Shown here: positions 1 through 64,000 of the stretch, in pieces
Layout: every line of letters begins with the position of its first letter
Numbering within the stretch: position 1 is the first letter of the stretch
Assembly (NCBI GenBank): GCA_964566795.1
Contig: CAZMIU010000001.1
Coordinates: 150,764 to 214,763, forward strand
DNA from: an uncultured Candidatus Saccharibacteria bacterium
GTDB lineage: Bacteria > Patescibacteriota > Minisyncoccia > Phycocordibacterales > SBAW01
Direction of reading: 5' to 3'
Length of the DNA stretch: 64,000 nt
Made by a program: the position numbers and the translations under genes
The notes under the pieces: model-generated
The model's database searches: none
What the model was told of the DNA's origin: nothing
What the model saw: only the letters and a program-made list of their open reading frames with translations

Positions 1-250
1 CATCGGATTGTTTAAAGAGTATTGCGTTCTCGAGATTGATGCCGACAGCCAAAAAGTCTTTAACCTCGTCAATAATATTTTGCCTGAGCTCCTGCGCGTC
101 TTTGAGCGAGTTCACCGCGTGATAGTCGGCGACCATCAAGAGACCCTGATGGTCGGCAAATAAATCAGCCATGGGCTTGAGCGCGCCAAAGTAGTTGCCA
201 ATATGCAGCGTGCCAGACGGCTGCAGGCCGGTAAAAATCCTCTCTGCCAT
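1..250 (-). CDS. trpS: Tryptophanyl-tRNA synthetase, N-terminal part (gene runs off the window start)
   Basis: Minus-strand translation from ATG at 248-250 gives MAERIFTGLQPSGTLHIGNYFGALKPMADL..., matching the TrpRS class I HIGH-region signature (QPSGxLHIGNYxGA). Confidence 0.8.
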   Translation of the reverse strand, partial: MAERIFTGLQPSGTLHIGNYFGALKPMADLFADHQGLLMVADYHAVNSLKDAQELRQNIIDEVKDFLAVGINLENAILFKQSD

Positions 251-303
251 ATGTGTATGAGTGTATCAGAAAAATGCTTATACAGCGCGGGTTTTATATA
301 CTA

Positions 304-332
304 TTGACCAAATAACTAAAAAAATGCATAAT
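304..332 (+). promoter_or_regulatory. sigma70-like promoter TTGACC-N17-CATAAT upstream of the 369-707 gene
   Basis: TTGACC at 304-309, 17-nt AT-rich spacer, CATAAT at 327-332. An aaggagacc Shine-Dalgarno at 356-364 precedes ATG 369. Confidence 0.45.
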
Positions 333-368
333 ACAAACAGTAAGAGACCTCTGACAAGGAGACCGCGC

Positions 369-707
369 ATGTCGTTTACCACAATTGGTGCTTGGATTGG
401 CAGGCAACACCGGCTCTGGCAGATTCCGCTCTTTATCGGATATGCCATTGCCTGGATTGTTTGGCAGGCACTTGGCGTCTTATACGCTATATGCATGCTT
501 GTACTGGGGTGCCTTTGGGGCCGGCGGCCCACAAACCACCAGCGCACAGTGTGGGCTGTAAGGACGGGGCTGGCCGTGCCGGCTCTCGTGTTTATCGGCT
601 TTGCCGCGTTGGCGGGCTACCAGATGCTTGGCCCTCTTATTTTTCCTGTGCTAGTACTGGCCATACTCTATGCGGGCGCAAAAATGCTGGTGTTGAGCTG
701 GCGGTAG
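369..707 (+). CDS. Hypothetical small integral membrane protein (3-4 TM)
   Basis: ORF 261-707. ATG at 369 is preceded by a strong SD, and the product MSFTTIGAWIGRQH... is highly hydrophobic. A promoter and terminator flank it. Confidence 0.5.
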   Translation: MSFTTIGAWIGRQHRLWQIPLFIGYAIAWIVWQALGVLYAICMLVLGCLWGRRPTNHQRTVWAVRTGLAVPALVFIGFAALAGYQMLGPLIFPVLVLAILYAGAKMLVLSWR

Positions 708-711
708 AACC

Positions 712-745
712 AAGGGCGGAAGGACGGAGTCCTCCGCCCTTTTGC
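712..745. terminator. GC-rich hairpin (gggcggaagga...tcctccgccc) plus T-run between convergent genes
   Basis: Imperfect 10-bp stem followed by tttt, immediately after the 707 stop and abutting the dnaJ stop. Confidence 0.4.
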
Positions 746-1860
746 TATATCCCTTCCTCTTTTAGTTTTTCAACGAGAGTCTTAGCTGATTTGGAGAGTT
801 TGTGGGGGAAGAGGATTTTTACTTTTACAAACATATCTCCCCTCTTGCCGCCGCGCAGCGGCACGCCGCGCCCCTTAACCTTGAGCATTTCACCGTGGGA
901 GACCCCCTGCGGGATATCTAGGTGCTCTGTGCCATCCAGGGTCTCGAGCTTGTAGGTGGTGCCCAAAAGCGCATCGGTGAGCTTGACCGAGAGCTCGGTC
1001 ACGATATTGGGGCCGTCTTTTTTGTAGCGGGGGTCCGGGGTCACGTGCACTTTTACATAGAGGTCGCCCGGCTGGCCGCCCGAGACAGCCTCGCCCAGGC
1101 CTGAGAGGCGTATCATCTCGTTGCCCTCGATACCGGCGGGCACCACAATGTCTACCTCCTCCTGCTTTTTGTATACACCCTCCCCGCGGCAGGTCTCGCA
1201 CTTTTCCTTGGGCACTTTGCCCTGCCCGCGGCAGTGGCGGCACATGCTCTGCATGGTAATTGTCCCAAAGAAGGAGTTGGTAGTCTCGTGCACCTTGCCT
1301 GCGCCGTTGCAGTGCGTGCAGGTAATCATATCCGTACCCATCCGGGCTCCCGAGCCCTGGCACGCCTCGCACGTACCCGTTTTGGCAAGCAACACCGAGC
1401 GCTTGGTGCCAAAGACAGAGTCTTTAAACGAGATCTCGAGGTCTATAGATATGTCGCGGCCGCGGCGCACGCGTGTGCCGCCGGTGGCCTGACCGGCAAA
1501 AAAGTCTGAAAAGATGTCTCCCATATCAAAGCCTCCCTGGCCTTGAGCCTGGTTAAACGCCTCGGCAAACTGCGAGAAGTCGAATCCGCCACCCTGGCCA
1601 AAGCCGCCAAAGCCAGCACCGGCGCCGCCCGCACTACCGCCACCGCCAAACACGCGGCCATAGCTGTCGTACTCTGCGCGCTTTTTGTCGTCCGAGAGCA
1701 CTGAGTAGGCTTCCGAGACCTCCTTAAACTTGTCTGCGTCGCCCTCTTTTTTGTCCGGGTGGAACTTGTGCGCAAGCTTATGGAACGCCTTTTTAATCTC
1801 CTCTTTGGACGCCTTCTTCTCGACGCCCAAGATCTCGTAATAGTCGCGCTTGTTAGACAT
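745..1860 (-). CDS. dnaJ: Molecular chaperone DnaJ
   Basis: J-domain with HPD motif (KFHPDKK), G/F-rich linker, four CxxCxGxG zinc-finger repeats, C-terminal domains. Confidence 0.95.
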
Positions 1861-1875
1861 ATGTTGTGTAATATA

Positions 1876-3780
1876 TTACTCCCGATTGTCATCCTCCGCA
1901 AGCTTTGACTGTGCTCCCGCTTCCTCTTCGCTCACGCCCTCTTCAGAATCTTCATCTGTGCCAATACTTCCTTTATTCGTTTCATCGTCAGAGCCGATGA
2001 AACCTCCGGCTTGGATGCTCCACAACTTCTGATATAACCCGCGCTCGTTAACAAGCTGCAGATGCGTGCCTTGTGCCACAATGCTGCCCTTCTCCATCAC
2101 AATAATGCGGTCCATTTTCATGATTGTTGAGAGGCGGTGGGCTATCACAATTACCGTTTTGCCCTGCATTAAAGTCTCCAGTGCGTCTTGTATATAGGCC
2201 TCGGACTCCGAGTCGAGGCTCGACGTGGCCTCGTCTAGCACAAGTATCGGCGCGTCCTTGAGTATGGCGCGTGCAATAGCCACACGCTGCCTCTCGCCCC
2301 CTGAGAGTTTGATGCCGCGCTCGCCCACGTAGGTGTTGTAGCCCTCGGGTAGGCGGGAGATAAACTCGTGGCAGTGCGCCTTTTTGGCGGCCTCTATGAC
2401 CTGCTCGTCGGTGGCATCTCTCCAGCCATAGCGGATGTTGTCCATGAGCGTGCGATGGAACAAGATTGGCTCCTGTGGCACAAAGGCCATAGCGTCGCGC
2501 AAAGAGTCCTGAGTCACGCCCGATATATCCTGGCCATCGATCTTGATCGCCCCTTCGTCAACGTCGTAGAGGCGCAGAAGGAGCTTGGTTACGGTAGACT
2601 TGCCTGCCCCGCTAGGGCCCACAAGCGCAATGCGCTCGCCCCCGTCTATCGTCATATTGAACTGATGCAAAACAGGCGTGCCCTTGTGGAAGTTAAACGA
2701 GACATCATCAAACCAAACCACACCCCTATCAATTGCCAGATGCCGTGCCCCTTTTTTGTCTTTAACGTCGTGCGGAGTCTCGAGTATATGGGTCATCTCC
2801 TGAGCATCAGCCACCGCATCAAAGAAGCGTCTTAGCTCGCGGTTGATGCCATAGAGCCTGTCAAAGGTGCCCAAGAGATACGCTTGTATAAGCACAAAGT
2901 CGCCGATCGTAAGGAGCCCTTGGCCCCACAGTATCGTGGCTCCATACAGCATGCCGATATTGATCGCTATCATAAACACGCCCATAGCAGACCAGATCCA
3001 ATCGTCGGCATACCAGACCTTTCGTGTAGCGTCCGTAAGCGCGTCAAACGCTTTTTTGACTATAGAGCGCTCCCTCTCAAAGCCGGCAAAGAGCATCACG
3101 GTAGAGTGGTTTGATATTGCGTCTGCTAAGGTGCCTGTAGCCTTAGACTCCTCCTCAGCACGCAGTGCTCTTGCGGGTTGGCGTGCGCTCGCCACCCATA
3201 CTTGAAAGACTGTAAACACAATTGACCAGACCAAGAGCATGCCTCCCAAAAGCGGATGCCTGAGCGAGAGGACGACAATAGTACCCAGCACAAAGATAAA
3301 TGTTGGGAAAAACTGCAAAAATATCGCATCAAAAAGAACCTCGTATACGCGTGCAAAGCGGTTTACTTTGTGTGTAAGCGTGCCGGCAAAGTTGGAGACA
3401 AAGAAGTTGTACGAGTGCTTTATGAGGTGTTCAAAGGCGCGTACCGTGAGGTTGCGCATAACCTGGAGCTCAAGATACATGATGCTGCGGCTCTGCAGCC
3501 TGCGGGCCAAAAAGCCCCCGACATAAATAGCGGCAATAACCCCAACAACACTCAAGAGCTCGCTCGCCAATGCTGCCGAGGGTGTATTGATTGCAAGAGA
3601 GTTAAAGAATTGGCGCAAAAACCACGGAGCTGCAAGGTCGGCTGCCTGGATACCGATGTTGCCGAGTATGAGTAAGGCAAAAGCCCACTTATACTTGCGA
3701 GTCTCGCTCCAGTAGATCTGAGCTACAGACTTTACGCTTGCGAGCTTTTTCCCTTTTTTATCTTGAATAGAGTGAGACAT
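1876..3780 (-). CDS. ABC exporter, fused permease/ATPase (MsbA-like), acidic C-terminal tail
   Basis: Six-TM N-terminal half, then Walker A GPSGAGKST, ABC signature LSGGERQ and Walker B ILVLDEAT. The first ORF codon at 3805-3807 is TTG. ATG at 3778-3780 (MSHSIQ...) is the more likely start. Confidence 0.85.
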   Translation of the reverse strand: MSHSIQDKKGKKLASVKSVAQIYWSETRKYKWAFALLILGNIGIQAADLAAPWFLRQFFNSLAINTPSAALASELLSVVGVIAAIYVGGFLARRLQSRSIMYLELQVMRNLTVRAFEHLIKHSYNFFVSNFAGTLTHKVNRFARVYEVLFDAIFLQFFPTFIFVLGTIVVLSLRHPLLGGMLLVWSIVFTVFQVWVASARQPARALRAEEESKATGTLADAISNHSTVMLFAGFERERSIVKKAFDALTDATRKVWYADDWIWSAMGVFMIAINIGMLYGATILWGQGLLTIGDFVLIQAYLLGTFDRLYGINRELRRFFDAVADAQEMTHILETPHDVKDKKGARHLAIDRGVVWFDDVSFNFHKGTPVLHQFNMTIDGGERIALVGPSGAGKSTVTKLLLRLYDVDEGAIKIDGQDISGVTQDSLRDAMAFVPQEPILFHRTLMDNIRYGWRDATDEQVIEAAKKAHCHEFISRLPEGYNTYVGERGIKLSGGERQRVAIARAILKDAPILVLDEATSSLDSESEAYIQDALETLMQGKTVIVIAHRLSTIMKMDRIIVMEKGSIVAQGTHLQLVNERGLYQKLWSIQAGGFIGSDDETNKGSIGTDEDSEEGVSEEEAGAQSKLAEDDNRE

Positions 3781-3848
3781 TAGTATCAGTTTACACTGCC
3801 CAAACAAAAAAGCCTTGGTCGGTGATTGACAAGGCTCTTTTGTAGATA

Positions 3849-5750
3849 TTATTTTGGCTCGCTGTCTGTGGGAGGTGTGTCAGTTGGCTTTTGCTCATCC
3901 TGCGGAGCTTGCTGGGCGCCTGGCTCATTGGCGGCGGCTTTTTGTATTGCTTCGTACACTTTAGACATCTCCTTAGAGAGGTCCTCGGTCACTTGCTTAA
4001 TGCCCGCGGTGTCGTCGCTCCCCTTTTTGTCCTCGACCGCCTTAATCTTTTCCGTTATAGCGGTGCCAATGTCGGCCGGGATTTTGTCTTTGTTGTCATC
4101 GAGTGCTTTCTTGGCGGCGTATACAGACTGCTCGGCCACGTTGCGGGCTTCAGACAGCTCAAGCTTGGCCTTGTCTTGGCTAGCGTTGGCCTCGGCGTCT
4201 TTGCGCATCTTCTCTATGTCAGCATCACTAAGGCCCGATGAGCCCTCGATGCGTATACTCTGCTCCTTGTTGGTAGCCTTGTCCTTGGCTTTAACGGTAA
4301 GTATGCCGTTGGCATCTACGTCAAAGGTCACCTCAATCTGCGGCAGGCCGCGCGGTGCCGGAGGTATCCCGTCGAGCACAAAGCGGCCAAGGCTCTTGTT
4401 GTCTGCTGCCATGGCGCGCTCGCCCTGGGTGATGTGTATCTCTACCGATGTTTGGTTGTCTGCGGCGGTCGAGAAGGTCTGGGAGCGCGAGGTCGGGATA
4501 GTGGTGTTGCGCTCGATAAGTTTAGTCGCAACATTGCCCATGGTCTCAATGCCCAAAGACAGCGGGATAACGTCGAGCAAGAGTACATCCTTAACCTCGC
4601 CACCCAAGATACCGCCCTGGATAGCGGCGCCGAGCGCCACCACCTCGTCGGGGTTAACCGACATGTTGGGCTTTTTGCCAAAGTAGGCCTCGACAGCAGC
4701 CTGGAGTGCCGGCATGCGGGTCTGGCCGCCCACCAAGATAACCTCATTAATATCCGCGATCTTAAACGGTGATGCCTCCATGGCGCGGCGGGTTATAGCC
4801 ATGGCACGATCTATAAACTCGGCCGTAAGCTCCTCGAGCTTTGCACGCGTCATCTTAACCAAGAGGTGCCTGGGGCCGGAGGCGTCGGAAGTGATAAACG
4901 GGATGTTAACCTCGGTCTCCATAGAGGTAGAGAGCTCGATCTTGGCCTTTTCAGCCGCCTCGTCTAGGCGCTGGCGTGCCAGAGGGTCGTTACGCACATC
5001 AATGCCCGACTCCTTCTGGAACTCGAGGCTAAGCCAGTCGATGATCTTCTGGTCGATGTCCTTGCCGCCCAGGTGTGCGTCGCCGTCTGTAGAGCGCACC
5101 TCGATGGAGCCCTCCTCGCCGCCGGCCATGACAACCTCTAGGACCGATATGTCGAAGGTGCCTCCGCCAAAGTCGAATACGACCACCTTCTCGTCCTTTT
5201 TCTTGTTAAAGCCGTATGCAAGCGCGGCCGCGGTGGGCTCGTTGATGATGCGCTTAACCTCGAGCCCGGCAATCTTGCCGGCGTCGCGGGTTGCTGCGCG
5301 TTGCGCGTCGTTGAAGTAGGCGGGCACGGTGATAACCGCCTCGGTAATTGTCTCGCCCAGGCGCTTCTCGGCGTCCGCCTTGAGCTTGGAGAGGATCATC
5401 GCAGACACTTCCTCCGGGCGCATCTTTTGCTCGCCCATGGTCACTTCTATGCCGCCGTTTGCGGACTTGTGCATCTCAAACGGCACCACCGCCTTGTCTT
5501 TTTGCACAGCCTCCTCATCAAAGGTGTGGCCGATAAAACGCTTGATCTGGTAGACGGTGTTTTTGGGGTTGGTGACGGCCTGGCGGCGCGCAATAAGCCC
5601 GACCAGCCTCTCGCCGGTCTTAGACACCGCAACCACAGACGGCGTGGTGCGTGCACCCTCGCTGTTTTCCAAAATCTGGGGCTCGCCGCCGCGCATCACC
5701 GCCATTGCCGAGTTGGTTGTGCCCAAGTCTATTCCTAGAATTTTTCCCAT
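3849..5750 (-). CDS. dnaK: Molecular chaperone DnaK (Hsp70)
   Basis: Canonical Hsp70 signatures [27 protein letters not shown]; 633 aa. Confidence 0.97.
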
Positions 5751-5783
5751 AAATTGTTTCTTTTATATTTAATCTAAATAAAT

Positions 5784-6266
5784 TTAGATTATTACCTGTG
5801 CTGGCCTAATAATTTGATTTCCTATCTTATATCCTGACCGTTCGACTGACTGGACTATGTGGTCATCTCCGTTCATTGCTAGAGCTTCATGCTCGTGCGG
5901 GTTGAATTCCTCCCCTTTTGTGCCAAACCGCTCTACTCCTACCTGCTGCAGCGAATTCAAAAACTGTTTTTCTATCATCTGTAAGTTTTTGTCGTCTGGA
6001 TGATGCTTCAGTGAAAGTTCTAGAGTGTCTAGAGCTGGAATCAGGGCCTCAATAAGTTCGGCCTTAAGACTGCCTTCTTTCCCTATAAGAAGCGAAGCTT
6101 CTTGGGCTTTATAGTTGGCAAAGTCGGCGCGTGCGCGCTGCCAGCCCTCGAGGTACTCCTGTTTTTCCTCGACTGCCTTGTTTAATTTCTCCCTAAGTTT
6201 TTTAAGAGCGGCGGGGCCGCCCTCTGCCTCCTCTTCGGAGACAAATTCTTCATCTGAAGTCTCCAT
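5784..6266 (-). CDS. grpE: Nucleotide exchange factor GrpE
   Basis: The C-terminal 160 aa of ORF 5784-6602 matches GrpE (coiled coil plus beta domain). The upstream ORF portion overlaps terminator and promoter signals and is judged non-coding. Start taken as ATG 6264-6266 (METSDEEF...). Confidence 0.8.
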   Translation of the reverse strand: METSDEEFVSEEEAEGGPAALKKLREKLNKAVEEKQEYLEGWQRARADFANYKAQEASLLIGKEGSLKAELIEALIPALDTLELSLKHHPDDKNLQMIEKQFLNSLQQVGVERFGTKGEEFNPHEHEALAMNGDDHIVQSVERSGYKIGNQIIRPAQVII

Positions 6267-6276
6267 ACGTACAAGT

Positions 6277-6319
6277 ATTCTACACAAAAAAATGCCGCCG
6301 TCAAATTTTGACGGCGGCA
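6277..6319 (-). promoter_or_regulatory. grpE promoter (TTGACG-N16-TAGAAT) overlapped by a 13-bp-arm inverted repeat (candidate heat-shock operator)
   Basis: Minus strand reads TGCCGCCGTCAAA-A-TTTGACGGCGGCA, then TTTTTTT-GTG-TAGAAT, then 10 nt to ATG. The -35 lies inside the right arm of the inverted repeat. Confidence 0.45.
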
Positions 6320-6360
6320 ACTCCACACAAAGGCTCAAGAGCTCCCTGCCTAGTATATCA

Positions 6361-6392
6361 AAAAGAAAACCCGCTCCGGCGGGTTTTCTGTT
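6361..6392 (-). terminator. Rho-independent terminator downstream of rpsI (end of ribosomal operon)
   Basis: Minus strand: aaaacccgccggagcggg hairpin followed by ttttctttt. Confidence 0.6.
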
Positions 6393-6477
6393 CTTAGCGT
6401 TTTGTCCACCTACGGCCTGCTCGCTTGCGAGCATCGGCCGTTCCCCTCTTCGGGGGATCGGAGTAAACGCTAAGCAG

Positions 6478-6903
6478 TTAGCGTTTACTCCACTGCTTGC
6501 GCTTGCGGGCCTTAACGAAGCCGGCTTTGCGGCGCTCCTTGGCGCGAGGGTCGCGCTTGAGAAAGCCCTCTGCCTTAAGCGCGCCGCGCAGGTTGATATC
6601 ATAGTCGATAAGCGCGCGCGAGATAGCGTGGCGCACGGCTGTGGCCTGGCCTGCGATGCCGCCGCCTTTAACCACTACGGTTACAGTAAACGGAGTCGAG
6701 AGCGAGAGCTTAAGGAAGGGCTCGACAGCAGTCGTGCGGAGCGTCTCGGTGTGGAAGTAGTCCTCAGCAGGCTTGCCGTTGATGACAACGCTGGTGCGGG
6801 CCGAGGGTGCGAGGCGTGCACGGGCAATAGCCGTCTTGCGGCGCCCTACTGCCTCAAAGCCCTCTATGTTTGTTGCGGTTGCCATACTGGTAATGGTATT
6901 CAC
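6478..6903 (-). CDS. rpsI: 30S ribosomal protein S9
   Basis: C-terminal ...GFLKRDPRAKERRKAGFVKARKRKQWSKR is typical of uS9. Confidence 0.9.
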   Translation of the reverse strand: MNTITSMATATNIEGFEAVGRRKTAIARARLAPSARTSVVINGKPAEDYFHTETLRTTAVEPFLKLSLSTPFTVTVVVKGGGIAGQATAVRHAISRALIDYDINLRGALKAEGFLKRDPRAKERRKAGFVKARKRKQWSKR

Positions 6904-6905
6904 TA

Positions 6906-7247
6906 TTAATTTTCTATAACGAGATTCTTGATGCGGCGCATCTGGAGCCTGTTCTTGGGGAGCATGCCGAGCACTGCGCGGCGCAATACCTCACGGTTGC
7001 CCCGGCGTGCCACGACCTGCTCGTACGTCTCAGACTTCTGACCGCCCGGGTAGCCGGAGTAGCGGATGTACTCCTTCTGCTTTGCCTTGTCGCCGGAGAT
7101 CTTGAGGCTATTAGCGTTAACGATCTTAACCTCGCCCTCTGCCACGACATTTTTAGCAAAGGCAGCGTCGTGCTTACCCAGGAGTGCCTTGGCTGCGGCA
7201 GATGCCACACGGCCGAGAGTCTTGTTGTGTGCGTCGATGGTAATCAT
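6906..7247 (-). CDS. rplM: 50S ribosomal protein L13 (short form)
   Basis: uL13-like sequence immediately upstream of rpsI, the conserved L13-S9 pair. Confidence 0.85.
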   Translation of the reverse strand: MITIDAHNKTLGRVASAAAKALLGKHDAAFAKNVVAEGEVKIVNANSLKISGDKAKQKEYIRYSGYPGGQKSETYEQVVARRGNREVLRRAVLGMLPKNRLQMRRIKNLVIEN

Positions 7248-7293
7248 GTTTTTAAATTCGCTTTTTTATTGGTGATTGATTTCGTACGCTTCG

Positions 7294-7641
7294 CTAGACG
7301 AACTCAATCACGGCCATGGGTGCGGCGTCGCCCTTGCGCGGACCCATCTTGGTAATGCGCAGGTAGCCTCCCGAGCGGCCCTCATACGCCTCGGCGATCT
7401 TGATAACCTTAGAGGCGGTTGCAGCAGCACCGAGCGATGCGATAAGCAGGCGGCGGTTGGCAAGAGTCGGATTCTTGCCCTTGGTGACCATCTTCTCGAC
7501 CATAGGCCTAATCTCCTTGGCGCGCGCCTCGGTAGTGGTCATTTTGCGGCGGATGATGAGGTTGCGCGCAAGCGACTTGAGGAACGCCTCGCGTTTTGCC
7601 TTGGTGCGACCAAACTTCCTATTTACATTACCGTGACGCAT
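7294..7641 (-). CDS. rplQ: 50S ribosomal protein L17
   Basis: MRHGNVNRKFGRTKAKREAFLKSLA... matches bL17; follows rpoA. Confidence 0.9.
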   Translation of the reverse strand: MRHGNVNRKFGRTKAKREAFLKSLARNLIIRRKMTTTEARAKEIRPMVEKMVTKGKNPTLANRRLLIASLGAAATASKVIKIAEAYEGRSGGYLRITKMGPRKGDAAPMAVIEFV

Positions 7642-7650
7642 ACAATTGTG

Positions 7651-8607
7651 TTACTTGAGGACAATACCAAAGTTTGCCAAAGCGCGCTTGATCTCCTGGA
7701 TCGACTTGGGGCCCAGGCCCTCTACCTCCATAAGGTCCTGCTCCTTCTTGCGGGCAAGGCCGCCTACGGTGCGGATGTTGGCTGCCTGGAGCGAGGAGAT
7801 GGTGCGGGATGAGAGTTCGAGGTCCTCGATGCGGGTCTTCATGGCCTCGGCTGCGTCCATAGCGGACGCGGCTGGGGCCTGGCTCATGCCGGTGCCCGCC
7901 TCAGACTCAATCTCCTCCTCCCTAAAGCCGACCACGGCCTTAAGCTGGGTGATCATGATCTCGATAGAGTGCTCGAGTGCCTGGCGCGGGGAGAGCGTTC
8001 CATCGGTCTCGATAGAGAGGCGCAGGCGGTTAAAGTCGGTGCGGTCGCCCACGCGCATATTCTCCACCTCGTAGTTAACGCGCCTGATGGGGCTAAAGAT
8101 GGCGTCTACAGATATCTCACCTATCTCCACGCGGTCCTTCTTAAGAGCCTCGCGCGGCACATAGCCCAAGCCCTGCTCGACGGTAAAGGTCATCTCGATA
8201 CCTTGCTTGCCGGTGAGCTCGCAGATGTAGGAGTTGGGGTTAAGGAGGCGCACCTGGCCCGGGAGCTTAAGGTCCTCGCCGGTTACGCGCTTGGGTCCCT
8301 TAAGAGAAAGGGTTACAGACTGCGACTCGCCCGAGAGCACCTCGAAGCGCAACTTCTTAAGGTTAAGAAGTATGGTGACCACGTCCTCGCGTACCCCGTC
8401 GAGGGTAGAAAACTCATGTTCAACACCCTCGATCTTTACCGAGGTTACAGCCGCACCCGGGAGGCTGGAGAGGATAATACGGCGCAGCGAGTTGCCCAAG
8501 GTATGACCGTACCCCGGGTACAGTCCGTCTATCTCGTATGTGCCCTCTGCTTCGTCCTCCTTAACCACGCGTGGCTTGGAGGGCAGTGTTATAGAATATT
8601 CCATCAT
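7651..8607 (-). CDS. rpoA: DNA-directed RNA polymerase subunit alpha
   Basis: N-terminal dimerisation domain and C-terminal alpha-CTD (HhH); 318 aa. Confidence 0.95.
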   Translation of the reverse strand: MMEYSITLPSKPRVVKEDEAEGTYEIDGLYPGYGHTLGNSLRRIILSSLPGAAVTSVKIEGVEHEFSTLDGVREDVVTILLNLKKLRFEVLSGESQSVTLSLKGPKRVTGEDLKLPGQVRLLNPNSYICELTGKQGIEMTFTVEQGLGYVPREALKKDRVEIGEISVDAIFSPIRRVNYEVENMRVGDRTDFNRLRLSIETDGTLSPRQALEHSIEIMITQLKAVVGFREEEIESEAGTGMSQAPAASAMDAAEAMKTRIEDLELSSRTISSLQAANIRTVGGLARKKEQDLMEVEGLGPKSIQEIKRALANFGIVLK

Positions 8608-8656
8608 AACTCAATCGTTGAATATTAATCTTAATAATGTTTGACCCTAAAATAAG

Positions 8657-9268
8657 TTAGCGGCTGTAGAACTGAATGATGGTAGCCGCGCTAAACGGTG
8701 CTTCTGTCTCGCCCACATTCGGGTTGGCCGCGATCTTAACCGCAAAGCCCTGATCTTCAAAGGCCATCCACGACGGCGCCTTGGTCTCGGCCATGACATC
8801 GGTGCGGTTGGCAAAAAGAGGGCTGGTGCGGGACTCCTGGCGGATAGAGACAACATCGCCCACCTCTGTCTTGTACGACGGTACATTGAGGCGGCGGCCG
8901 TTAACCATCACGTGGCCATGGCCCACAAGCTGGCGCGCTGCGCGGCGGGTCTTAACAAACCCTGCGCGGTAGATAACGTTGTCGAGGCGTGCCTCAAGGC
9001 GGCCCAAAAGCAGGCCTGCGGCTGCGCCGTGGCTCGACATTGCCTCGTGCACATAGCGGCTAAACTGGGACTCCGAGAGGCCGTAGGTAAAGCGCGCCTT
9101 CTGCTTCTCCAAAAGCTGTGCGCCAAAGTCGTTGCCGCCGCCGCGCTTGGGGCGACCGCCACGACGGGGAGCGCGTGCCTCGGCAAGCTGGAACTTCTGC
9201 GTTTGGCACTTCTCAAACACCGAGGCGCCGAGACGTTTGCAGATTTTGTATTTTGGTCCGATAAGCAT
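8657..9268 (-). CDS. rpsD: 30S ribosomal protein S4
   Basis: uS4 N-terminus MLIGPKYKICKRLG... and S4 RNA-binding domain. Confidence 0.9.
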   Translation of the reverse strand: MLIGPKYKICKRLGASVFEKCQTQKFQLAEARAPRRGGRPKRGGGNDFGAQLLEKQKARFTYGLSESQFSRYVHEAMSSHGAAAGLLLGRLEARLDNVIYRAGFVKTRRAARQLVGHGHVMVNGRRLNVPSYKTEVGDVVSIRQESRTSPLFANRTDVMAETKAPSWMAFEDQGFAVKIAANPNVGETEAPFSAATIIQFYSR

Positions 9269-9297
9269 AAGAGTTTGGAATTCGTTACAGGGTTTGA

Positions 9298-9726
9298 CTA
9301 TACGCGGCGGGCCTTGCGTGCGCGGGGGCCGTTGTGCGGTACCGGGGTTACATCCTTGATAGATGCGATGCCAATGCCCTTGGTGGCAAACGCGCGGATA
9401 GAGCTCTCGCGGCCGGAGCCTACGCCCTTAACCACCACACCCACCTCCTTAAGACCCATGCTAACGCCGCGCTCGCCCAAGAGCTCGCCCACTTTGGCAG
9501 CCGCAAACGGGGTGCCCTTTTTGGCACCGGCAAAGCCCAATGAACCTGCCGAGGACCACGAGACCACATTGCCCTGCGCGTCGGCCAAAGAGAGCTTGGT
9601 GTTGTTGTAGGTAGCCTCTACAAAGAGGGTGCCCACATCAAGCTTGCGCTTGGAGGTGCGCGACGAGGCACCCGAGCCAGAGCCCCCGGTGTCACCTCCC
9701 TTTTTAACTACGCGTTTCTTTCCCAT
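9298..9726 (-). CDS. rpsK: 30S ribosomal protein S11
   Basis: uS11 core ...GSLGFAGAKKGTPFAAAKVGE... Confidence 0.9.
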   Translation of the reverse strand: MGKKRVVKKGGDTGGSGSGASSRTSKRKLDVGTLFVEATYNNTKLSLADAQGNVVSWSSAGSLGFAGAKKGTPFAAAKVGELLGERGVSMGLKEVGVVVKGVGSGRESSIRAFATKGIGIASIKDVTPVPHNGPRARKARRV

Positions 9727-9742
9727 ATAAATAGATTACAGA

Positions 9743-10120
9743 TTAGGTCTTGCTCTCCTTGCGGCGGCCCGAGCCCATGGTGCGGCGGACGTTGCCACGT
9801 ACGGTGCGGGAGTTGGTCTTGGTGCGCTGGCCGCGTGCGGGCATGTTCTTTTGGTGGCGGGAGCCGCGGTATGAGCCAATATCCTTCAGCCGCTTAATGT
9901 TTGCGGACACCTCGCGCTTAAGGTCGCCCTCGAGCTTCAGCACATCGAGCTCCTTACGCAGGGCGTTCTCCTCATCGGCCGACAGCTCGTCTGCGCGCTT
10001 AAACGGGTCTACCTTGGCTGCCTTGCAGATTGCCTTGCCGCGGGAAATGCCAATGCCGTAGAGCGCCGTAAGTGCGTACGGGACGTGCTTGTTGGGGAGT
10101 GTAATGCCTGAAATACGCAT
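9743..10120 (-). CDS. rpsM: 30S ribosomal protein S13
   Basis: MRISGITLPNKHVPYALTALYGIG... matches uS13. Confidence 0.9.
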   Translation of the reverse strand: MRISGITLPNKHVPYALTALYGIGISRGKAICKAAKVDPFKRADELSADEENALRKELDVLKLEGDLKREVSANIKRLKDIGSYRGSRHQKNMPARGQRTKTNSRTVRGNVRRTMGSGRRKESKT

Positions 10121-10134
10121 GTGTGTATCGAAAT

Positions 10135-10248
10135 TTAGCCCTGGCGCTGCTTGTGGCGGGGGTTTGTGCAGATAACATAAAGGCGCCCGCTCCTCTTAAG
10201 CATTTTACAATTCGCACAGCGAGGTTTTAGGGACGCTTTAACTTTCAT
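10135..10248 (-). CDS. rpmJ: 50S ribosomal protein L36
   Basis: Not in the ORF track. Minus-strand ATG at 10246-10248 gives [37 protein letters not shown], with the zinc-ribbon Cys pattern of bL36. It sits between infA and rpsM as expected. Confidence 0.8.
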
Positions 10249-10270
10249 CTTTTTGTTTTATAGACCCGGT

Positions 10271-10480
10271 TTAGAGACGGCGCGTAATACGTGCCTTTCC
10301 CCCGTACGGATCGAGCTTGACGAGGACCTTGTCCCCTACAAGCACCTTGATGCGGTGCAACCGCATCTTGCCGGCCAGATAACACAAAACCTTCTCGCCA
10401 CCCTCTATGGTGACCCTAAACAGCGTATTAGGCAGGGCTTCGTCTACGATGCCCTGGATGTCGGGTGCGGTATCCTGCAT
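10271..10480 (-). CDS. infA: Translation initiation factor IF-1
   Basis: S1-like OB fold ...LPNTLFRVTIEGGEKVLCYLAGKMRLHRIKVLVGDKVLVKLDPY... Confidence 0.85.
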   Translation of the reverse strand: MQDTAPDIQGIVDEALPNTLFRVTIEGGEKVLCYLAGKMRLHRIKVLVGDKVLVKLDPYGGKARITRRL

Positions 10481-10529
10481 TCGGCAGTAAAGCCATACTA
10501 CAGTACCCCTTAAATTAAGTCAAAGGGGC

Positions 10530-11777
10530 CTATTCAACCTCGGTTTCTATCTCAATCTTCTCCGGTTCTGCCGGGAAATTGGTCATCCAGAAGGGGCGCA
10601 CCGTGGCGGTGGCCGACTTAATAGCCGGAGCAAACGACTCTATTATGCTCTGGAACTGGCTCTTAGATTTGCCCAGGAGTGCCTCCTTAACTTTGTTAGG
10701 GTCAAACTGCCACACCAGCGTGGTCTGCCCTACTACCCGGATGGTGATCTGGTCTGGAGCATTTTTGGTGGTGCTCGCTAGCGACACCTCCAGACTGCCC
10801 TGATCTTTAAAGTCGACAGCCTCGCCCTCGTAGCCGTCTACAAGCTTCATGGCGAGCGCAGAGGCAAAGTCGCGGATATTAACGGCCGCGCCAAACGCGG
10901 TTGCCGACTGCGAGAGCGTTGCGGTCTTTTTGTCTTGGCTGGCGGCCTGCACTATCTCGCCATACACAATGTCGAGCGTGCCCGGTATGGCCATGGACGT
11001 TTCAGGAATGCTTTGAGCGAGCTGGCGCTGTGTGCCCTGATCAAGCTGGGCTTTAAGCTCTGCCTTGGCTGCCTCGAGGTCTGCCTGTGCTACTGCCGGC
11101 TCATCGCCCACAAAGCCGCCCGTAATGGCGCCATTGGACTTGGCGTTGAACTTCTCAAACCGGGGGTCGCCCTTAAAACCCGGGAGCGTAAATGTGATAG
11201 AGCCCGAGCGGTTGTAGTCGGCACCGGGAGACTCGGCATTAATAGCCGCCGTCACCGAGCCGCCCGCCGGCAGGTCTACAGATGATGCGAGGCGGTAAAT
11301 CTTGCCGTCTGTTGCCTGCAGGCGCGTGCCCGATATAAGGCGCTGCGATGCGGTGTACGTGCTTGTGATAGTAGCGGTACCGCGGGCCTGGCGGGATACG
11401 CGCTGCGTGCCGGTGGCAGGCACCGTGGTAGTGGCAGACTGTGTGGCCGAAAGCTTGGAGTACGCAAGGATGCCAACCGGCGCCGTGGTCTGGGCCACTA
11501 TAGTGGTAGAGGCAACCACCTCCTGCGTGCGTGGGTAGACCACAATACTTGCCCCCGCATTAAGCAGGGACGCCGCAGCCACCCCTCCTGTGCAGACAAT
11601 TATTACAACAAAGGCAAGCAGCAAAAAGCGGCCGATGCGGCGCTTTCGGCGCCTCTTTTGCTGAGGAGGTTCTGGCCTGTAATACTCCGGAATTTCCTGG
11701 CGTTGTATATGGTGGTGGCCGCTGGGTATCGGGATATTGCGGATAGACCTATCCCCGGGAGGAATCATGTCGCGCAT
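10530..11777 (-). CDS. Hypothetical single-pass membrane protein with large Thr/Ala-rich extracytoplasmic domain
   Basis: R/K-rich cytoplasmic N-terminus, one TM helix (FLLLAFVVIIVCTGGVAAA), then a ~330 aa soluble region. No recognisable family. Confidence 0.5.
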   Translation of the reverse strand: MRDMIPPGDRSIRNIPIPSGHHHIQRQEIPEYYRPEPPQQKRRRKRRIGRFLLLAFVVIIVCTGGVAAASLLNAGASIVVYPRTQEVVASTTIVAQTTAPVGILAYSKLSATQSATTTVPATGTQRVSRQARGTATITSTYTASQRLISGTRLQATDGKIYRLASSVDLPAGGSVTAAINAESPGADYNRSGSITFTLPGFKGDPRFEKFNAKSNGAITGGFVGDEPAVAQADLEAAKAELKAQLDQGTQRQLAQSIPETSMAIPGTLDIVYGEIVQAASQDKKTATLSQSATAFGAAVNIRDFASALAMKLVDGYEGEAVDFKDQGSLEVSLASTTKNAPDQITIRVVGQTTLVWQFDPNKVKEALLGKSKSQFQSIIESFAPAIKSATATVRPFWMTNFPAEPEKIEIETEVE

Positions 11778-11792
11778 ATAGAGAGTATATCA

Positions 11793-12713
11793 CTAAGCAG
11801 CGTGGGCGGCGCTAGTATATAGAGCGTTTAAAGCTAGGTGTGTGTCGAGGGTACCCAGGGAGCCTACATAGGGCGCCAGGTGTCCTGCACGTATAACCCT
11901 CACACGCCCGCCCTCGGGGTAGAGGTCAGCCAGCGAGCGGTGGCTGAGCGCCCTGGCAAACCACTCGGCACCGGGCTCGTGTGCCAAGACGACCACGTCG
12001 CCCTTCCCTGCTCCGCCATACAACTCGCGCGCAACCTCCTTAAACTCGCCGGCAAAATGCTCGGCGGCCGCGTGTGTAGCCTCGGTGGGCTCGAGCCTGA
12101 GCGCCGAGCGCGCCTCATGCTCGCTTAGGCCCGCGTGTGCCTTAAGGGTACGCAAGACGGTGTTAAGGCCTGCGGGCGCCGTGGCGTGGCCCGCAACATG
12201 GCCGTTTTCTACCAGTATCAGCTCGCATACCTCGCCGTTTATCGATACCAAAAGCACTTTCCCGGCCTCCGGGTACAGCGAGCGCAGGCCGTGCACCGCG
12301 GCCGAGGCATGCGCATGGAGGCTCATCGGGATATCGCCAAAGAGCGCCCGTACCCGGGCAGTAAGTGCCTGTGTCAGGGGCTCGGCAAAGTCGGGGCGGC
12401 CTAGGGAGAGGTTGGGTACGCCCCAGGGTGCCGAGAGGAACACAACTGCCTTGGAGATATGCGGCAGGCTTGAGCGGTGGCGCATGCGCGCGGCAACCTC
12501 TGAGGCGTGCAAAATGGCATCGCTCGTGGCGTGCTCTACCGCGCGCAACAGATGTGCCGCGGAGCGCGTATCCATAAGCGGCACGGTCGTGCGCCTGCCG
12601 CCAAAAAGTTCCGGCGCCGCGCCATGGGCAAGGCGCACAAGCCCGGAGCCCACCGAGCCGTTCTCGATATCCAAAACAAGCACCGCTTTATGGGGCGACT
12701 TCGTGCCGAACAT
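11793..12713 (-). CDS. ASKHA-superfamily protein, Ppx/GppA-like phosphatase or actin-like ATPase fold (putative)
   Basis: N-terminal VLVLDIENGSVGSGLVRL and a second SINGEVCELILVENG glycine loop resemble the two phosphate-binding motifs of Ppx/GppA or acetate/sugar kinase folds. Confidence 0.4.
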   Translation of the reverse strand: MFGTKSPHKAVLVLDIENGSVGSGLVRLAHGAAPELFGGRRTTVPLMDTRSAAHLLRAVEHATSDAILHASEVAARMRHRSSLPHISKAVVFLSAPWGVPNLSLGRPDFAEPLTQALTARVRALFGDIPMSLHAHASAAVHGLRSLYPEAGKVLLVSINGEVCELILVENGHVAGHATAPAGLNTVLRTLKAHAGLSEHEARSALRLEPTEATHAAAEHFAGEFKEVARELYGGAGKGDVVVLAHEPGAEWFARALSHRSLADLYPEGGRVRVIRAGHLAPYVGSLGTLDTHLALNALYTSAAHAA

Positions 12714-12734
12714 GGCCTAAGTATAAACCCTCTT

Positions 12735-14621
12735 TTACTCCAAGACGGCTTTGATGCGGCGGATGCCCTGGGCCACTGCCTCCTCCTTTTGGATTTTAAA
12801 GACGCCCGATTGTTTAAGCTCGGCGGTGTGCTCTACGTGCGGCCCGCCGCAGAACTCTATTGAGAAGGCGGAGTCGAGCGGCCCCACGGAATATATAGAC
12901 ACGCGCTCGGGGTACTTGGCGCCAAACTCGTGCTCAGCCCCCAGCTTCTCGGCCTCTTCTTTAGCCATCTCCGTGCGCACAACCGGCAGGTCCTCCTGTA
13001 TCTTTTCGTTTACAATCCTCTCTACCTCAGCTTTTTGCTCAGGAGTCATCTTTGCGCCGTAGTTAAAGTCGATGCGCAAACGTTCTGCCGTAATGTTGGA
13101 GCCGCGCTGGTGTACCTCGGGGCCCAGCACCTGCTGGAGCGCTTTAAGCAATAAATGGTGTGCAGTATGGAGACGCACTGTTTTCTCGCTTGTGTCGGCC
13201 AAGCCCCCCTTAAACTTCTGCTCGCTACCCGCGCGGGAGAGGTCCTGGTGCGCCTTGAGCAGTTCTTTAAACCCCTCGATGTCTATCTGCTTGATACCGC
13301 GCTCCCCCGCCTCCTCCATAATGAGCTCAAGCGGGAATCCATAGGTCGTCACAAGCTGGAAGGCGTCTTGCGCAGAGACCTGCCCACCCTGTACAAAGCG
13401 CTCGAGCTCTTTTTGACCGCGTGCAAGCGTTGCCACAAACTTGGCCTCCTCGGCCGCAATCTGTGCTGCAATGTCCTGCGCGCGCTCCACAAGCTCGGGG
13501 TACTGCCCCTTATACTCCTCGATAATGCCGGGGATAACTGAGGCGAGTGTTGCGTTCGGGTTTAGGCGGTGCAAAAAGAGCACTGCGCGGCGCAAAAGGC
13601 GGCGTACAAAGTAGCCCTGGTCTTTGGTGTCGGGTACCACGCCGTCTCCAATTAAAAACACTGCAGCCTTAACGTGGTCGGCAATAATGCGGTAGGCACG
13701 CGTGTTGCCGGCATAGGTGGTGCCGGTCGAGCGCTCTATCTCTTTAATAATAGAGCGGTGCGCCACAGTAAATATGTCTGAGGAATTCTCAGACACCGCT
13801 GCAATGCGCTCCAGCCCGCCGCCAAAGTCGACGTTTTGCTTGGGCAAGAGGGAGAAGGTACCGTCTTGGTTCTTGATGTACTGCATAAACACCGAGTTGC
13901 CGATCTCGAGGAAGCGGCCGCAGTCGCAGTTGGGGTGGCACTGCGGGCCCCACTTGGGGTCGTGCTTTGCTTGCCCGTCTTCATTAAACTCGCCAAAGTC
14001 GTAAAACACTTCCGAGTCGGGGCCGCCCGGCTCGCCCGCGGGCATGTTCTCGGGGACGCCTGCGCGTGACCACCAGTTTTTCTTGGCGTCGTAGTAAAAT
14101 ATGCGGCCGCCCTGCATGCCCTTCTGGTACCCGTCGGCCTCCGAGCCAATTTCGACCACCTTTGCGTCTATCCCCTTTTCCTTAAACAATCGCTGCCAGA
14201 TCTCTGCAGACTCGGTGTCGCGGGGTACATGATTGCTTTCATCTCCGATGAAAGCCGTTACAAAGAGTCTCTCGGGAGCTAAACCTATTTCTTTGGTCAA
14301 AAACTCAAAGAAAAACGGGAGCTGCTCCTGCTTAAAGTAGTCGCCCAGGCTCCAGTTGCCGAGCATCTCAAAGAACGTTGTGTGGCGGTTGTCGCCCACC
14401 TCTTCTATATCACCGGAACGGAATGCTTTTTGGCTGTCTGCAAGCCTGGTGCCGGAAGGGTGCGGCTGGCCCAAGAGATACGGCACCAGGGGCTGCATAC
14501 CCGAGCCGGTAAACAGCGTGGTAGGGTCGTTCTCGGGCACCAGCGGAGCCGAGGGGATTATCGTGTGCCCTCGGGACTTAAAAAACTCCAGGTATTTTGA
14601 GCGGACCTCCGAGAGTGTCAT
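12735..14621 (-). CDS. alaS: Alanyl-tRNA synthetase, short form (catalytic, tRNA-binding and editing domains; no C-Ala domain)
   Basis: AlaRS motifs FTGSGMQPLVPYL, HTTFFEMLGNWSLGDYFK, editing-site HxxxH (TAHHLL) and CxxxH (CGGPHV); 628 aa. Confidence 0.9.
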   Translation of the reverse strand: MTLSEVRSKYLEFFKSRGHTIIPSAPLVPENDPTTLFTGSGMQPLVPYLLGQPHPSGTRLADSQKAFRSGDIEEVGDNRHTTFFEMLGNWSLGDYFKQEQLPFFFEFLTKEIGLAPERLFVTAFIGDESNHVPRDTESAEIWQRLFKEKGIDAKVVEIGSEADGYQKGMQGGRIFYYDAKKNWWSRAGVPENMPAGEPGGPDSEVFYDFGEFNEDGQAKHDPKWGPQCHPNCDCGRFLEIGNSVFMQYIKNQDGTFSLLPKQNVDFGGGLERIAAVSENSSDIFTVAHRSIIKEIERSTGTTYAGNTRAYRIIADHVKAAVFLIGDGVVPDTKDQGYFVRRLLRRAVLFLHRLNPNATLASVIPGIIEEYKGQYPELVERAQDIAAQIAAEEAKFVATLARGQKELERFVQGGQVSAQDAFQLVTTYGFPLELIMEEAGERGIKQIDIEGFKELLKAHQDLSRAGSEQKFKGGLADTSEKTVRLHTAHHLLLKALQQVLGPEVHQRGSNITAERLRIDFNYGAKMTPEQKAEVERIVNEKIQEDLPVVRTEMAKEEAEKLGAEHEFGAKYPERVSIYSVGPLDSAFSIEFCGGPHVEHTAELKQSGVFKIQKEEAVAQGIRRIKAVLE

Positions 14622-14647
14622 GACCTATAAAATACAACACTTTTTGC

Positions 14648-14681
14648 ACAAAAAAAAGTATCGCCGGCCCTTGGGCCGGCG
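14648..14681 (-). terminator. Rho-independent terminator after the DnaA-C gene
   Basis: Perfect 9-bp hairpin cgccggccc-tt-gggccggcg, followed on the minus strand by a T9 run. Confidence 0.6.
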
Positions 14682-14686
14682 GATTC

Positions 14687-15199
14687 TTAGTGCTCGCTGA
14701 GTGCGCAGCGGAGCTTTTTCTCTAGTCTTTCGATACGGGGCGCGAGCTCCGGATCGTCTTGCTTGTACTTATCAAGCAGGCTTATGCCGTGTATAAGGGT
14801 GGTGTGGTCCCTTTGGAGCACGTGGCCAATCTCCATAAAGTTCTTCCCCAGCACTTCGCGCATAAGATGCGCAACGACGGAGCGGATTATCACCGGAACC
14901 CTTTCCCTATTCTTCTTAAGGATGTCCTCTGGCGTAGTATCCCACTCATCAGCCACCATGCGCAGCACTTTTTTGCGCGTAATCACTCCGTGGCGCTCCG
15001 ACGGCATGACAATTTTGGGGTGCAGCTCCAGTTGTCGCTTAACCCACTCTTTTGCGGGGTCTTGGGTTTTGACTGGAGGCTCTTGAGCCTCAGGTTTTGA
15101 TGGAGCGGGCTCGGCGAGAGATGCCCCCTTCCCAAGCCGCATATGGCGCTCAAAGTGATCTTGCCTGGACAGAATCCTTACAGATAATTTTTGCTGCAT
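14687..15199 (-). CDS. Stand-alone DnaA C-terminal (domain IV) DNA-binding protein
   Basis: C-terminal 95 aa carries the DnaA domain IV signature (...VIIRSVVAHLMREVLGKNFMEIGHVLQRDHTTLIHGI...). There is no AAA+ domain. GGGAG SD lies 6 nt before ATG 15197-15199. Confidence 0.6.
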   Translation of the reverse strand: MQQKLSVRILSRQDHFERHMRLGKGASLAEPAPSKPEAQEPPVKTQDPAKEWVKRQLELHPKIVMPSERHGVITRKKVLRMVADEWDTTPEDILKKNRERVPVIIRSVVAHLMREVLGKNFMEIGHVLQRDHTTLIHGISLLDKYKQDDPELAPRIERLEKKLRCALSEH

Positions 15200-15300
15200 T
15201 TTTTACTCCCAAGTTGGCAAGGTTTCTACTTACACCCTATAGCAAAATACCTGGGGTGCGCAATACCCAAAAACGTGTGAATAAGGTATCCTGAAATGCA

Positions 15301-17256
15301 ATGAAAAAATCTGCAAAAGTAAAGACCGCCTACTGGGGCTTTGACACTAAAGCAATGGACAAGCGCGTGCGGCCTCAGGACGATTTCTACACTCACGCCA
15401 ACGGCTCGTGGCTCAAGTCGGCCACAATCCCTCCCGAGGAGTCGCGCTGGGGCTCCTTTATAACGCTTAGAGTCGACACTGAACACCAGCTTAAGAAACT
15501 GGTCGAAACAACCAAGACTCAGCAGATCAAAGACATGTATGCCTCGGCTATGGACCTCAAAACCCGCAACACGCTGGGACTCAAGCCCATTGAAGGCCTG
15601 CGCAAAGAAATCGCCGCAATAAAAACGCATGCACAACTAGAGAATACGCTCGTTAAGCTCAGCCGCCTGGGGCTCGCGGGGTTTTGGGGCGAAATGATAG
15701 AGCAGGACCTCAAGGACACCACCCGCTACGCGCTGTTTTTGTGGCAGGGCGGGCTCAACATGCCCGACCGCGACTACTATCTGCTCGATAAGCCCGAGCA
15801 GGTGCGTGTGCGCCGTGCATATATGGCCCATATCGAGAAAATCGCCAAGCTGGGCGGCGCCGGCACCAAAGAGGCCGGACGCATCAGGGATGTGGTGATG
15901 AGACTGGAGACACGTTTTGCCAAAGCATCAATGAGCAAAGAGGACATGCGCGATCCGCATAAAATTTATAACAAGTACACGCTCGGGCAGCTGCAAAAGC
16001 TCTCGCCCTCCGTATCGTGGCAGAGATACCTCGCGGGCATCGGCGCCAAAAAGCTCCCCTACGTGCTGGTGGGCCAGCCCGCCTTCTTTAAAGAGATTTC
16101 AGTAATGCTCAAAGAGGTGCCGCTTGAGGAGTGGAAGACCTTTCTCGACTACGACCTCCTAAACTCCGCCGCAGGGATGCTCTCCGAGCCGTTTATAAAA
16201 GAAACATTTGCGTTTTACTCGCAGACTTTGGCCGGTGTCAAAAAGATGAAGCCGCTGTGGCGCCGCGCACTGGGTGCCACCGGCGCAACACTGGGCGAGC
16301 TATTGGGCCGCGTGTATGTCGACACCTACTTCCCTCCCGCATCTAAAAAAGCGATGGACGAGCTGGTGTCGGACCTCTTTGAGGTATACGAGGACCGCAT
16401 CAGAGCCTTGCCCTGGATGACGCCTGCCACCAAAAAGAAAGCTGTACAGAAACTGCGCGCCATGACACGCAAAATTGCCTATCCCAAGAAATGGAAGTCG
16501 TACGCTGGGCTGACAATCAAAAAGGGCGACTACGCAGGCAACCTGCTGCGTGCGGCCGAGTTTGAGCACAAGCGCGAGTTAAAGAAGCTCAGCAGGCCCA
16601 TAGACAGACACGAGTGGTTGATGACCCCGCAGACGGTCAACGCCTACTTCAATCCGCCCATGAACGAGATAGTCTTCCCCGCGGCCATACTGCAGTGGCC
16701 GTTTTTTGACGCTAAAGCGGATGCGGCGCTCAACTACGCGGGTATAGGCAGCGTTATCGGCCATGAGATGACCCACGGCTTTGACGACGAGGGCTCCAAG
16801 TTTGACCACAAGGGCAACCTCAGGAACTGGTGGAGCGCCAAAGACCGCAAAGACTTTGAGAAGCGCGCAGATTTGATAGTGCACCAGGCCAACGCGCACG
16901 AGGTGGAGCCCGGTGTACACATGAACGGCAAACTCACCCTGGGCGAGAACATCGCCGACCTGGGAGGCCTTGTCATTGCGTGGGACGCGTACCAGAAATA
17001 TTTGGCAAAACACGGACGCAAAGAGATCGGCGGACTCTCCCCCGAGCAGCGCTTCTTCCTGGCGTACGCGCAGATGGAGCGCGAGCTATCGAGGCCCGAG
17101 ATGAAAAAGCTCGCGGCGCTTACCGACCCGCACGCCGAGGCCTCCTTCCGCATCAACAACCCATTGCGCAACTTTGCCCCCTTCCACGACGCCTTTGGCA
17201 CCCGCAAAGGCGACAAGCTCTACACCGAACCTCAAAAAAGAGCCGAAATCTGGTGA
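15301..17256 (+). CDS. pepO: M13-family zinc metalloendopeptidase (PepO/neprilysin-like)
   Basis: HEMTHGFDD zinc-binding HExxH motif, downstream E ligand, NAYY motif; 651 aa. Confidence 0.9.
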   Translation: MKKSAKVKTAYWGFDTKAMDKRVRPQDDFYTHANGSWLKSATIPPEESRWGSFITLRVDTEHQLKKLVETTKTQQIKDMYASAMDLKTRNTLGLKPIEGLRKEIAAIKTHAQLENTLVKLSRLGLAGFWGEMIEQDLKDTTRYALFLWQGGLNMPDRDYYLLDKPEQVRVRRAYMAHIEKIAKLGGAGTKEAGRIRDVVMRLETRFAKASMSKEDMRDPHKIYNKYTLGQLQKLSPSVSWQRYLAGIGAKKLPYVLVGQPAFFKEISVMLKEVPLEEWKTFLDYDLLNSAAGMLSEPFIKETFAFYSQTLAGVKKMKPLWRRALGATGATLGELLGRVYVDTYFPPASKKAMDELVSDLFEVYEDRIRALPWMTPATKKKAVQKLRAMTRKIAYPKKWKSYAGLTIKKGDYAGNLLRAAEFEHKRELKKLSRPIDRHEWLMTPQTVNAYFNPPMNEIVFPAAILQWPFFDAKADAALNYAGIGSVIGHEMTHGFDDEGSKFDHKGNLRNWWSAKDRKDFEKRADLIVHQANAHEVEPGVHMNGKLTLGENIADLGGLVIAWDAYQKYLAKHGRKEIGGLSPEQRFFLAYAQMERELSRPEMKKLAALTDPHAEASFRINNPLRNFAPFHDAFGTRKGDKLYTEPQKRAEIW

Positions 17257-17281
17257 TGCAGAAGGGCACCTTCTGCAAGTG

Positions 17282-17962
17282 TTAGAGCCAGTCGATGGGG
17301 GTTTTGTCGTGCTCTTGCAGGTACTCGTTGGTTTTTGAGAACGGCCTGGAGCCGAAGAAGCCTGTGTGGGCTGCAAAGGGAGATGGGTGCGGAGATTCTA
17401 TAACACAATGCTTGCTGCGGTCTATGTGTGCGCCTTTTTGCTTGGCATAGTTGCCCCAGAGGATAAACACCAGGTGCTCGCGCTGGTCGTTGAGAGCTTT
17501 GATAACCGCATCTGTAAACTGCTCCCAGCCGCGGTGTTGGTGGCTGCCTGGAGACTGCGCCCGCACCGTAAGCGTGGCGTTGAGCATCAAAACCCCTTGG
17601 GTGGCCCAGCGCCCCAGGTCTCCGGAGTTCCGCAAGGTCGAACCTTGCGGAACAGGGCCAAGGTCATGTTCCAACTCTTTGTATATATTTTGGAGCGACG
17701 GGGGCAGGCGCACACCCTCTGGTACCGCAAATGACAGGCCGTTGGCCTGCCCTGCCCCGTGGTATGGGTCCTGGCCCAGTATCACGACTTTTACATTGTC
17801 AAAAGGTGTTAATTCAAATGCCCTAAAGATAAACTTGGGAGGCGGATACATCACTCCGGCTTTGTACTCCGCCTTAACAAACTGAACCAGTGACTTAAAA
17901 TATGGTTTGCCAAACTCCTCCTCCAGAACTTTCTTCCAGCTTGGCTCCAGCTTTACATCCAT
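17282..17962 (-). CDS. ung: Uracil-DNA glycosylase (family 1)
   Basis: GQDPYHGAGQANGLSF water-activating loop and HPSPF-like C-terminal motif. Confidence 0.9.
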   Translation of the reverse strand: MDVKLEPSWKKVLEEEFGKPYFKSLVQFVKAEYKAGVMYPPPKFIFRAFELTPFDNVKVVILGQDPYHGAGQANGLSFAVPEGVRLPPSLQNIYKELEHDLGPVPQGSTLRNSGDLGRWATQGVLMLNATLTVRAQSPGSHQHRGWEQFTDAVIKALNDQREHLVFILWGNYAKQKGAHIDRSKHCVIESPHPSPFAAHTGFFGSRPFSKTNEYLQEHDKTPIDWL

Positions 17963-17964
17963 AG

Positions 17965-18282
17965 CTACCTCAAAAATCCCTCTTCGCGCAATAACTTGGT
18001 CTTACGCGCCTGCCCGCCGCGGTTGTAGTCGCCTATGCGGCCATCACTGCGCACCACGCGGTGGCACGGGATGCCGGGCCGGTAGTTGTGCGACATAATA
18101 GTGCCCACGGCGCGCGCGGCACCCGGTTTGCCTGCGCGGCGCGCCACCTCGCCATAGGTCATGGTTGTGCCTTTGGGGATATTCGCAACTATCGCGTACA
18201 CCTTGGTAGCAAAAGGCGTCTCAAATACTTTTTCGGCCTTCTGCGGCTTTGTGTTAGAAGAGTGTGCCGGTGCTTTCCTCAT
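17965..18282 (-). CDS. ogt: Methylated-DNA-protein-cysteine methyltransferase, short form with DNA-binding/active-site domain only
   Basis: Active-site PCHRVV motif and surrounding helix-turn-helix. 105 aa, so the N-terminal domain is absent. Confidence 0.75.
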   Translation of the reverse strand: MRKAPAHSSNTKPQKAEKVFETPFATKVYAIVANIPKGTTMTYGEVARRAGKPGAARAVGTIMSHNYRPGIPCHRVVRSDGRIGDYNRGGQARKTKLLREEGFLR

Positions 18283-19102
18283 ACGCTATTTTCTTATTTT
18301 TAACAGGAGCAGATTCAGGGATGTCTACTTTGCGCTGTGATGATTGCTTGCGCTCACGTAGCGCCTTCCCCGCAGCTTCGCGGTAGCGGCAGTAGTCGCA
18401 GTCCGCGCCTGCGGCGGGGATCTCTTGGCTGTCGGCGCACTCTTTAAGGGCCAGCAGGGTCGGCTCCACCCAGGAGGTGTCGCCCTTGTGGGCGATGAGC
18501 GTCATTTCAAACTCGAGTTTGGCGTCAAACGCAGCCGGCTCCTTGCTTGCGTTTGCATACACCCAGTAGCCTGTGTCGGATACCTTAAAGCCGTTCTGGC
18601 GCAGGAGCCACTGATAGGTCTCCATTTGTCGCTTATAGCCGTCGTGCCACTCCTCGTCGAGGCTGTCTATTTTCTTGTCCTTGCTGGTGGATTTGTAGTC
18701 GACGACTATCAACTCCCCTGCCGGGTTTACCCATATATCGTCCACCGCGCCCGCTACCGTAAATCCTGTTGCCGGATGCTTGTACTCCACACCCTTGAAG
18801 TTCTCGCGCCACACATCAAGCTGCGGGTGGCTAAACGGCACCGCGTCTACGCCGTACTCGTCGCACAATGCATGCGCCCTGCCCTCTGCGCGCAAAGCAT
18901 CAAACTCTTTCTTAAGCAAAGCGTCTACCGCCGAGTTGAGGTTAAACGGGAAGCCCGGCGGGCGGGCCACACCCAATACATTGTCTACATAAAAGCAGCG
19001 CGGGCACTCCATAAAGAGCGCGATTTTGCTGCGCGAGAGGCGCCATTTGGGCCCGCCATAGTTCCAGTCGGGTTTGCGGTTTGGTTTATAGAAAAGGCTC
19101 AC
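18254..19102 (-). CDS. PD-(D/E)XK nuclease, Cas4/RecB-nuclease-like with four Cys (putative Fe-S)
   Basis: VVDYKSTSK plus downstream E/K-type PD-(D/E)XK core, with an N-terminal CPRC and a C-terminal CDYC. The start overlaps the ogt-like gene by 29 nt. Confidence 0.55.
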   Translation of the reverse strand: MSLFYKPNRKPDWNYGGPKWRLSRSKIALFMECPRCFYVDNVLGVARPPGFPFNLNSAVDALLKKEFDALRAEGRAHALCDEYGVDAVPFSHPQLDVWRENFKGVEYKHPATGFTVAGAVDDIWVNPAGELIVVDYKSTSKDKKIDSLDEEWHDGYKRQMETYQWLLRQNGFKVSDTGYWVYANASKEPAAFDAKLEFEMTLIAHKGDTSWVEPTLLALKECADSQEIPAAGADCDYCRYREAAGKALRERKQSSQRKVDIPESAPVKNKKIAYEESTGTLF

Positions 19103-19134
19103 CGCACTATTCTATCTTAAAAGGGCCTCCGGGC

Positions 19135-19596
19135 CTATTCTGCCTTGCCATAGCGGCGCCGCAGGCGGTTCTCGAGCTTGGAGAGTATCGTAAAGACAAG
19201 GAGGCCCAGCACTGTAGAGGCCAGCGCCACCGCATAGTAGCCAAACCCTGCCGCCATGCCCACGGCCGCAACAAGCCAGATGCCAGACGCAGTGGTTATC
19301 TCAGCCGCATGCTCGGTGCGCAGGGCAAGGCCGGAACCTATAAAGCCTATACCGATGACTATCGAGGCGGCAATCTGGAGCGGGTTAACGCCAGTAAATG
19401 AGGTCAGCTGGTAGCTGGCCACAAGGCCTGCGACGGTAAAAAGAGCCGATCCTAGCGAGACCAGTGCATACGTGCGCATGCCGGCATGCTTTCCTGCAAG
19501 CGAGCGCTCAAGGCCCATGCACGCACCAAGAATAACGGCAACAACCAGACGGGTAATGATCTCGACCTCTATACTCGACAGTGTAAGTCCTAGCAT
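19135..19596 (-). CDS. mgtC: MgtC/SapB family membrane protein
   Basis: LVVAVILGACMGLERSLAGKHAGMRTYALVSLGSALF is the MgtC family signature. Confidence 0.8.
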   Translation of the reverse strand: MLGLTLSSIEVEIITRLVVAVILGACMGLERSLAGKHAGMRTYALVSLGSALFTVAGLVASYQLTSFTGVNPLQIAASIVIGIGFIGSGLALRTEHAAEITTASGIWLVAAVGMAAGFGYYAVALASTVLGLLVFTILSKLENRLRRRYGKAE

Positions 19597-19616
19597 TGGG
19601 TTATTGTAGCCTATGT

Positions 19617-20240
19617 TTACAGCGCCCTAAATGTTGCCCACAGCGGCCCGCCGTCGGCGTCTGCCATCGGTTTGTCTGCGTTAAGCGAGAAAATGCGGTC
19701 ACCGTTGTCTACCGATAGCCCAACAATATAGGACTGATTGGGCTGCATATTGCGCAAAAGACCCACGCTCCCCTTTGTGTTGCCTGAGAAGTAGAGCCTG
19801 GCGCCGAGCGCGTTCCCCGGCTTGCCCTCACGCGACACATACACAACAACCCACGTGGGTTTTGAGAGGTAGAGGCTTTGTATGACAACGCTGTGCCCGG
19901 CCTTTTGGTCTAGAACGACGAGAGCCTGGGGCGTGTCCGAGGCTGCCTTGGCTTGTGTTGTCGTACTTACTGTGTCCGCAGCCGCTGCGAGGGCATGTGC
20001 AGACGCGCGGCTTTGATGTGTCTTGGCCCAGGCAGTGGCCAAAAGTGCCCCAATGATAATGCCCGCAACAAGGACAGCGGCGTACGCGGGCGCCTGTGTT
20101 GCATACGCCTTCTTGCTGCTTGGAAAGGTTGAGGCAACCTCTGCGTGTGCGTGCGGGGGGCTGTTTTGCGCCGGCAAAGAATCCGCCCGTGGTGGGGCGG
20201 GCGGCAAAGACCACGGCAATCGGGGTTTGTCGTCCGGCAT
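19617..20240 (-). CDS. Hypothetical secreted or membrane-anchored protein
   Basis: ORF 19617-20369. The likely start MPDDKPRLPW at 20238-20240 avoids overlap with the next gene. There is one TM or signal anchor. Confidence 0.4.
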   Translation of the reverse strand: MPDDKPRLPWSLPPAPPRADSLPAQNSPPHAHAEVASTFPSSKKAYATQAPAYAAVLVAGIIIGALLATAWAKTHQSRASAHALAAAADTVSTTTQAKAASDTPQALVVLDQKAGHSVVIQSLYLSKPTWVVVYVSREGKPGNALGARLYFSGNTKGSVGLLRNMQPNQSYIVGLSVDNGDRIFSLNADKPMADADGGPLWATFRAL

Positions 20241-20280
20241 AGGTACGGTAGTGATGAATATAGGAGGAAGAGCTCTGCCC

Positions 20281-21129
20281 CTATTGTACCGTGCCCCTGC
20301 CGTCAGACAATACTCCCGCCTCCTCGAGCACAGAAGCGACCTTTTGCGATGACACGCCCACATCAGCAAGCACCCGGGGGTTGGCCGCTATCTCGCTGCA
20401 CAGGACAATGCGCTTCTCAAGCAATGCCAGCTTTTCCCTCCGACTAAGCGTTGTAAGCGCGGTTATGGGGTAGAGCCCCGCCGCCGCTATGCGGTCATGC
20501 AGGGTGTGGCCGTCGGGCTCATCCCAGCTTAAGAGGTCGAGCCCGGCACATGCAGCATAATGGGTCGCGTGCGTTGTAAACTTGGTGTTAGTTACAAGCA
20601 GCCCGAGCACCACTGTCTTGTCACCGCCCCTTTTTGCGGCATGTGCGGCGCGGATGTCATCCATGCGCGCTTTGACATATAAAGCGGTCTTAAGATCGGT
20701 TTTAAAGCCGGGGCTGTTATGGAACTTGGCCTCCACATATAAAAGCTCATTGCCCTTTTTGGCGACAACATCTACCTCATGCTCGACACACCCGCCCCGT
20801 ATTACCTTGTCTGTCGAGGCCTCCCATCCCTCTGCCCTCAGCAGCGCCGCAATGTATGTCTCAAACGGAAAGCCGGATGGTCCAAAGTCCCACACGGCGC
20901 GTTTGAGCGAATAGCGGGCAGCAATGCCGTGGCGGTGCGCGCGCAGCCTGGCAAAGGCACGACGGTAAATTTCCTGCGTGGTAATGCCGTCAAAAAGCTC
21001 GAGCTCCACCTCTCCCGCAATTTCCTGCGCAGTGGTACGGTCAGCACCCGCGCGGGCGAGCGACCCCAAGAGCTTGCGGTCATCAAAAGTCTCGCGCGTG
21101 CCGTCGGCCTTGGTTATAAGCAGAGCCAT
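20281..21129 (-). CDS. ATP-cone domain fused to Mrr/restriction-endonuclease-like (PD-(D/E)XK) domain
   Basis: N-terminal ITKADGTRETFDDRKL... is ATP-cone-like. The central VEHEVDVVAKKGNELLYVEAKF is an Mrr_cat-like nuclease core. Confidence 0.55.
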   Translation of the reverse strand: MALLITKADGTRETFDDRKLLGSLARAGADRTTAQEIAGEVELELFDGITTQEIYRRAFARLRAHRHGIAARYSLKRAVWDFGPSGFPFETYIAALLRAEGWEASTDKVIRGGCVEHEVDVVAKKGNELLYVEAKFHNSPGFKTDLKTALYVKARMDDIRAAHAAKRGGDKTVVLGLLVTNTKFTTHATHYAACAGLDLLSWDEPDGHTLHDRIAAAGLYPITALTTLSRREKLALLEKRIVLCSEIAANPRVLADVGVSSQKVASVLEEAGVLSDGRGTVQ

Positions 21130-21134
21130 TGCTC

Positions 21135-22188
21135 TTAGTATACGATTGATTCTTTTATTACTCCCCCGCCAATACAGCGGCCATGTTTATAAAGCACCAG
21201 TGACTGGCCCGCGGGCACCCAATGCGGCTTGTGCAGCGTGACCGTGTTTGCCTCTGCATCAAGCTGTGCCTCGATAAGCTCCTGACGGTAGCGGTAGCGT
21301 GCCATGTATGTGCCGCTGTAAACCTCGCCTATCCAGTTTGTATCGGTTATCTCAACTTTTGTCAGCGTTGCGCCTTGAGGGAACTTGCTTGGCGATACGG
21401 TTATTGTGTTTGCCTCGATATCTTTGGCGATTACGTAGTTGGGCACAGCGTCGGGTGCCTGTGTAGCCAACTCAAAGCCGTGGCGCTGCCCCATGGTGTA
21501 GAGCGCAGCGCCCCGGTGCACTCCCACAACCTCGCCCGCCTCGTTTAACACGCTGCCCGGCATGGGAGTAAGCTCGCGCTCGAGCATATCTGTTATTGAT
21601 ATTGGTCCCAAAAAGCACAGGCCCTGGCTGTCTTTGCGCCCTGCATTAGGGAGACCGAACTTCTGCGCCAGCGTGCGGACTTGCGGCTTGGTGAGGTGTC
21701 CTATCGGGAACAGTACGTGCGCAAGTACATCCTGAGGCACCGCCCACAAAAAGTAGGTCTGGTCTTTGTCTATATCTTTGGACACATACATAAGGCCGTC
21801 TTTAACTTGCGCGTAATGGCCAGTGGCCACAAACTCGGCGCCTTGCGCGCGGGCCCAGTCATAAAAAAGCCCGAACTTAATCTCTTTGTTGCACAGCGTG
21901 TCGGGGTTGGGAGTATGGCCCTGTGCAAACTCCTTTATAGATGCATCAAACACCTTTTGCTGATACTCTCGCGAGAGGTCCACCTCCACAAACGGGATTT
22001 TAAGATGCGCTGCCACGCGCATGGCGTCTATGCGGTCTGCCCCGGCAGTGCACGGGTACCCCTCGACCGTTATTTTTATAAAAGCGCCCACCACCGCATA
22101 GCCCTGTTGTTGCAACAAAGCGGCCGAGGTGGCGGAGTCTACCCCGCCGGAGAGTCCCACGTATACTGTGCCTTTAGGAGTGGTTATC
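21135..22188 (-). CDS. mnmA: tRNA-specific 2-thiouridylase MnmA
   Basis: PP-loop VGLSGGVDSATSAALL and conserved catalytic Cys region. The ORF track extends to 22337, but the N-terminal 50 aa are low-complexity and overlap a terminator. Start set at GTG about 22186-22188, which is uncertain. Confidence 0.85.
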
Positions 22189-22211
22189 ACACGTCTGTTA
22201 TAGCGCGGATG

Positions 22212-22245
22212 CGCAAAAAGAAAAACCCCGGCGTAAGCCGGAGTC
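22212..22245 (-). terminator. Hairpin plus T-run downstream of mltG
   Basis: Minus strand: ccggcttacgccgg hairpin followed by ggtttttcttttt. Confidence 0.5.
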
Positions 22246-22254
22246 TTTTGAGGA

Positions 22255-23310
22255 TTAATCGAAGTAGGGGTCCAGGTACTTCTTTTTGTTGGCCAGGTGC
22301 TGCTCGTATGTGGTCGCATAGTGGAAGTTGCCGTCAAGGTCCGAGAGGAAAAATATGTAGTTGCTCTTAATCGGGTTAAGCGCTGCTGTTATAGAGTCGA
22401 GCCCGGGGTTATTTATGGGGCCGGGCGGCAGACCCTTGTACTTGTAGGTGTTGTACGGCGAGTCAATCTTTAGGTCCTCAAGCGTTACCTCAAAGGTGTT
22501 CTTGCTGATGATGTAGGGGAACACCGCGTCTACCTGCAGCGGCATACCAATAGATATGCGGTGCCACAAGACGCCTGCAATTTTTTGGCGGTCTGCGCTC
22601 TTGTTGGCCTCCTTCTCGAGTATCGAGGCCATGGTAAGAATCTCCTCTTCCGTATGGCCCGATGCGTCTATCTGCTTGGCGAGCTTCGTAAGTTTGGTAT
22701 GGAATGCGTTGGTAAATACAGAGAGCACGGCCTCGGTGGTATCCGCCGGCATAAAGAAGTACGTGTCAGGGAACAGGTACCCTTCCTTGCCTTCGGTTGC
22801 CGCGAGGAAGGCCTTCTGGTTAAAGTCTGGGATTTTGTCATACAGGATGCGCGCAATGTCCTTAACCGTGCTGCCCTCGGGGATCATGACCCTGACGGGC
22901 GTTGTCTCAAAGTCGCCGGAGACGACCCGCGCCGCCACCTGTATCATGTTTTGCTTGCGGCCAAAATAGTACACGCCGGACGGCACAGACCGGTCGTCGC
23001 CTACAATGCGCGCAATCTGCCTAAAGGTCCACCCGTTGCGCACAACCCCGCGCTCCTCAAGTATCTCCCCCACTTCCTTGAGCGACGAGCCCTTGGGGAT
23101 AGTAACGTATGAGCCCGACGGGAAGTACGACAAAGGCGCCAGTGTCAGCGAGTATGCTATCCAGCCGAGTACCAGTATGCCGCCAATGGTAACCACGGCA
23201 TGCTCAACGACCCTAAGGCCCGTGTACCAGCTCCACCCGCGGTGGCCCCAGTGTATAAATGTCGGGAAGTGGATATGGAACTTTTCTATATGGTGGGGCT
23301 TTAAAAGCAT
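22255..23310 (-). CDS. mltG: Endolytic murein transglycosylase MltG (YceG-like)
   Basis: N-terminal TM, YceG domain with conserved IPEG and catalytic E region. Confidence 0.8.
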   Translation of the reverse strand: MLLKPHHIEKFHIHFPTFIHWGHRGWSWYTGLRVVEHAVVTIGGILVLGWIAYSLTLAPLSYFPSGSYVTIPKGSSLKEVGEILEERGVVRNGWTFRQIARIVGDDRSVPSGVYYFGRKQNMIQVAARVVSGDFETTPVRVMIPEGSTVKDIARILYDKIPDFNQKAFLAATEGKEGYLFPDTYFFMPADTTEAVLSVFTNAFHTKLTKLAKQIDASGHTEEEILTMASILEKEANKSADRQKIAGVLWHRISIGMPLQVDAVFPYIISKNTFEVTLEDLKIDSPYNTYKYKGLPPGPINNPGLDSITAALNPIKSNYIFFLSDLDGNFHYATTYEQHLANKKKYLDPYFD

Positions 23311-23315
23311 ATGGA

Positions 23316-24737
23316 TTATGTGGGTAGGTTAATGGGAGCATCCGAGCGCCTCGACGGCACACGGTCAAGCGCCGGCGTCACTACAACCGATGATGGGAAG
23401 TGCCATAGGGTGGCAAGCTCCTCGGTTGTAAGGTAGGTGGGCACCTGGTCGTACGGGACATAGAAGTAGGCGCGGTATTTGTACCTAAAGAACAGGTTGC
23501 GCTTGACCCGGTTCTCGCGTATGCCGCCCCAGTCCTGCCATGGGAAGTCAAAGTCGGTGAGACCGCGCGCCGCGCCAATGGAGTTAAAGTCCGGGTAGCG
23601 GTACGCGTCAAAAAAGCGCACCACCTGGCCGTTTGTGATGCCCACGGTTGCCTCCTTTTTGCTTACGTACAATACGCGTATCCCGCACTCAAATACGTTT
23701 TTGGTGAGTGCGCGTTCGATAGCCTCCACCCTGAGCTTTTCTCCACCGGAGAGGAGTGTGGAGCCGCGCTGGCCCACCTTCTTCTTCTCGGCCTCGTCCT
23801 CTACAAAACTCTTTGCACGCTCAATAGCACCTTTTGTAATCTTTTTTATCTCTTCCTGGGCCTCAACTTTGTAGTGCTGGTCACCCGATTTATAAAAGCC
23901 GTACCACTCGTCTTTTTTTGGGGCTTTCATGATGATCTGCAGCCACAGATGCTCCCCCGGCCCCACATGGCCCAACAGCTCAAGGAGGTTTGTTATAGGG
24001 TCCACCTGTATCTCGGGGGTATCCGGGTTTTTGTCCAGCCCGTAGTCCACATAGGTCTTGATGGGCATAATCTGCGGCGCGCCTTTTTGGTACTCAATGC
24101 CAAAGAGGTTGTAGTCGTCGGTATTAAAGGGCACCCTGGCGGCATAATCCTCCACCACTGTCACGCGCGCCTCGGGGAACTGGCCATACAGCCTAGCCTC
24201 GATGATATTTTTAAACCCTTTGCGCAGGTGGATGTAGTACTTGATCTGGCCCTCGTTGCTCGCTATCTCGAGTGAAAATACGGCGCGAAACTGCCCCTTC
24301 CAGATACGGGCAATAAACGTGCTCTCGCCGCCCGAGTTCCACATCGCGGTTAAAAAAAGCTCCATCGCCAGGGGCGACTTCTGCACTTCCGGCGGCAACT
24401 GCACCTCCAAGAGCACATACTCCTGGTTGAACCAGAACATGTAGCGCAGGTAGTGTATCCACGTAATCCAAAACCCCACCGCAAGACCGATGGGCAGCCA
24501 TATGGGAGAGAGCGCGACGGTCATGGCGAGTGTTGCTGAGAGTGCCTCGCGGTCCACAGCGGCAACCACAAGCACGAGGATAAAAAATGCGATGGGTATA
24601 ACGACGAGCGGCTCGAACGACCACGCATAAATCACCTTTTCTGATATGTATTTGGCGCCGTCGTGCGTCCAGAGAAGAAAAATCTTCTTATACCAAGGTT
24701 TCTTATCAAAAGGCTCGCCGCCCCCACCTGATGCCAT
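23316..24737 (-). CDS. Hypothetical 2-TM membrane protein with large conserved C-terminal domain
   Basis: ORF 23316-24839. Start likely ATG 24735-24737 (MASGGGGEPF), directly preceded by ggtataat on the minus strand. No recognisable family. Confidence 0.5.
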   Translation of the reverse strand: MASGGGGEPFDKKPWYKKIFLLWTHDGAKYISEKVIYAWSFEPLVVIPIAFFILVLVVAAVDREALSATLAMTVALSPIWLPIGLAVGFWITWIHYLRYMFWFNQEYVLLEVQLPPEVQKSPLAMELFLTAMWNSGGESTFIARIWKGQFRAVFSLEIASNEGQIKYYIHLRKGFKNIIEARLYGQFPEARVTVVEDYAARVPFNTDDYNLFGIEYQKGAPQIMPIKTYVDYGLDKNPDTPEIQVDPITNLLELLGHVGPGEHLWLQIIMKAPKKDEWYGFYKSGDQHYKVEAQEEIKKITKGAIERAKSFVEDEAEKKKVGQRGSTLLSGGEKLRVEAIERALTKNVFECGIRVLYVSKKEATVGITNGQVVRFFDAYRYPDFNSIGAARGLTDFDFPWQDWGGIRENRVKRNLFFRYKYRAYFYVPYDQVPTYLTTEELATLWHFPSSVVVTPALDRVPSRRSDAPINLPT

Positions 24738-24792
24738 GCTAGTATTATACCCCAGGAGGAGCACCCGCCTCCCACTGTAGAGAACAGCACCT

Positions 24793-25134
24793 ATGCAGCC
24801 AAACGAGCTGAATAACTTTGATACGCTTGAGCGCAACATAGACGCATTTAATGCCGCTGTCGGTCAGGGGTTTTGGGATATTGTGTTTGCCCACCCCATG
24901 ACCTACCTCGGGTACGCGTTTGCGCTTGTGGCGGCGATAGGCTTCATCATATTTTTGGCTGGCCTGGGCGCCGGGCTCCCCAAAGTGTTTACCATGGACT
25001 GGCACGACGAGCACCAGGAGCATCACCGCGTGCGCGTGACCTGGGGCTTTTTTATACTCTTGTATGTGTTTATCGTCTGGGAGATAGTGCGCTGGATCCT
25101 GGGCGGTGTGCTCGGATTGTTTGGTGCACAATAA
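24793..25134 (+). CDS. Hypothetical small membrane protein
   Basis: Two hydrophobic helices, divergent from the 23316-24737 gene, followed by the structured element. Confidence 0.45.
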   Translation: MQPNELNNFDTLERNIDAFNAAVGQGFWDIVFAHPMTYLGYAFALVAAIGFIIFLAGLGAGLPKVFTMDWHDEHQEHHRVRVTWGFFILLYVFIVWEIVRWILGGVLGLFGAQ

Positions 25135-25214
25135 AAACCCTTAGGAAAATAGCCTGGCCTGATAGGGCTTCGAGCCCGATACAGGAGATCCGAGGACTTT
25201 TTCCTAAGGGTTTT
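25134..25214. repeat. Structured intergenic element, copy 1: 16-bp perfect closing stem around a conserved ~50-nt core; terminator-like
   Basis: AAAACCCTTAGGAAAA...TTTTCCTAAGGGTTTT encloses a core that is ~80 percent identical to 41968-42028 with compensatory changes in its inner stems. Confidence 0.6.
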
Positions 25215-25222
25215 TATGGAGA

Positions 25223-26278
25223 CTATTTCACAAGCGTGAATGCTCCGTCTTTGCCGCGTTTGAAATATTTCTGGTTCTGGAGGTTGACCACAATCGTGCC
25301 CGGCTTAACATGGCGCTCTTTGAGCACCTCCTTAACTATCTCGTCGCGGGTCATGGGGCCGCTCTTGCGCAGTATGTCGCGGATAACGTCGCGCACGACG
25401 CCAGTGGTGTAGCCCCACTCCTTAAGCGCGTACATGCCGCGGCCCACCAGGACAAAGCGGTCATCCTTAATAAGCTCGTTGTGGGTAGTGGCCACGTGTG
25501 CGGCGCGGTTAAACATCTTCTCAATCAGGCCCGACACCTCGCGGAAGTGGAGCGGAGAGCCGTGCTTTTTAACTGCCAGGTAGGCGTAGTCGCGGATACC
25601 CTTGGTCTTAACGTTTTGGGAATGTGCCTGGCCCCACTCGCCCAGGGGGTTTTTACCTATACCCTTTGAGATTGCAAGCCAGCGGCGCAATACCTCCTCG
25701 TTGCGGTGCTTGTCGTTAAGCGTCTGGAGCTCCTTGAGAAAGCGGTCTATCATCTCGCCCTCCGGGATAAGGTCCTCGTCAGAGAGGCCGGAGTAGAGCG
25801 ACTTGAGCGCTCCCTCCACCTTCTGGGCCAAGTCGGGGTCTACATACCAGCAGCGGTTAACCTCATCATCCTCCTTGCGGAATTTAAACGGGTCTCCCAA
25901 AACAAGCAAAAAATAGATGTGGTTCTGCATCGACTTGTCCTTGGTCATAAAATTGAGCAGGTCGTCCTCGCAGACAATGCCGCCCAGACCGTCGATGATG
26001 CGCTCGAGCTCCTCAAATGCGTCCTGTGCCCCGCCAAACGCCGGCGACTTCTTAAGGGCGCCAAGTGCATGGTTCTCAATCTGGCGAACACGCTCGCGGG
26101 TTATGCCGTAGCGCTTGCCGATGGCCTCCAGCGTTACGCGCTCGGGAGAGTCACCCAGCCCAAAGCGGGCCTCAAGCACGGTGCGGGAGCGCTCTGGGAG
26201 CGAGGCAAGAAGCTTTTTGACAATTGCCTTAGGCTTAAAACCTGTCTTGTCCGCCGTGGAAGTTGATGAGGGTGCCAT
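25223..26278 (-). CDS. Hypothetical DNA-binding protein: N-terminal sigma-70 region-4-like HTH plus C-terminal winged-helix-like domain
   Basis: Residues about 30-80 (TVLEARFGLGDSPERVTLEAIGKRYGITRERVRQIENHALGALKK) are a textbook sigma70_r4 motif, but at the N-terminus. There are no region 2 or 3 motifs. Confidence 0.55.
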   Translation of the reverse strand: MAPSSTSTADKTGFKPKAIVKKLLASLPERSRTVLEARFGLGDSPERVTLEAIGKRYGITRERVRQIENHALGALKKSPAFGGAQDAFEELERIIDGLGGIVCEDDLLNFMTKDKSMQNHIYFLLVLGDPFKFRKEDDEVNRCWYVDPDLAQKVEGALKSLYSGLSDEDLIPEGEMIDRFLKELQTLNDKHRNEEVLRRWLAISKGIGKNPLGEWGQAHSQNVKTKGIRDYAYLAVKKHGSPLHFREVSGLIEKMFNRAAHVATTHNELIKDDRFVLVGRGMYALKEWGYTTGVVRDVIRDILRKSGPMTRDEIVKEVLKERHVKPGTIVVNLQNQKYFKRGKDGAFTLVK

Positions 26279-26340
26279 GTAAATAATGCTTAATTTGTGT
26301 GGTCTAATATATCACAGCCTACACAATAGGTCAAAGGGGG

Positions 26341-29151
26341 TCAAGCAACCACAAGCGTCACTATTTTGCCCTTAACATAGAGAGCTTTTTGCTCCTGTTT
26401 GCCCTCAAGCCACTTGCCCGCTGCAGTGCGGGCCTGGGCCAAAATCGCCTCCTCCGTATCGCTCAGATTGACAGAAATAGTGGCACGCACCTTGCCGTTA
26501 ACCTGCACAGCAATGGTTGCAGTATCTGCCAGCAGCCTCGACTCATCGTACGCAGGCCACGAGGCACAAGAGACTCCATAGAACTCTGCAAGCTCCGAGG
26601 CCATGTGCGGCGCAAGCGGATGCAAAAGCTGTATAAATGTGGCATACGAGCCCTTTGGTACCCCCGCCTCATCAAGCTCCTTAAGCGCGATCATGAGCGC
26701 CGATATGGCGGTGTTAAACTTGAGAGCCTCGAGGTCCTCTGTCACCTTTTTGATCACAGGGTCCATGACAATGTCCAAGGCGTCTGTTGGCTCGAGCCTC
26801 CAGACTTTGTCTAAAAAGCGGCGGATGCCAAGAATATTTTTGGTGCTCCACGGCTTCATGGTCTCAATCGGGCCCATAAACATCTCATACATACGCAGTG
26901 TGTCTGCGCCGTACTCTTTAACCACATCATCTGGGTTAATAACGTTGCCCTTGGACTTGCTCATCTTGCTGCTATCCTCGGCCAAAATGATGCCCTGGTG
27001 CCTGAGCTTTTTAAACGGCTCGCCAAAGCTTATTACCCCATGCTTTTGGAGTGCTTTAGTAAAGAAGCGCGCGTACAAAAGGTGGAGCACCGTGTGCTCG
27101 GCGCCGCCCATGTAGAGGTCCACAGGCAGCCAGTTTTTGACCGCCTCTTTGCCCGCAAATTCCTTGTCGTTGCGCGGGTCGGCAAAGCGGTAGTAGTACC
27201 ACGAGGAACAGACAAACGTGTCCATGGTATCAATCTCCGGCCGCCAGCCTTTGCCAAAGATGCGCTCGGTGCGCTCCAAGAGCTCCTTGGACTGCCCCAA
27301 GGGCGAGGTCCCCGTGGGCTTAAACTCTACATCGGTGGGCAGCATCCAGGGCAAATGCTCCTCCGGCACCGGGTGTGCGGTACCCTCCGGGTCGTAGACC
27401 ACCGGTATAGGCGCGCCCCAGTAGCGCTGGCGCGAGATAAGCCAGTCGCGAAGGCGGTAGGTTTTGACCATCTTCCCTCCTACTGCCTCGGTAATCTTTT
27501 TCTTGGCCTCCTCGCTCGGCATGCCGCTAAACTCTCCTGAGTTTATTAGCACACCCGGTCCGGTATAAACATCCCTGCCGGTTTGGACTCTCTCCCATAG
27601 CATCCAAAATTCCGCATGCTGCATGTGCACAGACTCTATCTCTTTGGGCGAAAGCCACTCAACATCGTATTGATCACTCTCCTCTACTGTTACGGGCACT
27701 CGAGTGTCATCTACGAGCTCAAATAAAAAGTGCTCTCCGTGTGTTTGCCGGTTTACATCTTTATGCGCCGCGAAGAAAAAGGCTTCTGTCTCCAACAGGC
27801 TGCGGACAAGACGGATATTCGTGTATCCTGTTTCTTCTGCAATCTCGCGCTTGGCGGCCTCAAGCTTGTCCTCGCCTTCCTCTACCCCGCCCGTAACAAA
27901 CGTGCGCCACCCTGTCTTCTTCCACTTGAGCGTCAGATACTTGTCTGCTTTCGGGTCATAGACTATCGCCAGGATCATGTTGCGCCTGGTATTTTCTTTT
28001 CCCCCGCGCGGCGGGTTGGTCTCATCTACAAGACTCGGCATTACAACTCGCACTATCGGAATATTAAATTTTTGGGCAAACTCGTAGTCGCGCTCGTCGT
28101 GCGCGGGTACGGCCATAATGGCGCCGGTGCCGTACGTCGAGAGCACGTAGTCAGCTATGAAAACTGGAATCTCTTCACGGGTTGCAGGGTTAATGGCCTT
28201 GATGCCCTTAAGCTCGACGCCTGTCTTTTCGCGGCCCTCGGCAGAGCGGTCTATGTCTGACTTATCTTTGGCCTCTTTGGCGTATGCCTCCACTTCATCC
28301 CAGTTGGTGATAGAGGTTTTTAGCTCCGTGACCAAACCATGCTCGGGAGCTACCACCATGTAGGTTGCCCCATAGAGCGTGTCGGGGCGGGTGGTAAATA
28401 CGGTAATTTTTTTGTCGCTGTTTGATATATCAAACACTATTTCAGCCCCTTCACTGCGGCCTATCCAGTTGCGCTGGTTAATTTTGGTAGACTCGGGCCA
28501 GTCTATCTGGTCCAGGTCATCATGGAGCGCGTCGGCAAACTCGGTAATCTTAAAAAACCACTGCTCGAGGTCTTTTTGTATAACCTTGGTGCCGCAGCGA
28601 ACGCACACGCCCTTCTCCCCGCTCTCGGACACTGTCTGCTCGTTGGCGAGCACGGTCTGGTCTTTGGGGCACCAGTTGACCTTTGCAAGCCGCTTGTATG
28701 CGAGCCCGTTGTTGTACAAAAAGAGGAAGAACCACTGCGTCCACTTGTAGTACTCGGGGGTGTGCGCGCCTATCTCGCGATCCCAGTCGTAGGACAGCCC
28801 GAGGCTCTTTATCTGGCGGCGAAAGTTGCCGATGGCGCGGCCGGTGGTCTCCTGCGGTGGCACACCGGTCTTTATCGCGTAGTTCTCGGCGGGCAGGCCA
28901 AACGCGTCCCAGCCCATGGGGTGCATAACGCTTAAGCCCTGCATGCGCTTAAACCGGCTATAGATGTCGGTGGCTGTGTAGCCCTCCACGTGGCCCACAT
29001 GCAGGCCATCTCCTGAGGGATATGGAAACATGTCGAGCACGTAGAGCTTTTTTGAAGTATCTCCTGAGTCGGGTGCGGCAAATGCTTTGGTCTGGTCCCA
29101 ATGGTCCTGCCACTTTTTCTCAATCGAGGAGTGGTCGTATTTGCCTTTCAT
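26341..29151 (-). CDS. leuS: Leucyl-tRNA synthetase with an inserted Nudix hydrolase domain
   Basis: HIGH (HVGHVEGY), editing-domain TTRPDTLYGATY and KMSKS motifs. Residues about 385-500 contain the Nudix box GGVEEGEDKLEAAKREIAEETGY (GX5EX7REUXEEXGU). Confidence 0.95.
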   Translation of the reverse strand: MKGKYDHSSIEKKWQDHWDQTKAFAAPDSGDTSKKLYVLDMFPYPSGDGLHVGHVEGYTATDIYSRFKRMQGLSVMHPMGWDAFGLPAENYAIKTGVPPQETTGRAIGNFRRQIKSLGLSYDWDREIGAHTPEYYKWTQWFFLFLYNNGLAYKRLAKVNWCPKDQTVLANEQTVSESGEKGVCVRCGTKVIQKDLEQWFFKITEFADALHDDLDQIDWPESTKINQRNWIGRSEGAEIVFDISNSDKKITVFTTRPDTLYGATYMVVAPEHGLVTELKTSITNWDEVEAYAKEAKDKSDIDRSAEGREKTGVELKGIKAINPATREEIPVFIADYVLSTYGTGAIMAVPAHDERDYEFAQKFNIPIVRVVMPSLVDETNPPRGGKENTRRNMILAIVYDPKADKYLTLKWKKTGWRTFVTGGVEEGEDKLEAAKREIAEETGYTNIRLVRSLLETEAFFFAAHKDVNRQTHGEHFLFELVDDTRVPVTVEESDQYDVEWLSPKEIESVHMQHAEFWMLWERVQTGRDVYTGPGVLINSGEFSGMPSEEAKKKITEAVGGKMVKTYRLRDWLISRQRYWGAPIPVVYDPEGTAHPVPEEHLPWMLPTDVEFKPTGTSPLGQSKELLERTERIFGKGWRPEIDTMDTFVCSSWYYYRFADPRNDKEFAGKEAVKNWLPVDLYMGGAEHTVLHLLYARFFTKALQKHGVISFGEPFKKLRHQGIILAEDSSKMSKSKGNVINPDDVVKEYGADTLRMYEMFMGPIETMKPWSTKNILGIRRFLDKVWRLEPTDALDIVMDPVIKKVTEDLEALKFNTAISALMIALKELDEAGVPKGSYATFIQLLHPLAPHMASELAEFYGVSCASWPAYDESRLLADTATIAVQVNGKVRATISVNLSDTEEAILAQARTAAGKWLEGKQEQKALYVKGKIVTLVVA

Positions 29152-29182
29152 CGTTACTCAAAATACCACACTTTTTTAATAA

Positions 29183-29215
29183 GAAAACCCGGCCAGCTCA
29201 GCTGGCCGGGTTTTC
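29183..29215. terminator. Perfect 10-bp GC hairpin flanked by A4 and T4 (bidirectional terminator)
   Basis: aaaa-cccggccagc-tca-gctggccggg-tttt between the 29225-30154 gene and the leuS start. Confidence 0.6.
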
Positions 29216-29224
29216 TGATGCGTG

Positions 29225-30154
29225 CTAATTCCTCAAGACCGGATACAGGTCCTTGTCTACCGCGCGGTTAAAGCAGGTGTGGCCCGCGGGATGGTCCCAG
29301 TTTTCATTGCCATAATACGGCTTGGCATACGAAGCCTGCTGCGTGCGGCTCTCTGTGGCAAAAGTGGCACACAACTCAAACGACGGGGCGCTTGCGCTGG
29401 TGTTCTCGTATTCATAGTCTGCACCGCTCACTGGGTCCTTAGGCAAGGTGAAGTACGACAGCGGGTCGCTGAGCGCCTGGAGGTTAGGAGGGAGCTCGCC
29501 CTTCTTCTGCCAGTAGTTTATTACCTCCGACTGGATCATCTGGAGGTCTGAGACGCGCTGGTCGTCAAGGCGCTGCTGGCGTGCCTCCTGCGGAGTGCCG
29601 ATGATAAAGAACCCGGAGACAATAGTGAGCACAATAAGTGCCGCCACGGCCCAGGTAACCGAGCGCGCGAGCCCCGGGTTTTTTGTCCAGTAGCCCCAGA
29701 GGTCGGCCATAAAGTGGAGAAACCCGGCACCCGCCACAAGGAGTACTACAAGCACCTTGAGAAGGAATGCGGCTGTAAGCTCCTCGCCATTGAGGAAGGT
29801 GGTGATAAGCACAATAAGGTCTATAGCAACTGTGGCACCCGCTATAAAGAGCGTGAGGTATAGCGCCCAGCGGCGCACCCAGACGTTGGCCCTTGATGCA
29901 TCATGTGCAATGCTGCGCCTGATTACGCGCATAAGGATAAGGCACAAAGGTGCAAGCACAATGAGCGACGCCATCTCATACGCAACACTCCCCTGGTAGG
30001 GGTTGCCGTAGTAATAGTAGTCGAGCACGTTGGGGAGCGCGTAGTTTATGTAGTCAAACAGAAGCCCTATAAACGCGATGACCGCGCCATACAACGAGAG
30101 CATGGCACCCGCCCACAAAAAGAAGTCCTTCGGCGTCGCTTTAGCTGTATCCAT
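29225..30154 (-). CDS. Hypothetical polytopic membrane protein (about 6 TM) with C-terminal soluble domain
   Basis: Hydropathy pattern only; no family recognised. Confidence 0.5.
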   Translation of the reverse strand: MDTAKATPKDFFLWAGAMLSLYGAVIAFIGLLFDYINYALPNVLDYYYYGNPYQGSVAYEMASLIVLAPLCLILMRVIRRSIAHDASRANVWVRRWALYLTLFIAGATVAIDLIVLITTFLNGEELTAAFLLKVLVVLLVAGAGFLHFMADLWGYWTKNPGLARSVTWAVAALIVLTIVSGFFIIGTPQEARQQRLDDQRVSDLQMIQSEVINYWQKKGELPPNLQALSDPLSYFTLPKDPVSGADYEYENTSASAPSFELCATFATESRTQQASYAKPYYGNENWDHPAGHTCFNRAVDKDLYPVLRN

Positions 30155-30241
30155 ATATAAAGACTAAGACGGTTGGTTATTGTTACGCTTACAGTGTACC
30201 ACCCCTCAAAGCAGAAGGCCCGCGGTACGGCGGGCCTCTTT

Positions 30242-31180
30242 CTATCCGTGCAAAAACTCTATCACGTCGCCTTCTTGGACGATGTACTCTTTGCCCTCGG
30301 TGCGAATCCAGCCCTTATCGCGGGCACCTGCGCGCGAGCCAGCCTCAATGAGCTTTTGCCAGTTGATAACCTCGGCGCGGATAAACTTGGTCTCAAAGTC
30401 GCTGTGTATTGCCGCTCCGGCGCGCGGGGCCGTGCTCCCCCGCTTTACCGTCCAGGCGCGCGTCTCATCCTCGCCGGTGGTAAAGAAGCTCATAAGCCCC
30501 AGGAGCTCGTAGCCCTTTTTAATCAGGTCGTTTACGCCATCCTCAAACACGCCGTACTCCTGCCTAAACTGCTGCTTGTCGTCGCCGCCCAAGTCCTTAA
30601 GCTCGTGCTCGACATTGGCATCGACAATAACCCACGCCTTGTCGGCCAAATACTCCATAAGCCGCCTCCAGCGCTCGTCACCCTGCATCTCGTCGAGGTT
30701 ATGGCCGCCCGACTCTTTGTTGAGCACGTAGAGCACCGGCTTTTTGCTTATCAAATTCTCTTTTTTACCCATGTCGGCCAGCTCGAGCTCGGTGTTAATA
30801 AGCTCTATAGAGGCCAAAGGATCGATGTGCGCCTCGGTCGAGGCCACGTTGGGGTTGTCAAAGATGCGCACCACGTGGGCAATGGCGTCTACCTCGCGGA
30901 TATGCTGCAAAAATTGGTTGCCCAGGCCCTCGCCCTCCGATGCTCCTTTAACCAACCCCGCAATGTCGACAAACTCCACAGCCGCCGGGACCACCTTTTT
31001 AGATTTTGAAAACTCGGCGAGCTTCCCTACGCGCTCATCCGGCACAGCAACCACACCTACCGACGGGTCGATGGTGGCAAACGGGTAGTTTGCAATGAGC
31101 ACGCTCTTTTTAGTAAGAGCATTAAAAAGCGTCGACTTGCCGACGTTTGGGAGCCCAACAATACCAATACTTAAAGCCAT
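30242..31180 (-). CDS. ychF: Ribosome-binding ATPase YchF (Obg-family GTPase, short form)
   Basis: MALSIGIVGLPNVGKSTLFNALTK G1 motif, FATIDP, C-terminal TGS domain. Confidence 0.85.
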   Translation of the reverse strand: MALSIGIVGLPNVGKSTLFNALTKKSVLIANYPFATIDPSVGVVAVPDERVGKLAEFSKSKKVVPAAVEFVDIAGLVKGASEGEGLGNQFLQHIREVDAIAHVVRIFDNPNVASTEAHIDPLASIELINTELELADMGKKENLISKKPVLYVLNKESGGHNLDEMQGDERWRRLMEYLADKAWVIVDANVEHELKDLGGDDKQQFRQEYGVFEDGVNDLIKKGYELLGLMSFFTTGEDETRAWTVKRGSTAPRAGAAIHSDFETKFIRAEVINWQKLIEAGSRAGARDKGWIRTEGKEYIVQEGDVIEFLHG

Positions 31181-31228
31181 ATCGGCCTTACTCTACAATA
31201 CTTTTTAGCTTTTAGCGACCTTATTCTT

Positions 31229-31831
31229 TTAGGAGTTGCGTAGGACTGTTTCTACAGAAATGAGCGTATTAGCATCTACACCAAACACACGCAAGAGAGT
31301 AAGGAGTGATTGTATTTGACCTTCAGTAAACGAGCCGGTCTTGAGCGTCTCTGCACCCAACACAAGGCCAGTGCGAGTGCGGTCGCTCCTGCCTCTGCCT
31401 CCGCCACCGCGGCTTCTATTTGAGCGGGGTTTATCCTCAGGAACTGGAGTCGGTGCTGTAACGGTTACAAAAGCAAGGTTTTTTTGAACAGTCTCGCCGC
31501 TTACAAATTCGCTCTGAGTAACAGGAGTTATGCCCTGCACCTCGCTTTCGCTTGGCTTCTGGACACTAAACGTTATCAAACCGTCGCCCTCTCCCACGAG
31601 CAGCTTTTGCTTAATAGGCTCTGTATAGCCATACACTCCCGCTTCCTGGGTAGTCACGCTGCCTGCCAATTCGGCGCCGTAGTATGCCCGTACAACCGTA
31701 CCTGTGGGTGCTGGAGCACCGTCTATGGTTACATTTCCCCAAAACGACATCGGGAACGCCGGCATAGCTGCCGATGCCATAGCTGGAGCCACAAACAGTA
31801 CAAAAGCAATAAGAAGTTTTTTCATAATCAT
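31229..31831 (-). CDS. Hypothetical secreted protein (signal peptide, Gly/Arg-rich linker)
   Basis: MIMKKLLIAFVLFVAPAMASAA signal peptide; no family. Confidence 0.45.
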   Translation of the reverse strand: MIMKKLLIAFVLFVAPAMASAAMPAFPMSFWGNVTIDGAPAPTGTVVRAYYGAELAGSVTTQEAGVYGYTEPIKQKLLVGEGDGLITFSVQKPSESEVQGITPVTQSEFVSGETVQKNLAFVTVTAPTPVPEDKPRSNRSRGGGGRGRSDRTRTGLVLGAETLKTGSFTEGQIQSLLTLLRVFGVDANTLISVETVLRNS

Positions 31832-31834
31832 GTA

Positions 31835-33016
31835 TTAGCGGATGAAGAGTCCCGTCACAGTATCGGTGCTCATGTCTGAGATGTTGGTAGTGTAGAGGTT
31901 TGCATGACTATCGCCGTAATCGACATCCCACTTAAGGCTTGTTATGCGCACACCAACCGCACCATTATCTACTCCGGTGGGAATAACTACTGTGAAAGTA
32001 AAATTCCTTGTTGTTCCAGGTTCTATCACGTAGCTCCTGTCTCCAGGTATCACCAAGTCATCATCACTAACACCGTCATCAGCGGTAATTATTGCAACAT
32101 ATGTTGAAGTGCCTGTGGTGGAGTCAGTGGTAGTTGCCCATGTCGTACCGTCGTTTATACCTGTTGGAGTTGCCACGGCCCCAACCGTGTCTCCATCAAG
32201 ATGGATGTCCATATCACCCAACGCTGTTACTTTAAATTTGATCTTGAACTCAACAGAATCAGCGTCGCCTGCGATAGCGCCGTTGGTGCGCACCTCAGAG
32301 CTGCTCACAAATTCTGTAGTAATGCCCGGCTCCTCTATGACAGGTACTAGTTCATCTTGGAAGCCGTTATAGTTTGCGCCAGCGTTCTTAATGTATATCG
32401 CATATCCTTTTGTCTCCCTAAAGTCGTGTAGGCTATTTACATCTGCAGGAACAACGACCTTCCACGGGTCGGTAACTGCAACACTATCCCTATTGGTAGG
32501 AAACAAACTGTCAGTAAAATCTACAACCAAGTCGTATGCACCGGTAAGCAGACCGAGTATCTGGCTCGGGTTGTTGGTATCAACCGCATTTGAGCCGACA
32601 GTTTTTGCATACTCAGCATTTGCAACACCAATAGAGTACCAACCCGTGGAGCCAAATGTGCGCTCAAACAATTTTTCATTTGGTGCCAAACCAGACTTGT
32701 AGTTAAAAGTTAGAGTTTTAGAGCTACTTGTTTTGTTATTTATAAAGTAGCCATATAGAGGCTGAAACTCAGTCTGACCAAGATCAGCCATGGTCACCCA
32801 CCCAGAAGGCGCAGAGGCGTCCAGAGCGTATATGTCGAAATTTTCAGAAGTCTCAGCTGCAGAAAAAGAGTGAGAGTCAAGCATCTTTGGGGTCGAAACA
32901 CTATTCCAACCAGGGGCAAGAGTAATATCCTCGCTATACAACACCGCTGCAGAAGAAGATACAGGAACACAAAGTATTAAAATTGCAAACAGACCCACCG
33001 AGTATGCGCGATTCAT
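31835..33016 (-). CDS. Hypothetical secreted Thr/Asp-rich protein (putative surface/adhesin-like)
   Basis: ORF 31835-33073. Start likely MNRAYSVGLFAILILCVPVSSSA (signal peptide) at 33016. Confidence 0.45.
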   Translation of the reverse strand: MNRAYSVGLFAILILCVPVSSSAAVLYSEDITLAPGWNSVSTPKMLDSHSFSAAETSENFDIYALDASAPSGWVTMADLGQTEFQPLYGYFINNKTSSSKTLTFNYKSGLAPNEKLFERTFGSTGWYSIGVANAEYAKTVGSNAVDTNNPSQILGLLTGAYDLVVDFTDSLFPTNRDSVAVTDPWKVVVPADVNSLHDFRETKGYAIYIKNAGANYNGFQDELVPVIEEPGITTEFVSSSEVRTNGAIAGDADSVEFKIKFKVTALGDMDIHLDGDTVGAVATPTGINDGTTWATTTDSTTGTSTYVAIITADDGVSDDDLVIPGDRSYVIEPGTTRNFTFTVVIPTGVDNGAVGVRITSLKWDVDYGDSHANLYTTNISDMSTDTVTGLFIR

Positions 33017-33062
33017 ATGCCGCAATCTAAACATAGATGCACAATAATGCAAAGAGGATACT

Positions 33063-33677
33063 CTACTCGCCATTTTTGCCTAACCAGGCGGCTTGGCGGC
33101 GCCACTCGTTCTTCTTCCACTCCGGGGCCTGGTCGGTGGGGCCAAAGCGCGACAGCTTTACCTTAAACCCGGCAAACCACAAAATCCCCTTCTTTATCTC
33201 GTTGGTATAGTCGCCAAACACAAGCCAGATAAGGTACGGGTGCGTGCCCGACAGCACCACAACGCGCGCACTCTTGCCCTTAAGACGCTTGTACCAGCCG
33301 GTGGCCGGTGTCCCCTGAGCGGTTTTCCTCATGTTAAATGCAAACCCGGGCAGCCACACGCGGTCAAACAACCCCTTAAGGAGGGCGGGCATGGTGCACC
33401 ACCAGTTGGGATATATCACTACAAAATGGTCGCACCAGCGCACGTTGTCTTGGAACTTAAGTAAGTCGGGCTCCAGCGCCTGTATCTCCTTGTAGCCTTT
33501 GTGCAGTATCGGGTCAAACTTCATCTCGCCGAGGTTCATCCGACGCACCTCGTGCCCAGAAGCCTTGGCCGCTGTCTCGTATAAAAGCGCCATCTCGCCC
33601 GAGAGCGTATGCGTGGCATCAGGGTGGCCAAGCAGTATAAATATCTTTTTGTGGCTGTGGTCCTTGAAAAACGACAT
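33063..33677 (-). CDS. Flavodoxin-like-fold NAD(P)H dehydrogenase (quinone), MdaB/KefF/YwrO-like
   Basis: KIFILLGHPDATHTLSGEMALLYE... is the Flavodoxin_2 N-terminal signature. Confidence 0.65.
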   Translation of the reverse strand: MSFFKDHSHKKIFILLGHPDATHTLSGEMALLYETAAKASGHEVRRMNLGEMKFDPILHKGYKEIQALEPDLLKFQDNVRWCDHFVVIYPNWWCTMPALLKGLFDRVWLPGFAFNMRKTAQGTPATGWYKRLKGKSARVVVLSGTHPYLIWLVFGDYTNEIKKGILWFAGFKVKLSRFGPTDQAPEWKKNEWRRQAAWLGKNGE

Positions 33678-33682
33678 GTATA

Positions 33683-34699
33683 TTACTCCTCTCCCATCTT
33701 AACAACCGGTCCGCGCTTTGATCCTCCTATGTCCTCCGGGCGCCTGGGCATAACGTGCAGTGCAGGCAGACCAGTCTCATCAAGCCCGGGCATGGGCACC
33801 GACGGCACTGACGACTCGGGCACCACCTCGACAATTGCCTGCGGCTTGTACGGTGGGGGTGGCGGCGCGGGTACGGGTTTGGGAGCGGGCGGTGGCACAG
33901 GTGCGGGCTTTGGTGCCGGTGCAGGTACTACCGCACGAGGATGAGACGCCTCGACCCTGCTCGGTGCAGGCAGGTCGAGCTCGGCAACCATGGGCAGCAG
34001 GGTGTGGTTTGGATGCACCTCAATCTTTGGGGTTGGAGCGGGCTTGGACGCCGCAGATGCGACTGCTGGTTTGGGTGCAGGAGGTACCCGGTGTTGTGCA
34101 ACAGGAGGCGGGACGGGCTTGGGCTCGGGTTGGAGCTTTGCTTGTTGTGCCGGTGCAGGTTTGGCCGCCACAACAGGCGGACGTTTAAGCGTGCTTTGCC
34201 CGCGCATAATCCACACAAAGACAGCCCACAAAACGCCAAACGTTACAATCCATCCGGCATAAAGCGTGAGTAAAAACGTCCAGCTTACGTCGGGAGCGAG
34301 CGTGTGCACTATAAACAGCGCATACCAGTTGGCACCTTCAAACCCCTCCACAGCATCCTGTGCTACGCCAGTAACACGCCACTCGGTAAAGTGGAGCACA
34401 GCAAGGAGGATTATAACCATCCACTTAAACAAAAACGCCGGCATCACAAGTACGCCAGCGGTGCCGCCCACAAGGTGCAGGGCCACTGCCGCAGCTCCTG
34501 AGACAACAATGACAAAGAGTGCAAACGCGCGCAGGTGGTGCGCCGCGCGCACATAGCCGCGCGTTGTCTCGTTGTGTTTTGCATGCAGCGACAGCAGATG
34601 ACCAATGAGCGTGAGCGTAACTGCACCCACACCCGCCACAATGCCTATCTCTTGTGCCAGAGATATTATCAGCGATACAAGTTCGCCTCCCAAGCTCAT
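33683..34699 (-). CDS. Hypothetical membrane protein with Pro-rich (PAPKP repeat) C-terminal region
   Basis: Four N-terminal TM helices, then PAPAPKPAPVPPPAPKPVPAPPPPPYKP low-complexity region. Confidence 0.45.
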   Translation of the reverse strand: MSLGGELVSLIISLAQEIGIVAGVGAVTLTLIGHLLSLHAKHNETTRGYVRAAHHLRAFALFVIVVSGAAAVALHLVGGTAGVLVMPAFLFKWMVIILLAVLHFTEWRVTGVAQDAVEGFEGANWYALFIVHTLAPDVSWTFLLTLYAGWIVTFGVLWAVFVWIMRGQSTLKRPPVVAAKPAPAQQAKLQPEPKPVPPPVAQHRVPPAPKPAVASAASKPAPTPKIEVHPNHTLLPMVAELDLPAPSRVEASHPRAVVPAPAPKPAPVPPPAPKPVPAPPPPPYKPQAIVEVVPESSVPSVPMPGLDETGLPALHVMPRRPEDIGGSKRGPVVKMGEE

Positions 34700-34799
34700 G
34701 GCCTTATCATAGCGCGGAAAAAATTGATCCCGTCTAGTTTGTGCCTACAAGTTCATTTTCGTCGTCACGAAAATGTCTCGCAGGCCCGCCTCGCAGTCC

Positions 34800-34966
34800 T
34801 GCCAGTGCAGGATATCACTCCGGCCTCCACCTCGTGGTCAGGCGTTCAAAATCGCCGTCGCGATTTTGCCGCACGACCCTGCCTCGCGGTTTTGCCAGTG
34901 CAAAACATCGCTCCGGCTTCCACAAAAGCAGAAAACCACCCGCAGGGGTGGCTTTTCTGTCTTTTG
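34800..34966 (-). repeat. Conserved tRNA-Ala 3'-flank, copy A (terminator hairpin plus ~90 nt shared with 49341-49450, with an internal ~35-nt tandem duplication)
   Basis: About 87 nt are identical to the sequence downstream of the tRNA-Ala(TGC) at 49268, in inverted orientation. It contains the hairpin gccacccctgcgggtgg followed by ttttctgcttttgtgg. Confidence 0.7.
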
Positions 34967-35039
34967 TGGACCCTACCGGGATCGAACCGGTCACCTCTTC
35001 CATGCCATGGAAGCGCTCTACCAAATGAGCTAAGGGCCC
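34967..35039 (-). tRNA. tRNA-Ala (anticodon GGC)
   Basis: Cloverleaf folded by hand: acceptor GGGCCCT/AGGGTCC with G3:U70, anticodon loop AUGGCAU, T-loop TTCGATC, 73 nt, no encoded CCA. Confidence 0.8.
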
Positions 35040-35084
35040 TTATATACCGAGGCATTCTATCACAGCGCAATATTTTTAAACAAG

Positions 35085-35110
35085 AAAGGGCCGCGCGTGC
35101 GCGGCCCTTT
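35085..35110 (-). terminator. 9-bp GC hairpin (gggccgcgc-gt-gcgcggccc) with flanking A/T runs
   Basis: Directly downstream of the minus-strand gene 35114-35413. Confidence 0.5.
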
Positions 35111-35113
35111 ATG

Positions 35114-35413
35114 TTACTGCAGACGCACCCGGAAATGCGCTGCGTTTACCGTACGCAAGAGCCCAAGCCCTTTTGCAAACTGCTGTCTTTGCGGCACAGT
35201 CAGCTTGCCCGGCTTGAGTTGCGACTCAAGCGTATTGGCAACCTCAGCCGGTGACATATGCTCCGGGAGCATAAGATATGTCGGGCCAAAAGCTTTGGCG
35301 ACCAGCTCATAAAACTGGCACAATGCCTCGGTCTCACTCCCCCAGTCGTCGCGGGAGCCGTGCATACCGCAGATAAGACCCTGGGCCAGCTCCCCGGCGC
35401 TCACACTCTTCAT
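35114..35413 (-). CDS. Hypothetical protein (99 aa)
   Basis: ORF with balanced composition and a downstream terminator; no family. Confidence 0.35.
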   Translation of the reverse strand: MKSVSAGELAQGLICGMHGSRDDWGSETEALCQFYELVAKAFGPTYLMLPEHMSPAEVANTLESQLKPGKLTVPQRQQFAKGLGLLRTVNAAHFRVRLQ

Positions 35414-35438
35414 TGGTATCCTCCTTGTGCTGCCTGCT

Positions 35439-36182
35439 TTATAAACCCTGCCCTTTGGCCAAAAGTTGCGCCTGAGCCAGATCCTCCGGGGTATTGATAC
35501 CGTATCCCTCTTCCGGTGACAACCTCACGGTCACAACGGGCTTGTTGTCGGCCAGGGCAATCTCCACCAGGTCGGTTATATGATACTCACCTGTACCCTC
35601 ATTGCGCTTGATCCTCTGCACAGCCGCCTTGAGCCATGCCGCATCACCGCAAAACACATTGGGGTTTACCTCCCGTATCAGCTTCTCATCCTCGGAGGCG
35701 TTTTTATACTCGACAATGCGTGCAAGTGTGCCGTCTGCGTTGCGGACAATCCTGCCAAAGCGCTCAAACGCCGCGCACCAGCCCTCAAACGACTCTACCT
35801 CCACAATACCCATAACAAGAGGCTTGCCCGGCGTGGTATGAGCTTTTTCTAAATTGGCGATAGTCTCTGTGTGCAAAAAGGGGTGGTCGCCGTTGACCAC
35901 AACCACCGTTGCGTCACCTTCGAGTATATCCAGGCCCTGCCTGAGCGCGTCTGCCGTGCCCTCTATTGTTGCTACCTCCACATAGCGGTTGTCGCCCAGC
36001 GCCTGCATAACCTCCTGCGCCTTGTGCCCCACAATCACTATAGGTGTAAGACTCCCCGACTTGGCAAAGGAATGTATGATGCGCTGCGCTATGGGCACGC
36101 CTGCAACCTTGTGCAGGCACTTGGGGAGCTCTGAGAGCATGCGTGTGCCTTTACCCGCAGCAAGGATTATCGGCTGGACCAT
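35439..36182 (-). CDS. Sugar-phosphate nucleotidyltransferase (GlmU N-terminal-domain-like)
   Basis: ILAAGKGTRM nucleotide-binding loop and NTP_transferase fold; 247 aa, no acetyltransferase LbH domain. Confidence 0.7.
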   Translation of the reverse strand: MVQPIILAAGKGTRMLSELPKCLHKVAGVPIAQRIIHSFAKSGSLTPIVIVGHKAQEVMQALGDNRYVEVATIEGTADALRQGLDILEGDATVVVVNGDHPFLHTETIANLEKAHTTPGKPLVMGIVEVESFEGWCAAFERFGRIVRNADGTLARIVEYKNASEDEKLIREVNPNVFCGDAAWLKAAVQRIKRNEGTGEYHITDLVEIALADNKPVVTVRLSPEEGYGINTPEDLAQAQLLAKGQGL

Positions 36183-36193
36183 AGCAATTCAAA

Positions 36194-36430
36194 TTACAGG
36201 ATTACTGTTGCGCCCGCGGCGTTCACCTCGAGTACTCCTCCGTCTATGGCAAACAGCTTGGGCTCGTCCCCTGCCGCCAGATGCACGCGCAGGTCGCCCT
36301 TTTTGAGCGTAGTGATAAGCGGCTCGTGCTGCCCCAATACAGTCATCTCGCCCGCGGCCCCGGGAGCGTTGAGGCTGTACGCCTCGCCCTCAAAGAGAGT
36401 TTCGTTTACTTTGGCTATAACCAGATGCAT
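36194..36430 (-). CDS. atpC: F1 ATP synthase epsilon subunit, truncated (beta-sandwich only)
   Basis: 78 aa matching the epsilon N-terminal domain, at the end of the atp operon. C-terminal helices are absent. Confidence 0.7.
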   Translation of the reverse strand: MHLVIAKVNETLFEGEAYSLNAPGAAGEMTVLGQHEPLITTLKKGDLRVHLAAGDEPKLFAIDGGVLEVNAAGATVIL

Positions 36431-36519
36431 GTAGGGATACTAGCACAGCACCCAATGTAATAAAAGAAAAAACCCCGGGGTATGAAGCCCCGGGGCTGTT
36501 GTACTTCTCCTGCCGGAGG

Positions 36520-37341
36520 TCACACCAGCAAGATATCGTTGTGTACGCTCGCTTCGACGTGCGGGATGCCGACGAGGTCCACAGTAGTAACGTCGAACTC
36601 GAGCAGGCCGGGCTGGAAGGCATAGGGTTGGACCCCGGCCGTATTGGGATCCATGTCCATAATTGCCGTGTAGAAGGCCAGGTTCTGGTCGTTCTGCGTG
36701 ACAAACGCCGTGCCCGCGTCGTCCATGATAGGCCGGTTGCCTTGCGCGTCTTCCCAGACAATGTGGGAACCGTTGGGGTTGGCAACCGGGTCGTACTCGG
36801 CATGCAAGGTGTAGTCGAGCACCTCGCGACCGCTCGTGTCGGTAAACTGCAGGCGGATAAAGATATCGTGATCCTGCAGGTACGACTGGAGCGACTCGCC
36901 CTGGCCGTCGGTGTTGGTGCTGATAGACCAGCCAAAACTGGTTGCAGCACGCCCCGCATGTGCGACCGGCACATTGTGTGCCGGGTCGATTACTTGCGGG
37001 CCGTCGGGTGCCACGAACTTGAAGGTGTCTTGCGCGAAGGTCGTCGGCAAGATGCCGTCGCCCTGGCGGTAGTGCACTTCAGTGCCGATCTGCAGATGCT
37101 CCCGGGCGTTGTTCTCGATCTGCCAGCCGTTTGGATCGTTGCCGGCGCCGCGCCATATATTGCCCGTTGCCGGGTTGATCGCGGAGTCGTCGAGGGTCGC
37201 ATTCTGGAATGTCTGCGACCGCAGCGTCCATGGGGTCAGATCGAGGAGGAACGGCACGAACGCATCATCGATGTGCCCATCGTGGTTCCGGTCGAGAAGG
37301 CGCGAAAGGAATCGGGACAAGGGATGTCTCCTTGATTGCAC
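36520..37341 (-). CDS. Hypothetical Asp/Asn/Thr-rich protein with EF-hand-like DRNHDGHIDD motif, inserted between atpD and atpC
   Basis: Minus-strand ORF. A likely TTG start sits 6 nt after an AGGAGA SD. Strong GC3 bias (TTC/ATC/CCG/ACG/GCG) differs from neighbouring atp genes. The overlapping plus-strand ORF is R/V/L-rich antisense. Confidence 0.4.
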   Translation of the reverse strand: MQSRRHPLSRFLSRLLDRNHDGHIDDAFVPFLLDLTPWTLRSQTFQNATLDDSAINPATGNIWRGAGNDPNGWQIENNAREHLQIGTEVHYRQGDGILPTTFAQDTFKFVAPDGPQVIDPAHNVPVAHAGRAATSFGWSISTNTDGQGESLQSYLQDHDIFIRLQFTDTSGREVLDYTLHAEYDPVANPNGSHIVWEDAQGNRPIMDDAGTAFVTQNDQNLAFYTAIMDMDPNTAGVQPYAFQPGLLEFDVTTVDLVGIPHVEASVHNDILLV

Positions 37342-37378
37342 CAGCCCACCATGGGCCGGCTCCGCTAGCGAAAGTAAC

Positions 37379-37395
37379 CCATTTTTTAAAAATGG
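37379..37395. promoter_or_regulatory. AT-rich perfect palindrome CCATTTTT-T-AAAAATGG between atpD stop and the inserted ORF
   Basis: Seen directly in the sequence; candidate operator or processing hairpin. Confidence 0.3.
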
Positions 37396-37419
37396 TCAAT
37401 ACTGCCTATGAAGGGAGCA

Positions 37420-39702
<2,283 letters not shown>

Positions 39703-39716
<14 letters not shown>

Positions 39717-41256
39717 GTAGCGATATAAACTTCTCCAACTGCGTCTTGATCTCAGCTTCAGTCTGGTTCACCATGTCACGCGCCTTGGCAATACTTGAGA
39801 GCACCTCCGGGCGCTCGGCATCAAGGTGCGCCAAAAACTTAGCCTCAAACTCGGGCACTTTCTCGACCGGTACTTTCGCCAAGTAGCCGTTGACCGCCGC
39901 ATATATGACCACCGCCTGGCGCTCAAACGGCAGGGGCTCGCCGTTTTTCTGGCGGAGTGTCGCCATCATGCGCTGGCCGCCATCGATGCGACGCTTGGTG
40001 TCCTCGTCGAGATCAGAGGCAAACTGCATAAACGCCTCGAGCTCCCTAAACTGTGCAAGTTCGAGCTTGATGCGGCCGGAGACCTTCTTCATCGCCTTAG
40101 TCTGTGCGGCAGAGCCCACGCGCGACACCGAGTTGCCGGCGTTAATAGCGGGGCGCACACCCTTGTTAAAGAGGTCGGTCTCAAGAAATATCTGGCCATC
40201 GGTAATCGAGATCACGTTGGTGGGCACGTAGGCAGAGATGTCGTTCTCCTGGGTCTCGATAATGGGGAGCGCGGTTAAGGAGCCTCCGCCCAATTCCTTT
40301 GAGAGCTTGGCTGCGCGCTCGAGCAGACGAGAGTGGAGGTAAAAGATGTCGCCCGGGTATGCCTCGCGGCCCGGCGGGCGGCGCAAGAGCAAAGAGAGCT
40401 GGCGGTAGGCCACCGCGTGCTTGGAGAGGTCGTCGTAGATAACGAGCGCATCCTGTCCCTTTTGCATAAAGTACTCGCCTATCGCTGCACCCGCAAACGG
40501 TGCCAGGTACTGCATGGCAGCCGGTGCCGAGGCGCCTGCGTCTACAACTATAGAGTACTCAAGTGCGCCCCGCTCGCGCAGTTTTTGCACCAGGCGCGCG
40601 GTCTTAGACTCCTTCTGGCCGATGGAGACATAGATGCACACGGGGCGCGACTCCGCGGCTTCAGACTTTTGGTTGAGGATGGTGTCTATCGCAATGGTGG
40701 TCTTGCCCGTACCGCGATCGCCGATGATAAGCTCGCGCTGGCCGCGGCCGATCGGGATCATCGAGTCTATAGCCTTGATACCCGTATGCAGAGGCGTGTT
40801 GACCGACTGGCGCTCAATAACGCCGTAGGCCTCGCGCTCAATAGGGTTGCGTGCCTTGGTTTTTATCGCACCCTGGCCATCGAGCGCCTCGCCTAGTGGC
40901 GAGACAACACGGCCCAAGAGCTCCTCGCCCACCGGCAACGAAAGTACCTCGCCCGTAGAAAACACACTCATACCCTCCGACACCAGGCTGGTGTCGCCCA
41001 ATATAATGACGCGCACCGACTCCTCCTCGAGGTTTAACACCACACCGTACACTTCGGCCTTGGTCTCGATGGCGTCTTTAAGCGCCTTGCCATGCGCGAT
41101 ATCAAAGCGAACCATCTCAGACATCTTTGCACCCGCGAGGCCCTCGATCTGTGCTACACCGTCGCCCACACGCACCACAACACCCGCGTCTTTGGGGCGC
41201 GAAGACGGCTCAAAGCCTTGTATCTCTTTTTTAAATTGCTCAATAAAGTTGTTCAT
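39703..41256 (-). CDS. atpA: F1 ATP synthase alpha subunit
   Basis: Walker A GDRGTGKT, 517 aa. Confidence 0.97.
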
Positions 41257-41260
41257 ATGT

Positions 41261-41497
41261 TCATGCGGTGAGTTTCCTATAGAGCTCTAACAAAATGCGG
41301 GTTTGTGCCTGGTCTGGTGTTTCTTCTTTCTGCTTTTGCAGTCTCGCGTCGTGCTCAACCAGTTTTTCGTATTCTGCGAGTATCTGCGGGAGGAGATTTT
41401 CGTGGCCGCGGCGCTCGAGAACTTTTTTAAGCCCGGCCAGATGTTCTTTTTTGGCCCCAAGCTGGTATATCCCCTGTGCGTAATCTTTGGCCAACAT
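41261..41497 (-). CDS. atpH: ATP synthase delta (OSCP) subunit, truncated to the N-terminal domain (78 aa)
   Basis: AKDYAQGIYQLGAKKEHLAG... aligns with the delta N-terminus. The ORF is squeezed between atpF (5-nt gap) and atpA (4-nt gap). Confidence 0.55.
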   Translation of the reverse strand: MLAKDYAQGIYQLGAKKEHLAGLKKVLERRGHENLLPQILAEYEKLVEHDARLQKQKEETPDQAQTRILLELYRKLTA

Positions 41498-41502
41498 AGG
41501 TA

Positions 41503-41943
41503 TTACTTCTTTAATGCCTTCTCCATTCCCAAAACAATAAGCTTGGCTACCTCTTCTTTAGACTCAGCGATAGCTTTTGATTTTTCCTCTTTAGCCTGGG
41601 CCTGCGCCTGGGCAACTATAGACTCGGCGCGCTTGCCTGCCTCATCCACTATCTCGCGCTCGCGCGCACTTGCCGCAGCGCGTGCGCGTGCAAGCGCCTC
41701 GTCGGCCTCCTGTGCCGCCTTCTGAAGTACACCGGAGCGCTCGTTCTCAATCTCTTGCCTGGCCTGGCTCGCCGCCTCGGCATCCTCCACGCCCTTGAGC
41801 ACCTTTTGGCGGCGCTCCTCGAGCATTTTCATAACCGGCCCGTACAGGAAGTACCACAACCCGAGCATGAGCAGGCCGAAGTTGATCATGTTGATGAGCA
41901 ACAAGCGCCAGTCTATGCCAAATGTGTGGAGAATTGAGTCCAT
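41503..41943 (-). CDS. atpF: Fo ATP synthase subunit b
   Basis: N-terminal TM helix plus long charged coiled coil. Confidence 0.8.
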   Translation of the reverse strand: MDSILHTFGIDWRLLLINMINFGLLMLGLWYFLYGPVMKMLEERRQKVLKGVEDAEAASQARQEIENERSGVLQKAAQEADEALARARAAASAREREIVDEAGKRAESIVAQAQAQAKEEKSKAIAESKEEVAKLIVLGMEKALKK

Positions 41944-41954
41944 GTGCAGGCGGT

Positions 41955-42040
41955 GGGAAATTTGTTCGGAAAAATAGTCTGGCCCGCAAGGCTCATAGCC
42001 GAGACGGGAGACCCGAGGACTTTTTTCTGGGCAAATTTCC
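41955..42040. repeat. Structured intergenic element, copy 2 (between atpE and atpF): 9-bp closing stem GGAAATTTG/CAAATTTCC around the conserved core
   Basis: Core 41968-42028 is homologous to 25150-25198 with compensatory base changes (CCTG/CAGG to CCCG/CGGG; gggct-tcg-agccc to ggct-cat-agcc). Confidence 0.6.
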
Positions 42041-42047
42041 TAGAGCT

Positions 42048-42284
<237 letters not shown>

Positions 42285-42301
42285 TTACTTAATAACTATG
42301 T

Positions 42302-43075
42302 CTAATGCGCCCCATGCGGCTCGTCGATGGCAATCTTGATGAACGCCATCGTGAGTATCGCAAACACCGCCGCCTGCAGGAGCCCGATGAACATCTCGAA
42401 CGCCATAAGCGGCACGGGGAGGATGAGGGGCACGAAGGTGCCCACAACCAACAGGAGTACGTGTCCAGCAAAAATGGCCCCAAAGAGCCTGAAGCTAAAC
42501 GAGATCAGGCGCGCCAAGTTGCCGATAAGCTCCAACAGCCCCACAGCAAAGCCCATTGCACCTCCGCTAAAGTTAACAAACTTCGAGCCGTATCTCAATA
42601 CGCCCAGTGTCATGATGCCGGAGACCTCGATGACAAAAAACGAGATGATGGCGAGTGCGAGCGTGGTGTTTAAATCAGCATTAACTGCATGAAAGAGGCT
42701 CGTAAGCCCGTGATGCTCCCCCTCCCCCACAAGCCCGACCGTGCCATAGATAGGCAAAAAGTCGAACATGTTGGCCACAAAGATAAAAATAAAAATGGTC
42801 GCGATGAGGGGGAAGTAGCGCAGCGCAAGAGCGCGGCTGCCTAAGGTGGCCTCTATAAGCCCCAGGAGGTACTCAAAAAACATCTCAATGCCGGCCTGTA
42901 TGCGGCCCGGCACCATACGCAGGCTGCGGCGCAGGAGCCAGGCACTGACAAGGAGCGCGGCCATCACCAGCCATGTTGTTAACAACGAGCTTGTAACCGG
43001 CAGCACGCCAAACAAACTAAACAGGCGCTCTGACGCGAGCGATATATGCAGGCCCTCCTCCATACTTGCTGGCAT
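42302..43075 (-). CDS. atpB: Fo ATP synthase subunit a
   Basis: Five-TM protein with conserved Arg in the penultimate helix (LRLFGNI-like region). Confidence 0.9.
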   Translation of the reverse strand: MPASMEEGLHISLASERLFSLFGVLPVTSSLLTTWLVMAALLVSAWLLRRSLRMVPGRIQAGIEMFFEYLLGLIEATLGSRALALRYFPLIATIFIFIFVANMFDFLPIYGTVGLVGEGEHHGLTSLFHAVNADLNTTLALAIISFFVIEVSGIMTLGVLRYGSKFVNFSGGAMGFAVGLLELIGNLARLISFSFRLFGAIFAGHVLLLVVGTFVPLILPVPLMAFEMFIGLLQAAVFAILTMAFIKIAIDEPHGAH

Positions 43076-43216
43076 TCTAGCACAGAGCGCCTCCTGAGGC
43101 GACCCTTATGCATGGCGTACGTGCTAGTATTGTGTGGTAAGCGTGACCACAGTTGGGCGTCTACATGTGTGGCAGTACCTTGTGCGCATTAGCAGTCAAA
43201 TATACAACACAACATT

Positions 43217-43759
43217 ATGTCATTTATTTCAATAGCAATCGCAGCACTGCTCGCAGTGGGCGGCGGCGCATCTGTCGCGGCTCAGGGCAGCGTCCCCGGC
43301 GACGCGCTCTATGGGCTTAAAATCGGCGTTAACGAGAAGGTGGAGGCAGCACTCGCCTTCTCAGACGAGGCTAAGGCAGACGAGCACCTTGAGGCCATTG
43401 CAGAGCGCCACGAGGAGGCAAAGAAGCTTGAGGCCAAGGGCAAGCTCGATGTGCAGACCAAAGCCAGCCTCAATGCCAACATAGACGCCCACGCCAAGGC
43501 ATTTGCGACCGCACTTGCAAACGTCAAGGCGCATGGCAGTGCAGAGGCTGTAGCACAGCTTGAGACAAAGCTTGAGGCCGCACTTGATGCCGCGGCTGGC
43601 GCAGACACGTCTGCCTCGGCAAAGGCCAACGCCAACCTAAACGCAAATGTTAATTCCAACGCACAGGGCTCTGCAACTGGCACCATGAACTCGGCCAGTA
43701 CCTCGGGCCAGGGTGCTGTAAAAGTTGAGACCAACAACGGTGTGCGTGTCGAGCTGTAA
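43217..43759 (+). CDS. Hypothetical secreted Ala/Lys/Glu-rich helical protein
   Basis: Signal peptide MSFISIAIAALLAVGGGASVAAQ; low-complexity coiled-coil-like body. Confidence 0.45.
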   Translation: MSFISIAIAALLAVGGGASVAAQGSVPGDALYGLKIGVNEKVEAALAFSDEAKADEHLEAIAERHEEAKKLEAKGKLDVQTKASLNANIDAHAKAFATALANVKAHGSAEAVAQLETKLEAALDAAAGADTSASAKANANLNANVNSNAQGSATGTMNSASTSGQGAVKVETNNGVRVEL

Positions 43760-43780
43760 AATTAATACTCTATCGAGGAC

Positions 43781-43806
43781 AAAACCGCCCACCCGGGCGG
43801 TTTTGT
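43781..43806 (+). terminator. Hairpin ccgccc-accc-gggcgg plus TTTT
   Basis: Immediately after the 43759 stop. Confidence 0.5.
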
Positions 43807-43852
43807 TTACTGCCTGTACCAGGGCCACAATTCCTGATATATTTCCAAGCGT

Positions 43853-43890
43853 AGTCAAACGGGATGTGGTAATTGGTATCGTACGCCCGG
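43853..43890 (+). pseudogene. tRNA-Pro 5'-half-like fragment
   Basis: cgggatgtggtaattggtatcgtacgc matches the first ~30 nt of the downstream tRNA-Pro, then diverges. No foldable 3' half. Confidence 0.3.
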
Positions 43891-43903
43891 TCGGAAACTT
43901 AGT

Positions 43904-43974
43904 CGGGATGTGGTATAATGGTATTACGTACGCTTCGGGTGCGTATAATCCGAGTTCGATTCTCGGCATCCCGA
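43904..43974 (+). tRNA. tRNA-Pro (anticodon CGG)
   Basis: C1:G72, discriminator A73, anticodon loop UUCGGGU, T-loop TTCGATT; 71 nt. Confidence 0.75.
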
Positions 43975-44010
43975 CTAAGTTTCCGACAAAATAAAAGAGG
44001 GTGTGTAGCC

Positions 44011-44037
44011 GGACGTGAGTTCGGTTCTCGGCATCCC
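44011..44037 (+). pseudogene. tRNA-Pro 3'-half duplicate (T-arm plus acceptor)
   Basis: gagttcggttctcggcatcccgact differs from the intact tRNA 3' end at one position. It lies 36 nt downstream of the intact gene. Confidence 0.4.
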
Positions 44038-44057
44038 GACTAGTTTAAGATCCGTTT

Positions 44058-44131
44058 GGGCCCTTAAGCAAAGCTTACTGGCCCGGCGTTCGGTCCAAAT
44101 ACAAGCAAGCTTGTTTTTGGAAACCTCACTT
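44058..44131 (+). pseudogene. Decayed tRNA-Ala-like copy
   Basis: Starts with GGGCCCTTA (identical to the tRNA-Ala 5' end) and spans one tRNA length to the next ttGGGCCCTTA, but cannot be folded into a cloverleaf. Confidence 0.25.
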
Positions 44132-44202
44132 GGGCCCTTAGTTAAGTGGTACAACGGTGCATTCGCATTGCACAGGCGCGAGTTCGATTCTCGCAGGGTC
44201 CA
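44132..44202 (+). tRNA. tRNA-Ala (anticodon CGC)
   Basis: Acceptor GGGCCCT with G3:U70, anticodon loop UUCGCAU, T-loop TTCGATT, discriminator A; 71 nt. Confidence 0.75.
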
Positions 44203-44227
44203 CTAAACATCTGCTACCATAAGGCGC

Positions 44228-44761
44228 ATGGATACAGCGTCCGGGCTTCCCTCATCAATGGTTATAACTATCGCGCTGCTTGCGCTGTTTTTGTCGTTCT
44301 TAGTCGTGCTCAAGTACACCATTACCGACCGGTTTAGGAGCACGCGCTTTGCCATGACCTCGTTCTTCTTCTTTATCGTGGCAACGCTCAGCCTCTCGTT
44401 TTGGCAGTACACCCTGCACACGCTCCCCTATGCCGTGCCTGCGTTTGTGGTCGGCGTACTTCTGGGGTACGCGGTTGGTGTGCGCGGGGCGCAGGAGCGC
44501 CGCCGCCGCGAGGGAGAGGAGCACTACCGGGAGCATTTTGCGCACATACACATACGCGGCTCACAAAACATCACGTGGTGGACCTTTATAAACTTCTACA
44601 CCATCATGGGGGCGCTCGCGCTCATTAACCTTGTGGGCTTTAGCGTTGTCATTATGCAGAGCGAACCGTTTGCCATCATAACAAGCGCTGTGGGTGCGCT
44701 CCTTTTAGGGAGCATTGTCCCCTACCTGGCACACATCTGGAGTATCAAAGCACCGCGCTAA
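44228..44761 (+). CDS. Hypothetical integral membrane protein (about 5 TM)
   Basis: Hydrophobic ORF downstream of the tRNA cluster, convergent with cyoE. Confidence 0.45.
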   Translation: MDTASGLPSSMVITIALLALFLSFLVVLKYTITDRFRSTRFAMTSFFFFIVATLSLSFWQYTLHTLPYAVPAFVVGVLLGYAVGVRGAQERRRREGEEHYREHFAHIHIRGSQNITWWTFINFYTIMGALALINLVGFSVVIMQSEPFAIITSAVGALLLGSIVPYLAHIWSIKAPR

Positions 44762-45459
44762 GCCAGCGCCACAAGCGCCGCACAGCCCATGAGGAGCACC
44801 ACAAGCGAGAGCCTAAACACCAGCTGTGCCTGGCGTTTTTGTTTCTGACTAAAGGGCCCGCGGACATACATAGGCACCCCGGCCGCCTTATACTCCTCTG
44901 CTCTATATATAGATATCGCCACAAAGTGCGGCAGCTGCCAGACAAACAAAAGCACAAACAGTACAAGCGCTGTGGTATCGAACGTGCCGGCCACGGCGGT
45001 ATAGCCCACCACCGGAGGCGTAGCTCCCGCAATGGCACCGACAAAAAGCGCGTGTGCAGAGCGATGCTTGATGGGCGTGTACAAAAGCACATACGAGACC
45101 CAGCCCAGGACCGCCGCCATAAGCGCCTCAAATGTGGTGAGTGCAAGCAATGATAAGCCCGCCGCCAAAAGCACGCTACCCCACACAAGGGCATGGTTGG
45201 TGGGCACATGGCCCATGGGGAGCGCGCGGCAGCGCGTTCTCTCCATAGCGGCATCAATGCCGCGGTCCCAGTAGTTATTAAACACGCACCCGGAGGCGAT
45301 AACACACCCCAACCCCGCAAGTGTGAGCAGGGGTGCAGATATATTGAACACGCCGTGGCTCGCAAAGTAAAAAGCTGCAGCGGCCACCACCACGTTGGCG
45401 TATACCATGCGGGGTTTGGCAAGCTCGTAGTAGGCGCCAAGCGCAAGCGTGTTAGTCAT
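44758..45459 (-). CDS. cyoE: Protoheme IX farnesyltransferase (heme O synthase), UbiA family
   Basis: UbiA-family Asp-rich motifs (NxxxDxxxD-like: NNYWDRGIDAAMERT), 7-8 TM, last gene of the oxidase operon. Confidence 0.85.
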   Translation of the reverse strand: MTNTLALGAYYELAKPRMVYANVVVAAAAFYFASHGVFNISAPLLTLAGLGCVIASGCVFNNYWDRGIDAAMERTRCRALPMGHVPTNHALVWGSVLLAAGLSLLALTTFEALMAAVLGWVSYVLLYTPIKHRSAHALFVGAIAGATPPVVGYTAVAGTFDTTALVLFVLLFVWQLPHFVAISIYRAEEYKAAGVPMYVRGPFSQKQKRQAQLVFRLSLVVLLMGCAALVALA

Positions 45460-45823
45460 TGGAGTTTTGCGGAGTTACTACACCCTCAATAAACGGCGTG
45501 TGGCTAGTGTGTGTCTCATGGCCACGGGCGTTGAGCTCCTGCATAATCCACAGCGTCCCACCCACCAGAATCACCACCACTACACAGGCAAAGCACAATG
45601 CTAAGAAGTTATAGCGGGGCGAGCGCTCTTCCCCCATATGCATAAAGAAGTACAACTGCACCAACAACTGCAGCACAGCCGCGGCGACAAATGCAGCAAT
45701 CATCACGCCGTGGCCCGGGTACGCATGGTCTGCGGCCTCATGCATCCACAGCACATACACCGGTGCCAACGTTAAGAGCAGCGAGAGTGCATAGCCTGTG
45801 ATGTATGCCTTGAGATGGTTCAT
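45452..45823 (-). CDS. cyoD: Cytochrome bo3 quinol oxidase subunit IV
   Basis: Small 3-TM protein between subunit III and cyoE. Confidence 0.65.
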   Translation of the reverse strand: MNHLKAYITGYALSLLLTLAPVYVLWMHEAADHAYPGHGVMIAAFVAAAVLQLLVQLYFFMHMGEERSPRYNFLALCFACVVVVILVGGTLWIMQELNARGHETHTSHTPFIEGVVTPQNSND

Positions 45824-46398
45824 GAAATGCCAAGTGCGCCAAACAGGTACACAAACGTAAATATGAATATCCAGATGATATCAAGGAAGTGCCAAAACAG
45901 CGCGAGGCACGCAAGCTTGGTCTGTATCCCCTCGCCAAACCCCCTAAACCACACATGGGCTATAACGACACACATCCATATGCTCGCCGCGAGTACATGC
46001 AGCCCGTGCGTACCCAGGAGCGTAAAGAATGCGGAAAGGAATGCGCTTGTATCGGGCCCGTGTCCCTCGCCTACAAGCTTGGCAAACTCATAGACCTCCA
46101 TCCCAAGGAATGCGAGTCCAAGAAATAATGTGAGCTTGAGCAATGCAACAGTCAGCACGCGCCTACGTGCCTGTGCGGCCAGGGTGGCAAGCCCCATGGT
46201 AAAGCTCGAGGTAAGGAGTACAAGCGTTTCTGCGAGCACAAAGGGCATGCTTACCAGGCTCTCTATTGCGGGCCCGCCAAATGTCTCGGGCACAAGCACC
46301 ACATAGGTGGCAAACAGCCCGGCAAACAACACGCAGTCGCTCATGATGTATATCCAGAAGCCGGATGTCACCAGGTCTTTTGTAGTGCGCGTGCTCAT
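45820..46398 (-). CDS. cyoC: Heme-copper oxidase subunit III
   Basis: Five-TM subunit III fold. Confidence 0.8.
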
Positions 46399-48314
46399 AT
46401 GCGTATTGAAATTTCCCTTACTTCTTCAGATACAAACGAGCGCACGACAAAGCATCCAATGCATCCTACAAGGGCAAGCGCTGATAGCCACCAGATATGC
46501 CAGACAATGGCAAACCCGAGGACAACCGCGGCGCCGCCCACAACAAGGCCAAGTGCGCTGGGGGCGGGCATGCGTATCGTGCCCTCCTTCTGTGACATGA
46601 CAAGCGGGGTCCCGTGCTTATGCTCCCAGTATGCGTCGCGCCCGTGCACGTGCGGTATCGAGGCAAAGTTGTAGGCAGGCGGCGGGCTAGAAGTAAGCCA
46701 CTCGAGCGTGCGGCCGTCGCCCCACGGGTCGTTTCCTGCTGGGTTCTTTTTGCGGTCGCGGACAGACACGTACATCTGTATAGCCTGCATGAGTACGCCC
46801 ACCCCTATCACACACAACCCCACTGCGGCGACAATAAACAGCGGCTGCCACTCGGGTGTCACCACCACTAGGCGGCGCGTGGCTCCCATAAGCCCCAGAG
46901 CGTACAGCGGCACAAACGCCAGCAGGAAGCCCACAAGCCAGCACCAAAACGCGCGCTTGCCCCACACTTCGCTCAGCGTAAATCCAAAGAGTTTGGGGAA
47001 CCAGTACGCAAACCCGGCAAAAAACCCAAACAGTACGCCCCCAATAATCATGTTGTGGAAGTGCGCCACCAAAAACAGCGAGTTATGGAACTGGAAGTCC
47101 ACCCCGGGTATCGACATGAGAACGCCTGTCATGCCGCCCAAGATAAATGTGGAGAGAAAGCCCATGTACCAGAGCATGGGTGTCGCAAAGGTGATGCGCC
47201 CCCTAAACATGGTAAAGAGCCAGTTAAACACCTTGACCCCGGTGGGTATGGCGATCACCATGGTCATAATCCCAAAGAACGCGTTTACATTTGCCCCTGC
47301 ACCCATGGTAAAGAAGTGGTGCACCCACACCACAAACGACAACAGCGCTATGGCCATGGTCGCCAACACCATCGAGGCGTAGCCGAACAGACGCTTTTTT
47401 GAAAACACGGGGACAAGCTCCGAGAATATGCCAAAAGACGGGAGTATTAAGATGTAGACCTCCGGGTGGCCCCACGCCCATATGAGGTTTATATAGAGCA
47501 TCGCGTTGCCGCCCAGGTCGGTGGTAAAAAAGTGCATCCCCAGAACCCTGTCGAGCGAGAGGAGCGCGAGTGTGACCGTGAGTATCGGGAACGCAAATAC
47601 CACGAGTATCATGGAGGCAAGCGTGGTCCAGGCAAACACCGGCATCTTCATAAGAGTCATGCCCGGTGCACGCTCTTTTAAGATCGTTACAATAAAGTTA
47701 ATACCGGCGAGCAATGTGCCCACGCCGGCGATCTGGAGCGCCCATATGTAATAGTCTACCCCTACCCCCGGACTGTACTGGAGCTCGGAGAGCGGCGGGT
47801 ATGCAAGCCACCCTGTAGCGGCAAACTCGCCCGCAACAAGCGATATGTTAAGGAGTATCGCTCCTGCTGCCGTGAGCCAAAATGAGACCGAGTTGAGCAG
47901 CGGGTACGCCACATCGCGCGCACCAATAAGGAGCGGAAGGGCGAGGTTGATGAGCGCAAACATAAACGGCATCGCCACAAAAAAGATCATGATCACGCCA
48001 TGGGCGGTAAATATCTGCGCGTAATGGTCCGGCGACAAGTATCCCTCGCTGCCGGGCAAGCTAATAGCCTGCTGGGCGCGCATCATGGCGGCATCCACCA
48101 TGCCGCGCACAAGCATCACACCGGCAAGCACAAAGTACAGTACGGCAATCTTTTTGTGGTCGAGGCTACAGAGGTATTCGCGGTACAGCCAGCCCCACTT
48201 TTTAGTAATGGTCATTAAGACCACAAACAGGGCGCCACCCAGCACAACCATAAGTTGCGGGACTGTCTCAATGGGCCCGTGTATGAACGCGGCTGGGGTG
48301 AGCAGTCCCAGCAT
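46395..48314 (-). CDS. cyoB: Heme-copper oxidase subunit I (quinol oxidase type)
   Basis: 12+ TM, conserved His ligands (WAHHFF, HHxxxGG region), 639 aa. Confidence 0.95.
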
Positions 48315-48315
48315 A

Positions 48316-49170
48316 TTAATGGGTGTCTTTAAGCGGCGAGCGGGTGTCCATATACTTCCCCACTATGGTCTCAAAGAGATTTGGCTCAACACTGGCGTAA
48401 TACATGGGGCCCGCGGGGACGCCGGGCTCCAAGAGACCCTTATATGCGTCGTGGCTCAGAGACACCCCGCCCTGTTTAATACTCTCTACCCACGCGTTGT
48501 ATCCTGCAGTGTCGGTGGCCGAGACGCTAAACTTCATCTTAGAAAAGCCCAGCCCGCTGTAGTTGGCCGAGGCGCCGGCATACACGCCAGGCTCTGTTGC
48601 CACGAGGTTTAGCCTCGTGGTCATGCCGGTCATGGCATATATCTGCCCGCCCAGCTGCGGAACCCAAAACGAGTTCATAGGCGCGTCTGCCGTTACCCTA
48701 AACTCCACAGGCCTGCCCACGGGCACCACGGCGTAGTTAACGGTGGCTATCCCCTCTTCTTTATATATAAAGAGCCACTTCCACTGGAGCGCCACGGCCT
48801 CTATGACAACCGGCGGGCCGCCCGCAAGCGCCTTAGCCGGGTCAAGCTGGTGTGTGCTGCCCCAGGTGAGCGCCCCGAGCACCAGGACAATCTCAAGCGG
48901 CACTACCCACCAGACAAACTCCTCGAGCTTGCCGTGCTCGGCGTTGGGCGCGTGCTTGGCTTTGTGGTTGGAGGCGCGGTATTTGTACGCAAAGAAAAAC
49001 AGAAGGAAGTACACCGGGATAGCCACGATGAGCATAAACTCTACCGCGTGGAGCATGAGCGTGCGCTCTGCCAAAGCGATAACACCCTTGGGGTTTAAGA
49101 CCGCAAACGCATCAAACATGCCTATATCATACCCCGCCTTTTTATCACTAGAACACAAACATCGATACAC
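48316..49170 (-). CDS. cyoA: Quinol oxidase subunit II (no CuA site)
   Basis: Cupredoxin domain ...[45 protein letters not shown] aligns with CyoA. It lacks the CxExCGxxH CuA motif of cytochrome c oxidases. Confidence 0.85.
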
Positions 49171-49267
49171 AAGTGGTGCTAAGCACCCATATTTTTAAAA
49201 AAGTGTGGTGTAGTACTTGATATTGAAAAACAGATATTTATGAGCTATTGTATGAGGGTCCGTGCAA

Positions 49268-49340
49268 GGGCCCTTAGCTCATCTGGTAGAGCGCCTCATT
49301 TGCAATGAGGAGGTGACCGGTTCGATCCCGGTAGGGTCCA
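49268..49340 (+). tRNA. tRNA-Ala (anticodon TGC)
   Basis: Acceptor GGGCCCT/AGGGTCC with G3:U70, anticodon loop UUUGCAA, T-loop TTCGATC, 73 nt, no encoded CCA. Confidence 0.8.
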
Positions 49341-49450
49341 CAAAAGACAGAAAAGCCACCCCTGCGGGTGGTTTTCTGCTTTTGTGGAAGCCGGAGCGAT
49401 GTTTTGCACTGGCAAAACCGCGAGGTGGAGGCCGGACCGGTATTTCCCCT
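49341..49450 (+). repeat. Conserved tRNA-Ala 3'-flank, copy B (terminator hairpin plus ~90 nt shared with 34800-34966)
   Basis: cacaaaagacagaaaagccacccctgcgggtggttttctgcttttgtggaagccggagcgatgttttgcactggcaaaaccgcgagg is identical to the reverse complement of the copy-A flank. Confidence 0.7.
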
Positions 49451-49642
49451 TCATTGACCCTTTAGGCGGCCGGTGTAGGATATGCCCTTAGTACCGGCAG
49501 GCACCTCGGGAGGGACCATGACGCGCATACGACACGTCTTGTCGCTGACGGCCATACTAGTATCCTTCGGGATAATTGCCGCAGTGACGGTCGGGGCATT
49601 CAACTAAGATGAGACAAAACGGGCGCAGCAATGCGGCCGTTT

Positions 49643-49978
49643 TTATTTGCCCAGTTGGTCTATCTTTGCCGCAACTATAAAATCGTTCTCCGATAGCCCG
49701 CCTATGGAGTGTGTCATAAGCTCTACCCCCAAGCTCCCGTAGCTTATCGTGAGGTCCGGGTGGTGGCCCTCGCTTTCTGCTATCTGTGCAATGTTGTTGG
49801 CCAAAGTCATGGGCCCCATAAAGTCACTAAAGTGGAAGGTGCGCGCCAGTATGCGCCCACCGTCTATAAGCATCCACTCATCATTAAGTTCCCTCAGTAG
49901 CTCCTGCGCTTTCTCGGGGATAAGCGGCGGGCCGCCCTCCTCGCAGGGTATGCACTTTTTCTTAGCGAGATCTGCCAT
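49643..49978 (-). CDS. Pterin-4-alpha-carbinolamine dehydratase (PCD/DCoH)
   Basis: EGHHPD active-site motif; about 110 aa. Confidence 0.8.
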   Translation of the reverse strand: MADLAKKKCIPCEEGGPPLIPEKAQELLRELNDEWMLIDGGRILARTFHFSDFMGPMTLANNIAQIAESEGHHPDLTISYGSLGVELMTHSIGGLSENDFIVAAKIDQLGK

Positions 49979-50975
49979 GGGCTAAGGCTACTACATGATG
50001 TATAAAGTCCGACAACTTCGTACCTACAGCCGCAAGACCATGTACAAACTCGGTATCATCGGCAAGATCCACACTTGTCTCAGTCTCCAAAAAGTAAATG
50101 CCGCGCTTAGAGACAATAAAGTCTGAGCGCGAGTAGTGGCTCAGCCCCAACCCTTTGTGTATAGCTTTTGCCAAGTTCTGCAGGTCTGTTTTGGTCTGCT
50201 CATCAAAACGACTGGGAGTAATAAACTGGGCCAAACTGCCCTGTTTTGTATCTGCATCATAAAACTGCGCGCCCTGGGGCATGAGTATTTCCGTTGGCAT
50301 GAGCGCGTATACATCCTCGCCGCGGTAGTTGTCTACCACACCCACGGTTGCCTCGCGCCCCGGGATAAACTCCTCGATCAATATCCTGGGTGAGTATCTC
50401 GTAGCCTCGCGCAGTGCATGTTCAAGTCCGTGATAGGTGTCGGCCTTAAACACACCATGCGACGAGCCGGCAGCCACCGGCTTAATAATCGCCGGATGCG
50501 GGAAACTCCTAAACAACCTCTGGGCCAGGGCCTCTATCTCCCCCTCTGCGGGCTCGAGCACCAGGCCGTGTGCAACCTTAACGCCGAGCTTTTTGGCGGC
50601 CTCTTTGGTGTGCTGTTTGTTAAACGCTATGGCAGACGCGAGCGCGTCCGAGCCGCTGTAGGGCACACCGAGCTGCTCGAGCACGCGCTGGACCTGGCCG
50701 TCTTCGCCATACTCGCCGTGCATCGCGTTAAAGACAACATCAACACCCTTAAGCGCCCTCTCAGGGTTTTGGGCCACACCATGCACATGCCACTGCCCTG
50801 CGCGGTCTATAAAGATATCGCGCGGCTCATATGCGTCGCGGTTAAGTGCCGCAAGGACCGATGCACCCGTCTTTAAGGACACGTCATACTCGCGTGATGG
50901 CCCTCCACGCAACACTCCCACGACCTTTCTCATGCTGGAATTATACCTGATTTCTGTTATGTTGGTTTCAGACAA
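49962..50975 (-). CDS. ddl: D-alanine--D-alanine ligase
   Basis: N-terminal VLRGGPSREYDVSL, ATP-grasp domain; 337 aa. Confidence 0.9.
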   Translation of the reverse strand: MSETNITEIRYNSSMRKVVGVLRGGPSREYDVSLKTGASVLAALNRDAYEPRDIFIDRAGQWHVHGVAQNPERALKGVDVVFNAMHGEYGEDGQVQRVLEQLGVPYSGSDALASAIAFNKQHTKEAAKKLGVKVAHGLVLEPAEGEIEALAQRLFRSFPHPAIIKPVAAGSSHGVFKADTYHGLEHALREATRYSPRILIEEFIPGREATVGVVDNYRGEDVYALMPTEILMPQGAQFYDADTKQGSLAQFITPSRFDEQTKTDLQNLAKAIHKGLGLSHYSRSDFIVSKRGIYFLETETSVDLADDTEFVHGLAAVGTKLSDFIHHVVALAHGRSR

Positions 50976-50986
50976 AGGAGCCCTAC

Positions 50987-51322
50987 ATGTCTAAAGACAA
51001 AAAGGTAGTACATCTCAAGCCGGTTGCATCAAGAGAGCCCTCAAACGAGGAACTGAAGAGGAAGTTCTATAAGGCAGCCTCTGAGTCGGCCGGTTTCCCC
51101 ATCAACCTCGACCTAAGATACGACCAATTTGTGTTCTCCGGGAGCGGCAGCGGGTCTGCTGGCATGTCCGAACAAGACAACGTCTCGATCACTATCCACG
51201 GCAGGGTCAGGCAATATTCCTACCCACTGGCGGCGGTCCGGTTTAACCGAGAGAACTGGGAAAAGTTTAAGCAGCAGACCGACATGTTTTTTGAGAGCCT
51301 CTCGAAAACCAAGGACAAATAA
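50987..51322 (+). CDS. Hypothetical protein (111 aa)
   Basis: aaaggag SD 7 nt before the ATG, balanced composition, followed by a terminator hairpin. Confidence 0.5.
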   Translation: MSKDKKVVHLKPVASREPSNEELKRKFYKAASESAGFPINLDLRYDQFVFSGSGSGSAGMSEQDNVSITIHGRVRQYSYPLAAVRFNRENWEKFKQQTDMFFESLSKTKDK

Positions 51323-51328
51323 CAAACA

Positions 51329-51351
51329 GGGCCGCCCTTGGGCGGCCCTTT
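51329..51351. terminator. 9-bp GC hairpin gggccgccc-tt-gggcggccc between convergent genes
   Basis: Seen directly after the 51322 stop and before the uvrC stop. Confidence 0.5.
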
Positions 51352-51355
51352 ACCT

Positions 51356-52687
51356 TTACACGAGAAAGTTTTTGCGCATTTTTTTGCGGTTAAAGGTGAT
51401 TGCGAAGCGGTGGGCCTCGGCATTGGCCAGCAAGATGTCGCGCTCCTTGTCTTTAATAACGTTACGGTCCCCTGCTATAGAGCGCGGGCGGTGCTTTTCG
51501 TCCTTAACCACTCCCACAACAGGGATCTGCATGCCACACTCTCTAAGTATTTTTGTGGCGGCGTTTATCTGTGCCTTGTGGCCATCTACCACAATGACCT
51601 TAGGGTACGGCCACTCAGGGTGGCCCAAGCGGCGCGACAACACCTCTTTAAGCGAGCCCGGGTCGTCTCCGCCCTTGGCGTCTTTGATATTGAACTTGCG
51701 ATACTCCATCTTGTTGGGCAGGCCGCCCTCTACAACGGTCATAACACCCACATGCCCCGCACCTGCCAGGTGCGCAATGTCGTACGCCTCGATGCGGCTG
51801 CCCTGCGCGGCATTGGGGCCGCGGTACTCGTCCTTTATAAGAGAGACATCCTGTATGTGGGTAAGGCCAAAGAGTTGTTCTTTGAGCCTGCCCGCCTCCT
51901 CAAAGCGCTCTTCTCTGGCGGCCGCCTTCATCTGCTTTTCTATCGAGCTTACGAGTTGCTTCTTGCGGCCCTGGAACAGCAGCACAATGTGGCGGATTGT
52001 CTTTCTGTACTCAGTTTTACCCACCGCGCCCGAGCACACCCCCGGGCACAGGCCAATAGAGGCATCAAAGCAGGGCTTACCCGAGTTGGGCACGCACGTG
52101 GTGCGGTACGGGAAAATCTTTCTAATGAGCTTCATCGCCAACTGCAATTGCAACCCATGCGGGAATGGACCAAAAATGTGGGCATATTCTGGCGCAGCAA
52201 AGTTCTGCAAAAGGGAGTTGGGGTCGTGTTCATCTCTCCCTTTTGCGGAAGCTTTTTGCGCCAGATCTCTGCCGCGTATTACCAAGACCCGCGGGTAGTC
52301 CTCTTTGGGTATGACTACGTGGTTAAAGCTCTTGTCGTCTTTAAGGTCGGTGTTGTAGTCGGGCCTGTGGGTGCGTATCAATGAGGCCTCCAAAAGCAGG
52401 GCCTCCAACACCGAGTCGGTCTGGCGAAAGTCTATCGTGTGGGCCTTATCGAGCATCTCAACCAAGAGAGGCCCGCGGGTATCCATAAGGTCTTTGGCAA
52501 AGTAGCTGCGCACCCTGTCGCGCAGGCTGGTGGCCTTGCCGATGTAGAGCAGCTTTTTATTTTTACCCAAAAAGAAGTACACCCCGGGTGCATCCGGCAG
52601 CCCCGACGCTTTGGTCGGGATCCCGTCCTCGCCTTGCGAGCGTCGGGACTTCTTCAAGTACCGTTTGTTGAACTGCTCAAGATTCAT
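51356..52687 (-). CDS. uvrC: Excinuclease ABC subunit C, short form (GIY-YIG plus UvrBC-interaction plus RNase-H-like domain; no C-terminal HhH)
   Basis: GIY-YIG motif GVYFFLGKNKKLLYIGKA...RVRSY; 443 aa. Confidence 0.85.
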   Translation of the reverse strand: MNLEQFNKRYLKKSRRSQGEDGIPTKASGLPDAPGVYFFLGKNKKLLYIGKATSLRDRVRSYFAKDLMDTRGPLLVEMLDKAHTIDFRQTDSVLEALLLEASLIRTHRPDYNTDLKDDKSFNHVVIPKEDYPRVLVIRGRDLAQKASAKGRDEHDPNSLLQNFAAPEYAHIFGPFPHGLQLQLAMKLIRKIFPYRTTCVPNSGKPCFDASIGLCPGVCSGAVGKTEYRKTIRHIVLLFQGRKKQLVSSIEKQMKAAAREERFEEAGRLKEQLFGLTHIQDVSLIKDEYRGPNAAQGSRIEAYDIAHLAGAGHVGVMTVVEGGLPNKMEYRKFNIKDAKGGDDPGSLKEVLSRRLGHPEWPYPKVIVVDGHKAQINAATKILRECGMQIPVVGVVKDEKHRPRSIAGDRNVIKDKERDILLANAEAHRFAITFNRKKMRKNFLV

Positions 52688-52696
52688 ATAGGTAGT

Positions 52697-55276
52697 TTAG
52701 CGCCCCTTAAGTACCTTCTTAAGATACCTGCCCGTATGCGAGTTTTTGTTGTTTGCAACCTCCTCCGGTGTGCCCTTGGCCACCAGGGTGCCGCCGCCCA
52801 CACCGCCCTCCGGGCCAAAGTCCAAAAGATAGTCAGACGACTTGATGATATCCATGCTGTGCTCGATAAGCACCACCGAGTTGCCTGCCTGTACCAGCTT
52901 GCCCAGTATGTCCAAGAGCTTGCGCACGTCCTCGTAGTGGAGCCCCACCGTGGGCTCGTCCAACAGGTATATGGTCTTTTGCAGGTGCGGGCGGTACAAC
53001 TCCGAGGAGATTTTGACGCGCTGTGCCTCGCCACCGCTAAGCGTAGTGGCAGACTGCCCCAGCTTTAAGTACCCGAGCCCCACCTCGTCCAGCGTTTTAA
53101 GCCTGTCATATATAGCCGGGATGTCGTTAAAGAACTCAAGCGCCTCCTCAATAGTCATCTCCAAGACGTCGTAGATATTCTTTTTCTTATACTTAACCTC
53201 CAGGGTCTCTTTGGTAAAGCGCTTGCCATTACATACATCGCAGGTCACATACACCGTGGGCAAAAAGTGCATCTCCACCGCAATAGTGCCGTTGCCCTCG
53301 CAGGTCTCGCAGCGCCCGCCGCCCCTCTCCTGCTTAACATTAAAGGAGAAGCGGGACGCCTTCCATCCGCGTGCGCGGGCCTCTCCTGTTTCGGCAAACA
53401 ACTCGCGGATAAACGCAAAGGAACCCGTGTAGGTGGCGGGGTTACTTCTAGGCGTGCGGCCTATGGCCGACTGGTCTATAAGTATCGCGCGAGAGAGATG
53501 CTCGCTGCCCTCAAACGAGGCGGCGTTAAAGACCTTATTGGAGCGGTAGCGCTTATCAAAGCGCGCCTTCAGGTTTTCGTACAGGATCTCGTAGAGGAAG
53601 GTCGACTTACCCGAGCCCGACACGCCGGTCACGGTAACAAGACGCCCCAGAGGGATATCTACGGAGAGGTTTTTGATATTAAAGGCTTTGCCGCCCTTAA
53701 TCGATATCTTGCCCTTGTCCTTCTGCCGGCGCTCCTCGGGCACCTCTATGGATGTCTCGCCGCGCAGGTAGCTTAAGGTGAGTGAGCCGCTGTCGTTTTT
53801 CTTGGCGGTCAGCAGCTTGTCGAGCCAGTCGGCCACCACCACCTCGCCTCCGTGCACCCCGGCACCGGGTCCTATGTCTACCAGGTAGTCGCCGGAGTAG
53901 ATCGTATCTTCGTCGTGCTCCACCACAATGATGGTATTGCCCAGGTCGCGCAGGTTAAGGAGCGTCTTGATAAGGCGCTCGTTGTCGCGCTGATGCAGGC
54001 CAATGGTCGGCTCATCAAGCACATACAAAGCGCCCACAAGCCCCGAGCCCAGCTGGGAGGCCAGGCGGATGCGCTGTGCCTCGCCGCCGCTAAGCGTGTT
54101 GGCACGGCGCTCAAGCGTAAGATAGTCGAGCCCCACATCGAGCATAAATTTAAGCCGCGAGGTAATCTCCTTGATAACCACCTTGGATATCTCCTCCTCT
54201 TTTTTGGTCAGGTCCAGGAGCTCAAAAAAGTCGTATGCCTCCTGTATAGACTTCTTGGTGACATCTACAATGTTTGTTTTATCGCCAAGCCACACGTTGA
54301 GCGCCTCCGGGCGCAAGCGCGCACCATGGCACACCGGGCAGGGCTCATCCGAAAAGAGGTGCTTGGTACCCAGGCCGTTGCAGGCCTGGCACGCGCCGTA
54401 CGGCGAGTTAAAGCTAAAGAGGCGCGGCTCCACCTCAGGGAACGAGAATCCGTCATACGCGCACATAAACTTGGCCGAGACAAGGCGCTCCTGCCCGTGC
54501 TCCTCGATGCGCACCAGGCCCTCCGACTCGCTTAGGGCGCGCTCCACAGCCTCGCTCAGGCGCTCGATGGCAGCCTTTTTGTCCGACTTAAACTCCGAGA
54601 CTAGTATCTCGTCGACAAGTGCATCAATATCGTGCTTTTTATGGCGGGCCAGGTCTATCCTCTCGCGCAGGCTGATTATCTTGCCATCTACACGCGCACG
54701 CTCGTATCCCTTACCCAAGAGATCGTATAAAAGTTGGTAGTACTCGCCCTTGCGGCCCACCACGACCGGCGCATAAATGCGCACCACGTCGTCTTGTATA
54801 TCGACACCCATAACCTTACGCGTCTTTTTAGGTGCCGCTTTGGTGACCGTCTCTATAATGCTCTCGATAATCTCCTGGTTGGAGTGCTTTTTTATCTCGC
54901 GGCTGCACACCAGGCAGTGCGGGTGGCCCACACGCGCATACAAAATACGCAGGTAGTCATATATCTCTGTGATGGTCGCCACGGTGGAGCGCGGGTTGTT
55001 GGAGCGTGACTTCTGATCAATTGAGATTGCCGGCGAGAGACCCGTTATCTCCTCCACATCGGGCTTTTGCATCTGGCGCAAAAACTGGCGCGCATAAGCG
55101 CTTAGCGACTCAATATAGCGGCGCTGGCCCTCGGCAAAGATTGTGTCAAACGCCAACGACGATTTGCCGGAGCCTGAGAGCCCGGTAAAGACGACCATCT
55201 TGTCCCGCGGGATTTTGAGGTCGACGTTTTTGAGGTTGTGGGTTTTGGCACCCTTTATATGGATATGGTCTTCCAT
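52697..55276 (-). CDS. uvrA: Excinuclease ABC subunit A
   Basis: Two ABC ATPase modules ([22 protein letters not shown]) and zinc-finger Cys clusters. Start taken at [17 protein letters not shown] (ATG 55274-55276); the ORF track extends to 55333. Confidence 0.95.
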
Positions 55277-55443
55277 GTTTTTGTTAGTGTGCATCTCTTG
55301 TAAGAAACGCGGTACACAAATGTCTGTGGACAACGATACAGCCCCGCCGATATTCCGGGGGGTGGTCTATGTGCACACGCAGAGTATATCACGAGATGGG
55401 GATATCATAAAACACCAGCAAAAGCGGGACTATACTTACACTA

Positions 55444-55634
55444 TGAATAAACAAATGTTCATCAAGGTCGCAACGGTCGTGTTTAGTATTGTTGCAGCTG
55501 TGCACTTGTACCGCGCGTTTAATGACCTGCCGGTACTCTTTAACACCTGGGTAGTACCGGCGTCCCTGTCGTGGTTTGTGGGCCTGTTTGCGGGTCTCCT
55601 GGCCTATAGCGGGTACCGCTTCTGGAATAAGTAA
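55444..55634 (+). CDS. Hypothetical small membrane protein (63 aa; alternative start at 55320)
   Basis: [22 protein letters not shown]... has two hydrophobic helices and is followed by a long imperfect hairpin at 55655-55700. Weak SD. Confidence 0.3.
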
Positions 55635-55850
55635 GGCAAAGTAAAAGGCCCCCGCTCACCAGCCCTTGAGAGGTATCTGGTATTGAGCGAGGGCCTTTAT
55701 CGTGCAGATCGCGACTACGGCGCGCAGCACAGATTGTATAAAAGAGCGGTGGACGCCGGATACAGGACTAATGACATGCCTTACCAGTCGGGGCTGCGGC
55801 TGGTTCCGACGTCCATAGCTACTATAACACCCTATGGTATATGATGTCAA

Positions 55851-57125
55851 CTAGTGGCCGTGACCTGCCTCTATTGCACCATCGAATACTGTCTTGTCTG
55901 CGTCGCCTGAGACATGCAAGACACCCCATGCGCCCCGGTCAATGCGCGCCAGTGCGTGGTCCACAAGGATATAGTTGCCCGGGTAATCGAGCGCAATGTC
56001 CACAGCCGCGGCGCCGCCGGCCGGCACCAGGGTGGTCTGCACGCTCCGGGCAGGAGCACTCACGAGGTCACCCTCACGAAAGACGCGGTCAAATATCTCG
56101 CCTATCACATGGAAGCTCGACACGAGGTTTACTCCCCCGTTGCCGACATAGAGCCGCGCTGTTTCCCCCACCCGTGCGCGCATCACGTTGCTGCTGGTCG
56201 AGGTGAGTGCGCCGGTGCGGCCGTTAAACACGATGTATTGGGGCCTTGAGTCCATCATCGCCTTTGTGTCCATAAGCTGGAGACCCTCGCGGCCCAGGGC
56301 GCCCGCGGTATAAAACTCACCCTGCATCACGTAGTACTCATGATCGACTTTGGGCAGGCCTTCCTTGGGCTCGACAAGTATCATCCCGTACATGCCGTGG
56401 GCCATGTGGTTGGCAACATTGGGATGCGCGCAGTGATAGACAAAGAGCCCCGCGTGCATAGCCTTAAATGAAATCGTCTTACTCTCGCCCGGCGCCACTA
56501 TAGTAGCCGCGGCGCCGCCTCCTGGACCTGTAACCGCATGGAGGTCAATCGAGTGGTGATGAAGGCTGGTCGGGTCATTGTGCAGTGTTAGTACGACAGT
56601 ATCGCCCTCGCGGACCCTGAGCATCGGCCCCGGTACTGTACCGTCAAATGTCCAGTAATTAACAGTGACGCCCGGTGCCATTTCAGCCACCACCTCTTTG
56701 GCCGTCATCTCTATATGGACAGTAGAGGGTGTTGTGCGCACAATGGGCGGCGGCACGTCGCCCGGGTCGCGCGCTATGTCTGCGACCCGCTCAAACTGCC
56801 CAAAGTTAGAAAAGAATCCGAACACGTTTTTAAAAGGGAGTATCGGGCCCTCGGAAGGGCCATATGTCTTGAGGAAAAACGGATACTCAAACGCATGCGG
56901 CAGTCCATTGGGGACATAGAAAAACACCGACACCCCTAAAAACACCGCAAGCAGGGCCAGTGCCATGGCGCGGGAGGTATGATGCCGCACCGCCAGATAT
57001 ATAAAGAGTGCCGCAAACACAAACGCCACCAAAAGGCCTATAGTCTGCACCCCATACGCCCATATATATGAAATGAGGGTGAACATATACACATTGTACG
57101 CCATGTTTTGTAACGACAAATCCAC
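55851..57125 (-). CDS. nirK: Copper-containing nitrite reductase (NirK-type two-domain multicopper oxidase) with N-terminal 2-TM anchor
   Basis: Type-1 and type-2 Cu ligand motifs HNDPTSLHHHSIDLH and CAHPNVANHMAHGMYGM, with two cupredoxin domains. Confidence 0.8.
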   Translation of the reverse strand: MDLSLQNMAYNVYMFTLISYIWAYGVQTIGLLVAFVFAALFIYLAVRHHTSRAMALALLAVFLGVSVFFYVPNGLPHAFEYPFFLKTYGPSEGPILPFKNVFGFFSNFGQFERVADIARDPGDVPPPIVRTTPSTVHIEMTAKEVVAEMAPGVTVNYWTFDGTVPGPMLRVREGDTVVLTLHNDPTSLHHHSIDLHAVTGPGGGAAATIVAPGESKTISFKAMHAGLFVYHCAHPNVANHMAHGMYGMILVEPKEGLPKVDHEYYVMQGEFYTAGALGREGLQLMDTKAMMDSRPQYIVFNGRTGALTSTSSNVMRARVGETARLYVGNGGVNLVSSFHVIGEIFDRVFREGDLVSAPARSVQTTLVPAGGAAAVDIALDYPGNYILVDHALARIDRGAWGVLHVSGDADKTVFDGAIEAGHGH

Positions 57126-57187
57126 AGGACAGGAGCCTAAAGCAGGAGTATGGTAGGTGCAGGAACCCTGGTCTTTGGAGACGCCAC

Positions 57188-57613
57188 ATGCCAGAAGTTA
57201 TCGCTAAAGTGCCCCTCTCGCCGCAAGGCAGGGCCATACTCGAGTTTGAGGACGACGACTTTACACAGCAGGTTGTAGAGCAAGGCCTCTCGGTCCTGCG
57301 GGCCTACGACCACCTCCACGAGATGAAGCTCTTTATCCTCCTGTGCGCTTCGCGCCCGGGAGAGCCTGTGCCCGTACCACCCGAGATAGACAGCAAGGTG
57401 CTCCACCCCTTTCTTGAGTGGGAGAAGTTCGATGGGTTCTGCGCGCAGCGGCTCAAGGGCACGCTCAAGCATATCCCCCACGACACGCCCATGACAGGCA
57501 GGGAGCGTCTGCACATGCTCGAGCAGGCGCGGGCGCAGTACGGCAAGCACTTTGATGAGGCGCTGTGGGAGCGCGGGCTCCCGGTATGCACGCTCACGTT
57601 TGTCGCGCACTAA
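57188..57613 (+). CDS. Hypothetical protein (141 aa)
   Basis: Balanced composition, GGAG 8 nt upstream, followed by a strong plus-strand terminator. The overlapping minus ORF 57137-57664 is R/L-rich antisense-like. Confidence 0.45.
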   Translation: MPEVIAKVPLSPQGRAILEFEDDDFTQQVVEQGLSVLRAYDHLHEMKLFILLCASRPGEPVPVPPEIDSKVLHPFLEWEKFDGFCAQRLKGTLKHIPHDTPMTGRERLHMLEQARAQYGKHFDEALWERGLPVCTLTFVAH

Positions 57614-57620
57614 CAAAAGA

Positions 57621-57650
57621 AGAGGCGGGGTATCCCGCCTCTTTTTCTTT
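57621..57650 (+). terminator. Rho-independent terminator agaggcggg-gtat-cccgcctct plus TTTTT
   Basis: Perfect 9-bp stem followed by a T5 run on the plus strand. Confidence 0.6.
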
Positions 57651-57732
57651 GCCTCAGCATACAAACTGATCTGTCTATCGGTTTAAGAGCAACGCATAAC
57701 AGTGGGTTACGCTACGCGCGACTATAGCACGC

Positions 57733-61533
<3,801 letters not shown>

Positions 61534-61551
61534 ACCTTAAGTATATACCAC

Positions 61552-62544
61552 CTATTGGCCAACAATGACCCTCTGTACGGCCGCTCCCTCGCCGATGTCG
61601 CCCGGGGCTGCCAGTGTGGCACTGGCGCTAAGGGTAGCGCCGGGCAGGAACTTGGTGTTGGCCCCAAGCAGGGTAATCGCGACAAGCATCACCGCAGCGG
61701 CAGGGACAAGCAGGTCGGTGGGCTGTACCTGGATGCGGATAAAGAACGTGAGCGCAATAACAACCGCAAGGAGCGCCGCTGTGCCCGCAAGCGCCCAATA
61801 CGCACCCGTGCCTGCATTGGCAAAAATGTTTTTAACAAAGCGCAGCGACTGCTGGATGTAGGTCTGCGGAGCCGATGCCTGCGCGCCGGCAACCACCGCG
61901 CTCTGCGGCACCTGCGGTATGCCCGCCGCCGCGGCAGCAGAAACGGTGTCGTTGGTTGGGACTGCCGCGCTGGCGCCCACAGGCGCACCAAAATACTGCA
62001 CGACAAACGTGGCGCGCGAACCCTTGTACTCGCCATCGGCAATACCGACGCCAATCTCCTGGTATATCGGCTTAACAATATTTGCGTGATGCGTGGGCGA
62101 GGCCATCCACGCGTCTACAACATCCTTGGAGTCATTGAAGCGTACAGCCAGGTTCTCTCCCGCCGCGACATATTCATAGCCTGCGCGCTCTAGCCAGACC
62201 CACGGCTGCTCGCCGTCTGGCCCCACGTGGCTAAAGTAGCCGCGCGCTGCCATGTCCTCGGCCTTGGCCTGGGCCGCTGCGTTTAGCGTCTCGCTCTCGA
62301 TAAGTGCCTGGCCGCCCTCGCTGGCGCGCGCCTCAGACGTAAACGACACTATCGCACTGCGCACCACCGCAGCCAGAAACACCTCCGGACCCTCTCTCAT
62401 CATCACCTGCCCCACAATAAGCCCCTCGCTTATAAGCGTGACCGCAAGAAGCCCCAGAAGCCAGCCGCGCTTGAGCATATGCGGGCGGTGCGCATTGTAC
62501 CGTGACGGAAACACGTGGTTAAGCAGCCGGCGCCATGGCGACAT
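61552..62544 (-). CDS. Secreted CAP/SCP/PR-1-like domain protein (YkwD-like) with Ala/Pro-rich C-terminal region
   Basis: ...YFSHVGPDGEQPWVWLERAGYEYVAAGENLAVRFNDSKDVVDAWMASPTHHANIV... matches the CAP domain. Confidence 0.65.
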   Translation of the reverse strand: MSPWRRLLNHVFPSRYNAHRPHMLKRGWLLGLLAVTLISEGLIVGQVMMREGPEVFLAAVVRSAIVSFTSEARASEGGQALIESETLNAAAQAKAEDMAARGYFSHVGPDGEQPWVWLERAGYEYVAAGENLAVRFNDSKDVVDAWMASPTHHANIVKPIYQEIGVGIADGEYKGSRATFVVQYFGAPVGASAAVPTNDTVSAAAAAGIPQVPQSAVVAGAQASAPQTYIQQSLRFVKNIFANAGTGAYWALAGTAALLAVVIALTFFIRIQVQPTDLLVPAAAVMLVAITLLGANTKFLPGATLSASATLAAPGDIGEGAAVQRVIVGQ

Positions 62545-62613
62545 ATGCGCCCATCATATCATGACAAAAACCGCCCGATTGGGCGGTTTTTGCACAAAGT
62601 TTGTACTTTCAGG

Positions 62614-63069
62614 TTACTGCGTGCGGGTTCTGGCCAGCAAGAGTCCACCTCCCGCAAGCGTCAGGAGAGACGCTATCAGGGTAGATAGGGTGAGTGTGTC
62701 CGCACCGCCCGCGCCGGTGTTAGGGACGCCTGGGAAGTCGCCTCCCCCGCCGACACCACTAGGTATCTCGGTCGAGCTTCCCAATACGTCGCCATCATCG
62801 TCACTGTTGCTGTTGCGGCGCGAGCCCCCTCCGCCTCCGCCTCCGCCTCCGCCACCGCCGTTGTCAGGCTCGATAACAGTGCCGGTAAGCGTGTTGCCGG
62901 AGCCTCCGCTCACAGTGCCCGTTGCGGTACTGCCCGTTGCAGCGCCCGAGGTGAGTGTCCCGGTTACTTCCGACTGCGCCTGCGCCGGCGGCGCCCCGAC
63001 AATAAGGAACAGCACGAAGCAGAGCATGAGTGTCGCTGCCAAAGAACGTAGAGTAAGTGAGGTTGTCAT
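62614..63069 (-). CDS. Small surface protein with poly-Gly tract and C-terminal LPXTG-like (VPNTG) sorting signal
   Basis: Signal peptide, then G13 tract, then VPNTG motif, a hydrophobic segment and an RTRTQ tail. Confidence 0.5.
   Translation of the reverse strand: MTTSLTLRSLAATLMLCFVLFLIVGAPPAQAQSEVTGTLTSGAATGSTATGTVSGGSGNTLTGTVIEPDNGGGGGGGGGGGGSRRNSNSDDDGDVLGSSTEIPSGVGGGGDFPGVPNTGAGGADTLTLSTLIASLLTLAGGGLLLARTRTQ
62825..62860. repeat. Simple sequence repeat (CCGCCT)n encoding the poly-Gly tract
   Basis: ccgcct repeated 3 times plus ccgcca ccgccg inside the 62614-63069 gene. Confidence 0.6.
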
Positions 63070-63090
63070 AGGTGTAAGTGTGCTTAGCGG

Positions 63091-64000
63091 CTAGGGCAGC
63101 GTGCGTACGCCATACGTGGTCGTGTAAGACTCATTGGCCGTACCGCTTGGGATCTTGAGCTCTACCAGGACCTCTACCTGCCTGCCCGGCATGAGCGGGT
63201 CAAGATCGGTGGTCATGATCATGGGAGGTGTCGAGTAGGCATTGGCTGCGGTAAGCGTGACGGCTGCGGTGCTTGAGGCCTGTGCCGAGGACACGCGCAT
63301 GTTGTTTGCCACGCTAATTGTGGTGGTTGTGGAGTTTGCCGATACCCAGTCGCTAAAGCGCATAGACAGGTTCTCCTCGTCGTTTGGCGCCGTAATGTGG
63401 AAGAGGTAGCGCCAGCCGTCCTCGTAGGTATCGTTTGCTATGCCGCTGGTCTTTTGCGCGTCTATGGAGTCCACGTGGAGCGCTGCGTCTGTTGTGGTGC
63501 CGGTAGAGGTTGCCGTGTTGATGAATGTGCAGATAATCTGGTCATCATCTGCGGCCACAAACGACTGCATACCGCTGCCGGTTGTGCTGCCCACACTCTG
63601 CGTACCCCTCATGCAAGAGATGCCCGTGGTGTTCCAACCGGAGAGTGCGCCCTCCGACACAGTGGTAGTGCCCGCGTCAATAGTCATCGCCGAGGAGGTT
63701 GCCCAGCCGTTGGTGGTAGTGAGGCTCGATGATGCGCCGCCGTTAACCGAGAAGGCAAACGTACCGTTGCCACCCACCGAGTTTTTGACAATCCAGAGCG
63801 TGGCCTCATCGTCGCCGGGGTTGGTGGTGGTGCCAGTGCTGGTGCCCATCGTGCCGGACTCGGTATTGTCAGACGATGAGTCGCAGTCTGGGTCGGCCAG
63901 GTCGGTTACGCCGTCGCTGTCGTTGTCTATGGTGTCGGCACACTGCATAGGGGGCGTGGTGGTGCCTGTGGAGGTGCCCATGCTGCCCGACTCTGTGTTG
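63091..64000 (-). CDS. Secreted Thr/Ser/Gly-rich repeat protein with calcium-binding-like DxDxDGxxD motif; N-terminus lies beyond the window end
   Basis: A ~44-aa unit (...ESGTMGTSTGTTT...) is seen twice at the protein N-terminus (DNA 63830-64000). The motif DTIDNDSDGVTDLADPDCDS is present and the reading frame continues past 64000. Confidence 0.5.
   Translation of the reverse strand, partial: NTESGSMGTSTGTTTPPMQCADTIDNDSDGVTDLADPDCDSSSDNTESGTMGTSTGTTTNPGDDEATLWIVKNSVGGNGTFAFSVNGGASSSLTTTNGWATSSAMTIDAGTTTVSEGALSGWNTTGISCMRGTQSVGSTTGSGMQSFVAADDDQIICTFINTATSTGTTTDAALHVDSIDAQKTSGIANDTYEDGWRYLFHITAPNDEENLSMRFSDWVSANSTTTTISVANNMRVSSAQASSTAAVTLTAANAYSTPPMIMTTDLDPLMPGRQVEVLVELKIPSGTANESYTTTYGVRTLP

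Follow-up and report, generated by a model that had tools for sequence, protein, structure and literature searches.

Inverted tRNA-Ala genes around a bacterial atp-cyo block share an identical trailer tract with part of a conserved structured unit

The 64-kb stretch of metagenome-assembled DNA analysed here, referred to as the window, contains a 14-kb respiratory block lying between two tRNA-Ala genes in inverted orientation. The arms of this inverted repeat are probably paralogous copies of a tRNA-Ala gene, a terminator hairpin (H0) and the first hairpin of a conserved ~95-nt RNA unit; the block is ancestral, the arms would have been recently converted, and the units would be transcribed with the tRNA. 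The respiratory genes of this reduced genome form a long-established cluster, vertically inherited and colinear. The inverted repeat would reflect gene conversion between tRNA-Ala paralogues and is not evidence of a recent island transfer or of a genome switch. To our knowledge, almost no non-coding RNAs beyond the universal ones have been characterised in CPR/Patescibacteria. A strongly covarying ~95-nt structure, conserved like the adjacent tRNAs and absent from Rfam 15, offers metatranscriptomics and biochemistry a concrete target in organisms that are not yet culturable alone.

The inverted tRNA-Ala repeat

The initial annotation placed a tRNA-Ala(GGC) on the minus strand and a tRNA-Ala(TGC) on the plus strand, inverted with respect to each other, and both calls hold (34966/7-35039 and 49268-49340/1, respectively). 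The GGC gene has A32/U38 in the anticodon loop and no encoded CCA. The TGC gene has the same anticodon arm as its tRNA-Ala(TGC) orthologues in L021 and L017, the latter gene being cut at its 5' end. A promoter-like site, TTGAAA-17-TATTGT (49223-49251, plus strand; a consensus match only), lies 17 nt upstream of the TGC gene, in the divergent spacer common to cyoA.

The long inverted repeat of about 160-180 nt that had been proposed is real. Its two arms are 160 nt long and have 95% identity. The left arm (34882-35041, minus strand) consists of tRNA-Ala(GGC), the terminator hairpin and hairpin A1, and the right arm (49266-49425, plus strand) of tRNA-Ala(TGC), the terminator hairpin and hairpin A. 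The pattern was found three times, against zero expected from shuffles. In pairwise alignment all eight mismatches between the arms fall within the tRNA, one in the D-loop and seven in the anticodon arm. A tract of 115 nt is 100% identical between the loci (34882-34996, minus strand; 49311-49425, plus strand). It spans the variable loop, the T arm, the 3' strand of the acceptor stem and 85 nt of trailer.

The same terminator hairpin does stand behind both genes, copy A of H0 at 34920-34968 (minus strand) and an identical copy B at 49339-49387 (plus strand). It is an A-tract/GC stem/U-tract hairpin at whose base the tRNA 3' end pairs with CTTTTGTGG. A 10-pair stem followed by a CTGCTTTTGT tail gives it the form of an intrinsic (Rho-independent) terminator. 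It scores as terminator-like on both strands, on the opposite strand by means of the upstream A-tract, and is thus bidirectional in appearance.

Probable gene conversion between the two loci

The two trailers in the window are 98% identical, compared with 59% and 76% for the paralogous trailers in two other genomes, and this difference points to recent gene conversion. The perfect tract directly adjoins the diverged anticodon arm. Together with the trailer pattern this is a gene-conversion signature, which bears out the earlier view of the arms as recombination substrates. Most likely the GGC locus was the donor and the UGC locus the recipient: the UGC trailer has 60-65% identity to orthologous UGC trailers and 91-92% to the L024 GGC and L008 trailers. 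The direction is made ambiguous by the variable-loop base of the GGC tRNA, which is G as in the UGC gene where four orthologous GGC tRNAs have A.

In the proposed mechanism, non-reciprocal recombination seeded by the almost identical tRNA bodies would have removed every difference between the two trailers from the variable loop through hairpin A, and selection would have kept the two anticodon arms distinct. The UGC gene would earlier have been flipped relative to its orientation in relatives, giving the inverted configuration. As in the concerted evolution of tRNA and rRNA paralogues, a long identical tract ends abruptly, the anticodon arm stays different, and the identity is specific to this genome rather than common to the paralogues of others. 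Unlike in those cases, the tract continues for 85 nt past the gene, through a terminator and on into another structured element, and the partners are inverted and 14 kb apart.

Could the identity be an assembly artefact, a collapsed or mis-joined repeat in a metagenome-assembled contig? In three other samples the short-read contigs of this strain all end within the array, at window position 34869, and contigs of relatives break inside tRNA-Ala genes; short-read assemblies of these genomes predictably break at the units and at the near-identical tRNA-Ala bodies. An artefact is nevertheless highly improbable. Both junctions of the assembled order agree with the synteny of relatives, and the two anticodon arms are distinct, each matching its orthologues. 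In addition, pairwise alignment shows the outer flanks parting cleanly at a common CGAGG/TGGAGGCCGGA motif, and a mis-join would not give two loci the same trailer between stretches of unique sequence.

An ancestral and colinear respiratory block

The two operons of the block were identified with Pfam, and both are on the minus strand. The atp operon (36194-43075), which has the same order in relatives, comprises atpB (42302-43075), atpE (42048-42275), atpF (41503-41943), a 78-aa ORF (41261-41497), atpA (39703-41256), atpG (38802-39716), atpD (37420-38790) and atpC (36194-36430), with an RTX-related gene (36520-37341) between atpD and atpC. The cyo operon (44758-49170), also found in relatives, consists of cyoA (48316-49170), cyoB (46395-48314), cyoC (45820-46398), cyoD (45452-45823) and cyoE, a UbiA family member (44758-45459). 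A plus-strand tRNA cluster lies at 43860-44203. In it ARAGORN and repeat analysis locate tRNA-Pro(CGG) (43904-43975), tRNA-Ala(CGC) (44132-44203) and, as noted before, tRNA fragments, here of tRNA-Pro, on either side of the tRNA-Pro gene (43860-43886 and 44017-44042). The earlier description of everything between the arms as energy metabolism with a tRNA cluster is too broad: also present are an NTP_transf_3 gene (35439-36182), a 99-aa ORF, a DUF5667 gene, a 177-aa ORF and the RTX-related gene.

The order in relatives is Ddl-Pterin4a-tRNA-Ala(UGC)-cyoABCDE-tRNAPro/Ala(CGC)-DUF5667-atp-tRNA-Ala(GGC)-338aa-flavodoxin-YchF, and it is colinear at seven loci in five related Parcubacteria/Paceibacteria genomes. 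As judged from this gene order, the cyo-atp block enclosed by the tRNA-Ala genes is ancestral and has stayed colinear. An Adlerbacteria MAG has the same two tRNA-Ala genes on either side of the block, there as direct repeats, so the bracket is ancestral and only the inverted configuration is lineage-specific.

Two other explanations had been offered for this arrangement. In the first, the block inverts by homologous recombination across the 160-nt repeat and both orientations exist in the population. The repeat is long enough for recombination (160 nt at 95%, 115 nt perfect), the usual minimum for RecA-type recombination being less than 115 nt. The arms have evidently exchanged sequence, and a crossover inside the identical tract would keep both tRNAs intact. 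Against this, the orientation of the block with respect to its two outer flanks is the same in every relative examined, with no inverted block among them, and the sign of the GC skew is constant through the block and its flanks. Each tRNA has the neighbours that it has in relatives: atpC and the 338-aa gene for GGC, cyoA and Pterin4a/Ddl for UGC. A Pfam scan of the main ORFs of the block and the two flanking genes revealed no invertase or recombinase. Inversion is accordingly considered very unlikely.

In the second, this reduced genome acquired a respiratory island en bloc, the tRNA genes served as integration sites, and the repeat is the footprint left behind. Transfer RNA genes do flank the block, and CPR cyo operons are thought to have been laterally transferred at least once (PMC8407418). 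However, the block and its neighbours are kept in genomes where the adjacent 338-aa protein is only 43-55% identical, and any transfer would therefore predate the clade. The composition of the block does not differ from that of its flanks: its GC content is 0.564 against 0.558 for the rest of the window, and its tetranucleotide distance is 0.0096 where all other 14-kb segments give 0.0071-0.0105. The flanking tRNAs are two complete, different isoacceptors and not a tRNA with a duplicated 3' fragment, no integrase was seen in the Pfam scan or the locus tables, and CyoA homologues are abundant in Paceibacterota. Such an acquisition is already contradicted for this genome and must be rated extremely improbable.

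A structured unit in the tRNA trailers

The flank common to both arms is the terminator hairpin plus the first hairpin of a structured unit of ~95 nt. The unit is built of a closing stem (P1), hairpin A and hairpin B. In the near-invariant hairpin A there are an NNA/GA internal loop, a bulge of 2 nt and a loop reading CACUKG (K = G or U). The base of hairpin B is conserved and includes a G-U pair, its stem covaries freely and its apex is GACG. In most units GUGG stands 2 nt before hairpin A and forms the covarying helix P1 with CCAC; it is replaced in L010 and L007.

Copy A, at the GGC locus, has two full units on the minus strand. Unit 1 (34830-34927) contains P1 (UUUUGU/ACGAGG), hairpin A1 (34882-34917) and hairpin B1 (34836-34879); it is supported by covariation and matches covariance model R1 with 106.1 bits (E 4e-21). 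Unit 2 (34742-34829; R1, 77 bits) contains hairpin A2 (34788-34824) and hairpin B2 (34743-34787). Its stems carry compensatory changes relative to unit 1, its P1 is weak, and its sequence likeness to unit 1 is confined to the 36-nt hairpin A. What had been described as a ~35-nt tandem duplication in copy A is in fact this second complete unit of ~93 nt (A2 and B2). Copy B, at the UGC locus, has after its terminator only a truncated unit (49390-49436, plus strand; 46.6 bits) without hairpin B, consisting of hairpin A (49390-49425) and an 11-nt stub, TGGAGGCCGGA (49426-49436), which equals the first 11 nt of the next unit. With filters off, these three are the only covariance-model matches in the window, all at tRNA-Ala genes, and none falls in the tRNA-Pro/Ala cluster (43860-44203).

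A small protein gene in hairpin A (MFCTGKTAR...) was considered and rejected, its start codon and frame not being conserved. Unit 2 has AUA in place of AUG, a 1-nt length change in L013 shifts the putative frame, and in L016 and L017 codons are altered while base pairs are kept.

Covariation and distribution

Units occur as tandem arrays of one to three copies in 3' trailers of a clade of Parcubacteria/Paceibacteria, behind tRNA-Ala (GGC, UGC, CGC), tRNA-Arg, tRNA-Asp, tRNA-Ile and rpsI in at least nine other genomes, from a sample of about a dozen reached mostly through the same gene neighbourhood. The hairpin-A pattern gave five genome matches and one from a real metagenome. R1 finds full units at 79-112 bits in L006-L010, L013, L016, L017, L021-L024 and L028. 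A search of Rfam 15 returned no family at the gathering threshold for the unit, only tRNAs passing. At E<=10 there were weak, chance-level matches, the best non-tRNA one being RNAI (23 bits against a gathering threshold of 47), driven by the terminator hairpin. The literature searched did not contain the structure.

Applied to a plain MAFFT alignment, RNAalifold found compensatory changes in 18 of 31 pairs. In the 14-sequence covariation alignment (A3, fitted to the covariance model), 94.3% of cells are paired and 31 of the 37 pairs change on both sides, a level reached by none of 500 shuffles; slid controls gave 35-42%. There are 43 G-U cells, and one pair is G-U in 13 of the 14 sequences. 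Each of the 14 arrays has the orientation of the gene upstream of it. The ~95-nt unit is thus a conserved structure that selection maintains on the tRNA-sense strand. Three genomes have orthologous arrays behind tRNA-Ala(GGC). Hairpin B is identical between L022 unit 2 and L024 unit 1, although the neighbouring protein shares only ~43-51% identity with its counterpart in the window.

The units may be cis-transcribed RNA modules of the tRNA trailer. H0 looks like an efficient terminator, so their transcription needs read-through, and they would be co-transcribed with the tRNA in this way. Each unit ends in "stem-A-C", a copy of the tRNA boundary "acceptor stem-A73-C", from which it is suggested, as a tentative step rated well below an even chance, that the tRNA 3'-processing machinery releases or trims them. 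A wider proposal, tenable though somewhat short of an even chance, is that the unit represents a new Paceibacteria-specific family of functional structured RNAs that is carried on transcripts of tRNAs and ribosomal proteins and freed by end processing of the tRNA type or by self-cleavage, its inverted or tandem copies also being recombination substrates through which tRNA cassettes are flipped and homogenised (the UGC locus here, the GGC locus in L014-L016).

Comparison with known elements

The REP/BIME elements of Enterobacteria and BOX elements of Streptococcus pneumoniae are modular, hairpin-forming intergenic repeats 3' of genes, often tandem with truncated members, variably present among relatives, and with compensatory changes in their stems. 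The units share these features and could be a selfish REP/BIME- or MITE-like repeat, mobilised as DNA, that inserts after terminator hairpins, the arms then being two recent insertions of one element. Units always directly follow a hairpin. They are flanked by GTGG ... CCAC, reminiscent of the GT[AG]G adjacent to the foot of REP hairpins, but this GUGG belongs to the covarying helix P1 and gives way to other sequences in L010 and L007. No array follows tRNA-Ala(GGC) in L001, a 92%-identical relative, or in L014/L015, and presence differs at orthologous sites (L001 and the window; L014 and L016; the rpsI 3' end in L007 and the window). Tandem arrays include decayed or truncated members (window copy B, L024 unit 2, the L021 tail). 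The decay and absence mean that a dispensable element or a selfish repeat fits too. Several features make the selfish reading unlikely. Only three copies occur in 64 kb, in place of many dispersed ones. Co-orientation is strict and the G-U pairs are strand-asymmetric. Orthologous units remain in place and near-identical across deeply diverged genomes whose proteins differ greatly. Hairpins A and B are unlike each other, contrary to REP doublets, and sequence likeness is limited to the GTGG/CCAC flank. Finally, no RAYT/Y1 or other transposase was seen in the locus tables (~20-kb neighbourhoods).

A transcribed trailer module would resemble 3'ETS-leuZ of E. coli, a functional RNA in a tRNA trailer that is released by tRNA processing. 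The 3'ETS RNAs are short, weakly structured sponge sequences within one operon, whereas the units are 95-nt three-helix structures that stand in tandem beyond a terminator-like hairpin and follow many different tRNAs as well as rpsI.

The TIGR arrays of TIGR-Tas systems, from CPR or parasitic bacteria, are also tandem and RNA-encoding, with stem-loop arrays in some variants; they have 36-nt units with two 9-12-nt spacers, 5-15 repeats and an adjacent Nop-domain tas gene (PMC12045711). The present units likewise form stem-loops in tandem arrays in CPR bacteria, but they are ~93 nt long with 1-3 copies, and their variable parts are self-complementary stems. Assignment to TIGR-Tas was rejected on unit length and on the lack of a Nop domain in the Pfam results and locus tables.

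Like genomic islands at tRNA 3' ends, the arrays are extra DNA directly after a tRNA 3' end, and a short repetition of the tRNA end plus trailer (CCACAAAG) closes the unit. Unlike such islands, they measure ~150-250 nt and have no integrase. The short repeat also differs from an att core in being the covarying helix P1, which reads GGGACUUG/CAAGUCCC in L010 and CGUUU/AAGCG in L007.

Inverted tRNA-Ala Genes and Their Trailers

ARAGORN and Rfam both identified tRNA-Ala(GGC) at 34967-35039 on the minus strand and tRNA-Ala(TGC), anticodon UGC in the RNA, at 49268-49340 on the plus strand. The repeat finder returned a single long inverted pair, 34882-35041 and 49266-49425, of 160 nt with 95% complementarity. 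The inverted repeat reported in the initial annotation is thus borne out, and so is the gene content between its arms: atpB-E-F-(78 aa)-A-G-D ... atpC, cyoABCD with cyoE, tRNA-Pro(CGG) and tRNA-Ala(CGC). Pairwise alignment of the arms showed eight mismatches, seven in the anticodon arm and one in the D-loop. A 115-nt identical tract (34882-34996, matching 49311-49425) starts at the variable loop and comprises the T arm, the acceptor 3' strand, a terminator-like hairpin (H0) and then a 36-nt hairpin. The stem differences between the GGC and TGC anticodon arms are all compensated, and A32/U38 is present in tRNA-Ala(GGC). Both genes plausibly encode working tRNAs. Source names of homologues and the presence of a DUF5667 gene mark the organism as a Parcubacteria/Paceibacterota bacterium.

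On the tRNA strand, the trailer of tRNA-Ala(GGC) (copy A) consists of H0 and hairpins A1, B1, A2 and B2, followed by the start of a 338-aa gene. A tandem duplication of ~35 nt had been noted in this copy. Since the extra material consists of the A2 and B2 hairpins, it is a second complete ~93-nt unit. Unit 2 differs from unit 1 by compensatory stem changes: GUUUUGC/GCAAAAC to UCCUGC/GCAGGA, CAAAAUCGC/GCGAUUUUG to CAUUUUCG/CGAAAAUG, and GGUCGUGCG/CGCCUGACC to GCCUGCGAG/CUUGUAGGC. The trailer of tRNA-Ala(UGC) (copy B) is a truncated version. After H0 and hairpin A it passes, at a repeated CGAGG, straight into the first 11 nt of a next unit (TGGAGGCCGGA), beyond which the sequence is unrelated. 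The spacer between this truncated unit and the convergent Pterin_4a gene (49454-49607, plus strand) contains a promoter-like site, TTGACC-16-TAGGAT, and a 29-aa hydrophobic ORF with a Shine-Dalgarno sequence 5' of its ATG at 49519 (41 aa if read from the ATG at 49482).

A Conserved Family with an RNA-Type Structure

A degenerate hairpin-A pattern was searched against GTDB representative genomes and JGI metagenomes. The former gave 5 loci, every one in a CPR MAG, and the latter one genuine locus (L013; L011 and L012 are chance matches). Eight units were aligned with plain MAFFT, and from this alignment RNAalifold derived a structure of two hairpins in which 18 of 31 pairs show double compensatory changes. 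A covariance model (R1), built after a closing helix, P1, had been added, scored full units at 79-112 bits in loci from other genomes and contigs (L006-L010, L013, L016, L017/18, L021, L022, L023, L024 and L028). Scores in the window were 106 and 77 bits for the full units and 47 bits for the truncated copy B. In an alignment of 14 sequences, which was fitted to R1 (the eight-unit MAFFT/RNAalifold alignment was not), 94.3% of the cells are paired and 31 of 37 pairs show two-sided change. None of 500 shuffles reached this level, and register-shifted controls gave 35-42%. The same alignment has 43 G-U cells, one pair being G-U in 13 of the 14 sequences. Because G-U pairs become A-C on the opposite strand, the tRNA-sense strand is the constrained one. 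The unit family has a conserved, strand-specific structure of the RNA type.

Hairpin A has a conserved NNA/GA internal loop between covarying 3-bp stems, a 2-nt (A/U)U bulge and a CACUKG loop (K = G or U). Hairpin B has a conserved base with a G-U pair and the apex GYGACGRC (Y = C or U; R = A or G); the A directly 3' of hairpin B is conserved as well. The unit had no match in Rfam 15, a permissive threshold likewise giving nothing meaningful, and no description of a CPR RNA motif of this kind was found in the literature searched. The homogenised material is apparently an undescribed structured RNA repeat of Paceibacteria, and this is the aspect that merits follow-up.

Other identities for the unit were rejected. 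The short ORF that can be read within hairpin A lacks conservation. TIGR arrays, also known from CPR bacteria, have 36-nt dual-spacer units beside a Nop-domain gene (PMC12045711) and do not fit the ~93-nt unit, which is of the wrong size and comes without a tas gene. Type III antitoxin repeats were dismissed because L001, a 92% identical relative, lacks the array upstream of the same gene. SRP, 5S or 6S RNA was excluded by the missing Rfam match and the several tandem copies per locus, and an att site with target duplication by the "duplication" being a covarying helix.

Units Lie in 3' Trailers

Units are found behind tRNA-Ala(GGC) in the window, L016, L022 and L024, and behind tRNA-Ala(UGC) in the window, L017, L021 and L028. 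They also follow tRNA-Ala(CGC) in L023, tRNA-Arg(GCG) in L008, tRNA-Asp in L010, tRNA-Ile(UAU) in L013, rpsI in L007 and a 153-aa membrane-protein gene in L009/L021. All 14 arrays come after a hairpin and are co-oriented with the upstream gene, a strict placement in 3' trailers. Their downstream neighbours vary (a convergent gene, another tRNA, unrelated genes), which makes a 5' regulatory role unlikely. A filters-off R1 scan of the whole 64-kb window found three copies only, at the tRNA-Ala genes. The covariance model confirmed nothing from two scans of viral contigs, which gave 0 matches and 3 chance matches, and blastn against phage genomes found no unit, the alignment being limited to the tRNA-Ala part. 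On the 3' side of rpsI, L007 has a full unit directly after the gene (2977-3076); the orthologous site in the window (6380-6490, minus strand) has no unit and carries other hairpins (GGCCGATGCTCGCAAGCGAGCAGGCCG and a terminator).

The Respiratory Block Is Colinear in Relatives

Homologues of CyoA and of the 338-aa flank protein served as entry points to relatives. These relatives share the order UvrA-UvrC-Ddl-Pterin4a ... tRNA-Ala(UGC) ... cyoABCD-cyoE-(175 aa)-tRNA-Pro/Ala(CGC)-DUF5667, continuing with atpBEF(78 aa)AGD-(RTX-like gene)-atpC-tRNA-Ala(GGC)-338-aa homologue-flavodoxin-YchF. This order is kept in L014/15, L016, L017/18, L021 and L022 (one Adlerbacteria contig) and L023 and L024 (one JGI contig), and in part in L028. 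The block had been proposed to be an invertible segment or a module acquired en bloc. None of these relatives has it inverted with respect to the outer flank on either side. Its GC content is 0.564 vs 0.558 for the rest of the window, with the same sign of GC skew, and its tetranucleotide distance (0.0096) is within the range of every other 14-kb segment (0.0071-0.0105). Parcubacteria cyo operons are already known, and an old lateral origin has been proposed for them (PMC8407418). Given this colinearity, composition and precedent, neither a recent acquisition nor an inversion of the block is supported.

Between atpD and atpC, an RTX-related gene lies at 36520-37341 (minus strand) in the window, at 8231-9547 in L014 and at 8131-9399 in L016. 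In L014, L015 and L016 it encodes a 410-438-aa HemolysinCabind/RTX-repeat protein, not an ATPase subunit; the 273-aa window version aligns to the C-terminal part only (33% identity, tblastn E 3e-26) and has no RTX repeats. Between atpC and tRNA-Ala(GGC), the window has an NTP_transf_3/IspD-like nucleotidyltransferase gene (35439-36182, minus strand) and a 99-aa ORF (35114-35413, minus strand), both absent at that position in L014, L016, L022 and L024. In L021, from an Adlerbacteria MAG, a defence-island-like insertion (6929-9913) between the tRNA-Ala(UGC) trailer and cyoA encodes a 372-aa AAA_15/AAA_21 ATPase, a 200-aa protein and three small ORFs. The window's GC content dips to 0.476 at 31000-33000, vs ~0.56 elsewhere, across a 412-aa ORF (31835-33073); in relatives, the syntenic place is held by a 414-aa protein that has no Pfam match.

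Origin of the Inverted Repeat

Arrays of two to three units, oriented as in the window, follow tRNA-Ala(GGC) in L022 and L024. The L024 H0 is ~93% identical to that of the window, and the window's two hairpin-B types reappear in L024 in swapped order. Array A is therefore ancestral. These orthologous arrays argue against the idea that the ~250 nt behind tRNA-Ala(GGC), absent in L001, are a recent insertion; for L001 and L014/15, which lack the array, loss is the better reading.

Compared with the L017 and L021 UGC trailers, the window UGC trailer shows only 60-65% identity; the figure is 91-92% against the trailers of L024 (GGC) and L008, and 98% against the GGC trailer of the window itself. 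In the two other genomes in which both were seen, the paralogous trailers are 59% and 76% identical. These identities point to concerted evolution, through recent gene conversion between the tRNA-Ala paralogues in this lineage, as the likely source of the inverted repeat. The right end of the conversion tract falls within the common CGAGG/TGGAGGCCGGA motif. Most simply, conversion would have run from the GGC to the UGC locus, a direction not fully settled because the variable-loop base of the GGC tRNA in the window and L001 is UGC-like.

tRNA-Ala(UGC) points toward cyoA in L017, L021 and L028 and away from it in the window. tRNA-Ala(GGC) is flipped in L014-L016, and its unit is flipped along with it. 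The block of the Adlerbacteria contig lies between the same pair of tRNA-Ala genes, there arranged as direct repeats, so the bracket is old and only its inverted configuration is new. In L021 the UGC gene is flanked by two inverted units, and recombination between such units would produce exactly the flip of the UGC gene in the window.

A Possible Role at the RNA Level

Orthologous units persist nearly identical across genomes that share only about 45-55% identity in the neighbouring protein. They are occasionally lost, truncated or tandemly duplicated, and are homogenised in a genome-specific manner. The main rival explanation, a REP/BIME-like selfish repeat, would account for the presence/absence polymorphism and the decayed copies, but it sits poorly with the low copy number, the strict co-orientation, the strand asymmetry of the wobble pairs and the deep conservation of orthologous copies. 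The favoured reading is that the units act at the RNA level, transcription of the upstream tRNA running on into them past H0; H0 scores as a terminator and would have to be leaky. The "stem-A-C" end of each unit copies the "acceptor-A73-C" boundary of the tRNA, and the H0 3' strand has two alternative pairing partners, the tRNA 3' end and the unit 3' end (P1). Together these features suggest that units may be released by tRNA 3'-end processing.

tRNA Cluster and Contig Ends

Within the block, the arms of a 13-nt inverted repeat (43890-43902 and 43975-43987) enclose an intact tRNA-Pro(CGG) (43904-43975). Around this gene are a 27-nt 5' tRNA-Pro-like fragment (43860-43886) and a 26-nt 3' fragment (44017-44042) that is 96% identical to the intact 3' end, so that 43860-44042 resembles one tRNA-Pro cassette nested within a second. 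Near 44057 there is, in addition, a tRNA-Ala 5' start (GGGCCCTTAAGC). In relatives, tRNA-Pro and tRNA-Ala(CGC) lie 0-43 nt apart and fragments are absent. A conserved leader of ~50 nt (aagcttactggcccggcg...caagcttgttttt) precedes tRNA-Ala(CGC) in the window (44070-44118) and tRNA-Ala(UGC) in L009, from the Adlerbacteria MAG (1905-1955).

In three independent samples, the Logan short-read contigs that represent this strain (L003-L005; runs SRR13076571, DRR685536 and SRR14271373) all stop at window position 34869, inside hairpin B1, and contigs of relatives (L001/L002, L017, L019) stop inside tRNA-Ala genes. These ends suggest further copies or variants of these sequences elsewhere in the genome or population.

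Follow-up and report, generated by a model that had tools for sequence, protein, structure and literature searches.

In flexible genomic islets and allele-replacement loci, different genes occupy one site between conserved flanks. The site between the ATP synthase genes atpD and atpC in the DNA stretch of 64,000 nt analysed here (the window), which comes from an uncultured member of the Patescibacteria, resembles such loci: both the content and the presence of an insert are polymorphic between the conserved genes atpD and atpC, and the boundaries of the putative exchange in the window lie at regulatory motifs, with no mobility genes. It differs from them in its position inside an otherwise invariant F1 gene cluster. 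Furthermore, the putative exchange unit is a single gene running from promoter to terminator, and it was probably supplied by a different locus within the lineage. For Patescibacteria, a literature search revealed no published description of a gene at this site.

The product of the inserted gene can be compared with the C-terminal or accessory Ig-like beta-sandwich modules of bacterial RTX and cadherin-like surface proteins (HemolysinCabind, Cadherin_5, Big_9, He_PIG); it belongs to the same domain family as their C-terminal module. It shares with them an acidic composition, a predicted beta-sandwich and an association with Ca-binding repeats. It differs in being a stand-alone protein without RTX repeats, without a signal peptide and without a Pfam or NCBIfam model.

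The atpD–atpC junction and its insert

The preliminary description of the window had reported a gap of about 990 nt with a minus-strand ORF in the normally tight atpD–atpC junction. The spacer was measured at 989 nt, and the ORF is the only one of the insert. The features of the junction are as follows.

36194–36430, minus strand: atpC, epsilon subunit of 78 aa (Pfam E-value 7.6e-18)
36431–37419, minus strand: whole insertion, 989 nt; absent in the closest relatives, same boundaries in the relative L006
36431–36460, minus strand: right flank, common to L006; putative promoter region of atpC
36437–36445, minus strand: extended -10-like TGcTAGTAT, 6 nt upstream of the atpC ATG; no Shine-Dalgarno (SD) sequence
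36461–36497, minus strand: intrinsic terminator, 10-bp GC stem (36471–36497) plus T-tract (terminator scan, fold, alignments)
36470–37365, minus strand: putatively swapped segment with 5′UTR hairpin, SD, CDS and terminator stem (blastn, alignments)
36520–37320, minus strand: ORF, 266 codons plus stop, TTG start; acidic, Lys-poor, under strong purifying selection
36523–37218, minus strand: core domain, residues ~35–266, unnamed beta-sandwich family (model pLDDT >85 there)
37264–37293, minus strand: DRNHDGHIDD codons, residues 10–19; conserved in 4 orthologs, absent from distant members
37327–37332, minus strand: SD sequence AGGAGA, 6 nt before the TTG start
37340–37360, minus strand: 5′-leader hairpin of 9 bp, also in the relatives L001 and L003, with sequence changes
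37362–37419, minus strand: left flank, about 85% identical to L006 (alignments); putative promoter region of the ORF
37371–37376, minus strand: -10-like TACTTT within the left flank, after a 17-nt AT-rich spacer from the -35 box
37379–37395, minus strand: palindrome CCATTTTT-T-AAAAATGG, inside the AT-rich promoter spacer
37394–37399, minus strand: -35 box TTGACC, within the left flank
37420–38790, minus strand: atpD, F1 beta subunit (Pfam E-value 2.7e-74)

The junction is indeed tight in the closest relatives: in five of their loci (L025, L026 and L028–L030) atpD and atpC overlap (TAATG) or lie 1 nt apart. In the end-of-gene alignment atpD of the window ends in VKAE followed by TAG; the atpD genes of these relatives encode 4–7 additional C-terminal residues, and their stop overlaps the atpC ATG or is 1 nt away from it. 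No ORF was found at the junction in 10 of the 11 genome contigs of relatives in which it is visible. One more distant relative, L006, has an insert of 1427 nt at the same atpD/atpC point and with the same flanks. It carries a gene that combines RTX calcium-binding repeats with the family domain and encodes a paralog 34% identical to the ORF product. At the atpD/atpC junctions of other relatives, hairpin elements in both orientations were observed.

The ORF is beyond doubt a real coding gene under strong purifying selection, because its dN/dS is about 0.04 (dN 0.051, dS 1.22) against the ortholog of L001. The amino acid identity of the two products is 91%, compared with 51–80% for most neighbouring genes. 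In the antisense ORF (36499–37335), pS is lower than pN against L001. The length of 266–273 aa and the TTG start 6 nt after AGGAGA agree with what was described; the longer form of 273 aa would begin at an alternative GTG (36520–37341). The TTG start and the SD sequence are kept in the orthologous loci, the same TTG was chosen by independent gene callers, and the GTG-start extension is not conserved among orthologs. A Tat-like SRR motif, which exists only with the GTG start, was rejected for this reason and since no hydrophobic region follows it. As noted before, the product is rich in Asp (27 residues), Asn (17), Thr (21) and Gln (16) and contains a single Lys (0.4% versus a window mean of 5.9%); its pI is 4.4.

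The sequence TATTGACCA in the putative promoter region is invariant across four aligned loci, and the left flank is likely to serve as the promoter of the ORF. Transcription would then start about 7 nt downstream of TACTTT, near 37365. The palindrome in this region exists as reported but merely forms the AT-rich spacer between the putative promoter boxes. It was rejected both as an operator and as an RNA structure, since the symmetry is lost in L006 and the fold is weak (-4.9 kcal/mol, z -1.3). The SD sequence is unusual, since the majority of window genes have none. Directly after the ORF stop and before atpC lies the intrinsic (rho-independent) terminator, a feature not mentioned in the preliminary description, with a stem of 10 pairs (8/10 GC) followed by TTTTTTCTTTT and a fold of -26.5 kcal/mol (z -3.86, 36471–36497). 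It is conserved in L001 and L003. An Rfam scan of positions 36100–37700 gave sub-threshold matches only, located over the terminator. Many start codons of the window are preceded by a -10 box at a distance of 6–9 nt, and atpC is probably transcribed from a leaderless-type promoter of this architecture, typical of the genome, that the slot supplies. The atpC transcript would begin at the ATG itself (36430), and that of the ORF would end near 36465. A promoter scan at standard stringency called neither the ORF promoter nor the atpC promoter. Co-transcription of the ORF with the ATP synthase genes, which had been proposed, is doubtful because each side has signals of its own: a conserved -35 box, a leader hairpin, an SD sequence and a terminator for the ORF, and a -10 box for atpC.

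Origin of the insert

Orthologs of the gene (P0001, P0002 and P0003, 79–91% identity) are located between yceG and mnmA, far from the atp genes, in three related lineages (L001, L003 and L017). The window keeps this syntenic block without the gene.

22191–22254, minus strand: empty yceG/mnmA slot
22197–22202, minus strand: -10-like TATAAC, 6 nt before the probable mnmA GTG (22188–22190)
22226–22243, minus strand: leftover terminator hairpin with T-tract

A blastn comparison showed 81% DNA identity between the putatively swapped segment and the gene in the yceG/mnmA slot of L001; the segment is unlike the slot content of L006. Three-way alignments place the breakpoints at ~37365 and ~36470. The terminator itself is a mosaic, with a stem like that of L001 and a sequence like that of L006 from the T-tract onward. 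The mosaic origin, the pattern of presence and absence, the anatomy of the ORF and the architecture of its family are shown. They point to a gene that moved from the lineage's own yceG/mnmA locus and was not taken from a foreign genome. The slot appears to pre-date the present gene, because its outer flanks are common to L006, which holds a different family member. L006 is more distant in its atp genes than the insert-free relatives, so the history of the slot would require lateral exchange or several precise losses; dS values near saturation and the fragmentary contigs of the relatives limit how far the direction and number of recombination events can be read.

We propose that an autonomous unit was swapped into an older slot and that it encodes a cation-associated binding or adhesion module which is not part of the ATP synthase; as an explanation of the whole, this is probable. 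A lineage-specific insertion would have broken the translationally coupled atpD/atpC junction. The slot would be older than the gene, with a promoter after atpD and a leaderless-type -10 box before atpC as its outer flanks. Recombination at short shared motifs would then have replaced the stretch that begins with the leader hairpin and ends with the terminator stem; its replacement would be the gene found between yceG and mnmA in sister lineages, a site that is now empty in the lineage of the window. The ORF would constitute an autonomous single-gene transcription unit of promoter, leader hairpin, SD sequence, TTG, 266 codons and intrinsic terminator. A dedicated expression slot at the atpD/atpC site, in which members of a surface family are exchanged by recombination via promoter and terminator motifs without a recombinase gene, is unlikely in our estimate.

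Other origins of the insert were weighed against this proposal. A chimeric contig that placed the ORF between atpD and atpC would agree with the finding that relatives hold the gene at another locus, which is empty in the window. However, the gene order atpG–atpD–ORF–atpC–NTP_transferase is present as 100% identical DNA, both junctions included, in four independent assemblies from unrelated runs (DRR198497, SRR13076570, SRR14271372 and DRR685536), and L006 has the same insertion point independently; such an artefact is effectively refuted. The preliminary description had regarded the gene as foreign and horizontally inserted. Insertion of an accessory gene into the junction is supported by the comparison with relatives; its foreign nature is not. 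The codon usage does deviate as had been noted for Phe (TTC:TTT 10:4 versus 197:593 in the pooled window, Fisher 4e-4) and Ile (ATC:ATA 12:1 versus 358:378, Fisher p 0.0015); the shift is weak for Pro, Thr and Ala. The GC3 of 0.777 is the second highest among the 55 ORFs (rank 54), the SD-led TTG start is atypical for a mostly SD-less genome, and phage proteins are among the fold relatives, all of which would speak for a recent arrival from outside the lineage. Against this, neither the codon adaptation index (19th of 55) nor the chi-square distance is remarkable, and the orthologs show the same bias within their own genomes: their GC3 (L001 0.865, L003 0.857) is in each case the top value among the neighbours, so that high GC3 and the preference for C-ending codons characterise the gene wherever it occurs. 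A dS far below the genome average was looked for and not seen; the dS to L001 (1.22) equals that of the flanking, vertically inherited orthologs (1.1–1.4), and L001 and L003 together give 1.0–1.2. With a dS like that of its neighbours and a codon bias that recurs in orthologs elsewhere, the gene gives no support to a foreign origin. Phage genomes (tblastn), PHROGs and PADLOC gave no sequence match. Recent horizontal transfer is therefore very unlikely. A mobile element (IS, MITE or integron cassette), which would be marked by terminal inverted repeats, a target-site duplication, a transposase or integrase, or attC, is not supported either: no transposase, terminal inverted repeats or target duplication were found, and the search for terminal or direct repeats around the cassette returned short chance-level pairs only. 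Within atpD and atpC no recombination tract was detected, as sliding identity to L006 versus L025 and L028 showed no local shift.

Protein family, fold and the candidate metal loop

According to profile searches and alignments, the product belongs to an unnamed family of ~230 aa. The profile search collected 40 proteins with E down to 1e-162 and about 200 widely scattered representatives (clusters at 50% identity) at E<=1e-3. The family motifs HYRQG, VPxGxQxxDPxHxV, RAA and DDxGT..TQN are present in the ORF. Scans of the ORF and of family members against Pfam, NCBIfam, PHROGs and PADLOC assigned no family, the Pfam scan revealed no RTX GGxGxDxUx nonapeptide repeats in the ORF product, and a sequence profile search of the PDB gave no match. 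Signal-peptide-like N-termini were recognised by a crude heuristic in 25 of 75 stand-alone members. Among 17 longer members scanned (16 database proteins and the L006 gene), 15 carry HemolysinCabind, Cadherin_5, Big_9, He_PIG, DUF4214 or RsaA_NTD domains. The distant members P0017 and P0030 reside in genomic contexts without common neighbours.

The AF2 model of the product is a beta-sandwich with a pLDDT of 87.9 and a pTM of 0.86. Foldseek found nothing at E<=1e-3 in the PDB. The only significant whole-domain fold matches are four phage models in BFVD (A0A2C9CZC4, A0A7H0XAE7, H9NBN6 and A0A482MFR0; E 5e-9 to 1e-7, TM 0.52–0.58, about 250 aligned columns), the first of which is annotated in Yersinia phage fHe-Yen9-04 as 'possible surface protein ... 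cell adhesion domain'. They share the fold of the whole domain but only 8–16% sequence identity with the ORF product. The immunoglobulin-like AGS-C domain of the Pycsar protein EcPycC (PDB 9ard) covers less than half of the product at 5% identity (Foldseek E 0.02), a generic Ig-like resemblance only.

The canonical EF-hand has a 12-residue loop with an acidic bidentate Glu or Asp at position 12, and its helix-loop-helix units are usually paired. This calcium loop pattern is represented by Pfam EF-hand_1 and EF-hand_5 and by PROSITE PS00018. The DRNHDGHIDD segment, previously described as an EF-hand-like loop, matches D-x-[ND]-x-D-G-x-[IVL]-D, and no second match occurs among window ORFs of at least 100 codons. 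It resembles EF-hand and dockerin-type DxDxDG loops at positions 1, 3, 5, 6, 8 and 9 (D-x-N-x-D-G-x-I-D). Short helices are predicted by AF2 around it (residues 2–8 and 19–24), in a low-confidence part of the model (pLDDT 53–64). The ligand positions of the segment are invariant in 4/4 orthologs and the x positions vary. It differs from the EF-hand and dockerin-type loops in position 12, which is Phe in the window, P0002 and P0003 and Ala in P0001, and in occurring as a single unpaired copy. With the N-terminal 45 aa, EF-hand_5 reached 13.7 bits (cut-off 25.9, E 0.044) and EF-hand_1 12 bits (cut-off 25.4); the full-length product gave no EF-hand match in Pfam, and a PROSITE-style EF-hand regular expression gave none. 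The motif thus stands, and a canonical EF-hand was rejected because of position 12 and the sub-threshold scores. A calcium or metal link is nevertheless plausible, because the ligand positions are invariant in orthologs and, in the L006 paralog, four RTX HemolysinCabind repeats lie at the corresponding place near the N-terminus. The N-terminal DxNxDGHIDD loop may stand in for these repeats.

Role of the product and significance

A lineage-specific accessory or regulatory F1Fo subunit, for example one that makes up for the absence of C-terminal inhibitory helices in epsilon, was considered. The epsilon subunit of the window consists of the N-terminal beta-sandwich domain only, the same atp slot holds two different family members in two lineages (the window and L006), and the constraint on the ORF equals that on core genes. 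However, the closest relatives have the same 78-aa epsilon without the insert, the ORF has a terminator and a candidate promoter of its own, and neither similarity to any atp subunit (Pfam) nor homology to a known subunit or assembly factor (Pfam, NCBIfam) was found. Synteny disfavours the idea as well, as conserved linkage with atp genes across relatives is missing owing to the yceG/mnmA position of the orthologs, and distant members occur in unrelated contexts with signal peptides or RTX/cadherin arrays. A subunit role is highly improbable; judging from these comparisons, the product is not an ATP synthase component. The product is most likely a non-enzymatic, divalent-cation-associated binding or adhesion module, as we infer from its family, in which other members are secreted via Sec or constitute the C-terminal module in surface proteins of the RTX/cadherin-like kind. 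The earlier suggestion of a periplasmic protein was not confirmed: no signal peptide or TM segment was recognised in the product and its close orthologs, and, according to a crude heuristic and the alignment, the first 45 residues of the product contain no hydrophobic stretch free of charges. As no signal peptide is evident, the protein could reach the surface only by an unknown export route, and it might reside in the cytoplasm. A cytoplasmic enzyme or sensor with a beta-sandwich scaffold, dependent on a metal or on Ca, would agree with this, with the absence of signal peptides (by the same heuristic) in two thirds of the stand-alone members, with the invariant polar residues of the family alignment (R85, Q109, H115, R124 and D201) and with the D/H/N-rich segments ahead of the core in many members. 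It is, however, rather unlikely in view of the Sec signals in a third of the stand-alone members, the repeated occurrence of fusions with domains of the RTX, cadherin-like, Big_9, He_PIG and S-layer types, and a fold that matches Ig-like and adhesion-like proteins and no enzyme with a significant score. The five invariant residues could equally mark a catalytic or a metal site.

The understanding of the ATP synthase is not altered by these findings, and the function given for the protein is a proposed one. The beta-sandwich family, of about 200 clusters, has not been described before and is tied to RTX/cadherin surface proteins and adhesion-like phage proteins; one of its members belongs to the best-conserved proteins in a lineage of Patescibacteria. 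The locus provides a case in which a coupled operon junction in a streamlined genome was apparently broken and expression repaired via a leaderless promoter, and it suggests that a single promoter-to-terminator unit can change its locus without mobility genes. If the atpD/atpC site were an expression slot, the exchanged alternatives would be the RTX type in L006 and the EF-loop type in the window, with the atp junction as a recurrent target of cassette switching for surface variation in an episymbiotic lineage of Patescibacteria.

The gene between atpD and atpC

The atpD and atpC genes are separated by a gap of 989 nt. The features of this region are listed below.

37420-38790, minus strand: atpD
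37340-37360: conserved leader hairpin of the ORF
37327-37332: AGGAGA box (SD), followed after a 6-nt gap by the TTG start
36520-37320, minus strand: the only credible ORF of the spacer
36471-36497 plus T-tract: intrinsic terminator after the ORF stop codon and before atpC (-26.5 kcal/mol, z -3.9)
36194-36430, minus strand: atpC, 78 aa, N-terminal beta-sandwich domain only

The spacer with its minus-strand ORF, SD, TTG start and DRNHDGHIDD motif, reported in the preliminary description, was confirmed at the sequence level. With an alternative GTG start, 21 nt upstream of the TTG, the product would be 273 aa long. Both the TTG and the SD are kept in the orthologous loci, and the same start was picked by independent gene callers. 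The product contains 27 Asp, 17 Asn, 21 Thr, 16 Gln and a single Lys (0.4% versus a window mean of 5.9%), has a pI of 4.4 and carries DRNHDGHIDD at residues 10-19.

The ORF is a real gene under strong constraint. Comparison with the 91%-identical ortholog in the related locus L001 gave a dN of 0.051 and a dS of 1.22, and only a sigma factor is more constrained in the same block. The antisense ORF 36499-37335 behaves as non-coding. An assembly artefact is ruled out, since four unrelated sequencing runs contain the order atpG-atpD-ORF-atpC-nucleotidyltransferase with the exact protein and 100% identical DNA. The region 35004-40320 corresponds to the loci L019-L022 over up to 5.3 kb at 100% DNA identity. 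The presence of the identical strain in four unrelated public runs (DRR198497, SRR13076570, SRR14271372 and DRR685536) suggests that the clone is very widespread, or else that this is an organism commonly associated with water or reagents.

The codon usage noted earlier is real for Phe (TTC:TTT 10:4 versus 197:593) and Ile (ATC:ATA 12:1 versus 358:378), and the GC3 of 0.777 is the second highest among 55 ORFs; neither CAI nor overall codon distance stands out. Measured against the genes around them, the L001 and L003 orthologs are biased to the same or a greater degree (GC3 0.865 in L001 and 0.857 in L003; C-ending pyrimidine codons 0.88 in L001 and 0.80 in L003), and the ORF has the same dS as the orthologs flanking it (1.1-1.4). 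The gene has thus long carried this bias, which may be linked to expression and does not signal a recent import; the foreign origin proposed for the ORF is wrong. The true compositional outliers of the window are the ORFs in 31229-33073 and 5784-6602, which have the largest codon-usage distances and a GC3 of 0.43-0.51 versus the window mean of 0.67. The 412-aa product of 31835-33073 looks like an Ig-like surface protein with a signal peptide.

The protein family and its N-terminal loop

A profile search returned 40 relatives of the ORF product, and an exhaustive search gave 200 family representatives at 50% clustering. No Pfam or NCBIfam model was found for the family. The conserved core spans residues ~35-266, with the motifs HYRQG, VPxGxQxxDPxHxV, RAA and DDxGT..TQN. 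AlphaFold2 predicts a confident beta-sandwich (pLDDT 87.9, pTM 0.86) with poorly defined first 35 residues. Predicted phage proteins match the whole domain by fold (E 5e-9, TM 0.52-0.58), one of them annotated as a possible surface/cell-adhesion protein; no phage match was found at the sequence level. By a crude heuristic, about a third of the stand-alone members (25/75) have signal-peptide-like N-termini. In longer members, cadherin-like, Big_9, He_PIG, DUF4214 or S-layer-type modules precede the domain, as RTX repeats usually do too; the exceptions are the longer members P0128 and P0091, in which the repeats follow it. The ORF is best accounted for as a native gene whose beta-sandwich family is undescribed and mostly extracellular, and the periplasmic location suggested for its product is probably wrong.

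The loop described as an EF-hand fits the DxNxDGxID pattern and is unique within the window. D1, N3, D5, G6, I8 and D9 are invariant in 4/4 orthologs while the x positions vary, implying that the loop is under selection. It departs from the canonical EF-hand, as it has Phe or Ala at position 12, occurs only once and scores 12-14 bits with the EF-hand models, against cut-offs of ~25. Loops of this type are absent from distant family members. Many members carry D/H/N-rich segments directly before the core, including HDG[HK] motifs resembling NHDGH, and a paralog from the same insertion site (L006, below) has RTX repeats at the equivalent place; these features make a putative divalent-cation site plausible.

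Origin of the insertion

Only four close homologs of the product were found among 5.8 billion proteins searched. Three are orthologs (P0001, P0002 and P0003; 91%, 84% and 79% identity), and all three genes lie between yceG (mltG) and mnmA. The syntenic block is present in the window, from LeuRS (26341-29151) to an M13 peptidase (15301-17256), where the yceG-mnmA gap (22191-22254) is only 64 nt and holds a terminator hairpin and a -10-like box. By blastn, L001 5960-6854 maps to 37367-36463 at 81% identity. Mechanical and automatic gene calls start mnmA too far upstream, so that it runs through the terminator (window 21135-22337; L001 6822-7937); the likely starts are the GTG at 22188-22190 and an ATG near 6879 in L001, each 6 nt past a TATAAC box.

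The identities of the Atp proteins of related loci to those of the window are as follows.

L025: AtpG 96%, AtpD 97.6%, AtpC 96%
L028-L030: AtpG 92%, AtpD 97.8%, AtpC 91%
L026: AtpG 84%, AtpD 94%, AtpC 90%
L006: AtpG 81%, AtpD 95.6%, AtpC 86%

In the nearest relatives by atp genes (L025, L026, L028-L030), atpD and atpC overlap or lie 1 nt apart (e.g. TAATG), and AtpD has 4-7 additional C-terminal residues. Farther Paceibacteria have junctions from tight to ~135 nt, often with long hairpins. L006 carries an insert of 1427 nt exactly where the window has its own (...AAG GCC GAR TAG); the gene in it encodes four RTX HemolysinCabind repeats and, C-terminal to them, the same beta-sandwich domain, which is 34% identical to the window ORF. 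Three-way alignments divided the insertion in the window into three segments.

37419 to ~37365: -35 TTGACC, AT-rich spacer with the palindrome, -10-like TACTTT; matches L006 (~85% identity)
~37365 to ~36470: leader hairpin, SD, CDS and terminator stem; matches L001, L003 and L017
T-tract to the start codon of atpC: includes TGcTAGTAT, 6 nt ahead of this ATG; matches L006

This mosaic indicates that the slot and its regulatory flanks are older than the present content of the slot: the gene of the yceG slot took the place of what stood there before. The junctions fall at short shared motifs (GGAGC / GCGAGCC; GGGGTTTTCTTTT); terminal inverted repeats, target duplications and mobility genes were not found at the insertion. 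Insert-bearing L006 is more distant from the window than insert-free L025 and L028, which implies either that the slot was exchanged laterally, through recombination within the conserved atp sequences on its two sides, or that it was precisely lost several times; neither atpD nor atpC shows a recombination tract within it. The best explanation is that the ORF once stood at the yceG/mnmA locus and moved into an already existing, polymorphic slot between atpD and atpC.

A weak direct repeat, TTTTATAnAnTGG, is shared by the spacer of the putative post-atpD promoter and the sequence preceding the -10 box of atpC (L006 4609-4621 and 5966-5978, 85%; window ~37380-37395 and ~36447-36462); it could be a remnant of the insertion's origin or chance. 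The 100-135-nt spacers of gene-less relatives fold as long hairpins (z -2.0 to -5.2; L005 2760-2874, L007 5888-6000, L012 5903-6000, L015 3720-3822, L016 5867-6000), an element absent from the window. Those of L015 and L016 are collinear, and 29 nt of the L012 core are 100% identical to the L016 reverse complement, so the element exists in both orientations and may be a MITE-like insertion or an invertible segment. Between atpC and tRNA-Ala(GGC) (34966-35039) lie a nucleotidyltransferase gene (35439-36182), also present in L027-L030, and a 99-aa ORF (35114-35413). The tRNA follows atpC within ~40 nt in L005 and L006 and ~440 nt downstream in L007. The interval 35114-36182 is a second variable spot adjoining the slot.

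Transcription across the slot

In most genes of the window a -10-like (TATAAT-like) box precedes the start codon by 6-9 nt, and an SD is lacking (e.g. 10530-11777, 19135-19596, 20281-21129, 33683-34699, 36194-36430). This pattern points to a leaderless architecture and suggests that leaderless mRNAs are widespread across this Patescibacteria genome. The ORF, with its leader, conserved hairpin and strong SD, is among the few SD-led genes. The sequence before atpC, which has no SD, fits the leaderless pattern exactly, so the insertion appears to have three effects: the atpB...D transcript would either stop there or run on into the ORF, transcription would terminate at 36471-36497 and atpC would restart as a leaderless mRNA. 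At standard stringency, a promoter scan called neither the post-atpD nor the pre-atpC site. Co-transcription of the ORF with the ATP synthase genes, as first proposed, is probably wrong in view of its own terminator and the leaderless-type box of atpC. The palindrome lies at 37379-37395 as described; a role as operator or RNA structure was rejected, as it folds weakly and L006 does not keep its symmetry, and it is simply spacer of the putative promoter.

What stands of the preliminary interpretation is an inserted accessory gene, possibly cation-binding. In the best account the slot re-promotes atpC, and a role of the ORF product in the ATP synthase is very unlikely. The underlying phenomena are known in kind; what is new is the domain family, so far uncharacterised, and the swap of a promoter-to-terminator cassette within the F1 gene cluster.
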